Sequence record: SRR31156797_4892
DNA: 41,302 nt
Direction: 5' to 3' (one strand)
Shown: in pieces, positions 1-41,302 of the stretch
How positions within the stretch are numbered: position 1 is the stretch's first letter
How the letters are laid out: every line of letters begins with the position of its first letter
Translations under genes and position numbers: made by a program
Notes under the pieces: model-generated
Told to the model about the DNA's origin: nothing
Seen by the model: only the letters and a program-made list of their open reading frames with translations
Databases searched by the model: none

Positions 1-81
1 ATGGCATTCATCTCCCGCCCATAAGTGTGGGGTTGAGAGAAAAGATATTTGAACGGCAGAACAGCCAGTCAATAAAAAGAT

Positions 82-1476
82 ATGAAATTCCTGGGAATGC
101 GACAGACAACCTGGAACCGGACCCTTTTGCTCATCGGGGACGTTGCACTAATAATGCTCGCAACCCAGCTGTCCGCCTGGATCAGGTTTGAAGCGACCGA
201 ACCTTCCTACGATGTTTTTAGGACCCATACCGGTGCTGCAACCTTTACCCTTCTGCTCTACCTCATCACCTTCTATGTTTTCAACCTCTACGATGTTTAC
301 CGTCGGGTCTCATCGCGGGAAACGGCTTTAAGGATCTCGGCTGCAGTGACTACGGCGGGGATTTTCTTGGCCTTTCTGTTTTATTCATTGGCTCACTGGG
401 AATTCGGGCGCGGCATTTTTCTGATACAGATGGCGTTTGTGTGGTGTTTTGGATTCGGGTGGCGAAATGCGCTTTTCCGCATTAACCCGATCTCCTCCGG
501 AAAAGAGAAAGTGCTTATATTGGGGGCAGGCGAGAGCGGTACTGCTATGCATCAGCTGTTGCAGATGGCCCATTCACCCTATGAGGCTGTGGGCTTTCTG
601 GATGACGATGTTCGCAAAATCGGCGCGAAAATTGAAAATCTTCCCGTGTTGGGAAGAGCTTCACAGTTAAAGGAAATTGGAAAGAGTTTCGGTGTTAAAA
701 CCACATTGTTGGCAATTACAGAGAACCGTTCGCAGTACCTGATTAAAGCCATTTTGAATGCGAAACTGGATGGCATGACCATCAAGGATATGCCCGAAGT
801 CTTTGAGGACATTACCGGAACCATTCCGGTGGAGCATCTTCGGGATGAATGGCTGGTATTTTCGGATGGCTTTAATCTGATTTCAAAGCAATATGTTCAG
901 AAAATCAAACGGCTTATCGATTTCGGATTCTCAGGGGTATTGCTCCTGTTGTCTTTGCCGCTGATGGTCATAACCATACTGGCTATCAAGTTGGATTCAA
1001 GAGGTCCGGTTTTTTTCAGTCAGGAACGGGTCGGCAAGGGCGGAAAACCTTTCACCGCCTGGAAATTCCGCTCCATGGGTCAGAATGCGGAAAAAAACGG
1101 GGCCCAATGGGCATCCAAAAATGATGACAGGACAACCCGGGTGGGCCGCATCATCCGCATCCTTCGTATCGATGAGTTGCCCCAGATCTACAACGTATTT
1201 CTGGGCGACATGAGTCTCATCGGACCCAGGCCGGAACGCCCTGAATTTGTAAGGCAACTGGAAGCGGAGATTCCCTATTACGGGATACGCCATTCCGTGC
1301 GTCCCGGCATCACGGGATGGGCTCAGGTCAATTACCCGTATGGTGCGTCAATTGAAGATTCATTGAGGAAATTGGAGTACGATATCTTTTACATCAAAAA
1401 CATGTCACTGCTCCTTGACGCCAAGATCGTCCTCAAAACAATCGGGGTTGTGCTGTTTGGGCAGGGCGCGAGATGA
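82..1476 (+). CDS. Priming undecaprenyl-phosphate glycosylphosphotransferase (WcaJ/WbaP-like; resembles the PEP-CTERM/EPS-associated sugar transferases)
   Basis: N-terminal TM helices, a central Rossmann-like 'VLILGAG...GFLDDD' domain, and a C-terminal Bac_transf domain with 'KFRSM', 'IDELPQ', 'GDMSLIGPRPERP' and 'RPGITGWAQV'. Confidence 0.93.
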   Translation: MKFLGMRQTTWNRTLLLIGDVALIMLATQLSAWIRFEATEPSYDVFRTHTGAATFTLLLYLITFYVFNLYDVYRRVSSRETALRISAAVTTAGIFLAFLFYSLAHWEFGRGIFLIQMAFVWCFGFGWRNALFRINPISSGKEKVLILGAGESGTAMHQLLQMAHSPYEAVGFLDDDVRKIGAKIENLPVLGRASQLKEIGKSFGVKTTLLAITENRSQYLIKAILNAKLDGMTIKDMPEVFEDITGTIPVEHLRDEWLVFSDGFNLISKQYVQKIKRLIDFGFSGVLLLLSLPLMVITILAIKLDSRGPVFFSQERVGKGGKPFTAWKFRSMGQNAEKNGAQWASKNDDRTTRVGRIIRILRIDELPQIYNVFLGDMSLIGPRPERPEFVRQLEAEIPYYGIRHSVRPGITGWAQVNYPYGASIEDSLRKLEYDIFYIKNMSLLLDAKIVLKTIGVVLFGQGAR

Positions 1477-1483
1477 AGGCTTG

Positions 1484-1921
1484 TTAGTTCTGATTCTGTG
1501 CCGTTAAAACCATTTTCAAAGCTTTTTTCTTGACGACCTTTTCGTCTACTTTTTTTGCGATTTCAACGGTATCAAACATTCCTTCAAAGGCTTCAAGGGA
1601 TGCCCGATCCAGAGCAGCCTCATAAGCATCTTCTATCATATCCGACAGTTCCGTTTCTGATAGATAGTACCCTCCGGCCTTTCTGCGCTTGTTGCTGCGC
1701 AGGATGGCTCTGACAGCGTTACGGATGGAGACATCCCACGCCCGGGTGGATCGTTTCTCCACATTGATTTTGATCAGGTGAAGGAGGAGAACTTCAAAAA
1801 AGCTTTCGATTTTGTTGATCTTATCGTCTCGGCTCATCTCCTCCATCTCTCCGATCAAGTTTAATGCTTCGGCGTACCTGCCCTGTTCTACATAGCTTTT
1901 CAATTCAAACAGTTCTTCCAT
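1484..1921 (-). CDS. DUF29 family protein
   Basis: 'IGEMEEMSRDDKINKIESFFEVLLLHLIK...RAWDVSIRNA' matches the DUF29 pattern. Start moved from 2002 to ATG 1921, which has a GGAGG RBS and removes the overlap with the upstream gene. Confidence 0.72.
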   Translation of the reverse strand: MEELFELKSYVEQGRYAEALNLIGEMEEMSRDDKINKIESFFEVLLLHLIKINVEKRSTRAWDVSIRNAVRAILRSNKRRKAGGYYLSETELSDMIEDAYEAALDRASLEAFEGMFDTVEIAKKVDEKVVKKKALKMVLTAQNQN

Positions 1922-1943
1922 AATGCCTCCCGGAAGTTTTAGA

Positions 1944-2606
1944 CTATAATCCCTCGGCTTTCGTGAGTTTGAACAACGACTTCCACATAATGCCAAGATC
2001 ATATTTGAGAAGTTTCATCGGTCCATGGGAATTGCAGGTGCTTAAGTATTCCTCGCTGAAAGGCATCAGGTTCTTCGCTACGCCCTTTGATAGTTGGGCG
2101 GGGCCGGTAATACCGCCTTTAAGATATTTCAGTGCAACATATCCTTCAGCCAAATCTTCTTTGTAAATTGGAGGTACATGCGGGCGAGGACCTACAAAGC
2201 TCATCTGTCCAAGGAAAATATTCAGCAACTGGGGCATTTCATCGAGGTAGCATTGAATCAGGATTTTTCCCATTACCGTCGTATTCTTATTTTCAAATTG
2301 AAGAAACCATACGGAATCTTCCGTTGCCGCTTTTTGAAGTGCCGAGGCCGTCAAGACCCTGAACTTAAATAAAGTAAAAGGCGTTCCTCTAGATATTCTT
2401 TTTTCACGATAGAAAATCGGCCCCCGTGAGTTTATGAAAAACAGTCCTTCGACCCACATGCAGTAAGCAATAAGCATAATCAGTGGACTTGCCAGCATCA
2501 ATAGTATCCAAGAGACGCATCTATCTACCGCAAACTTGAGATAGAGATTTCCATTGAGTCTTTTATTGTTAGCCCGGTTTGGAACCTTTTTAGGGTTTTT
2601 CACCAT
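1944..2606 (-). CDS. Small monotopic phosphoglycosyl transferase (bacterial sugar transferase, PglC-like)
   Basis: One N-terminal hydrophobic helix, 'FTLFKFR', catalytic Asp-Glu dyad in 'YLDEMPQ', 'GQMSFVGPRP' and 'GITGPAQ'. Confidence 0.85.
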   Translation of the reverse strand: MVKNPKKVPNRANNKRLNGNLYLKFAVDRCVSWILLMLASPLIMLIAYCMWVEGLFFINSRGPIFYREKRISRGTPFTLFKFRVLTASALQKAATEDSVWFLQFENKNTTVMGKILIQCYLDEMPQLLNIFLGQMSFVGPRPHVPPIYKEDLAEGYVALKYLKGGITGPAQLSKGVAKNLMPFSEEYLSTCNSHGPMKLLKYDLGIMWKSLFKLTKAEGL

Positions 2607-2628
2607 TCACCATTTCTTTCAACGAGAT

Positions 2629-2928
2629 CTACTGACTTGTGGCAATGATTTGTAGTTCAGGGAAATAGGTAGAAGAATATCCTTCGTCATGGGTTACGAG
2701 TTTACGACCTTTCATCTCGAAAGCATATGCTCCGATCAGAAAATCACTCAGGATATGCTGTCTTATTTTGATTTCGAAATTACAGTTTCCGCACATAAAT
2801 TTTTCAAGCTTTTGCCCGCACCTCACATACATGAATACTCGTTGCCTATTATAGGCCTCCCATCGCTTCGCGGCTAAAATATAATTTTTCGGATGTATTT
2901 CACCGATTATAATCCCGGTGTCATTCAA
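2629..2928 (-). pseudogene. C-terminal half of a PIN-domain (VapC-like) protein; N-terminus missing
   Basis: 'SDFLIGAYA...KLVTHDEGYSSTYFPEL' matches the PIN C-terminal motifs. The N-terminal 'DT/DS' motif is absent and only 21 nt separate the ORF from the upstream gene's stop. Confidence 0.65.
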
Positions 2929-2949
2929 AAACTCGCCCGCAGGTCCACA

Positions 2950-4500
2950 CTATTCCGAAAGCTTTATATTATAATGAACGATGTCTTTATTATCATAATT
3001 AGTTATAAATTTCTTATCAAATTGAAAAAAGTCTTTCAGGTATTGCTCAAAAGCGAAACAATCATTTTCGGTACCAAAAAAAAGGCAATCATATACATTG
3101 TCGCGAATTTTTTCTGCAATTAACTGAAATGTATCATCTTTTATGCGATAAGAAGAAAAATGTTTATTTGGGAAATAATAATGCAAAGTGGGAAGAAAAT
3201 CTCGATTAACTAGGGTGGCCCTGTTATAAAGTTCATTTTTCTGAACGTAATTGACCATACTTCTTAACTTCTGCTCAGGAAGTTTTTTTGACATGGGCAA
3301 CAAAAAGCGAAAATAACATGATCCAAAGAGCGCAATAACAATAATGGCGCAAACAACTCTTCTCTTTGGCTGTGAGAGTTTTCCTAAAAGATCAGAGATT
3401 ACGATTCCACTCAAGATAAATAAAGGCGGCAAAAGAGAAGATATATATGTTGGAGAAGTTGAGGTATTCCGGAATGTGCAAATGAAAACTAAAAACGGAT
3501 AAATAAGGAAAGGTAGGTACCATTTACGTTGTTTGACTCTAAGCATCGCTAAAGCTGTGGCCGGAATAAGCAAGATATATTCAACGGGAGAATGCGCGAG
3601 CCGATTTATCCAAACTTCCCAAAAAGCCTGCGTTCCATACTCGCCTCCACGGACAACTGTGAAATAAGTAAAAAATATGTAATTTCGGATCAAGCTCAAC
3701 TTCAACCATGCGGCCGGCCATACCACAAATATCGTTCCGAAAAACAAAGCGGCAGGAACAATAACAGCTCGTACAAGAAAATCCTTAGGTGTCCAACCCG
3801 AAAAGAGTGCCCTCCATTGAACCCACACACAGATTATCAAAGTGAACAAAAGCAATAAAGCGTATTCAATGGCCAAGAAAGCAAAGGCCGTCGCGACAAT
3901 TGCCAAATAAAAAAAGTTCACTTTCTTGGTTTTCAAAAATTTGGAAATAAGCAATAATGAGATGATAACTGTTAGTACATACAGCCCATGTGGGGTGATT
4001 TGGGAGGAAGTTTGAATATTGGTGGTGCTAAATAACATGAAGGTAGAAGCCAAAATGGCAGGCATGCGTCTCTCTTTCTCCAGCAAGAAGAGACATCCCA
4101 TGTAACAAGCTGCGATGCTGGTTATCCAAAAGAGTAGTGAAGTCCATCTGCTTAAAAACTCGCTTTTCCCAAATATCTTATTTGACAAAGAAAGAGCATA
4201 GAAATACAAAGGCCCATGGTAATGCCTATAGAAACTTATGTCGTCACTGCCCCTCAAAAACTCCGACAAAGATGTCCTTTCTTCCTTCTTTAGTCCTTTG
4301 TTTAATCCCTGCCGAATAAATGTTGAAAATGGAATAGCATTCCTGTCAATATAGTTTGCGTACAAACCTTTTGAAGCCGCATACATATAATCGGCCTCAT
4401 CGTACTTGAAATAATCAGTAGAGAGACCTCTCCCACAAAGAAAAAAGGCAGCGGCTAAGATAAAGAAAAGAAAGATAAAATCAATTCTATACTGTTTCAC
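2950..4500 (-). CDS. GT39/ArnT (PMT_2)-like polytopic GT-C glycosyltransferase
   Basis: 'DEADY' acidic motif after TM1, 'HGPLYFY' (HPPL-like) motif, many TM helices, soluble C-terminal domain; GTG start. Confidence 0.72.
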   Translation of the reverse strand: MKQYRIDFIFLFFILAAAFFLCGRGLSTDYFKYDEADYMYAASKGLYANYIDRNAIPFSTFIRQGLNKGLKKEERTSLSEFLRGSDDISFYRHYHGPLYFYALSLSNKIFGKSEFLSRWTSLLFWITSIAACYMGCLFLLEKERRMPAILASTFMLFSTTNIQTSSQITPHGLYVLTVIISLLLISKFLKTKKVNFFYLAIVATAFAFLAIEYALLLLFTLIICVWVQWRALFSGWTPKDFLVRAVIVPAALFFGTIFVVWPAAWLKLSLIRNYIFFTYFTVVRGGEYGTQAFWEVWINRLAHSPVEYILLIPATALAMLRVKQRKWYLPFLIYPFLVFICTFRNTSTSPTYISSLLPPLFILSGIVISDLLGKLSQPKRRVVCAIIVIALFGSCYFRFLLPMSKKLPEQKLRSMVNYVQKNELYNRATLVNRDFLPTLHYYFPNKHFSSYRIKDDTFQLIAEKIRDNVYDCLFFGTENDCFAFEQYLKDFFQFDKKFITNYDNKDIVHYNIKLSE

Positions 4501-4587
4501 GAAAACCGCCCAGATTCCTTAGTCACTTCCATTGAGGGGTTGAAAAAACACGCGACCTCTTTATCTTGATGCAACGTCAGGGTGTTT

Positions 4588-6990
4588 TTATGGCTCCTGG
4601 ATCAGACGAAACCCGAGATTACCAAACCACTTGCTTGGATCACAGCCGCTCCTATTTCCTGAACGGCATGCTTCGGCATAGCTATTCCAACCTCCCCCAC
4701 GAATAACGCGTAATGAACCCGTTGGGGGCCCTAATGGATCAGTTACTCTGTTTTTAGGGTATTCGCCAAGCCAATCCTGACACCATTCCCAAACATTGCC
4801 ATACATCCCGCGCAACCCCCAGGCATTAGGGGGAAAACTTTTAGCGGAAATCGGTCTTTTGCGATACTCCCCCTTCTGGCAAGCTGCAAGCGGATAATTG
4901 CCATTATAATTAGCTTGCTTAGTAGTCAAACAATTTCCAAAAGAAAAGGGCGTGTCGGTACCCGCCCTGCAGGCGTACTCCCATTCAGCTTCTGTGGGAA
5001 GTCGGTATTTGTTTGTACTTTCCAACACATTAAGTCGCCTTATGAACTCTTGAATGTCATTCCATGTCACTTGTTCAACGGGGCAGTCATCGCCACACTG
5101 ACCAAAATAAGAAGGATTTTTCTCCATTAACTTCTTCCACTGTCCCTGGGTGACTTCCGTGATTTGCATATAGAATCCTTTTGTCAAATTCACTTCATGC
5201 AACTTTGAGCCCTCCGCCATTTTTTTATCAGGAAATCGCATACCCATTTTAAAGGATCCTGGAGGAATAAAGGCGAACTCCATTCCCAATTTGTTTTTAA
5301 ATGTTTTTTTTCTGGCGGATTCTACCTTTCTGAATTTACGTGTTTTGATTGCTGTCGAAGTCAAGAGGCGATTCTTGGCTTCGGATGTTCCTCTCTTATC
5401 CCTTCCAATGTTGTCATAGTACTCGTATGCGCCCATATCAGGACAACAGCTGTTGGGACGAAGGTTCCCTATCAAATCCTTCCCGAACGAATGTGTGGAA
5501 ATTCCTTTATCGATAGCTGGACTGGCAGCTCTTAACCGAAAATCACCCTCCGTATTGTTAGCGAACGTTTCCCCTATTCTTGCTTGGATGGAATGACGAT
5601 CGTTGCCATTGCCCTGCCCAGTGACAAATCTAGATGTTTTATGGGCTATTTCCGACAACTTTCTCTGCCATTTTCCAAAACGATAGGCCTCATCGCCCAT
5701 TTCCCAAATTCTTCCATCTTTGGCAAATAGGTTGTAGTCAGATACGATTTCAAGATCACCAATCTTACCTGTAGTAGAAAAACAGGGGACGTGTCCTTCA
5801 GTAAAAATGATATTGTTAAAAAATGTATCTCTGTAAGCACCATAATTCAGGCCAACGGCATAGGAAGCACCTGCCGGCATGATAATCGTGTTATGGATGA
5901 CTAAATTATCATTCGAAGGCACAGCGCCATCTCCTTTAAAAAAGGCTATCCCCTTCTTTCTGTTATTATAAAGAAGATTATTCCTGAAGACTGATTTTGT
6001 GACGCCATCAACATTAATGCCGGTGCTATTATCGTAGATAGTATTATTTTCTACTATTGCATAAGATACTATCCCATCCCCACTGCGACGGTCTCCATTC
6101 ATGTGAAGTCCTATCTGCGAATTATCATGAAGAACATTACCCCTCACAGTAACGTAATCAGAGCTGTCGGAAACGTAAATGCCTATTTGGCCGCCATAGG
6201 CTTCATTATTTTCAAATGTTGTGTAGTCACTGAGTGAACAAAATAGATTCGAATGTCCAGCGCCATATACAGTGTTGTTTCTTATTATGCTGCCGATGGA
6301 ATGGGTTAATCTTATGCCCCGACTATGTTTAATTTTGGGAGCATGGATTGTTAAATTCTCAATTGTAATATAGCTCGCAAAATGGACTTCAAAACCATTT
6401 CTTTTTGAGCATCCCGACAAATTTATTGTTACCCCTTCCCCTTTCCCTCTAAATGTGATCGGCTTCCCCTTTTTTCCGGAGGTTCGAATACTTATTTGTT
6501 TGTTCATAGAATATTTTCCGGGATTGATCAAAACAGTATCACCTGCTTTGACCTTGCCTATTGCGTAAGTCAATGATTTCCACGGCTTAAATTCCGAGCC
6601 TTCATCTGAATCCTTTCCATTAACATCCAAATAGTACACTTTTCCTCCGCAGGGAGTAGCCTGCCACCTACCTCCACAGCAGTAACCATGGTACCGATTT
6701 TCGCCGTTACAGTTACAGCCGGAGTTCGGAATACTCTCTGTTTTGCATTTTGAGCAGGGCAAATCTATCCCTGAGCAATCTTCATCAATTCCATTTCCAC
6801 AGATTTCCATACTCTTAATGCAATTATGAGATATCTCTTCACCCATGGCAAAGTTACAGTTGTTCCCCACTGTAAAAGAACCAAAGAGAATGGCCAAGAA
6901 CGCAAAGGTTCCAATCATGAACCCATTAAAAATAACTCTTCGGACATTAAAAAATATATCCATCTGTGGCACCCCTTCTACAAAACACAT
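4588..6990 (-). CDS. Exported multidomain protein: Cys-rich MopE-like motif, right-handed parallel beta-helix, choice-of-anchor-Q-like tail and C-terminal FGE-sulfatase (SUMF1/C-type-lectin-fold) domain
   Basis: N-terminal hydrophobic segment; 'EICGNGIDEDCSG'; 'GSEFKPWKSL..A...VKAGDTVLI.PG.Y'; repeated 'I.NN.I..N..GI' PbH1 units; 'FRLRAASPAIDKG...PDMGAYEY'; 'YRLPTEAEWEYACRAG', 'GNVWEWCQD' and 'RGGGW...GFRL'. The true start may be 6963. Confidence 0.8.
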   Translation of the reverse strand: MCFVEGVPQMDIFFNVRRVIFNGFMIGTFAFLAILFGSFTVGNNCNFAMGEEISHNCIKSMEICGNGIDEDCSGIDLPCSKCKTESIPNSGCNCNGENRYHGYCCGGRWQATPCGGKVYYLDVNGKDSDEGSEFKPWKSLTYAIGKVKAGDTVLINPGKYSMNKQISIRTSGKKGKPITFRGKGEGVTINLSGCSKRNGFEVHFASYITIENLTIHAPKIKHSRGIRLTHSIGSIIRNNTVYGAGHSNLFCSLSDYTTFENNEAYGGQIGIYVSDSSDYVTVRGNVLHDNSQIGLHMNGDRRSGDGIVSYAIVENNTIYDNSTGINVDGVTKSVFRNNLLYNNRKKGIAFFKGDGAVPSNDNLVIHNTIIMPAGASYAVGLNYGAYRDTFFNNIIFTEGHVPCFSTTGKIGDLEIVSDYNLFAKDGRIWEMGDEAYRFGKWQRKLSEIAHKTSRFVTGQGNGNDRHSIQARIGETFANNTEGDFRLRAASPAIDKGISTHSFGKDLIGNLRPNSCCPDMGAYEYYDNIGRDKRGTSEAKNRLLTSTAIKTRKFRKVESARKKTFKNKLGMEFAFIPPGSFKMGMRFPDKKMAEGSKLHEVNLTKGFYMQITEVTQGQWKKLMEKNPSYFGQCGDDCPVEQVTWNDIQEFIRRLNVLESTNKYRLPTEAEWEYACRAGTDTPFSFGNCLTTKQANYNGNYPLAACQKGEYRKRPISAKSFPPNAWGLRGMYGNVWEWCQDWLGEYPKNRVTDPLGPPTGSLRVIRGGGWNSYAEACRSGNRSGCDPSKWFGNLGFRLIQEP

Positions 6991-7072
6991 CCGACTTAAA
7001 GCTGACTTGAGACGATTCTCCCGGCCTAAAAAACTGATTGAATATAGGTAATAGCTTGAAAAAATGGATATA

Positions 7073-8386
7073 TTACATATCCGTAGCGTTTTGTGTTACC
7101 AAAGAAAAAACCTTGGCAAGTTTTTTTGTCAAAAAATTCCTTTCATATTTTGAGACATCAATTTTATGATGCGTCATTAACCATTCTTGATGCGAAATCA
7201 ATTTCAAAATTCGTGTTGCAATCAAATTTACATTGCCTGGATCAATAATTGATGCGTTTCCATATTCTTTATCCAGTAGTCTGCTGGTTTCGCCTTCAGG
7301 AACAATCGCCATAATATGTTTTCCTGTTGCCATGTACTCGAATGTCTTGGCGGGGATAATTTTATCCGCACCCGGTAAATCGCTTAACGAAATGAGTAGA
7401 ACATCCGCTCCACTTATTTCATGCAACACGTCATCATGGGGAATATAACCGGTTAGTTCAACGAAATTTTCTAATTGTTTGTCCTTCAAATAGTGGATTT
7501 CCTGATCCACAATCCTCCCAATGATTCTAATATGTATTTTGTTAGGAATTCGCGGATTTTTTCCGATTAGCAATTTTATCGCTTTAATAAAAGGTAGTAG
7601 AGATGTCGCCTTCCAAACAGTTCCCGAATATAAAAAATTTATTCTCAGATCATTTTTTTTCAAATGGCGACTATTTTGGAGTTTCAAAAAGTCCCCTGCA
7701 TCATATCCGTTCGTTATAACGTGTCCTTTTTTTCGTTTTAAGGTAGGATATCTGCTCAGAATACTTGTGACATAGGAAGCGGTTGCGGCGGTAAATGCAG
7801 AGCAATTTATAACTACATATCTTTCCAAGACCCTGTCCAAAATCACAGAAAAGGGGGTTCTAACCGCATTTTCCATATGTAAACGATAGAAGGCCCATTC
7901 ATCTCTAAAGTCAGAAACAACAGGTATGCGAAAAAATTTGCCCACAAAAATAACCGGCACAAGTGAGGAAAAAGGGGGAGCTGTTACGAATAGGCAGTCT
8001 ACCGACTCCTTCTTAATAATTTTGAATAATGATAAGAATAAGCCCGGCCACCATAATATCTGGGGGTCCGGTATTATTAGCTTATTTTTAACCCATTTTA
8101 GAAGCCTTTTTGTACTTCTTTTGTCTCCTTTCTTATCTTGTCCAACAAAAAAGATCCTTTTTAATTTGTATTGGGGTTCAAAAGTCCTAGCCTTATATAT
8201 AATGCACTGTGGTGAGATATCAGACTTTTGCTTTGAGTCAAACAGGGGAACAGAAGGGTTTTTTACCGTCAAAACAATAGGCTGCCAGCCAAAATCCTTT
8301 AAATATTTGATAAACTTTGTACTTCTTTGGACGCCCGCCCCTCCGACAGGTGGAAAACCATAGGTAACCATTAGAACCTTTCTCAT
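7073..8386 (-). CDS. Glycosyltransferase family 4
   Basis: 'KVLMVTYGFPPVGGAGVQR', 'DFRDEW', 'ITNGYD', 'PAKTFEYMATGK'. ATGA overlap with the upstream deacetylase. Confidence 0.88.
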   Translation of the reverse strand: MRKVLMVTYGFPPVGGAGVQRSTKFIKYLKDFGWQPIVLTVKNPSVPLFDSKQKSDISPQCIIYKARTFEPQYKLKRIFFVGQDKKGDKRSTKRLLKWVKNKLIIPDPQILWWPGLFLSLFKIIKKESVDCLFVTAPPFSSLVPVIFVGKFFRIPVVSDFRDEWAFYRLHMENAVRTPFSVILDRVLERYVVINCSAFTAATASYVTSILSRYPTLKRKKGHVITNGYDAGDFLKLQNSRHLKKNDLRINFLYSGTVWKATSLLPFIKAIKLLIGKNPRIPNKIHIRIIGRIVDQEIHYLKDKQLENFVELTGYIPHDDVLHEISGADVLLISLSDLPGADKIIPAKTFEYMATGKHIMAIVPEGETSRLLDKEYGNASIIDPGNVNLIATRILKLISHQEWLMTHHKIDVSKYERNFLTKKLAKVFSLVTQNATDM

Positions 8387-9081
8387 TTTGGCACCGATCG
8401 TTTTTTATTATGATTGAGAGATTCAAGCATTGTCGTGATTGTTGTAAAGGAAAATCCTCTATCAATCAAACGAGGCGCCTCATTAAGAACAATGTCTCGC
8501 GACAAGGCTCCGTCATCGTGCATAAGTAGGATGTCGTTCTTTTTTGCGCACCGCACCGCCTCCGATGATAAGGACATGGACGAATTTCCAAATGAATCCC
8601 GACAATCCAAAGACCACATTACGATCACTATCCGATTTTTGATGCAGTAAGTCAGAAGCGGGAAACTCAGTTTACCATATGGCGGTCTGAAAAGCCTGGT
8701 TTCAATGTCTACGGTCCGTTTTAAAACGCGATTGGTCTTCTCTATTTGGAAATGGAAATCTTGCATCGGCGCCACCCTGTATTGATTATGATCAAAAGAG
8801 TGATTTCCGATCTCATGCCCCCGATCCAGTATCTCCCTTACAATGCATGCATTCTTTTCGACCTTACGACCCAATAGAAAGAACGTAGCAACCAGGTCTA
8901 ATTCAGCAAGAGCATCGAGGAGTCTCGGCGTATGATTTGGATCGGGACCATCATCAAAGGTCAATGCGAGCTGTTTCCCTGGCGATTTTCCTCTCCAGAG
9001 GATCTCTAGAGGAAATGCCGGATATTCCAACAACGATTTTACCAGGTTTTTCAAGTGAGAATTTGAATCAACGAAAATCAT
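8383..9081 (-). CDS. Polysaccharide deacetylase (NodB/CE4)
   Basis: CE4 motifs 'LTFDDGP', 'GNHSFDH', 'FRPPYG' and 'LLMHD'. Confidence 0.92.
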   Translation of the reverse strand: MIFVDSNSHLKNLVKSLLEYPAFPLEILWRGKSPGKQLALTFDDGPDPNHTPRLLDALAELDLVATFFLLGRKVEKNACIVREILDRGHEIGNHSFDHNQYRVAPMQDFHFQIEKTNRVLKRTVDIETRLFRPPYGKLSFPLLTYCIKNRIVIVMWSLDCRDSFGNSSMSLSSEAVRCAKKNDILLMHDDGALSRDIVLNEAPRLIDRGFSFTTITTMLESLNHNKKRSVPK

Positions 9082-9185
9082 TTTACAATAACAAAACCAG
9101 CGCTTTGAATTCTAAATTACTATATTTGCATTTTTCTACTCCATGGGCAGGGAGCATTTCCATTTTCTGACTAACCCCTAATGTT

Positions 9186-9905
9186 CTACCGTATTCTAAT
9201 AGCAATTTGTATATGATCATGTGTTGCAGCAATGACTTCATAGTTACACATATATGAAACGCAGTAATCTTCTAGCGCTCTAAACTCATGCATTGCACTA
9301 TAAAACTCATCAAAAATAATGATGGTGCCAGGGATTATAATATCTGATGAGCGTGTCAACACATACAAAGTTGAAGAATATAAATCAGAATCATTGTGAA
9401 TGACTAATTGGCGCGTTGAGTTATAGTTTTCAAGGAATCTTGGCAGTGTATCTTGAAACAGCCCTTTAACAAAAGATACGCGAGTATCATTAGACTGTGG
9501 TGACTGTCCACCAGCATCAAATGTTTTACTCTTAACCTTTCTGGTCAATTCTATCCAATCTTCTGGTAAACCGGTGAAGGTATCGAATCCAACAAATCGT
9601 GAGTCGGGATGAGTATTAAGGTTTGCGAAATATTCAATACTCCTGCCTTTATAGACCCCAAACTCTAAATAATGAATTGCCTCGTTGCAAATGATGTCAC
9701 TATTTAGATAGTCATACATTCGTAGCCTTGTATCGAACAGAGGGTAATCGCCAGAATGATGCTTCCGCCATGTATCTAATTTTGGCCTATAGGCTAATGA
9801 CCTAACCCGTTCAGAATCGGGCAGCATTTTCAATATAATCTTCTTTGTCACGTGTCTTATTATTTGTTTCAAGATGCATTTTCCTTTGTGTCTAAAGGAA
9901 AGCAA
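9186..9905 (-). CDS. TylF/MycF/NovP-family SAM-dependent O-methyltransferase
   Basis: 'YLEFGVYKG', 'GFDTFTGLP', 'IHNDSDLYSST', 'IIFDEF'. Start codon (TTG) uncertain. Confidence 0.83.
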   Translation of the reverse strand: MLSFRHKGKCILKQIIRHVTKKIILKMLPDSERVRSLAYRPKLDTWRKHHSGDYPLFDTRLRMYDYLNSDIICNEAIHYLEFGVYKGRSIEYFANLNTHPDSRFVGFDTFTGLPEDWIELTRKVKSKTFDAGGQSPQSNDTRVSFVKGLFQDTLPRFLENYNSTRQLVIHNDSDLYSSTLYVLTRSSDIIIPGTIIIFDEFYSAMHEFRALEDYCVSYMCNYEVIAATHDHIQIAIRIR

Positions 9906-10011
9906 TGGTCACGCCGAACGGTATTGTGTGCTTTTTTTTTGAAACGACAGAACATTTAAATGGGATACCTTTTTTAATTTCAGCATGTTGCAATTTCCAG
10001 AACCAGGTTTA

Positions 10012-11874
10012 TCAGGTTGTCAGAAATCGCGAATGCTCATCCATGGATATCGTCACGGTTGCCGTATCCTCCAGGCCCACGTAACTCGTCATTTCAATCC
10101 GATACAAGGACGTCCCACCTTCTTCAGAAAAAAATTCAAAGCCCATGTCTTCGATAACACGCATGGCCGGGATGTTCTTTCCAGTATTCCTATAAACGAG
10201 CCAAAGGGTGTTTTTTCCCTGTTTGCTGTAGATTTGCATCATATTTTTGAAAAACATCTGTTCAACGCGTTTGCCCAAAACTCGACATGAGATCGCCAGT
10301 TCTTTCACAGTGACTTCGCTATCCCCCTTCTCAATGATACAGAACCCAACTGTGCCATAGTCCCCGAAATCATCTTTGCACGAAACAAGAAGGCAATCAA
10401 GCTCAGGGGAATGAACCAGCTTTGTGAGGTCCTCTCTCCTGTATCGGTTACCTGTAAAATTCAGCTGGTTGGTTCTCTGTATAAGTTCGTGAAGCCGCTC
10501 CAGATCTTCTTCGCGCGGGTATCGTGCCTCAATCGTCATATGACAGCTTAGAAGAAAGTCCTCGTAACTACCTGAAAACGAATCATGAACATGTCGCCGA
10601 TTTTCTTCTGCTTTGTAAAAATATCGTCTTTTTGAGGAGTCGGAGGATGTTGATCCGCTAAAACGCGGGTTATTTGCAATTGACGCCATATCTTGCGAGT
10701 TAATTGTTGTTACTTCTGGAAGTTGAGTTTTGACCTCTTTCAGCTCAAACTCGGAATCATCAATGAAAGCAATCGTATCCATTCCGATGTTAAGTTTTTG
10801 AACGATCTTTGCGATACTCTCACTTTTTGGGCGCCAGCTGATTTGAGGATATAGAAAGTATTCGTAGATACCAAGCTGTTTCAGCATGGCCATCGCGTCT
10901 TCAAAATTATTTTTTGATGCTATGGCATGGACAATGCCGCGTTTATCAAGAGTCTTCAGTAAATTGGTTACACCCTTATTTAGCTCAACACCTTCCGGAT
11001 GTTCCAAAAGAATACCGTTCCAGATGGTATTGTCCAAGTCCCAGACCAAACACTTTATTTTAGGAAGTGCATTTTCATTTTTCGCTGCTTGTAGCTGAAG
11101 ATGCATCCTTTCCCGAAAGACAACGAAATCAGCAGCTGCAAAGAAAAGGACGGGCTCTTTTTTGCCTTGAAAAGACATATAGGCGCGAATATGGCCTTTG
11201 GGATCCAGATAACCTGATATTTCAGCGAACGGCAACACATATTCATTGACGCCGGGTTTTAAAAGCAATCGCTTTTGAAAAAGAATAGAATCTCGTTTTC
11301 TTGGGAAATTGGTAAATTTGAGCGAAAGATGAACCTGGCTTTCAGACCCATTATACACCTGAAGCAGAAAAGCATCAGGCGTCCTGTTTGGAAGGTTGTG
11401 CATAGCATCCAGCAAAATCGCTCTGAGTGCACCAAACCCCCGGAGAAGCTTCTTCTTGGGTGAAATCGAAGAGAAAATAGAACTGGCTATTTTAAATAGA
11501 TGAGCCGCTGCATAGTTTCCCGCTTCAATAAATCTCAGCGCAGCAAAAGAAATTTGGGACAAATTTATTATTGCATCCAGGGTAGCCCACTCTTTGGCAA
11601 CCAGCAGGGCTGAGTACGGGCGAATGCTTGAAAAGCAAGGGGTTTTCTTAATACCAAATTTGAGTGTTCTACAGTGAAGATCAAAGCGGGATTCATACAG
11701 GTCGCAGGTATTATAACAGGCGGGATAAGAACATTCGGAGCAGTGTTCAGTCCAGAGGACAAATGAAGCCGCACGAATTCTTCTTGTTTTGAAATTTTCC
11801 AAAGGGCCCGGTACAATTTTTGAGGCTGGGGACCTCTGATACTGCACTTTGTCATATTGTTCGAATTCCCACAT
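10012..11874 (-). CDS. FkbH-like HAD-IIIC protein with an N-terminal Cys-cluster domain
   Basis: 'WDLDNTIWNG', 'ASKN', 'AFIDDSEFE', 'RTNQLN', 'ISCRVLGKRVE'. N-terminal 'HCSECSYPACYNTCD...HC'. Start moved from 11943 to ATG 11874 (AAGGGG RBS). Confidence 0.85.
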   Translation of the reverse strand: MWEFEQYDKVQYQRSPASKIVPGPLENFKTRRIRAASFVLWTEHCSECSYPACYNTCDLYESRFDLHCRTLKFGIKKTPCFSSIRPYSALLVAKEWATLDAIINLSQISFAALRFIEAGNYAAAHLFKIASSIFSSISPKKKLLRGFGALRAILLDAMHNLPNRTPDAFLLQVYNGSESQVHLSLKFTNFPRKRDSILFQKRLLLKPGVNEYVLPFAEISGYLDPKGHIRAYMSFQGKKEPVLFFAAADFVVFRERMHLQLQAAKNENALPKIKCLVWDLDNTIWNGILLEHPEGVELNKGVTNLLKTLDKRGIVHAIASKNNFEDAMAMLKQLGIYEYFLYPQISWRPKSESIAKIVQKLNIGMDTIAFIDDSEFELKEVKTQLPEVTTINSQDMASIANNPRFSGSTSSDSSKRRYFYKAEENRRHVHDSFSGSYEDFLLSCHMTIEARYPREEDLERLHELIQRTNQLNFTGNRYRREDLTKLVHSPELDCLLVSCKDDFGDYGTVGFCIIEKGDSEVTVKELAISCRVLGKRVEQMFFKNMMQIYSKQGKNTLWLVYRNTGKNIPAMRVIEDMGFEFFSEEGGTSLYRIEMTSYVGLEDTATVTISMDEHSRFLTT

Positions 11875-12086
11875 TTTAAAACCCCTTACTTCGTTATCCG
11901 TTTGTCCTTTTGATGCCATTGCACAGTTAGTGATAAGCATCACTCACAATGTCATGGCTGCAATTTAAAAAACAAGTGCAAGTAAGCAGCATGATTTCCG
12001 CTAATTTAACCCACAAAATCTTTAAGTTACATTAGGGAAAAGACACAAGGGAAGCTAACCACAAGAATTGCAAAATATATAAACTG

Positions 12087-13283
12087 TTATGGGAACAGAC
12101 CCTTTTCCTCTATGACACCGACATAATGTGACATATATTTTTCAGCGCAATCCTGCCACGAATAATTATCCACAGTCTCTCGGATTGCTATGCGATTCCA
12201 AGAGGTCATTAGACAAAAAAGCAACTGGTCGCACAAACTGACCGGATCACCAGCTTTCGCGATTCTTCCATTTCGTTCACTTATGATTTCAGGAATTCCG
12301 CCGACATCGGAAGCAACTACCGGGATGCCACAAGCTAAGGCTTCAATGACAACGTTGGGATATCCCTCCCTTAAACTTGGCAAACAGAAGACGTCTGTTG
12401 CATTCATCCAATATGGAATGTGCTCATAAGGTTCTTCTCCCAAAAAAAATACAGTCTCAGCAACCCCTAGTGAATTTGCTTGAAAAAAAAGGTTCTTTTT
12501 TAACGGCCCATGGCCAATAATATAAAGAAGTGGTTGAATTGTCGTTCTATCTCTTATAATTTTCAAAGCATCAATCAAAAAATTTATACCTTTCACTTCG
12601 TCCAAACTGCAAACGGTCAAAAAGACAGGCTTTCCATCGGGTATACCCAATCCTGTCCTTACTTTTTTCTTTTCCATGATCCGGAAAAGACCTAAATCCA
12701 CCCCGTTTGGGATCACCGTGACTTTTTCATTTGGGATATCCATCTCAGCAATCATTTTTTTCAGAGCGCTACTTTTGGTGGTAATTTCATCTGCTTGCCT
12801 TAGTACGCTGGATATTTGAAGTTTGCGCAACATCATGGTTGAATAAAGATTTATATCACACCCCAGAGCTGTAAGCACAACTGGTTTCTTAAGTATTTTC
12901 CCAACCCACGTTGCCGCAACACCATCAGGAAAAATCCACTGAGCATTGATCAGATCAAAATGTTGCCGCCTCTCAAGTCTTTTAATTAGTCGAAAAAGAG
13001 CGGGAAACATAAATATACCATGCATAAAACCCAAAATTTTTGGGATTACAAGGTATCTCGGGTGATAGACTTGTATCTCTTCTATTTTTTCTTTCACAGG
13101 AACAAGGGCGTGAGGATACTTTGAGAGGCATTTCTTTTTTAAAAAGGGGGGAACCCATGGTAAAGGTGCTACGACCTCAACATCACATTTTTTCTGTAAT
13201 GCCTTTACAATTTGATAGGTGAATATGCCTCTGGTTTTTTCAGCGTGGTTGGGAAAAGCGTTTGTAATAATCAGTACTTTCAT
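12087..13283 (-). CDS. Glycosyltransferase family 4
   Basis: 'IPNGVD' and 'EGYPNVVIEALACGIPVVASDVGG' (EX7E motif). ATGA overlap with the upstream radical SAM gene. Confidence 0.93.
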   Translation of the reverse strand: MKVLIITNAFPNHAEKTRGIFTYQIVKALQKKCDVEVVAPLPWVPPFLKKKCLSKYPHALVPVKEKIEEIQVYHPRYLVIPKILGFMHGIFMFPALFRLIKRLERRQHFDLINAQWIFPDGVAATWVGKILKKPVVLTALGCDINLYSTMMLRKLQISSVLRQADEITTKSSALKKMIAEMDIPNEKVTVIPNGVDLGLFRIMEKKKVRTGLGIPDGKPVFLTVCSLDEVKGINFLIDALKIIRDRTTIQPLLYIIGHGPLKKNLFFQANSLGVAETVFFLGEEPYEHIPYWMNATDVFCLPSLREGYPNVVIEALACGIPVVASDVGGIPEIISERNGRIAKAGDPVSLCDQLLFCLMTSWNRIAIRETVDNYSWQDCAEKYMSHYVGVIEEKGLFP

Positions 13284-14419
13284 ATCTCCTGTTCATCCAA
13301 AACAGATACAACCATTTCAGGTTCAAAAGTCAGGCCGGTGGTAAGGTTACAGCCGTGGATGCAACAGCACCTGCTAATGAGTTTGCGCATTGTCGCGGCA
13401 TCACGGGACTTCCACAATCTCGCAAAATCATAGCCAAATTCACGAATATTTGAAAAGGGCTTTGATAATTCACAGAATGACACATGGCCATCCGAATACA
13501 AAACCGATTCCATTCTTGCTGCATAGCATGGAATATCGCATTTGTGCTTTTCCAGCATCTGGATGGACAATTCCCATATTTTCTGTTGACGGGCGGGCCA
13601 GAAATGAAACTTGCTGCTGTTACTCATCTCCTTTAACAAGGAATATGCACCTTTGATCTCGGCCAAGGAAAGGAACGGGTTGCTTTCATCCTTAGGGTCA
13701 AAACCGCTACATGCATTGGCAGGTAAGTCAAAAACCCCGAATTCCCCTCCTCTGACAATATTAAAGCGCAGGGGAATCTTTAGTGGCAAAAGAGACTCGA
13801 CGAACTCATTTAGCTCGGACAGATTACGTTTTTGAACGGTCAAGGCTGTTTTCAGTTGAAAACCCGGATAATTCGTCCCAATCTTTTTCAATTCCTTTAT
13901 TGTTAATATGGCTTTTTTAAAAGAGCCCTTTACACCCCTTATTGCATCATGGGTTCCTTCCAAGCCATCCAAAGAGACCTGAACACTCAGGCTGTCCAAA
14001 AAACCGCTCTCAAGGATTTCAAGAACAGTTTCAACCGTACGTTCGACAAGGGTGCCATTCGTAGTTATTCCAATTTCTCGTGTTCCACAGCCCCTATTAA
14101 AAATTCTGGCGATCTCGGCCAGATTATCCCTTAGGAATGGCTCTCCGCCGGTCAAAGAAAGCCAAACGGGATGTTTGAACGAGGATGCTACTTTTTCAAT
14201 CTCCCCTATGGATAGTTCATTCTCTCCACTGTTCAATTCCTGCCAGTAAAAACAATGGCTACACCGTAAGTTACATCGGGAGGTAATAAAAAAAACCAAG
14301 GCCACCGGCGTTTCCAGATCCTGAATCCTTTTTTTCTTGCGATTACAATAGGCTTTAGCCAGCGGAAGTTTAAGAAAATGAGGAAGGATCGAGAAAATTT
14401 GCTTCTTCCTATCAATCAT
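13280..14419 (-). CDS. Radical SAM enzyme with a C-terminal SPASM/twitch-like Cys domain
   Basis: 'CNLRCSHC', 'LTGGEPFLR', 'TNG', 'VSLDG...HD.IRG', and C-terminal 'PCYA...DGHVSFCE...CCCIHGC'. ATG 14419 (AAGGGG RBS) preferred over 14473. Confidence 0.88.
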   Translation of the reverse strand: MIDRKKQIFSILPHFLKLPLAKAYCNRKKKRIQDLETPVALVFFITSRCNLRCSHCFYWQELNSGENELSIGEIEKVASSFKHPVWLSLTGGEPFLRDNLAEIARIFNRGCGTREIGITTNGTLVERTVETVLEILESGFLDSLSVQVSLDGLEGTHDAIRGVKGSFKKAILTIKELKKIGTNYPGFQLKTALTVQKRNLSELNEFVESLLPLKIPLRFNIVRGGEFGVFDLPANACSGFDPKDESNPFLSLAEIKGAYSLLKEMSNSSKFHFWPARQQKIWELSIQMLEKHKCDIPCYAARMESVLYSDGHVSFCELSKPFSNIREFGYDFARLWKSRDAATMRKLISRCCCIHGCNLTTGLTFEPEMVVSVLDEQEI

Positions 14420-14576
14420 TCCATAAACCCCTTTGGCCATGCACCCTTTTGGAGGTGGCACGATGCCTTCCATGGAGGATTTTCACGAAATGTGAAATAA
14501 TGGAATTCTCCATCATCCTTTCCTTTGAGCAAGTGGTAATATATTTGCCCCGATGTTTAAAAATAAGGCAATCCAT
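14412..14576 (-). CDS. Possible 54-aa small protein (below the ORF-track cutoff): MDCLIFKHRGKYITTCSKERMMENSIISHFVKILHGRHRATSKRVHGQRGLWND
   Basis: AGGAG lies 6 nt upstream of ATG 14576. The TGA stop overlaps the radical SAM start (ATGATTGA). No recognisable domain. Confidence 0.3.
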   Translation of the reverse strand: MDCLIFKHRGKYITTCSKERMMENSIISHFVKILHGRHRATSKRVHGQRGLWND

Positions 14577-14700
14577 TTCACTCTCCTGACCACAATATGT
14601 AGTATCCGGCCTGCGTGAGATGAAGCGACATCCCGTCGGAGGTGAGCAGAGTGTTGTTTAAAAAACAGTTTGTTTTCAATTTACAGTAACTTGACCCGGA

Positions 14701-15690
14701 TCAATTTTCCGGTTTTGAAACCACATATGCCTCAAAACTGTTTATTGAATTCTTGGTTAAAAAATTCGTTCCCCTTAACCGTTTGAGTTCAGAATATTTT
14801 GCTAAATTAACCATGTATGCCTTCATCAAATAATAACCACCGAGATAATTTTCAGGGACCAATTCCTCATTCCTAATCTTTTTGGCCAGAATTTTTGGCA
14901 CTAAAAAGAAATAGAAAGCCAAGAAGGTGAAAAAATCCATAAGGTAAATAAGCAAGTTTTTCAATAGATTAAAATGCTTCAGATTAAACCGAACGCGGGT
15001 TAGATGATATCTGTAAGTCTCATCAGCATATCTTCCTGTTGTTGAACGTCGGTGGTGAACTCCAACCTTGAAGTCTACAATGTTGGTATATCCTCTTTTC
15101 CGGATAGCATAACCAAAATCCGCGTCTTCACCTCCAAACATATAATAGGGATCAAACCCACCCACCTCAAACGCCACCTCCTTTCGCACCATGCAGTTGC
15201 ATGTAGCAAGGTAGGTGCATTCTTTCAGCTGATTCTCTCCCTTTTGATCCTTGTTTGAAATAACGTCATGATTTTTGCCGAAGAAGTCTCGATTTTTGCC
15301 GATGGCTCCATCCATGATGTTCCGATACACGGGAATTTCACCACCAATTTCCCCAAAGTCTTTATTGCGGGACAAAGTTTCGACCATCCGCCGTACAATA
15401 TCCTGTCTTGGAAGGATTACATCGCTGTCCAGGAAAAGGACAAATGATCCTTTTGCTTCCCTCAAACCCAGATTTCGAAGATGGGATGGCCCGTAGCGAC
15501 AAACACACGAGATTAAACGGACATTATGATAATTAAGATTGAGAAATTTCCTGGTATCATCTTCACTGCAATCATCGACAATTATGATCTCAATTGATAC
15601 CGAAGTTTGTGACAGCACGGAATCGATACATTGACAAAGTTCATGCCTTCTATTGTATGACGGGATGATAATGGAAACCAGCTCTGGCAT
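14701..15690 (-). CDS. Glycosyltransferase family 2
   Basis: 'VSIIIPSYNR', 'IVDDCSED', 'FLDSD', 'GGFD...GEDADFG'. Start placed at ATG 15690. Confidence 0.9.
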   Translation of the reverse strand: MPELVSIIIPSYNRRHELCQCIDSVLSQTSVSIEIIIVDDCSEDDTRKFLNLNYHNVRLISCVCRYGPSHLRNLGLREAKGSFVLFLDSDVILPRQDIVRRMVETLSRNKDFGEIGGEIPVYRNIMDGAIGKNRDFFGKNHDVISNKDQKGENQLKECTYLATCNCMVRKEVAFEVGGFDPYYMFGGEDADFGYAIRKRGYTNIVDFKVGVHHRRSTTGRYADETYRYHLTRVRFNLKHFNLLKNLLIYLMDFFTFLAFYFFLVPKILAKKIRNEELVPENYLGGYYLMKAYMVNLAKYSELKRLRGTNFLTKNSINSFEAYVVSKPEN

Positions 15691-15853
15691 AAGCTTACCT
15701 TTACACCATGCTATCAATTCTGTACGAAGGAGACAGCCTGAATTTCCGTTCTCGTGACAGTTCCCGGTGGTATGGAATTGGTGAAGGCGTCATTGCCGGT
15801 TTCCCCTCGATTAATTGATATGGTGCCCTTCGGGATATTTTTTGACGAGGACT

Positions 15854-17266
15854 TTAGACTCCCTTGATATATCGGCCAAAAAGACTCAGGTACAGACGGT
15901 ATGCTGAACTCATCAGGAAATGGCCTGTTCTCGGCAGCTTTATATCCGATCTTGTAAGGAGATATTCTAAGGAAGAGGCGTAAATAGAACCATTCAGAAC
16001 TTTCAAAAGACTCTTTTTGCCACTCGTTAACCACACTCTATTATTTCTCCATTTTAAAAAATCGCCCCATTCTTCAAGTGATTCGATTTTCTTCAGCCCA
16101 AAGCGAGTTGTACATTCCTTATACAAAATTGAGCCTGGAAACGCCGTGTAAAGCTGAATATGAAAAATAGCTTTTGGGCACAGTTTACGTACTTTAGCCA
16201 CCATCATTAAAGTCGCGAATATATCGGCAGTTGTCTCAAATGGAAAACCGACAATAAAGCAAGCTTCTGGAACAATGTCATATTCATGGCAAATCTGCGC
16301 ACATTTCAAGATGTCTTCCACCTTTATACGTTTGTTGATCCTTTCAAGTATACGCTGCGAACCAGATTCAAAACCGAAAGTAAGATAGTGGCAACCGCTT
16401 CTTTTCATCATCTTAAGAGTAGATGAGGGTAATCGCCAAAAATTATTTGCCCGCGCCGATGCAATCCAATTAATATGGAGTTTTCGGTCGATCAGCCCTT
16501 GACAAAATTCATCCACCCTTGATCCCTTAGAAACAAAGAACGGCTCATAAAGATTAACTGAATGAATTCCGTACTTCTTGACAGCCTCCTCTATGTTATC
16601 AAGGATGTAGGTGGGGCTAAATACTCTGAAGAACTCGGCTTTATCAATTTTATGCGAACAAAATGTGCAAGAATACGGACACCCGCGGCCTGTTTGGACT
16701 GAAAGGACTTTTTCCTTACGCTCAATATTGTATTTTTCCAGATCAAAAAGTCCCCAGGGAATCATTGGGAGACTATTGAGATCCCGAATAACATTTCTCC
16801 TGTGGGTAGATATTATTCTATTATCCTCTTTAAACGAAATCCCCTTGACATTCTTCAGGGAACTGTTTTCGGCTAGAGCCTTTGCAATTTCAACCGCGGT
16901 AAAATCTCCTTCACCATGAACAACAATGTCGACTCTATTATCATTAAGAGTTTGAACAGGAAGAGCACTTGCGTGTCGTCCGCCCCAAACGATAGGGGTA
17001 TCCGGAGAACGTTTTCTTATATAATCGCACATATCCAGGCCGAACTGTATTTGGCTCCCTGTCATGGCGGAAACACCAACGTATATGGTGTCTGAAAGGT
17101 TTTTCGAAATGGTTTCCCGGTAGTTTTCCTCTGTTGCCTGATCGATAATAATCGGTTTAAATCCAGCTTCATATAGCGTTGCCGCGAGCATTAGCGGCGC
17201 AAGAGGAATACCCCCGTATTCACGATCAAAAACCCTTGGGTGCAACAGAAGCACCTTCTTTCGCAT
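15854..17266 (-). CDS. Cobalamin-binding (class B) radical SAM enzyme, probable methyltransferase
   Basis: N-terminal B12-binding Rossmann domain ('VGVSAMTG', 'VWGGRHAS', 'VHGEGD'), 'GRGCPYSCTFC', 'GFESGSQRIL', 'FIVGFPFET'. ATG 17266 has a GGAGG RBS. Confidence 0.9.
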   Translation of the reverse strand: MRKKVLLLHPRVFDREYGGIPLAPLMLAATLYEAGFKPIIIDQATEENYRETISKNLSDTIYVGVSAMTGSQIQFGLDMCDYIRKRSPDTPIVWGGRHASALPVQTLNDNRVDIVVHGEGDFTAVEIAKALAENSSLKNVKGISFKEDNRIISTHRRNVIRDLNSLPMIPWGLFDLEKYNIERKEKVLSVQTGRGCPYSCTFCSHKIDKAEFFRVFSPTYILDNIEEAVKKYGIHSVNLYEPFFVSKGSRVDEFCQGLIDRKLHINWIASARANNFWRLPSSTLKMMKRSGCHYLTFGFESGSQRILERINKRIKVEDILKCAQICHEYDIVPEACFIVGFPFETTADIFATLMMVAKVRKLCPKAIFHIQLYTAFPGSILYKECTTRFGLKKIESLEEWGDFLKWRNNRVWLTSGKKSLLKVLNGSIYASSLEYLLTRSDIKLPRTGHFLMSSAYRLYLSLFGRYIKGV

Positions 17267-17392
17267 CTTGTCCTCCAGTACTATATTCGAATTACCGATT
17301 CGAAGCACTCTTCAGTTCAGCTCAATTGGAAGCCAAAAAAAGCTTTGGAAATTACTCCGGCCGCAAGAATCACCTCAGAACGGCTCCATTTA

Positions 17393-17809
17393 TCAAATTT
17401 CCTCATTTTCCAGCAATTCAAAAAGACCAAAGTCTTTATGGAATACCCATGCAATATTACGACCATCGAAGGCAGCGGCGGGAACAGGGTTGGTGACTTT
17501 GTGAAACCCATGGTTCCGGCATTCCACAAGTGCCCGAGCAATATCGGGCACTCCGTAACATACATGGACAAGTTTCACCCGGTTTTTCAGGTTTCTCCAG
17601 ACCGGAGACGACTTGCCAAGAGGTTCAATGAGCTCAACCTTTAGACCGTTTAGCTTAACAAAAGCGACTTTGACCCGTTGGACAGGGTCCTCAATGCCGA
17701 AGCAGTCGGTGCAGATTTCTGCCACAGATCTCACAACAAGGCCTAAATGATGAAACTGAGCGTCCTTTCCAAAAAAGTCAAATTCTATGGTTGCCATACT
17801 TTTCAGCAT
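17393..17809 (-). CDS. VOC-superfamily protein (methylmalonyl-CoA epimerase/glyoxalase-like)
   Basis: 'FHHLGLVV', 'DPVQRVKVAFV', 'VELIEP', 'HVCYGVPDI', 'LFELLE' give the His/Glu metal ligands of the VOC fold. ATG 17809 has an AGGAG RBS. Confidence 0.85.
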   Translation of the reverse strand: MLKSMATIEFDFFGKDAQFHHLGLVVRSVAEICTDCFGIEDPVQRVKVAFVKLNGLKVELIEPLGKSSPVWRNLKNRVKLVHVCYGVPDIARALVECRNHGFHKVTNPVPAAAFDGRNIAWVFHKDFGLFELLENEEI

Positions 17810-17822
17810 TCGGCAAAGGCTC

Positions 17823-18884
17823 CTATGGGTGATGAACAGTACATTGGAAAGGCAGGGTATCCTCGTCTTGATCAAGAAATGGCCTTCTTAATCCGTTATC
17901 CGTCCAATCAAAATTGATCAGCCAATTGGATGTGTCAGGGGCTATCTCAATTATCTTCTTTAAACTCCCCATAGCAAAGAGACGTTCCGAGCTTTCAGCA
18001 CGAAACCCAAATGATTCGAAAATTTCTTGCATCCTTCGATGAGATGATGTCATGAAAATTTCTCTCGATTTTTTATCCCTATAAGAAACTTGAGCTAAAC
18101 TTAGCAATATACCGTATGCCAAGATCTCGGGATCTTCCCCATCGCATTGGGCTAACAAAATGCGTTCCGGTGATTCATTTAGAACAACATATCCTGATGT
18201 GGAGTCTCCTATGAGTATCCTAAAAACCCGATAACGTACAAATGGTAACTTTGTATTGTACCTCCAGTTTAGGTAGTCTACTGTCGGTGCAAGCCGGAAG
18301 GCAAATGGTGAAGTCTTAGGGACAAGCCCCTTGCTGAAAACCTCCTCCTCCCGGACACTGAGTTTATCCACATTGGATTTCCTAATTCTCGTTGAATACC
18401 TGGACAACTTCTTCCGCCTTACGCGGCGAAGGACCTTTTTCGCAATGACCCGCCATATAGCTTCGCCCGGGTAAGGCAAATAGCTTTTATTCAACAAATA
18501 GATTTTGACCCCGTTAAAATATGTCCATCTTTGTTTCTGAATGATTCGATGGGCTTCTTTCGTGCCTCCAAAATTAAGGCAAAATGGGGCGGTTTTTATC
18601 CAATGCAAAAAAAGAAGCCCACCGATTCCGGGATTGAACGAATGAAAATTGTTGGCAAGTCCGATTATCATCTCCTTGGATTGCCACTCGAAACGCATAG
18701 TCTCAACCCCAATTGTTCCCAAGACCTTTTGGCCTTCCATCATGAGGTATAATCTTGACCAAGCACTAGTGGCATAGTAATAATTAACGAAAGATCGATG
18801 AGTCAAGCTAAGCTTAGAGTTCTTTTCCTTTACCGTCCTTTTCAAGGACTCGAATAACTCGGGTGTGTATGTGACGATTTTCAT
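17823..18884 (-). CDS. GNAT-like (tandem-fold) putative acyltransferase
   Basis: 'VLGTIG', degenerate motif A 'NPGIGGLL', 'YLNWRY', and position directly after the ACP gene. Start at 18884 or 18917. Confidence 0.5.
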   Translation of the reverse strand: MKIVTYTPELFESLKRTVKEKNSKLSLTHRSFVNYYYATSAWSRLYLMMEGQKVLGTIGVETMRFEWQSKEMIIGLANNFHSFNPGIGGLLFLHWIKTAPFCLNFGGTKEAHRIIQKQRWTYFNGVKIYLLNKSYLPYPGEAIWRVIAKKVLRRVRRKKLSRYSTRIRKSNVDKLSVREEEVFSKGLVPKTSPFAFRLAPTVDYLNWRYNTKLPFVRYRVFRILIGDSTSGYVVLNESPERILLAQCDGEDPEILAYGILLSLAQVSYRDKKSREIFMTSSHRRMQEIFESFGFRAESSERLFAMGSLKKIIEIAPDTSNWLINFDWTDNGLRRPFLDQDEDTLPFQCTVHHP

Positions 18885-18939
18885 TATTTTTTGGCGGGAT
18901 GAGTTTTTTCGGATCACGATGCCACATTATTGAATTTCA

Positions 18940-19182
18940 TTATTTGAGAGGCATCTTGTTTTGAATGAATTCAAGAATCGCTTCAAAGGATGTAAATCTT
19001 CCAAGATCTTCCGGCTCGATTTCAAATTTGAATTCCTCCTCTACGACAGTAAACAGGGTGACTGTGGCCAGAGAATCCCACTCAGGGATGGAATTTACAT
19101 CTGCCTTTCTTATTTCATTTTCCCCCAATTCGGAAAAAACCGCTGAAAAAGACCGCACCAATCGGTCTGCTATTTTTGACAT
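18940..19182 (-). CDS. Acyl carrier protein
   Basis: 80 aa, acidic, 'WDSL' phosphopantetheine Ser, 'VEEEFKFEI'. Starts 1 nt after the FkbH stop. Confidence 0.92.
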   Translation of the reverse strand: MSKIADRLVRSFSAVFSELGENEIRKADVNSIPEWDSLATVTLFTVVEEEFKFEIEPEDLGRFTSFEAILEFIQNKMPLK

Positions 19183-19183
19183 G

Positions 19184-20914
19184 CTATACCTCTTTAACCT
19201 TGTGAAATAGTTCAGGGCATTTATTCATGAAAACATCCTTGGGTATTGCAAAAGGCTTGTTTTGTTTTTCTCCAAGTACACTCTCAAAAAAATCCTGTAA
19301 TGGGCCATTCCTCGGCGTGGCTTTAAAATCAAATTGGATTTTTTTCGCTTCGAATCTATGGAACAAATATTCTAAACATTTAAACTCGATTCGGCGCCCG
19401 AAGGCGCGGCAGCTCATTACCCATGTATCAACCGAGATACTCTTTTGCTTTCGTCTCCCGATCAACACAGCTATTTTTCCCAGTAGCCCATATTTATCCT
19501 TGTATGAAACGGTAACCAAAAAGGTTTCGCCCATTTTTAAGGTTTTTTGCCAAATGCCTTCCGTATATCGCCTTCCGTTCAAATTGAATTGATTTGTTTT
19601 GTTTATCAATTGGAAAGCCCGAGAATCAGAAGAGACCTTCTCAAAACTGAATTCCAATTCAGCTTCTGCTCGTTCAAGCAGCTTCGATAGAGAAGCATCG
19701 TGATCGAAAGCCGTTTCCTCGAAGGGAGTTTCCTGTCGTAGGCTCTTGAGCCGGATAGCATCTTCCTCAAAGATCCTTTCCTGGGCGAAGAGGTCACGCA
19801 GCTCCTTTAGCAATTCGTAGATCCCATCGTTTCTTCCTTTGGGGAAGAGACGACATGTAACTTCCGGAAAAACGGAGTTCACCTCTTCCAATTCCATTGG
19901 GCTGTCATCAACAAAAACGATACTCTCAGCTCCGATGTTCCAGGCTTTGAGAATTCTCCCGATGGAGATGGATTTTTGACCCCAATGAACCTCCATTGGA
20001 AACAAATCTTCCCGGGGCAGGAGGATATCTTCACGTTGCAGAGCTTTCTCCACCAAGACCGGATCGTTTTTGCTGGCGACCCCGATCAATATTCCCGATT
20101 CTGAAAGGGCATGCAATACTTGCTGGTATACCGCGTGCATATGACTATTGTTGTCAATATCCCAAGAAATTCCGTCGATCCCAACCTCCCCCAAAATTCC
20201 CCGCCAAAGTGTATCGTCCAGGTCCGTGACCAAGCCTTTTTTGCTAGGTGGAGATTTGATGAGAAAGGCCAAAAGCTCCGCAATTACGGAAGCATGCGAT
20301 AGCGTATAAGGAAACCCGGCCAAGAGCTCCGATTTTGCATCGAAACGATTTGTCATCGGCGAAAGCCTGTTCAGCATTTGAAGATTGAGGACTTTCACCC
20401 CGTTAATATTGCCAACATTGACGCCAAATGAAATGAGGCTTTGCCATAGCAGAAGCTCGTTTGGGCCACACTGTCGGCGAGGATGATGGAAAACGGGTGG
20501 TAACTCGATACTGGGTAAGCATACCACCAAAGGGACTGATTGTGCGGCATTTTCGAGCAGCGACAGAAAACGGATTGCCTGGGCCGAGACCGTTTCTTCT
20601 ATATCCGACAAAACATTTGGAGTCCAGCTCCCCGCACTTCGAATTCCCAACCTGGGATCAAAATCCGACCATTCAAAGACAATGGCGCCTGCGTCTGCCG
20701 GGGTATGTGCCAGAAGCGCCAAATTCCCCGCCAAATCTCCATAAACTCCGGTCTTAATCTCGATTCCATGGTCTACGCAGACTTGCCTCAAATATGCACC
20801 CAAAAAAGTCTTGAGATGCAAAGGCATGAATCCACATCCGAGAAAAACCGAAAAGAGTTTTGAGTCGGGTTTTGGAGGTTTTTGCATTATCGTCAAGGCT
20901 TCAATCAGCTTCAT
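19184..20914 (-). CDS. FkbH-like HAD-IIIC glyceryl-ACP-loading protein
   Basis: 'TDLDDTLWRG', 'VASKN', 'VFVDDSPMELEE', 'KTNQFNL', 'WVMSCRAFGRRIE'. Confidence 0.9.
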   Translation of the reverse strand: MKLIEALTIMQKPPKPDSKLFSVFLGCGFMPLHLKTFLGAYLRQVCVDHGIEIKTGVYGDLAGNLALLAHTPADAGAIVFEWSDFDPRLGIRSAGSWTPNVLSDIEETVSAQAIRFLSLLENAAQSVPLVVCLPSIELPPVFHHPRRQCGPNELLLWQSLISFGVNVGNINGVKVLNLQMLNRLSPMTNRFDAKSELLAGFPYTLSHASVIAELLAFLIKSPPSKKGLVTDLDDTLWRGILGEVGIDGISWDIDNNSHMHAVYQQVLHALSESGILIGVASKNDPVLVEKALQREDILLPREDLFPMEVHWGQKSISIGRILKAWNIGAESIVFVDDSPMELEEVNSVFPEVTCRLFPKGRNDGIYELLKELRDLFAQERIFEEDAIRLKSLRQETPFEETAFDHDASLSKLLERAEAELEFSFEKVSSDSRAFQLINKTNQFNLNGRRYTEGIWQKTLKMGETFLVTVSYKDKYGLLGKIAVLIGRRKQKSISVDTWVMSCRAFGRRIEFKCLEYLFHRFEAKKIQFDFKATPRNGPLQDFFESVLGEKQNKPFAIPKDVFMNKCPELFHKVKEV

Positions 20915-21077
20915 GTTCTTTTCCTCGCCGCTTTTAGAGTCGTTGAATATTTCGGAAAATATGTATGACTACGATCTGGTAAGAATTTGACAAGAAATGC
21001 CAACGAATTTTAGGTTTCTGCATATGCTCTCACACTCAACAACTGACCAGCGCCTGGTCCAAACGCAACATCGGAGT

Positions 21078-22943
21078 CTACGAATAAGTCTCAAGCCAAT
21101 GATATAAAACCAAAAGTGAGAAAATTCTTATGCTATAGTCTTCTTTCTTTTTACAGTGCCTCTCAAACATGGATTCTAAATACTTTTTTTTAAACCAGCC
21201 GGTATCGATCAATTTCCTGCTAAGAATGATATCCTTTGCAGGCTCCATCAGATCCCCTGCAAACCACCGTTTTGTAGGCGCGCTAAAGCCCATTTTTTTT
21301 CGATATATAATCTCTTTTGGGAGGTACTTTTCCATCAATTTCTTTAAAATGAATTTACCTTCCCCGTTACTTATTTTGTATTTTGCTGGTAATGAGGAGG
21401 CAAATTCAACAATATTATGATCAAGAAAAGGAACTCTCAACTCAACAGAAGTTGCCATCGTCATTTTATCCGCCCTTAAAAGAAGATCTTCCAGCAGCCA
21501 GGTCTTTGAATCAACATAGAGGAGTTGCGACAAAGGAGGTTTTTCCTCGACATCCTTGAACCATCCGCAGAATGTTTCGCCTAAATAATCGTTTTCTTGG
21601 GTGTAATCCAACAACTCTTGAGAATAAAAATGCCGCTTAATACGTTCTGTTAAATAGCCGGAAGTGCTCCTATACCTATCCACAACAGCACTCGACAACC
21701 AGTCGGCATACTTCTTAAGCTTATCTCCCGGCAAACAGATATCAGGGATCCATTCAAAAAATTTAAATAAGCCCCTTGTTTTGTTCATGGTTAGCATTTT
21801 TGCATAAAGGCCGTATCCACCAAACACTTCATCACTGCCTTCCCCTGACAACAATACTGTTGCATAACGTTTTGCTTCTTTGGCAATCTGGTAAAGAGGA
21901 ATAGCAACGCTTTCAGCCAGAGGTTCTTCGGTAATCCTAACCAGCTCAGGTATTGAATCTATAAAATCCAGTGGTTTTAGTATGAATTCATGATGTTCCG
22001 TACCGAAGAGATCTGCCACCTTTCTGGCATAGCCGAGTTCATTGGCTTCATCAGCGCCCTTATAGCCTAAGGTAAATGTTTTGATCCGTTGATCCGTTGC
22101 TCTAGACATTAGAGCAGTGATTGCGCTTGAATCTAGCCCACCACTTAAGAAAACGCCGAGGGGAACCTCACTCATCAAGCGCCTCTCCACGGAATCTGTT
22201 AGCAATTGGTCAAGTTTTTCTTGTGCTCCGGAAAATGAAATAGGATTGAATTCGATTTTGTCAAAATTCCAGTAACATTCGATCTCTGTTTTACCATTTT
22301 CATCGATAGTCATGAAGTGTCCGGGAAGCAGTTTATAGATACCTGTAAACATAGTCATCGGTCCCGGCACGTAGCCCAACGTTAGGAATGAATCCAGTGC
22401 AGAATATTTCAAACTACTTTCAACCAGGCCTGACGCAAGGATTGCCTTGATTTCTGATGCAAAAATAACGACTTCATTGTCTTTGTAGTAATATAGAGGC
22501 TTGATTCCCATCCGGTCACGCACCAGAAAAATACGTTTCAGCCTGCCATCCCAGATGGCAAAAGAGAACATTCCCCTGAATTCCTTTACACATTGTACGC
22601 CCCACTTCTTGTAGGCATTCAAAACAACCTCAGTGTCGGAATTTGTTGTGAATTGAAAACCTATTCCCAGAAGCTCTCTTTTTAGATCCAGATAATTGTA
22701 GATTTCGCCATTATAGACGATCGTAGCAGGATAGCCACCGACATCATTGCTCATCGGTTGTTGACCGCCTTTGATATCAATAATGCTTAACCTTCGATGC
22801 CCTAGAGCGCATTGTCCATTAACGTAAATTCCGGAATCGTTCGGTCCCCTGAGTTTCATGGTTTGAGCCATGTTCAGAATCAGATCTGATGACACAACTT
22901 TATCACTACCTTTAGAATAAACAATTCCACAAATTCCACACAT
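21078..22943 (-). CDS. asnB: Asparagine synthase (glutamine-hydrolysing)-family amidotransferase
   Basis: N-terminal nucleophile 'MCGICG', 'LGHRRLSIID', 'NGEIYN', 'RDRMGIKPLYY', 'FLSGGLDSS', 'LSGEGSDE', 'RVPFLD'. Confidence 0.95.
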   Translation of the reverse strand: MCGICGIVYSKGSDKVVSSDLILNMAQTMKLRGPNDSGIYVNGQCALGHRRLSIIDIKGGQQPMSNDVGGYPATIVYNGEIYNYLDLKRELLGIGFQFTTNSDTEVVLNAYKKWGVQCVKEFRGMFSFAIWDGRLKRIFLVRDRMGIKPLYYYKDNEVVIFASEIKAILASGLVESSLKYSALDSFLTLGYVPGPMTMFTGIYKLLPGHFMTIDENGKTEIECYWNFDKIEFNPISFSGAQEKLDQLLTDSVERRLMSEVPLGVFLSGGLDSSAITALMSRATDQRIKTFTLGYKGADEANELGYARKVADLFGTEHHEFILKPLDFIDSIPELVRITEEPLAESVAIPLYQIAKEAKRYATVLLSGEGSDEVFGGYGLYAKMLTMNKTRGLFKFFEWIPDICLPGDKLKKYADWLSSAVVDRYRSTSGYLTERIKRHFYSQELLDYTQENDYLGETFCGWFKDVEEKPPLSQLLYVDSKTWLLEDLLLRADKMTMATSVELRVPFLDHNIVEFASSLPAKYKISNGEGKFILKKLMEKYLPKEIIYRKKMGFSAPTKRWFAGDLMEPAKDIILSRKLIDTGWFKKKYLESMFERHCKKKEDYSIRIFSLLVLYHWLETYS

Positions 22944-23004
22944 GGAAAACCCTGAGCGCTTCCCGCATTATATCGTTGATAGTTTTAACAACGAGTGCTC
23001 GATA

Positions 23005-23811
23005 TCACTTTTTTATTATATAGTATTTTAAGTAATTATTATTTTCTATCTCTATACATTCTTCTTGTTTGTCCGAAAGAAATTCATCGACGGCTTTATT
23101 ACATCCGGGCCAAGGAGGATCATTGTACTCATCAAATAGAATAATTCCTCCCTTAACCAATCTGGGGTAAAAGAAATCTAAACATACTTTATAGGAATAA
23201 TACAAATCACAATCCAAATGCACGAAAGAAAATTGCCGGTTCCCAATTTGTGGTAATGAATTTTCAAAATAACCCTTCAATAGAATTATTTCCGGCCAAA
23301 CTTCAAAGACTTTAGCTTGTTTAGAAACATACTCAAGAGATGTTTGGCTGAACCCTCCCTGCATTTTATCTGAATCCTCTGCTCCTCCGAGTTTGATGTC
23401 AATATGAACCGTTTCATCAAAACCCTCAAATGAATCCAAGCCAAAAATGTGCTTATTAATCTTGTTTTCTTTAATGTATAAAGCAATAGGAATCAATGTT
23501 GATCCCTGAAAGACGCCACACTCAGCAATATCGCCTTCTAAGTGTTTTGTTTTCCACAATAACTTAAAAATTATATTGATATTTGCACTACCGCTGGGTT
23601 GAGGGTATGGTCTGGCGGTGACTCCTTTAGGGATTGAAATATTGGCGAATTTACCAAAACATGAAGGCCATTCAAAAATTGATTTATTTTTATATAAGAA
23701 ATAGTAAATTTTAGTAACAAATTTTCTTAGAAATTTGGAGATAAACGGCCGGCAAGGAAGAAACCTTAACAATGTTCTCATATAATTGATGCCTCTATAT
23801 GGCTCTACCAT
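23005..23811 (-). CDS. TylF/MycF/NovP-family SAM-dependent O-methyltransferase
   Basis: 'GDIAECGVFQG', 'GLDSFEGF', 'KGYFENSL', 'FVHLDCDLY', 'GGIILFDEY...WPGCNKAVDEF'. Confidence 0.9.
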   Translation of the reverse strand: MVEPYRGINYMRTLLRFLPCRPFISKFLRKFVTKIYYFLYKNKSIFEWPSCFGKFANISIPKGVTARPYPQPSGSANINIIFKLLWKTKHLEGDIAECGVFQGSTLIPIALYIKENKINKHIFGLDSFEGFDETVHIDIKLGGAEDSDKMQGGFSQTSLEYVSKQAKVFEVWPEIILLKGYFENSLPQIGNRQFSFVHLDCDLYYSYKVCLDFFYPRLVKGGIILFDEYNDPPWPGCNKAVDEFLSDKQEECIEIENNNYLKYYIIKK

Positions 23812-23821
23812 TTCAGGAGCT

Positions 23822-24844
23822 TCAAACCCGAAATTTTACAAAAAGCTGTGGAAAAAGAAGGTTTGCTTGAAACAAAGTGTAATCCACATCTGTCTCCACA
23901 TGAATTCGCGGTATCGTAAACAATTGATCCTCATTGAAATTTTTAACGTTATGATCATAACAAAGGCCAAATTGATATCCGCAATCCTTGGCACAATTTA
24001 CGACCCTTTCATCATAGCTTCCAGCGGGATAGGCGATACTTCTGATTTTTTCTCCTAATTTTTCTTCAATAACCCTCTTTGATTCTACAAGTTCATACAT
24101 AATTTCATCAATTGTCAAATTGGATAAAAACGGATGAGTTACGGTATGCGATCCGATTTCTAGTCCACCTTCACTCATTTCTTTAATTTGGCTCCAGTTT
24201 AACGGCTTGGCTAATTCAAAGTGATCGGGCGATATATGTATTTTTGACTGTTGTTCCAGCTGGTTATACAGGCGAAGGCGGTCTTTGTTAGAAACACTGC
24301 GAAACAAACTCATTACTGAAGCTCTTGTCTTACTTCTATTTTCAGAATTTAAATTAAATATATGCTTGCCATTATCAAGGATAATACGATCATTGGAAAT
24401 ATGCTTTATTATATATGTAAGCTTATCAAACCAAAATGGTTCTTTATTATCTATAAAGGATGTGGATAAAAAAACAGTTGCCGTTAATTCATGTTTTTTT
24501 AAAATTTTCCAAGCAATTTCATAATTATCTGCATAGCCATCATCGAAAGTAATAATAAGCGAATTATTTGGAAGATTCTTATCTGAAAGAAGAATATTCG
24601 ATAATATTTTAAAATTAATAACATTAAATCTCTTCTTCACAAAGCGAAGTTGTTTTTCAAATTCTTCTGGAGTGGCACTGATTGTTCCTTCTTCGAAAGG
24701 ATAGCCCCTTTTAATCAATGGCGATACACGGTGATAAGCAAGGATATAAAACAAGTTAGGCCTTATTATGCTAAACATAGGCAATGATATAGCGTTCAGC
24801 CAGCGAAACATTAAATTAGCTAATAAACTTTTCTTTCCCCTCAT
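23822..24844 (-). CDS. Polysaccharide deacetylase (NodB/CE4, EPS-locus type with helical insertion)
   Basis: 'ILAYHRV', 'ITFDDGY', 'GSHTVTHP', 'IAYPAG'. Confidence 0.9.
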   Translation of the reverse strand: MRGKKSLLANLMFRWLNAISLPMFSIIRPNLFYILAYHRVSPLIKRGYPFEEGTISATPEEFEKQLRFVKKRFNVINFKILSNILLSDKNLPNNSLIITFDDGYADNYEIAWKILKKHELTATVFLSTSFIDNKEPFWFDKLTYIIKHISNDRIILDNGKHIFNLNSENRSKTRASVMSLFRSVSNKDRLRLYNQLEQQSKIHISPDHFELAKPLNWSQIKEMSEGGLEIGSHTVTHPFLSNLTIDEIMYELVESKRVIEEKLGEKIRSIAYPAGSYDERVVNCAKDCGYQFGLCYDHNVKNFNEDQLFTIPRIHVETDVDYTLFQANLLFPQLFVKFRV

Positions 24845-24942
24845 TTCCTAATATCTCTCAGTGAAATATTGTTACAGGTCGCTCGAAATCGCTAAATTGC
24901 TCCGCTCTCACCCCTATTGAATCTATTGAACCCCAATTATCA

Positions 24943-25896
24943 TTATTTTTTAATCAAAATCATATTCAAATAACGTTTGACGTATCGAGCATAATCTATG
25001 ATTCGTGAGGGGAAAAAAGAAAAAAAGAAATACTTCATAGCAGGTAGATCAAATGGATTGAAGTGATGCATCCGAATAGCAACTCTCCTGCAGGTACGAT
25101 ATTCCGCTGCACTAAAAAGGTCGGACATCATCCGCCTTCCCCTTGATAAATAAGCTTTTTTCATCGGTGGATATATTTCCGGCGCGGTTTCCGGGTACAA
25201 AGCAACGATCCTGTCAAGGTTCTTAAGAGTTCCTATTGGGACATCGGTACGAGAAGACAAATTGCCAACATGTATTCTATGTTTTACAAGTACATCCTCA
25301 GTAGGACGTATGTGCCATCTTTTGGCAATTTTGAGATAGAGATTGGTGTCTTCGGCGGTAACAAGGCTTTCGTCAAACATCCCGATTGCAGTCAGAGTCC
25401 GTGACCGCACGATAACACTTGACATGAGGATAAAACTCTCAATGAGAAGTTTCTCAAATATTTGTCCCGAATAGAACCTTTTTGGTAGAGTCGCCACATC
25501 TATCCCATTCGCACTGCCGAAATACACAAAAGGAGAATAAACCATGCCAAGGTCAGGGTTACTCTCAAAAAGCTCCATTTGTCTTTCCAATTTATTGGGC
25601 AGCCAGATGTCATCTGAGTCCAGAAAGGCGATGAAATCCCCTTTCGCATGATTTATGCCGTTATTCCTAGCTGAAGCAGGTCCACGGTTTTCTTGTTGAA
25701 TGCAAATAATTTTTTTGGAAAATTTTCTTAATGTATCGATGGTATTGTCCGTTGATCCGTCATTCACGACAATTATTTCTATGGGCTTTAAAGTTTGCGA
25801 AAAAACACTCTCCAAAGCATCTTCAATATAATTTGGGCAGTTGAATATGGGAATGACAACACTGATTTTTGGTGTTATGATTGTGGGGTAATCCAT
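24943..25896 (-). CDS. Glycosyltransferase family 2
   Basis: 'ISVVIPIFN', 'VNDGSTD', 'ARNNGI', 'FLDSDDIW', 'FDESL..AED'. Confidence 0.93.
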   Translation of the reverse strand: MDYPTIITPKISVVIPIFNCPNYIEDALESVFSQTLKPIEIIVVNDGSTDNTIDTLRKFSKKIICIQQENRGPASARNNGINHAKGDFIAFLDSDDIWLPNKLERQMELFESNPDLGMVYSPFVYFGSANGIDVATLPKRFYSGQIFEKLLIESFILMSSVIVRSRTLTAIGMFDESLVTAEDTNLYLKIAKRWHIRPTEDVLVKHRIHVGNLSSRTDVPIGTLKNLDRIVALYPETAPEIYPPMKKAYLSRGRRMMSDLFSAAEYRTCRRVAIRMHHFNPFDLPAMKYFFFSFFPSRIIDYARYVKRYLNMILIKK

Positions 25897-25915
25897 AGAA
25901 ATTTCGGATAATCTG

Positions 25916-26737
25916 TTATGTGTCCGTGCGCGATTCGATTACAAATCTATTTTCCCTTATATCTACGTTCGAGGGCGATAGGCGCCTTATGCTCCTAAAG
26001 CCCGGAATACATTGCAATAACATTTTGATCGCCTTTTTCAGCCGAGTGCGTGGGATCTGGCCCGAATATTCAGAATCAAGCAGGTAGTATAGTTTCGGAT
26101 ATTGATAGTGTTTATTGACGAACCGCATGAACTCTCTCTGGGCCGAAATCTTTGACATTTGGATCATTTCTAGCGCATCAAAATCCCCCTCGAAAAACAG
26201 CCAGCTCACGCGTTCAGCCCCCCTTATTCTTTTCAGGAAAGAACTCGGGAAGTGGCATTGCCACATTGCGTGAACGAGCGGACTTTTGTTATGAAAAATG
26301 ATTCGGTTGGCCTCGATATCAACAAGCCACCGGTGATGAAAATAGCCTGCATAATTCCTATCTTCGACACCCATTGTCTGTTCAATAAGCCGGGACGGCA
26401 CCTCTACATAACCACGTTTGGCCACTCTCATCAACTCAGAGCAAACCCAAACCGGATCCCTGATGTCCTCCAGCACATGAGAGCAAGTAACAAAATCCAT
26501 CTCATTGTCTTTAAATGGCAGTGGTTTTCGACTGCAAAGGTCATGGAGGACCCATGTTTCTTTAGAAAACCACTCTCGGCCTTGGCCAGAGCACCCCCCG
26601 CAACCACGAGTTTCGTATGGCATAATGTCGATTACATAATTAGCTCGGTTAAACGGCTTGATCCATCCCCCAACATCAAGCACACGATCTGTGGCCGAAA
26701 GGCCATCAATGATCCGATCTACGTTCCTCTTTAGCAT
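25916..26737 (-). CDS. Class I SAM-dependent methyltransferase-domain protein
   Basis: 'VLDVGG', 'LPFKDNEMDFVTCSHVLED', 'GYVEVP'. Confidence 0.75.
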   Translation of the reverse strand: MLKRNVDRIIDGLSATDRVLDVGGWIKPFNRANYVIDIMPYETRGCGGCSGQGREWFSKETWVLHDLCSRKPLPFKDNEMDFVTCSHVLEDIRDPVWVCSELMRVAKRGYVEVPSRLIEQTMGVEDRNYAGYFHHRWLVDIEANRIIFHNKSPLVHAMWQCHFPSSFLKRIRGAERVSWLFFEGDFDALEMIQMSKISAQREFMRFVNKHYQYPKLYYLLDSEYSGQIPRTRLKKAIKMLLQCIPGFRSIRRLSPSNVDIRENRFVIESRTDT

Positions 26738-26827
26738 AGATGTTTATTCCAAGTTCAAGGCAAAATAGGATTTTTGAATTCCTCTTGCAATTTCGATTAG
26801 TTTCAGCCAGGCCCAACGCTTACTATT

Positions 26828-28012
26828 TCATTTGCTTACATAGCCATTCTTGGCGCCGGCAATTTCTAAATAGTAATTGATTATTTGTTCATAAATTGCG
26901 TCTTTAGAAAACATTCTCACTGCACGACGCCTCGCTGCAACCATTTTCCGCTGTATTAGCACGTTATTAGCCAGATTCAATTTTATTGCTTTGGCAAGCG
27001 ACCCATGCTTTTTCATGTCGACGACAATCCCTCCTTCTCCAACAACATATTTTAGTACAGGGTGGTCATGGACAAATGTCACAAGTCCGGAAGAAATCGC
27101 TTCAATCAGCACTATTCCGAACATTTCTCTCAATGATCCCAAGATAAAGCAGTCAGCACACTGGTATATTTCAGGCAATAGGTCGCGATCCAGATCGACA
27201 AGAAAAATTACATTCTCCGCCAAAGCCCTCTTTCCTTCTGCTATAATTTCTTCTGTTTCCCGTTCTCTGCCGCCTACGACAATCCATAGAAAATTGGGAA
27301 TTTCTTTTTTGATTTGTACCATCTCGTCAATGAGCCAATCAATTCTTTTATGATTTCTCTTGATGGCCGCAACAGTAAGGAAAACCGGCTTTTCTAAAGG
27401 AAATCCATATTTCGTTTTGAGCTTTCTTTTCAAGGCGATCCCAGCCGGTCGGAATTTTTCCGTATCTACAAAGTTTGGAATGGCAGTCCACGATTCCTTA
27501 AAACATCCCTGGACCTTCCTTTTTTTCATGTCAACCTTTGACACATGTTGTACAAATTCTAACTTTAAAAGGTCTGTGTTAACTTCGTTCGTCACATGCC
27601 CGTAAACCACTTTTGCATCTAAAAGACCTCGGTTTCTCAGCCATTGAAGAGCGGATGCCAGATTTGCCTCGTGGGTGTGAACGATATCCACCTTGCTTTT
27701 CAAAAGCTCCAAAAACAAAGGAAACGCAAAGGATAGCTGCTCAAGCTGGGTTTCGCTGCCGAAACCGTAGCGCCATCCCCCCAATTTTCTGAAAATTCTA
27801 ACAAGCGCCTTGTTTGAGACTGACGTTCTCTTCAAGCACCAAAGAACTTTTTGATATGGCCTGCTAGCACTGCCTCCTCCAACATAAAGCTTGCACTCTA
27901 TTCCCTTTTCGGAAAGGAGATCAGCCATGTCATACGACCAAGCTTCTACACCTCTGAAAACATGGCCGGCTCCCGAAGAGCAAATAGCAATTCGTATCTT
28001 TCTTTTTAGCAA
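26828..28012 (-). CDS. Glycosyltransferase family 4
   Basis: 'IPNFVDTEKF' and 'EMFGIVLIEAISSG'. TTG start with an AGGAG RBS. Confidence 0.88.
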   Translation of the reverse strand: MLKRKIRIAICSSGAGHVFRGVEAWSYDMADLLSEKGIECKLYVGGGSASRPYQKVLWCLKRTSVSNKALVRIFRKLGGWRYGFGSETQLEQLSFAFPLFLELLKSKVDIVHTHEANLASALQWLRNRGLLDAKVVYGHVTNEVNTDLLKLEFVQHVSKVDMKKRKVQGCFKESWTAIPNFVDTEKFRPAGIALKRKLKTKYGFPLEKPVFLTVAAIKRNHKRIDWLIDEMVQIKKEIPNFLWIVVGGRERETEEIIAEGKRALAENVIFLVDLDRDLLPEIYQCADCFILGSLREMFGIVLIEAISSGLVTFVHDHPVLKYVVGEGGIVVDMKKHGSLAKAIKLNLANNVLIQRKMVAARRRAVRMFSKDAIYEQIINYYLEIAGAKNGYVSK

Positions 28013-28212
28013 ATCGAAATCTCCTGGAATCAGGTCGAAATAATGTAGGAATATGACGAAGTATTCCTTGCTGCGTTCGTGGCCTTGATTCTAAACAGCA
28101 TAGACAGTGAGAGTGGATGGTGGTAAGTGGCGACGGTACGTACCAGCGTACGGTGACGGCGGCAGGGTACCGGCTTGATCGAGCTTCATCCTGGAACGCA
28201 GAAGATGATCGT

Positions 28213-29145
28213 TTACCAGTTGCGGTCAGCGCCATTTCGGCTTGCAGTTACTACTGCTTGTGCGATATCCTCATCCGCCTCAGTTATGGCCAATACATCC
28301 AGGTTGAAAATCACTTGGGAGTTCATGTGCGCCTGAATGAATAGATACTCGTTCAACTGGCGCAGTACCCCCAAGTCCTTCGTCATCAGCATCAGATAGC
28401 CTGGATCATCCCAAACCACGAACCACTTGTAACCGACTTCCAGCAAAAGTTCCAGATTGGCCTGGGCCTCAGCAAGTTGCTCTACCGTCTCCACTTGGTT
28501 TTCAAAAATCAAACATGGTGCGGCTTCGATCAGATAATCACGTGCTGAAGCGATGATTTGATAATCAAAGCCATCGGTATCAATCTTAATTAACCGTGTG
28601 TGGGCATCAGCGACCTCGGACAGCCTTTTGCAAGCCCATTGTTTCCTGGCATTAACTGATTTGTGGAGGGTAGCTGTTCCGCCCGAGTGATGCAGTATTC
28701 CGGTTTCTTCACGATTTGCAGAAATTAAAACCTGGTGAACAGCCTTAATCTGGATCGGCAGTTTCTGCACATTCTTTGCTAAGAAACTAAGAAAGTAATC
28801 ACTTGGCTCCACCAGAATCAACGGAGCCGTTGTGTAACTGGCAATCATCGCTGCCGTATCGCCAATATTTGCTCCCACATCGAGAATCGTGGCTTCAGGA
28901 TATTTTTTTAGTACTTCCCGAGCCGCTAAGCCGATGAACTGGTCTCGCAGGGGTTGGGCCCTATTTCCCCGATTCCTCCAAAGCAGGTGGCTGGACGGTG
29001 CTGTTAATATAAACTTGCCTACCTGTACTTCCACTATTCGCTGACGAAAAAACAACCACTGTTTAAATTCACGGCGCCATTGTCGGAGCTGGCCGTAGGC
29101 CCTCTCTCCAATTGTTGATTTCAGGAATGTGCGCATATTTTGCAT
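28213..29145 (-). CDS. FkbM-family methyltransferase
   Basis: 'ILDVGANIGD', 'LVEP', 'LIKIDTDGFD'. Confidence 0.8.
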   Translation of the reverse strand: MQNMRTFLKSTIGERAYGQLRQWRREFKQWLFFRQRIVEVQVGKFILTAPSSHLLWRNRGNRAQPLRDQFIGLAAREVLKKYPEATILDVGANIGDTAAMIASYTTAPLILVEPSDYFLSFLAKNVQKLPIQIKAVHQVLISANREETGILHHSGGTATLHKSVNARKQWACKRLSEVADAHTRLIKIDTDGFDYQIIASARDYLIEAAPCLIFENQVETVEQLAEAQANLELLLEVGYKWFVVWDDPGYLMLMTKDLGVLRQLNEYLFIQAHMNSQVIFNLDVLAITEADEDIAQAVVTASRNGADRNW

Positions 29146-29238
29146 GGAAATCTCTTCTTGGTACTGTTTTGCAACAAGGTATTCTAACCGAAGGCCTCTT
29201 TTAATCTCTCATCTATCAGAATAATTATATCCTCAGAC

Positions 29239-30714
29239 TCAAACCAAACCTCGGTTAAGCAATTTTCGAAACCGTAAAACGGAAACCCTTCTTAGTTTCT
29301 TATCTGCAAAAAACAAAAAAAGTGCATACGAAAAAATTCCAACCCCAATTTGTGTAAACAGATGGCTACCAGGATATGAGATGCTAAAGGTTTTCAGACC
29401 AACATACATCAGAAAAGCGCATATTCCGTAAAGAACAATTGGATACCATGGAATCTTAATTTTGAAATACTTTGACGATTTTATGGAACCGACAACAAGA
29501 AAAAAAAGGTAACAAAAAAGAGTTGAAATTGCTGCGCCAAACAAACCTGCGGTCGGGATCAACACCAAATTTATCAAAAAATTCAGGGTAGCTGTTTGCA
29601 TCATCAACAAGGCTACCCTTTTAGTTTGCTTGTAAAACCAAAATCCCAATGTCAGAGGAGTGCATAAGCCGCTGATAATGGCTACGGTAGCTAAATACGG
29701 CAAGACGTAGAAGGCTTGGGCATATTTCTCGGATGCCAGCATAATAACCGCCTCTTGCCCGACGCTGCATAGTCCCACAACCAATGGGAAGGCGACCATA
29801 CAGTAAAGTCGAATCACCCGCTGAATTTCGAGATGTGTTTCTTCGTGAGGAAGCTGTTCCCAGTTTTTCATGATAAGGGGGATAAAGCCAAGCTGGAATC
29901 CGGACAAAAGGACCCCGGTAACATAGAAACAGAGATTACGCGCGACGCTGTAAATTGCGACATCAGACTTTGTCAAGAAATACCCAATTAGATACCGATC
30001 TGAGCTTGAAAGGAGAACTCCGGCAAGGCCAAACAGCACCAATGGAAATCCATAGGTAATGGTTTTTTTCAGAATCGGGAACGAAAATTTATTAATGGAA
30101 AAGCCGATCTGTTTAACAAATAGTAGCAAAAGTACCGTTAAAACTGTCAATTCCCCGACAACCAGTCCAAAAAAATATCCAAATAAACCCAAATGCCAAA
30201 TCGTCAAGGCAAGGATGATTAGCCCTAGTGGCACGTATTTTGCGGAAATGGAAAAAAAGGAATAGGTCACCGGCTGTTCTCTAACACGGTAAATGGAGCA
30301 GATAATATTGAACATTACCCGAATAATAATGAGTAAGGATGCTAAGAGAAAAGCTCTCCAAAGTTCAAAAGAAACGTCGTGAAAGATCGAAAATAGTTTT
30401 ATTGCAGCTATTGCAAACACAGTAGCAACAATTCCGGAGGTGAATGAGCTAATGAGCAAGGTTGAATAAAAGCTTTGAGCTTCCTTACACCCTTGGTATT
30501 CAGGATGAAATCTAAGTGTGCTATGGTTTAGCCCTAGGGTTGCAAAGGGCGCGACTATGCTAATCGAGACAGAAACCAGAGTCATTGCCCCATATTGGTC
30601 TCGGGTTAACAAGCGGGCGATTATTGGAAAAGATATGAGCCCGCCCGCCATGATGATGATTTCCCCCAAAACATAAATTGAGGTATGCTCTAATAACCGT
30701 TTTATTGTGGACAT
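29239..30714 (-). CDS. wzx: Polysaccharide flippase (Wzx/PST family)
   Basis: Many TM helices, 'FPIIARLL..QYG', 'SDRYLIGYF...VAIYS', 'NLVLIP..GLFGAAIST'. Confidence 0.88.
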   Translation of the reverse strand: MSTIKRLLEHTSIYVLGEIIIMAGGLISFPIIARLLTRDQYGAMTLVSVSISIVAPFATLGLNHSTLRFHPEYQGCKEAQSFYSTLLISSFTSGIVATVFAIAAIKLFSIFHDVSFELWRAFLLASLLIIIRVMFNIICSIYRVREQPVTYSFFSISAKYVPLGLIILALTIWHLGLFGYFFGLVVGELTVLTVLLLLFVKQIGFSINKFSFPILKKTITYGFPLVLFGLAGVLLSSSDRYLIGYFLTKSDVAIYSVARNLCFYVTGVLLSGFQLGFIPLIMKNWEQLPHEETHLEIQRVIRLYCMVAFPLVVGLCSVGQEAVIMLASEKYAQAFYVLPYLATVAIISGLCTPLTLGFWFYKQTKRVALLMMQTATLNFLINLVLIPTAGLFGAAISTLFCYLFFLVVGSIKSSKYFKIKIPWYPIVLYGICAFLMYVGLKTFSISYPGSHLFTQIGVGIFSYALFLFFADKKLRRVSVLRFRKLLNRGLV

Positions 30715-30846
30715 GGAAGGGGGATCAAAAGCATTTTTTCTCTGGAAAAAGCAGGGTAATATTACGCAGAGCTGTTCTTATAAAAAGCGTTTTCATGTGA
30801 TGCACGGAACGGGGAGCGGACCAGCCAGTTTCGCATGTTCAGACAA

Positions 30847-32043
30847 TTATTTCCCCCTTTCTGGGAGATACACATAACGTGGGATCACATAGTCTCTATA
30901 TGAATTTGGATTTCCAATCTTCCTATCCTCGGCGGCTTTAATGATGTTGAACATCTCTCTTGCAGAAACGTAATGAAGAAAGTAAGTCTTTTTATCGTTA
31001 TATTTTGATTCCAAATAGCCGTACATATCATCAAAACTTTTGCCTAGCATAATCTCTCTGTCCTTCTTTTCAGCCCCCGCCCCATGCCCATGAATTTTGA
31101 CGAATATCCAGTTTGGGCTTCCAGGGATATGTACGCCTTTTTTTATCCAATAATCAATTCGCGACGGAAATGGAAGATCGGCATACGATATATTTGACTG
31201 CTCTATACTCGGAATAAACTTGTGCGTCCTTGATTTCCAGCGCAGACCGATAATTCCCTGAATCAACAACAGACCTTTTGTTCCCTTGAATCCAAATTTG
31301 GCAGGCATTACAAATCTATTGTACCCTTTGGGATATGCAGAGCTGCTTTGAGCATAGAAGATCGTATTGGCCATTTTTGGTTGTGCCTCGTTAGATATCG
31401 GGAAAGTAAAATCTGCATAACAGCCAGTTTCCGCTAAGATGGAAAGTTCGTCATTAACGCCACAATGCTCCCCGTTTTTCAGGGAGTTTGAAAGTGCCCA
31501 GTCCCCGTGAATAAAACCGTATGCCTGTCGTCCATCGGGAAGACAAAAAATGCCGTATCTTGAAAAAGATTCAATGCAACCCAGAACTTTTCTTTTGAGG
31601 GATAGTTCATCATCCGGCCACGGTTCCATCCTGTCATGGTGGAGATGCATCTCCACTTCTCCAAAACCGCCTGAGCAGAGTTTAACAATCCTTTCGAGAT
31701 GATCGTGAGTGTCATAGTGAGGGGGAAAAAAAAAGGTATGTTGAGGGCATACGCCATCACTGTCTTGGTGTTTGGAAGCCAATTCGGGGTACCGATTGAC
31801 CCACGCATCAACCCTTGATTTTTGTTGTTCAACGGTGGCATTTCTGTTGCCAGGCTCAAAGTGGTCAACAACGCAAAACATGATATGAATATTGCCTTTT
31901 GGCTTTGATCCAATAGCATTGATTAGGCCTCTCTTCACATCGGAAACTATCCAATACTGCATCTTTTTTTTGAAGATGGCGCAAAGAATACCAATGCATG
32001 CCAAAGTAATAAGTGTAGCTGTAATGGAGAGAAAAATCAGCAA
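30847..32043 (-). CDS. Conserved hypothetical membrane-anchored His/Asp-rich protein (possible metal-dependent carbohydrate hydrolase/deacetylase fold)
   Basis: N-terminal TM anchor, then 'VDHFEP', 'HTFFFP', 'EVEMHLHH', 'FIHGDWAL', 'CYADFTFP', 'VKIHGHG'. Long ORF in operon context. Confidence 0.6.
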   Translation of the reverse strand: MLIFLSITATLITLACIGILCAIFKKKMQYWIVSDVKRGLINAIGSKPKGNIHIMFCVVDHFEPGNRNATVEQQKSRVDAWVNRYPELASKHQDSDGVCPQHTFFFPPHYDTHDHLERIVKLCSGGFGEVEMHLHHDRMEPWPDDELSLKRKVLGCIESFSRYGIFCLPDGRQAYGFIHGDWALSNSLKNGEHCGVNDELSILAETGCYADFTFPISNEAQPKMANTIFYAQSSSAYPKGYNRFVMPAKFGFKGTKGLLLIQGIIGLRWKSRTHKFIPSIEQSNISYADLPFPSRIDYWIKKGVHIPGSPNWIFVKIHGHGAGAEKKDREIMLGKSFDDMYGYLESKYNDKKTYFLHYVSAREMFNIIKAAEDRKIGNPNSYRDYVIPRYVYLPERGK

Positions 32044-32062
32044 TCAGGATCTCTGACTTCAG

Positions 32063-33331
32063 TTACCACACCTGTCTGAGAAACAAATACCAAGTGATAA
32101 GCAGGGCAATAGTAAGTCCAAATGCATTCTTGTTCCAGAGATGCGCAGTCATGCTTGGGAAAAGAACACCTTCAGCACTTACTTCGTCAGTATCCTTGAG
32201 GGCAAATCTGCCGAGTACGCCAATTAAGGCGATGCACATTAAAAAAACCAGATCGTACGTTCTGGTTGAAAAAACTGATGCCCCAATATAAGACATAAGA
32301 AAACTGCCCAAACCTGCATAATAGTGGCGCCACCTCATATTTTCCGGTTGCGTGCTAACTTTGACGATGGTGTATCCTGCCATAAAGATCATGCCCACAA
32401 AGGCATATAGCCCCACCAAGCCGAGCTCGGCTCCAGCACGAACAAAGGAATTGTGTGAATCCCGCACATGATGTTCTTTAAACTGATCCTTCCCCACCCC
32501 TTTTACGGGATGATTTTTCAACATTTGCCAGCCATCAGCCCAGGCCTCAATTCTTCCCATGGCCGAATCATCTTCTCGATATCCGGCTGCTTGTGTCGTT
32601 GCTACAGCCAAAACACCTAATAGTGCAAAAACAACCATTTGCTTCTTTCTTTTAGGATTTCTTAGCCAAAGATAGGCCCATGAAAACAGGCAAATGGCGA
32701 GTGCAACTTGACCACCTCGAGATCTGGTGAGATATATACAGTAAAGGGAAATGATCAAAAGGGCGATGCCTCCAAGTCGCCCGGTAAAACCTTTTGCCTG
32801 GAATAATAGGCCTAGCCCAAAAGGTATTACCAACACTGCAGAATATGCCAAGTCATTGGGGTTATCAAAATTTCCGATGCCCTTAATTTGCCAAGCCATT
32901 TTGGAAGGTGACCATCCCATGACGGCACCCGTAATGTTATAGCCATGATACTGCAAAACCCCCATAAGAGCCACTATCGCCATCAAGATGACCATTGTCC
33001 ATACCGCCCAGCGTAACTTGCTTTCATCCTCAACAACTATTACGATGAAGTAATAGATTAGCGCTGTTTTGAGTGTCTGAATAGCAGTATCTATTATATT
33101 GGATATCCAAAACTCGGTTAGTGTCGAAAGAACGATGGCAACAAAAAACAATCCGACGAATTTGTCCTGTGGGCTGCGAAACAGCTTTTTTTCAGCAGGG
33201 CTAAATAACAGGGCTGATAATAGGATTGCCATCAGATATAGGGCGAGCCGAGCGCCTTTGAGGCCGGGAACAAAATCCTGAGGGCGTATGATTTGGAGGA
33301 AAATGAATAGGAGCAGGCCGAAAAATAGCAT
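32063..33331 (-). CDS. O-antigen ligase/Wzy polymerase family protein
   Basis: Polytopic; 'NPNDLA', 'TRSRGG', 'SAMGR...W', 'HPVKGVG', 'SHNSF..AGAELG..G' (Wzy_C). Confidence 0.85.
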   Translation of the reverse strand: MLFFGLLLFIFLQIIRPQDFVPGLKGARLALYLMAILLSALLFSPAEKKLFRSPQDKFVGLFFVAIVLSTLTEFWISNIIDTAIQTLKTALIYYFIVIVVEDESKLRWAVWTMVILMAIVALMGVLQYHGYNITGAVMGWSPSKMAWQIKGIGNFDNPNDLAYSAVLVIPFGLGLLFQAKGFTGRLGGIALLIISLYCIYLTRSRGGQVALAICLFSWAYLWLRNPKRKKQMVVFALLGVLAVATTQAAGYREDDSAMGRIEAWADGWQMLKNHPVKGVGKDQFKEHHVRDSHNSFVRAGAELGLVGLYAFVGMIFMAGYTIVKVSTQPENMRWRHYYAGLGSFLMSYIGASVFSTRTYDLVFLMCIALIGVLGRFALKDTDEVSAEGVLFPSMTAHLWNKNAFGLTIALLITWYLFLRQVW

Positions 33332-33415
33332 TAGAGAAGATCAAAACCTCTATGGTAATCGATGGACAAAAAGGCAGGGTAGGTTGTATCGCAGACTTCA
33401 GCGTACATCTATATT

Positions 33416-34525
33416 CTAAGATAATTTTCGATAAAACGCTGAATAGTCTTCTATCATGCGATCTAGTGAAAATTTTTCCTCAACGGTTCTCCTTGCATTT
33501 GCTTCGAGCCTGGAGGCAAAACTCCTGTCTTTTATCAACATTTCCGAAGATTCAATGAACTTACCAAGATTATTGGAGGGATACAATACGCCGTTTTTCA
33601 GGTTGTCAACTATTTCAGAACATCCTCCGACATCCGATGTTATGACTGAAACTCCCATACTCATAGCTTGCAGTAGAACGTTTGGCAGACCCTCTCGCAA
33701 TGAGCAGAGGACAAAAAAATCCATTAATGAAAGATATTCCCCTACATTCTTCGAATATCCGGTAAATATAACGTGTTTCTCCAGCCCGTATGATCGGCTC
33801 AGCTCCATCATTTCATCCAATAGGTAGCCACCACCGACACAGATGAACCTCAAGTTGGCATTTCTTTCCGATAAGATTCTAAAGGCGTTTAACAGAAAGG
33901 GATAGTTTTTTACCTTTCTGAAATTCGCGATGGTACCCATAATAATTTCACTGTTTTTTAAACCGTACTTGATTTTTAGATCCTGGCAATTGTATGAACT
34001 CTTTTTAAAATGGTTTGTATCTATGCCATTTTTGATTATGACTATTTTGCTCTCAGGTACAAAAAAACCTTTGATAAGCCGCATTGATCTCTCAGAGTTG
34101 CAGAGGATGGCATTGGTTGATTTTAGCAAAACAGCAAGAAGAACCTTCTGAATTGGATCGTAGTTGTGAAGCAAATTTACTAAATGATGAACAATGTTAA
34201 GTTTCCAACCACTGAAGGCCTTAATCGCAATAGATAAAAACAACTCCTTTAACCCAAAGGAATTGACGATGGATATGTGATTGGCTTTTGCGTATCTGTA
34301 AATTTTCCACGCCTTATTCAATTCCAGATAACCTTTCGATACGGGAACAACTTGGATGTTGGCATTAAGAAGCACGAAATCGGGAAGCAAAGACAAGTTT
34401 TCGCTCGTAACACAAATGTGTATCCTGATATCAGGGGGAAAATGTTTAGTGAAATCGAGGAGCCTCAATTCAGGGCCGCCTCGTTCAAGATCATGAATGA
34501 GGAATAAGATGTTTATTGGAGACAT
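33416..34525 (-). CDS. Glycosyltransferase family 4
   Basis: 'IKNGID', 'KVKNY', 'EGLPNVLLQAMSMG..VITSDVGG'. Confidence 0.92.
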   Translation of the reverse strand: MSPINILFLIHDLERGGPELRLLDFTKHFPPDIRIHICVTSENLSLLPDFVLLNANIQVVPVSKGYLELNKAWKIYRYAKANHISIVNSFGLKELFLSIAIKAFSGWKLNIVHHLVNLLHNYDPIQKVLLAVLLKSTNAILCNSERSMRLIKGFFVPESKIVIIKNGIDTNHFKKSSYNCQDLKIKYGLKNSEIIMGTIANFRKVKNYPFLLNAFRILSERNANLRFICVGGGYLLDEMMELSRSYGLEKHVIFTGYSKNVGEYLSLMDFFVLCSLREGLPNVLLQAMSMGVSVITSDVGGCSEIVDNLKNGVLYPSNNLGKFIESSEMLIKDRSFASRLEANARRTVEEKFSLDRMIEDYSAFYRKLS

Positions 34526-34568
34526 TTGTTCAAGAGATTTTTTTTAGAAGTTGGCATGGGACGGTGTC

Positions 34569-35873
34569 CTATTCTCTCGGTGTTCTTGTCCAGTGCCCCC
34601 TGAGATTTCCCCGGCAAAAGTGAAAAAACCCTACAAACAGTGCTGCCTGCATAGTCAAAAAATGGTTGCATAGTCGCAGTGGGGCAAGAAATTTTTTCTT
34701 CCCGGATTGAACATTCCTCAAAAAACGTCCGGCAAGAGCACATAAGAGAATCGCTATCAGCAGAGCTGGAGTCAATGAGGTGTATGGGTGTACGGATTCC
34801 ACCATGAGACCAATAGCGAGGGAGGTAAGAGAAAAAACAAAGAGAATCAGTAAAATGTGGGGGGTAAACCAGCGGAGAACTTTGTGCGACCAAAACATCC
34901 ATGCAAACTTTCCAAATTTTGGCAAAAGGCATGCTTTACACAAATTGAGAGCCTGATAATCACCTGCTCCAATCCGCGTCCGACGAACCCACTCATGGGC
35001 CGAGGAGGGAAGGTCTTCCTGGGCCACTGCTCCAGGCTCGTATATCACACGGAGACCTTGCTCTCGGACCTTCATGCCAATGACAAAGTCGTCCACAATC
35101 GTGTTGTCAGGAATATCCGTCCAAAACAAATTTCGCCTGATGGCGTAGATAGCCCCATTTGCACCAAGACAAGAATCCAAAGAGCTTTCCATCATCTTGA
35201 GGCGGGTTTCCATTCGCCAATAAACGCTCTCCTCCCCCTCCCCAAGAAGCTGCAACATCCCACACACACAGCCAATATGGGGATCCTCAAAATGGGAAAC
35301 AAGTTTTTGCAAAGCATCGGGTTTGAAAACTGTATTCGCGTCGGTTAAAATGAGGATATCTTCCTCGCTTTGGGCAACAAGAGTTTTCAACATCGCAGTC
35401 TTCCCACGCCGTTCGGCAATTTCGTAAATCTGAACACCAAAACATTTTGACGCCCATTGTCGCGCAACATCTGCCGTTCGGTCTGAGGAGCCATCAACTC
35501 CGATACGCACCGTAAACTTCTCCTCAGGGTAGTCAAGTTCAATAAGGTTTCTAATTCTGGCGCCGATATGTTTCTCTTCATTATGTGCAGAAAGCAGAAT
35601 TGTAACCGCCGGTGAGAACGGTGTCTTTAAATCCGGTTTTCTCCTGCTTTTAGCATTCACTGAATCAGTGCCGTCATCGTAGCTAACACCGCAATTCCCG
35701 CCAAGGGTTTTTGCCCACAACGAATGTCTGGATAGACTTATTCTCTGCAACGAGCCCGAAGGGGGCCTTACTCTCGTCAGTCCCCTCAATATGAGTGGAT
35801 ACCCGATCCACACATAAATCAGCAGCAGCCAGCAGATTATTACCGATGTAGAAAGGAGATTTGATAAGTCCAA
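34569..35873 (-). CDS. Membrane-bound glycosyltransferase family 2 (PgaC/IcaA/CesA-like)
   Basis: N-terminal TM, 'SAHNEE', 'DGSSD', 'GK', 'TDAN', 'GANGAIYAIRR', 'DDF', 'RRTRIGAG', C-terminal TMs. TTG start. Confidence 0.88.
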   Translation of the reverse strand: MDLSNLLSTSVIICWLLLIYVWIGYPLILRGLTRVRPPSGSLQRISLSRHSLWAKTLGGNCGVSYDDGTDSVNAKSRRKPDLKTPFSPAVTILLSAHNEEKHIGARIRNLIELDYPEEKFTVRIGVDGSSDRTADVARQWASKCFGVQIYEIAERRGKTAMLKTLVAQSEEDILILTDANTVFKPDALQKLVSHFEDPHIGCVCGMLQLLGEGEESVYWRMETRLKMMESSLDSCLGANGAIYAIRRNLFWTDIPDNTIVDDFVIGMKVREQGLRVIYEPGAVAQEDLPSSAHEWVRRTRIGAGDYQALNLCKACLLPKFGKFAWMFWSHKVLRWFTPHILLILFVFSLTSLAIGLMVESVHPYTSLTPALLIAILLCALAGRFLRNVQSGKKKFLAPLRLCNHFLTMQAALFVGFFHFCRGNLRGHWTRTPRE

Positions 35874-36105
35874 TTAAACTAAAAATTCCAATATGGGTTT
35901 GCCCAAAAATAAAGGTCTTGGATTGCTTCAACGGTTAATCGGAATGTCAGGCAACTCGCATATTTGCTCTTTGGTGAGCCCATAGTATTTCAAATGAACC
36001 GTTTGGCAATAAAAGTCCCTACAGCTCCGCTTGGTGGATTACAATAAGCACAAATCATAACCTACTCATTAGGTAAATTGACATTCAACTGTTGTGATTT
36101 GAAAA

Positions 36106-36135
36106 TTGACAAACACAATGCTAAAATTCTATAAT
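36106..36135 (+). promoter_or_regulatory. sigma70-type promoter for the export genes
   Basis: Exact TTGACA (36106-36111), 18-nt spacer, exact TATAAT (36130-36135), in the AT-rich divergent intergenic region. Confidence 0.65.
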
Positions 36136-36370
36136 AATAAATCATAAAATGCAATGATGAGGATGTCATCCACGGCTGGAATTTCAAGAAACTGTTTCGG
36201 TCAAAAACGATTCCGCAATGAATATATCAAACTTGCTATTTTCTGGTGAGTGTTGCTCTATTACGCTAAACTGGTACTGTATCCGGTTTTTTGTGGAACA
36301 GTTAGCAACGCGGACAGTTCAGGAGGGATTGTAGCTCTTTTATTTCGCTGAAACGGGAAAAGGCGGATAG

Positions 36371-38824
36371 ATGATGAAAAGATGCATTATTTCGGCTATT
36401 TGGCACGTATTGTTTATTGCGGTTTTCTTGATTCCGACGGCATACGCGGACTGGGGACTTATGCTCGGTTCTTTCAAAAATCGAGATAACGCCCAGAAAT
36501 ATATGGAGAATTTCCTCAAGGGGCAGGAGGGCCTAAAGGAAAATGCATTCCTGGAAGATATTCAAATGCCTGGAAGGGGTATCTGGTACAGGGTTTGTCT
36601 TGGGCCTTTCGTTAGTCGAGAGGACGCTGTGGAGAAACAGAAATTCTTCCAATCCAGAGGGCACGACAGCGTTATCGTTTCGGTAAAAGCTGCCGAAATC
36701 GCTCATCCATCACGAAATTTGCGGAGATCAGATTCGGATACGCCATCGCGCGGCACGAATGCTGTCCATCCGGAAGGCCCGCCGTTGGTCTCAGCCAATG
36801 CCTCAGTCCCGAAAGACATCCCTGGCAAGCCTAAAGGTCGGCATGAGGTCGGTGCTCCTTTATCCGTATCCGGAGGGAGAATAAAACCTTCCGTTGGCTC
36901 ACCTAGAGCGGGAGCGGCGCATCTGGTGGATGATCGTTCTTCATCCGGATCGCAGGAAAAAGCAGTCATTGTATCTGCCGGCGATATTTTAAGCATAGAA
37001 ATTCCCGGTCAAAAACAAATGAGCCATGATTACGATGTTGACCCAGATGGCAGAATATTCATGGTATCAGCAGGGGAAATTAGGGTTGGGGGGTTGGATC
37101 TTTCTCTGGTTGAAAGGAAGATCACCAAGGTTCTCCGGCAGCTCATCCCGAAAGGAGAAATACCCATTATCCGCCTCGTTGACAGAATGCGTTATATCAA
37201 CATAAGCGGCGGGGTCAACTACCCGGGTTGGTACCGGGTTCCCCAGATATCCAACCTTGATGATCTGGTTGAAATGGCGGGCGGGCTTATTTCGGGATCG
37301 GATTTTTCAGAAATTAAGCTCAGACGGAGTACAAAAACCGGATTTCGCAAGATAAAGGCCAGAGGTCGAATTTCTCTCGATCCAAATGATGTGCTGATGG
37401 TGCCTACCCCAAAAAAATATGAGAGAAAGATTGACAGCGGGGATCTTCTTTTTATTAACATTCCTGAAAAACCGAGTCGAACCGAGCTGTCTGAAATAGA
37501 GAGAAAGGTAACCCAGAACCAGATTGAGGTCGATAAATCCGGTTATATATACATTCCGGAGTATGGTCACGTTTATGTCAAAAACTTGTTGACAACAGAA
37601 GTAGCCAAACTTATCGCAAAGCGCCTTCCAAAATATCTCGCTCGTTCCGCTGAAGTTCATGTGAACATCATCGAGAAACGGCATTATGTGCAGATTGGCG
37701 GGCATGTGGCGAGACCGGGATGGTATAATATACCGGAATCCGATAATATTCAAGGGGCACTGAGTGCGGCGGGCGGTGCAGTGGATGGCGCTATTATGAG
37801 TAAAGTTACAGTAAACCGCAGATGGGGAGGGCAAACTCGAAAAGTTCGGATAAATCTGTACCAGTTTACCGTTACGGGAGATGCCAGGTTGCTTACCCCT
37901 GTTCATGAAAATGATTCTATTTTCGTGCCCATTTCCGCTGCCTTTGGGGACATAAAGCGTACCCTCAGCTCTTGGATGCCGCCTCCCTCAAAGTTGGAAG
38001 AGGATATGGGCTCCAAAGTCCGTATTTTTGGAGCGGTGGTCAACCCTGGTGTTTATGAACCGAAAGAAGGCATGAATATCCTTGATCTAATGCTTTTGGC
38101 CGGAGGAAACAGAGTGATTGCGGATTTGGCCAAAACATTGTTGATAAGGGAGAACAAAACTGAAACATACGATCTAAACAGCTTAATACTCCAAAGTACC
38201 CAAGGGTCCGCCAAAATCCCAAAAGTCCAAAATGGTGATTCCGTATATATCGGTTATATGAAATTGGCAGGTCAGGAAATAACTGAACCGAAGAAAATGG
38301 TTAGAATTTTTGGGGCTGTCAAAAAACCGGGGGTTTTTGAGCCTGTTCCTGATATGAATCTGATGGACATATTTTCCTTAGCAAAGGGCGGTAAGTATGA
38401 CGCTGATTTGACAAAGGTAATGATTATGCGCAGGAATGGCAACATGGAACGTTTTGATTTGCAGGAATATCTTGACGCCAAGGACCCTGATCCCTCAAAA
38501 CTGCCAAGAATCAATGCAAGCGATACGATTTTCGTGGCCTATTTGCAGCATTTGGATTTGGAAAAGAAGGAACCGATTTATCTTCTAGGAAAGATTAAAA
38601 CCCCAGGGCAATATGATCTGGCCGAGGGGAATATGACCGTTTACCAGATGCTTGCCTATGCCGGTGGTTTGGATGAGTGGGCGGATACTGAGAACATCAG
38701 GATTATTCGAATGGTGAACGGAAGACAGCGCAATATTCCCTATAATCTCAGAAAAGCGCTTTCTGGAAAATATCCTGAATTGAATATCAGATTAAGATCT
38801 TTCGATACGATTTATGTACCCTAA
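36371..38824 (+). CDS. SPOR-domain-fused polysaccharide export (OPX) protein with two Poly_export and multiple SLBB domains
   Basis: Signal peptide ending 'TAYA|D'; SPOR 'LGSFKNRDNA...WYRVCLGPF.SREDA'; Poly_export 'AGDILSIEI...VDPDGRI' and 'SGDLLFINI...VDKSGYIYIP..G'; five SLBB-type 'GxVxxPG.Y...L..AGG' repeats; ends 'DTIYVP'. Confidence 0.85.
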   Translation: MMKRCIISAIWHVLFIAVFLIPTAYADWGLMLGSFKNRDNAQKYMENFLKGQEGLKENAFLEDIQMPGRGIWYRVCLGPFVSREDAVEKQKFFQSRGHDSVIVSVKAAEIAHPSRNLRRSDSDTPSRGTNAVHPEGPPLVSANASVPKDIPGKPKGRHEVGAPLSVSGGRIKPSVGSPRAGAAHLVDDRSSSGSQEKAVIVSAGDILSIEIPGQKQMSHDYDVDPDGRIFMVSAGEIRVGGLDLSLVERKITKVLRQLIPKGEIPIIRLVDRMRYINISGGVNYPGWYRVPQISNLDDLVEMAGGLISGSDFSEIKLRRSTKTGFRKIKARGRISLDPNDVLMVPTPKKYERKIDSGDLLFINIPEKPSRTELSEIERKVTQNQIEVDKSGYIYIPEYGHVYVKNLLTTEVAKLIAKRLPKYLARSAEVHVNIIEKRHYVQIGGHVARPGWYNIPESDNIQGALSAAGGAVDGAIMSKVTVNRRWGGQTRKVRINLYQFTVTGDARLLTPVHENDSIFVPISAAFGDIKRTLSSWMPPPSKLEEDMGSKVRIFGAVVNPGVYEPKEGMNILDLMLLAGGNRVIADLAKTLLIRENKTETYDLNSLILQSTQGSAKIPKVQNGDSVYIGYMKLAGQEITEPKKMVRIFGAVKKPGVFEPVPDMNLMDIFSLAKGGKYDADLTKVMIMRRNGNMERFDLQEYLDAKDPDPSKLPRINASDTIFVAYLQHLDLEKKEPIYLLGKIKTPGQYDLAEGNMTVYQMLAYAGGLDEWADTENIRIIRMVNGRQRNIPYNLRKALSGKYPELNIRLRSFDTIYVP

Positions 38825-38992
38825 AGCGAAAATTTGCAGATTTTAGTTTTAGGTTTTTAAGTCAATGAACTTCTTGTTTTTTTGTGACAGAAAAACAGGT
38901 GACAGGGTACTAAAAGCCAGAATGCTCAAAGTCTGGAAGCTGAAAGCTTGAAGGGAAAAGTCGAGAATCACCAATAGCAATGGTTTTGTGAT

Positions 38993-40849
38993 GTGATAAG
39001 TTTGAAAACAATTCCAGGAAACATTTCTACCACTAAACCATACCTTGTGGCTTTCCTTTTATTGCCCGTTGTGTTTTCTTCTTTCTTTTTTATTACCACC
39101 AGTCAAATTACCTCTGCATTCGGTGAACAGAACCGATCCAATGTGGGTCAGGTACACCTCTATTCGCTGGTAAAAAGCTATTCCTTTAATTCAGTTGAAA
39201 TACGACCGAATAGAAACAATAAGCAGACAAAAAACTCTTCAGCAGGGCCAACCAAACCATTTTCCACTTTACCCATTCAAAAATCCGTTATTCAGGTTAG
39301 AAAACTCATTTTCGCTCCGACCTACGAAACTAAAAGGCAAAACTGGTCAGTTAACCACGTAACCATTCCAATTAAGGCGTTCGGAAGTGAGAGAGAGTCC
39401 GCTACTAGAATGGAACGTGATAATGTGAAACAGAATCCCTATTCGCCTTTAATTCTTTTAAAAACCCACAAAGATATAAGAAAGGCTCCATCTAATGTGG
39501 TAGCGAATGGCGAAAATCCGTCCGGCGTCGAGAAAATATTGGCAGGTGCTGCTGGCACACTTGGCGATTTTTTTGAGGGTGTCTCTTCAACACCTTCAAA
39601 AGGCGCTTATCGAGTTGAGATCACTCCGAGGATAAGCATTAAAGGAGAATACGATGACAATATCTTTCTTCGAAAAACAAATATAGTGAGTGACTACAAG
39701 ACCACCCTATCGCCTGGGATAAAGGCTGTCGCCAATTCAGAGACCAATGGTATGGATCTGGATTACCAGTTCGGGTGGGTCAGATACCAAAACAGAACCC
39801 GAAATGACTATGTACAGCATGAAGGTGGACTCAAGCTCTGGCAGAAAATTGGCAGGCATTTGACATTCCGTTTGGAGGACTATTACATAAAATCCGATGA
39901 TATTCTTGCGGCCCTAAACCAAGTGCCTGTATCCCAAAGAATTCCAGACCCCGAAACGCTTCAGGCCTATCAGCGTAATAATGCAAGGGCATTTTTTGAG
40001 TACCAATTTGCTCCAGAGAGCCAACTAGTAGCCGGCTACGTTTACAATTTCACAGACAATAAAGATCCAAACTTGGAGGACATCACTGAATACGGACCTT
40101 TTGCTAACTTATCCTACTGGTTTAATCAGAGAAACGGATTGGAGTTGGATTACACATTTCTCAGAAATGATTACGGAACAAAAGGCACCGCCATAGAATC
40201 ACGCCCTGATCTCGATCGACAGGATATTCTCGGGCGTTATATTCGTAGATTTGGTATTCGTACATCCGGCCTTCTGCAGTATGGTCTTTTCATTAGAGAT
40301 TTCCCCGATGTTTCGGTGAATTACCAGATTCATGACTTCAGTGGTGGATTCGAGCACTCTTTTGCCCCTAGTACTACTATTGCTTTGGGAACGGGCTATT
40401 ATAGAGCTACGGGGGATACGAACATCAAGCCCGGTTATAATTTTCTCGCCTCTCTAAACAGGGATTTCGAGAGGGGGAGTATTTCTTTGAGCTTGGTGCA
40501 TACTTTTGATCAGGGTTATAATGAAGTGGTGCCGAGGGGTTTTACAGTGTACTCTCAAGGGTTATTGTCCGCTGACTACTCTATAAGAGAGAATCTGAGT
40601 TTATATGGTTCTCTATCTTACCGACGAAATGATTATTCAGAAGATGAGCTTGATATTATTGGCGGGGAGAAGGTTCCGAACGACCAAACCTACAGGGGAA
40701 GATGCGGCATGACATGGAAGTTTTATCGGTGGGTATCGTTAGATTTGGGTTACCGATATGCCAAAAGGATTAGCGATGATCCCAATTTTGATTTTATTGA
40801 TAATAGAATCATGTTGAAATTGACCGGGTTTTATCCTCATAAATGGTAA
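38993..40849 (+). CDS. Outer-membrane beta-barrel protein (EPS-locus BBP2/EpsX-like) with a long N-terminal extension
   Basis: 'ITPRISIKGEYDDNIF...D..T.LSPGI', alternating aromatic beta-strands, 'LDLGYRY..R.SD...DF.DNRIMLKL', C-terminal Trp; adjacent to the OPX gene. Confidence 0.8.
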   Translation: MISLKTIPGNISTTKPYLVAFLLLPVVFSSFFFITTSQITSAFGEQNRSNVGQVHLYSLVKSYSFNSVEIRPNRNNKQTKNSSAGPTKPFSTLPIQKSVIQVRKLIFAPTYETKRQNWSVNHVTIPIKAFGSERESATRMERDNVKQNPYSPLILLKTHKDIRKAPSNVVANGENPSGVEKILAGAAGTLGDFFEGVSSTPSKGAYRVEITPRISIKGEYDDNIFLRKTNIVSDYKTTLSPGIKAVANSETNGMDLDYQFGWVRYQNRTRNDYVQHEGGLKLWQKIGRHLTFRLEDYYIKSDDILAALNQVPVSQRIPDPETLQAYQRNNARAFFEYQFAPESQLVAGYVYNFTDNKDPNLEDITEYGPFANLSYWFNQRNGLELDYTFLRNDYGTKGTAIESRPDLDRQDILGRYIRRFGIRTSGLLQYGLFIRDFPDVSVNYQIHDFSGGFEHSFAPSTTIALGTGYYRATGDTNIKPGYNFLASLNRDFERGSISLSLVHTFDQGYNEVVPRGFTVYSQGLLSADYSIRENLSLYGSLSYRRNDYSEDELDIIGGEKVPNDQTYRGRCGMTWKFYRWVSLDLGYRYAKRISDDPNFDFIDNRIMLKLTGFYPHKW

Positions 40850-40914
40850 ATGCAACTCCTTTTGAGGGAGGTGGAGAAGCGATTTAACAAAAATATGTAG
40901 GCAGAGGGCTTCAA

Positions 40915-41301
40915 TCATTTGACTGGCAGTAGCTCAACCCTTCTGTTCAAAGCCCTTCCTTCTTCAGTGCGATTGGTGGTTTTGGGGCGTGAGAATCCAA
41001 ATCCCACTGCGATTAAACGCTGGTCGGTAATCCCTTTCTTCATGAGATAATTCTTTACCGCGTTAGCTCTGTTTTCCGAAAGCTTTCGGTTGTACTGGTT
41101 GGATCCCACATTGTCCGTGTGCCCCTGTATTTCGATGACCATCGTGGGATTTTCTTGTAAAACAGTTATGATTTCGTTCAGATGAGGATAAAATTCAGAC
41201 TTAATTTGGTATTTGTTAAAATCGAACAGGGCCTCACTGATGACCCAGCAGCCGCGTTCATCCACTTTGGCGCCTTTAGGCGTTCCGGGACATTCGTCCA
41301 G
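40915..41301 (-). CDS. OmpA-family peptidoglycan-binding protein with TSP3-type repeat (5'-partial, runs off the window)
   Basis: 'LFDFNK', 'IEIQGHTDNVG...N..LSENRANAV', 'GRALNRRVE'. The frame stays open to the window edge as 'LDECPGTPKGAKVDERGC' (TSP3-like). Confidence 0.92.
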   Translation of the reverse strand: MDECPGTPKGAKVDERGCWVISEALFDFNKYQIKSEFYPHLNEIITVLQENPTMVIEIQGHTDNVGSNQYNRKLSENRANAVKNYLMKKGITDQRLIAVGFGFSRPKTTNRTEEGRALNRRVELLPVK

Positions 41302-41302
41302 A

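Follow-up and report, generated by a model that had tools for sequence, protein, structure and literature searches.

On balance, we favour the view that four adjacent genes act as a carrier-protein acylation cassette and tailor the exopolysaccharide of a Wzx/Wzy locus, with the encoded proteins (FkbH1, ACP, X355 and VOC) probably building a C3 glycerate group on a carrier protein and then attaching it to a sugar. The window, meaning the whole stretch of DNA analysed (41,302 nucleotides from record SRR31156797_4892), holds these genes and a radical SAM gene as five contiguous minus-strand ORFs (15854-20914):

19184..20914, minus strand: FkbH1, a three-domain FkbH-type HAD-IIIC loader of 576 aa (TIGR01686, HAD-IIIC)
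18940..19182, minus strand: ACP, a dedicated carrier protein of 80 aa (W-D-S-L motif, spacing to FkbH1)
17823..18890, minus strand: X355, a putative acyl-ACP:glycan acyltransferase of 355 aa from an unannotated family (predicted fold, neighbourhoods)
17393..17806, minus strand: VOC, a small single-module protein of 137 aa from the ATG at 17806, cassette accessory (Glyoxalase_4)
15854..17266, minus strand: class B (B12-binding) radical SAM (rSAM; PF04055, PF02310)

The first four genes are spaced by 1, 49 and 16 nt, are set off from their neighbours by 163 and 126 nt and sit within one long same-strand operon. The FkbH1 stop codon (TAG) is followed by a single base and then the ATG of the ACP gene. 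A profile scan of the window ORFs revealed Wzx/Wzy polysaccharide genes around the cassette, while PKS, KS, NRPS and AMP-binding domains were absent from the 34 ORFs scanned against Pfam and NCBIfam (one overlapping 139-aa ORF, 34513-34932, was left out), and the window encodes no phosphopantetheinyl transferase. The preliminary description was thus accurate on the five contiguous same-strand genes, the 1-nt FkbH-ACP spacing, the lack of PKS, KS or NRPS domains and the polysaccharide setting; its interpretation as a whole is partly supported.

FkbH1 scores 213.9 bits against TIGR01686 (cut-off 146.65) and 54.4 bits against the HAD-IIIC model (cut-off 35.75). Its SGNH-like N-domain (residues ~1-220) precedes a HAD phosphatase domain, which carries D231-x-D233-x-T235 and a retained DD, and a GNAT-like C-domain whose S501-C502-R503 is invariant in a 10-sequence alignment; its structural model (pLDDT 78) best matches 3slr (BF1531) and also matches GDSL esterases and MDP-1. 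Ser37 in the W-D-S-L motif of the ACP is the presumed phosphopantetheine site, and all 34 homologs compared keep D36 and S37, although the protein falls below the family cut-offs (PF00550, 17.8 versus 20.8 bits; best NCBIfam ACP model, 26.1 versus 71). An ACP homolog follows the FkbH1-type gene in 59 of the best 80 FkbH1 loci. One RefSeq relative of FkbH1 is named only 'HAD-IIIC family phosphatase', and the gene table of its locus lists no ACP.

The closest known chemistry is that of the FkbH/OzmB-type glyceryl-S-ACP synthases, as outlined in PMC7489565 and PMC3679948. FkbH1 shares the curated FkbH domain with these enzymes of methoxymalonyl-ACP and tetronate synthesis (Mad7/Mad8, Mad14/Mad12), along with the HAD motifs, the conserved cysteine and a small dedicated ACP immediately downstream. 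By contrast, the window lacks the PKS, KS, FabH-like protein and acyl-ACP dehydrogenase of the polyketide pathways, a tandem GNAT encoded among polysaccharide genes would consume the acyl group, and FkbH1 carries the SGNH-like domain of ~220 aa as an extra that is absent from the curated FkbH model, so that it may use a different substrate from the polyketide enzymes. Because of its family membership and the adjacent standalone ACP, we infer that FkbH1 would take a glyceryl group from 1,3-bisphosphoglycerate, use its HAD domain to strip the 3-phosphate, and charge the phosphopantetheine arm of the ACP with D-glyceryl.

The X355 ORF spans 17823-18917, and homologs agree with the ATG at 18890 as start. 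X355 has no sequence match in Pfam, NCBIfam or the PDB; we found 146 homologs, the named ones being 'hypothetical protein'. Its model (pLDDT 91.6, pTM 0.90) predicts a tandem GNAT fold, in keeping with the earlier label 'GNAT-like', and aligns by VIA-align with N-myristoyltransferase (NMT; Z 17.7), Eis2 (Z 16.6) and a tandem GNAT (Z 16.6). The closest folds are N-acyltransferases (NMT, Eis, MshD and glucosamine N-acetyltransferases). Residues 1-331 share the two-GNAT fold with NMT, Eis, MshD and the tandem GNATs MAB_4324 and clavulanate ORF; similarity to tandem-GNAT N-acyltransferases is structural (Z 13.3-17.7, Foldseek E ~1e-11) at 4-11% sequence identity. The donor-binding loop of X355 lies in the N-terminal half, where NMT also binds its donor, but the five comparison proteins are acyl-CoA users while X355 is a proposed acyl-ACP user. 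This Gly-rich beta4-alpha3 loop (N-P-G-I-G-G, residues 86-91) had been read as a degenerate CoA-binding loop fitting an acyl-ACP donor. That argument carries little weight, since the family consensus, [Q/R/E]-P-G-x-G-G, is near the usual GNAT loop (G88 in 40 and G90 in 43 of 44 sequences), and on sequence the motif cannot separate an acyl-CoA from an acyl-ACP donor.

The proposal of an acyl-ACP donor itself gains support from gene neighbourhoods. Among 129 X355 loci, 59 were evaluable (at least 3 kb of flank on both sides; neighbours counted within 5 kb). An FkbH1-type gene lies near X355 in 22 of these, and an adenylate ligase with an ACP in 20, never together with an FkbH1-type gene; 14 of these 20 also hold an Sfp-type phosphopantetheinyl transferase. 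The remaining 17, mostly one Acidobacteriaceae clade, have neither loader, and an FkbH-domain gene occurs anywhere in only three of five genomes with loader-less loci. These counts overstate independence, as related samples contributed many near-identical loci; dereplication at 70% identity left 16 FkbH, 8 adenylate and 6 loader-less informative clusters. FkbH-associated X355 spans Planctomycetota, Acidobacteriota, Myxococcota and Pseudomonadota, and the association needs at least six separate changes on a quick-search tree in which the X355 of the window is not firmly placed. Conversely, X355 occurs in only 6 of the best 80 FkbH1 loci, so the pairing is modular and not obligate; others hold a hexapeptide transferase (19), a different tandem GNAT (18; hhalign detects no relation to X355) or a FemAB-like protein (4), and 41 hold none of these. 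Together, the two carrier-protein loaders found beside X355 argue for a donor borne on a carrier protein.

If FkbH1 loaded a non-glyceryl acyl group or were only a phosphatase, X355 could be an ordinary acyl-CoA-dependent N-acetyltransferase. The SGNH-like domain, the RefSeq relative with a phosphatase name and no listed ACP, and a loop that suits CoA as well as ACP are compatible with this scenario, which we regard as very unlikely given that FkbH1 has invariant catalytic motifs and an invariant S-C-R cysteine, that the ACP is closely coupled to it both here and in most related loci, and that a switch of X355 between two unrelated carrier-protein loaders is hard to square with a CoA-dependent enzyme.

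A free sugar amine could be provided by one of several genes flanking the cassette, which, with a second FkbH-type gene, are:

23822..24844, minus strand: CE4 polysaccharide deacetylase of 340 aa (Polysacc_deac_1, 100.8 bits)
23005..23811, minus strand: TylF-type O-methyltransferase (TylF, 78.6 bits)
21078..22943, minus strand: AsnB-type glutamine amidotransferase (Asn_synthase, 348.8 bits)
10012..11943, minus strand: FkbH2, a second FkbH-type protein of 643 aa (TIGR01686, 260.9 bits)

FkbH2 retains the S-C-R motif and, across the HAD and C-terminal domains, shares 27% identity with FkbH1, but its N-terminal region is unlike that of FkbH1 and no carrier protein adjoins it. The profile scan detected no sugar aminotransferase in the window, so only a deacetylase is in evidence to supply a free amine. 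Where deacetylases near X355 had a match, they resembled the 340-aa CE4 enzyme more than the other deacetylase of the window in 46 of 47 loci. Of the 42 loader-linked evaluable loci, 27 have a CE4 deacetylase no more than 5 kb from X355 (12 of 22 FkbH-type, 15 of 20 adenylate-type), against none of the 17 loader-less ones. This recurrence fits an amino-sugar acceptor, and the CE4 enzyme at 23822-24844 is probably the partner that unmasks the amine to be acylated.

X355 might instead O-acylate a sugar hydroxyl, yielding a glycerate ester as in gellan-type polymers, with the deacetylases unrelated. GNAT-fold enzymes can O-acylate and some exopolysaccharides bear glycerate esters; this would account equally well for the carrier-protein link, and 10 of the 22 FkbH-type loci have no deacetylase within 5 kb. 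We nevertheless consider it unlikely, as deacetylases are confined to loader-linked loci and the nearest folds are N-acyltransferases. The data support a role for X355 in re-acylating a de-N-acetylated sugar with an acyl group supplied by a carrier protein: the carrier-protein link draws on gene neighbourhood, while we infer the acceptor amine, the N-linkage and the glyceryl identity. The CE4 deacetylase would remove an N-acetyl group, and X355, holding the acyl-pantetheine arm in its N-terminal half, would pass the acyl group to the exposed amine. The net result would be an N-glyceroyl group in place of N-acetyl, with TylF-type enzymes perhaps adding an O-methylation step afterwards. TylF homologs adjoin the cassette in three loci (L006, L007 and L163) and occur in 4 of the 80 FkbH1 loci, and the enzyme possibly O-methylates the acyl group or the sugar. 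The AsnB-type gene, directly upstream of FkbH1, is a recurrent neighbour (6 of 22 evaluable FkbH-type X355 loci, 13 of 80 FkbH1 loci) whose role in the cassette is uncertain.

Nod-factor synthesis offers a precedent, with NodB a CE4 de-N-acetylase, NodF an ACP and NodA an acyl-ACP N-acyltransferase. There, as in the proposed cassette, a CE4 enzyme strips N-acetyl and a dedicated carrier protein supplies re-acylation of the amine. However, X355 is a tandem GNAT unrelated to NodA, the proposed acyl group is a C3 hydroxy acid from glycolysis instead of a fatty acid, and the window deacetylases score below the NodB model cut-off (the 232-aa one, 101.9 versus 240 bits).

The preliminary description had placed all five genes in one assembly line, of which the FkbH-ACP-acyltransferase core is conserved, whereas VOC proved accessory and rSAM unlinked. 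VOC matches Glyoxalase_4 (51.1 bits, cut-off 27) and falls below the cut-off of the methylmalonyl-CoA epimerase model (40.2 versus 114.95 bits); in the PDB its sequence matches 2qh0/3hdp (60-62 bits) and, more weakly, human MCEE 3rmu (33 bits). As a relative of that epimerase it may epimerise C2 of the glyceryl thioester. A VOC homolog sits directly between ACP and X355 in two loci (L019 and L031), yet such homologs occur in only 16 of the best 80 FkbH1 loci and 3 of the 22 evaluable FkbH-type X355 loci. VOC is thus an occasional accessory and not part of the core.

The rSAM ORF (15854-17308) has its likely start at 17266, preceded by GGAGGA; it scores 60 bits against PF04055 and 49.1 bits against PF02310, contains a CPYSCTFC motif and reaches no NCBIfam equivalog. 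In a five-gene line, it would methylate ACP-bound glyceryl before transfer, with or without isomerisation by VOC. Class B radical SAMs methylate unactivated carbons, a chemistry that suits such a line; the gene lies directly downstream of VOC on the same strand across a 126-nt gap without a terminator-like site, and in one FkbH-type X355 locus (L038) a gene next door encodes a distant B12 rSAM (26% identity). We judge this scheme decidedly unlikely, because rSAM homologs occur in only 1 of 49, 1 of 80 and 0 of 80 related loci (2 of 209 in all, at 22-26% identity) and the nearest rSAM relatives are 84-86% identical while those of X355 and VOC reach only 58-59%, indicating a different history. 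Moreover, the sole ortholog-level rSAM locus (L219, 53%) encodes a deacetylase, glycosyltransferases and methyltransferases, with no FkbH, ACP, X355 or VOC on its 9.6 kb. The rSAM is probably a separate glycan-tailoring enzyme outside the conserved unit, most likely acting elsewhere on the glycan.

Should the position in this locus be incidental, the acyl group could be destined for a lipid, amino acid or small secreted molecule. Adenylate-type X355 loci resemble small natural-product clusters (luciferase-like monooxygenase, A-T didomain, P450, phosphopantetheinyl transferase), and an orphan X355 clade is found among unrelated genes. Such a target is highly improbable, since the unit is embedded in the long same-strand operon and the genes around it, in the window as in most FkbH-type loci, encode glycosyltransferases, deacetylases, Wzx/Wzy and export functions.

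For the preferred reading, a polysaccharide target, a further parallel, compared by description, is Campylobacter jejuni NCTC 11168. Its flagellin-glycosylation locus cj1298-cj1303 presumably also has a FabH-like gene and an acetyltransferase. It likewise combines an fkbH-domain gene and an ACP in a glycan locus, in a strain producing glyceroyl-type N-acyl sugars. Passages of PMC7099621, PMC6109747, PMC3068675 and bioRxiv 10.64898/2026.04.20.719630 together cover the 2,3-di-O-methylglyceroyl nonulosonic acids, cj1302 (fkbH-domain) with a second ACP, Cj1299 (acpP2), and Cj1295 as the gene shown to be required for the glyceroyl group; these passages do not tie cj1302 or Cj1299 to that group. Our literature search found no description of an FkbH-ACP-X355 acylation route, and all related loci derive from uncultured genomes or metagenomes, so there is no glycan structure to match them with. 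The FkbH-ACP-acyltransferase core is a genuine, conserved feature of polysaccharide loci in several phyla, and the proposed FkbH-ACP-X355 route occurs in numerous soil bacteria.

The minus strand of the window is one long run of polysaccharide genes, and the five genes that the preliminary description had joined into an assembly line (an FkbH-type HAD-IIIC loader, an acyl carrier protein, a GNAT-like protein, a VOC protein and a B12 radical SAM enzyme; henceforth FkbH1, ACP, X355, VOC and rSAM) all lie inside it, with the FkbH1 stop and the ACP start one base apart, as had been described. The gaps inside the unit FkbH1-ACP-X355-VOC are 1, 49 and 16 nt, and 126 nt separate VOC from rSAM. The run also encodes at least nine glycosyltransferases, two CE4 deacetylases, several methyltransferases, an AsnB-type amidotransferase and a beta-barrel porin. 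A scan of 34 ORFs of the window revealed no PKS, KS or NRPS domain, in agreement with the same description, and no adenylation domain; a promoter and terminator scan of the intergenic gaps gave nothing exceeding shuffled expectation.

Features of the polysaccharide locus in the window
82-1476, plus strand: full-length initiating sugar transferase (Bac_transf)
18940-19182, minus strand: ACP, an 80-aa ORF with a W-D-S-L serine motif
19184-20914, minus strand: FkbH1, above the TIGR01686 cut-off
29239-30714, minus strand: Wzx flippase
32063-33331, minus strand: Wzy polymerase
36371-38824, minus strand: Wza-type exporter

The full-length Bac_transf gene has a counterpart of 220 aa on the opposite strand (1944-2606, minus), with a DUF29 gene (1484-2002, minus) between them. 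At the end of the polysaccharide operon, an 800-aa protein (4588-6990, minus) combines a right-handed beta-helix with an FGE-sulfatase-type domain. Another radical SAM enzyme (13280-14473, minus), whose matches to SPASM-type maturases are weak, is encoded between two glycosyltransferase genes and has a homolog of 32% identity about 8 kb from X355 in one related locus (L011).

FkbH1 scores above the cut-offs of both TIGR01686 (213.9 bits against 146.65) and HAD-SF-IIIC (54.4 against 35.75). Among 10 sequences, the residues of its DxDxT and second acidic motifs (D231, D233, T235, D336 and D337) vary little or not at all, and S501-C502-R503 is invariant among 10 orthologs; the conserved C-terminal-domain cysteine of the FkbH family is the acyl-enzyme site of OzmB. 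The predicted structure (pLDDT 78, pTM 0.45) has three domains: an N-terminal domain of about 220 aa resembling GDSL/SGNH esterases (TM 0.63-0.64, normalised to the target), an MDP-1-like HAD domain (0.67) and a GNAT-like C-terminal domain. Overall, the top structural match is the uncharacterised protein BF1531 (3slr) of Bacteroides, and the N-terminal domain falls outside the curated FkbH domain model. Residues 1-220 are strongly conserved; at the usual site of the nucleophile motif in such esterases, the consensus is F-L-A-C-G-F. The neighbouring ACP stays below the gathering cut-off of PF00550 (17.8 bits against 20.8) and below the best NCBIfam ACP model (26.1 against 71); within its W35-D36-S37-L38 motif, D36 and S37, the presumed phosphopantetheine serine, are invariant in 34 sequences. 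Based on family membership and on the established glycerate-loading chemistry of FkbH-like enzymes with standalone ACPs, as described in the excerpts of PMC7489565 and PMC3679948, FkbH1 would load a glycerate-derived acyl group onto ACP.

The window encodes a second FkbH-type protein (FkbH2; 10012-11943, minus, 643 aa, TIGR01686 260.9 bits) with no carrier-protein gene beside it. FkbH2 retains the S-C-R triplet and has an unrelated N-terminal region of about 295 aa with a Cys-rich stretch, C-x2-C-x4-C-x3-C. FkbH2 may draw on the locus's single ACP or work without one.

The likely recipient of a charged ACP is X355, which is 355 aa long when started from the ATG at 18890, as alignment with homologs indicates. 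We found 146 homologs of similar length, the best 58% identical; none has a precomputed Pfam domain and all bear the source-given name 'hypothetical protein'. Searches with X355 itself gave no Pfam match (E up to 10), no NCBIfam match and no PDB sequence match (E up to 10), and a plasmid collection held no match. An AlphaFold2 model built from a 44-sequence alignment is confident (pLDDT 91.6, pTM 0.90), and when compared with known structures by Foldseek and VIA-align, residues 1-331 of this model align to tandem-GNAT N-acyltransferases: N-myristoyltransferase 2p6e (Z 17.7, rmsd 4.2, 295 residues aligned), Eis2 (Z 16.6), the tandem GNAT MAB_4324 (Z 16.6), MshD (Z 13.3) and FemA (Z 11.0). The single chain is thus predicted to hold two GNAT folds, with a Gly-rich beta4-alpha3 loop in the N-terminal half. 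The GNAT-like label given earlier is therefore correct by predicted fold, with no GNAT sequence model matching. The accompanying argument, that a degenerate loop points to an acyl-ACP donor, proved uninformative: across 44 sequences the loop profile is [Q16/R9/E8]-P31-G40-x-G43-G34 (the window's copy has N first), so that, as judged from the alignment, the loop is near-canonical throughout the family. Such a loop informs only that the donor has a pantetheine phosphate, and CoA and holo-carrier protein both fit. An apparent fusion of X355 to AsnB in L045 was rejected, since X355 there has its own stop and AsnB lies downstream in another frame.

To see in what company X355 occurs, we compared the window's proteins, by tblastn, with 49 loci from one-genome-per-species contigs and 80 loci from metagenome contigs. 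In 16 of the 49 genome loci, X355 adjoins a full-length FkbH1-type gene (42-51% identity); in 18 of the 80 metagenome loci, it lies beside an FkbH1-type match, which in some is truncated by a contig end. Neighbourhood classes were assigned for the 59 loci having at least 3 kb on each side of X355.

Neighbourhood classes of X355 (59 loci, 5-kb radius)
FkbH1-type loader: 22 of 59, with a CE4 deacetylase in 12
Adenylate ligase and ACP: 20 of 59, with a CE4 deacetylase in 15
Neither loader: 17 of 59, with a CE4 deacetylase in 0

Both kinds of loader never occur together (0 of 59). Because many of the loci are near-copies from related samples, these counts overstate independence; dereplicated at 70% identity, they reduce to 30 informative clusters, of which 16 have the FkbH1-type loader, eight the adenylate ligase and ACP, and six neither. 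On a quick maximum-likelihood tree of 111 sequences, the FkbH label changes 12 times, at least six of these changes being forced by well-supported branches, and the class with neither loader is mostly a single Acidobacteriaceae clade. In 46 of the 47 loci with a match, the deacetylase beside X355 is more like the window's 340-aa enzyme (23822-24844) than its 232-aa one, a count to which the same caveat on independence applies.

The nearest X355 relatives without FkbH carry a different carrier-protein system, typified by L134 and present also in L136 and L149-L158. In L134 (3898-15313), the genes encode, in order, a luciferase-like monooxygenase, an adenylate ligase, a 90-aa ACP, a methyltransferase, X355, a 567-aa CE4 deacetylase, an Sfp-type phosphopantetheinyl transferase (PPTase), an A-T didomain protein and a P450. 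This cluster is small and resembles a natural-product pathway. Since X355 stands beside two unrelated charging systems for carrier proteins in several phyla, these neighbourhoods are best read as marking it as a consumer of charged carrier protein.

In one Acidobacteriaceae/Korobacteraceae clade, X355 is an orphan: the genes around it are unrelated, and neither a loader nor a deacetylase lies within 5 kb (L012, L014, L015, L030, L033, L034, L036, L037, L039, L040 and L046). Of five such genomes, three have an FkbH-domain gene at another site.

We also followed the loader. At least 581 FkbH1-type stretches were confirmed in one-genome-per-species contigs, and the best 80 of these loci come mostly from Acidobacteriota, with Planctomycetota, Verrucomicrobiota, Nitrospira, Actinomycetota and Dormiibacterota also represented. 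Among these best 80, an ACP homolog follows the FkbH1-type gene in 59, and the surroundings often include glycosyltransferases, deacetylases, UDP-glucose dehydrogenase and Wza.

Neighbours of the FkbH1-ACP pair (best 80 of at least 581 loci)
597-aa protein without a Pfam match: 29 of 80
Hexapeptide acyltransferase: 19 of 80
Different 333-aa tandem GNAT: 18 of 80
VOC: 16 of 80 by tblastn, 11 by clustering
MaoC dehydratase-SDR fusion: 7 of 80
X355: 6 of 80
FemAB-like transferase: 4 of 80
None of the four transferases: 41 of 80

With such varied neighbours, FkbH1-ACP is a portable module that polysaccharide loci pair with one or another transferase or editor. The 333-aa tandem GNAT and X355 show no relation by hhalign (probability 0.3). 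The commonest order among these loci (L050-L129) is FkbH1, ACP, hexapeptide acyltransferase and 597-aa protein, examples being L052:8014-8523 and L090:4143-5936. The MaoC-SDR fusion directly follows FkbH1-ACP in its seven loci (for instance L092:7965-9170) and directly precedes X355 in L028 (L028:8794-9990). Some polyketide synthases have DH-KR-FkbH-ACP loading modules, and by analogy this fusion would be expected to convert glyceryl-ACP to lactyl-ACP. A cultured relative, Paludibaculum fermentans P105, carries on its plasmid pPfer1, in a polysaccharide locus lacking X355, a full-length FkbH1-type gene (44% identity) that is annotated merely as 'HAD-IIIC family phosphatase' and is surrounded by genes for a GNAT, glycosyltransferases, a deacetylase, an MBOAT protein and an O-antigen-ligase-family protein.

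VOC, a small protein of 137 aa, exceeds the Glyoxalase_4 cut-off (51.1 bits against 27) and does not reach that of the methylmalonyl-CoA epimerase model TIGR03081 (40.2 against 114.95), so by model it is a VOC member and not a methylmalonyl-CoA epimerase; its similarity is to structural-genomics 'glyoxalase I' proteins (60-62 bits), with a weaker match to methylmalonyl-CoA epimerase (33 bits). In the window, VOC lies 16 nt downstream of X355; in L019 and L031, it sits immediately between the ACP and X355 genes. The earlier expectation that loader, ACP, VOC and GNAT would recur together holds for the FkbH1-type loader beside X355; VOC is present in three of the 22 evaluable loci that combine the two, and in four of the 80 metagenome X355 loci. 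We conclude that VOC is an accessory of the FkbH1-ACP module. It may epimerise the ACP-bound acyl group; by analogy with the methylmalonyl-CoA epimerase reaction, we infer that it would invert C2 of a glyceryl thioester.

On its domains (PF02310, 49.1 against 32.1; PF04055, 60 against 29.5) and its CxxxCxxC motif, C-PYS-C-TF-C, rSAM is assigned to the class B (cobalamin-binding) radical SAM enzymes; none of the 25 NCBIfam models listed, of 27 matched, reaches its own cut-off. Homologs occur in one of 49, one of 80 and none of 80 related loci, at 22-26% identity. The closest rSAM relatives are 84-86% identical, as against 58% for the best relative of X355 and a similar 59% for that of VOC, and its recent history is accordingly unlike theirs. 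A single-sequence scan gave relatives of only 28-33% identity, and an alignment-based scan one ortholog-level locus, L219, at 53% identity. This 9.6-kb contig encodes an ATP-grasp protein, a methyltransferase, a CE4 deacetylase, rSAM, two GT4 glycosyltransferases and an FkbM methyltransferase, and none of FkbH, ACP, X355 and VOC. With rSAM homologs so rare and VOC occasional, the five-gene line edited by both enzymes was not borne out. A place for rSAM in the carrier-protein line, though conceivable, is not supported by the data; rSAM is a glycan-locus enzyme.

How does this arrangement relate to known carrier-protein pathways? The cassettes for methoxymalonyl-ACP and tetronate polyketides combine FkbH and ACP with acyl-ACP dehydrogenases and an O-methyltransferase, or with a FabH-like condensing enzyme, beside a PKS. 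The loader-ACP pair is the same here, but the rest of those glycerate pathways is absent: the 34 scanned ORFs contain no acyl-ACP dehydrogenase of this type, FabH, KS or PKS. Nod-factor synthesis, in which NodB, NodF and NodA achieve de-N-acetylation followed by re-N-acylation, resembles the cassette in logic only, the window's 232-aa deacetylase reaching 101.9 against 240 for the NodB equivalog and X355 having no family match. The overall logic also resembles that of the Vibrio cholerae O1 antigen, which has ACP-dependent tetronate N-acylation genes.

Among open-access papers, as far as their excerpts go, the nearest glycan precedent is Campylobacter jejuni NCTC 11168, whose flagellin-glycosylation locus has an fkbH-domain gene, cj1302 (PMC7099621), and a second ACP, Cj1299 (PMC6109747), and which makes 2,3-di-O-methylglyceroyl nonulosonic acids (PMC3068675; bioRxiv 10.64898/2026.04.20.719630). 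The excerpts of this literature do not link cj1302 or Cj1299 to the 2,3-di-O-methylglyceroyl group. For the N-glyceroyl group of Tannerella forsythia, the genetic basis was called unknown in 2017, according to an excerpt of PMC5378307. Among the matches listed, and judged by titles or the beginnings of abstracts, open-access papers with the term FkbH mostly concern polyketides, nonribosomal peptides or other natural products; a few are on unrelated subjects, and three, including a corrigendum, are on Campylobacter. Open-access full text (CC-licensed PMC papers and bioRxiv), a scope that may miss subscription papers, held no description of glycan acylation fed by FkbH-ACP.

Our analysis yielded family assignments, folds, gene order and co-occurrence statistics. 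This comparative evidence gives good support to the core of the preliminary description, in which an acyl unit that depends on ACP supplies a GNAT-fold transferase within a glycan locus. The system is widespread and is built around an unannotated transferase family. Once ACP is charged, X355 would transfer the acyl group to an amine exposed by a CE4 deacetylase, and TylF-type methyltransferases may O-methylate that group. We infer which acyl group is transferred, to which N-acceptor and at which stage (nucleotide sugar, lipid-linked unit or polymer).

A broader reading, which we offer tentatively as a real possibility a little short of probable, takes X355 to stand for a whole family, widespread and unannotated, of glycan N-acyltransferases that depend on carrier proteins; this family would be the shared output device of a modular 'acyl-swap' system. 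In it, a CE4 enzyme would remove an N-acetyl group and X355 would put a new acyl group in its place. The dedicated ACP would be charged by interchangeable loaders, either FkbH with glycolysis-derived glyceryl or adenylate ligases with other acids, and optional editors, a VOC epimerase or a MaoC-SDR pair giving lactyl, would act at the level of the ACP.

Bacterial surface glycans are shaped in their antigenicity and physical behaviour by non-acetyl N-acyl groups, among them glyceroyl, lactyl and hydroxybutyryl. With this locus and its relatives, a concrete route to N-glyceroyl groups becomes open to direct testing; it would run through FkbH, ACP, a CE4 deacetylase and a new tandem GNAT. If this route is true, hundreds of genes named 'HAD-IIIC family phosphatase' or 'hypothetical protein' would gain a function, polyketide-type carrier chemistry would reach into polysaccharide tailoring, and a toolbox would become available to place designer acyl groups on glycans. 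If the acyl-swap reading also holds, N-glyceroyl and related sugars would gain the genes that have so far not been assigned to them, and polyketide-style carrier-protein chemistry would be routine in the decoration of polysaccharides by soil bacteria.
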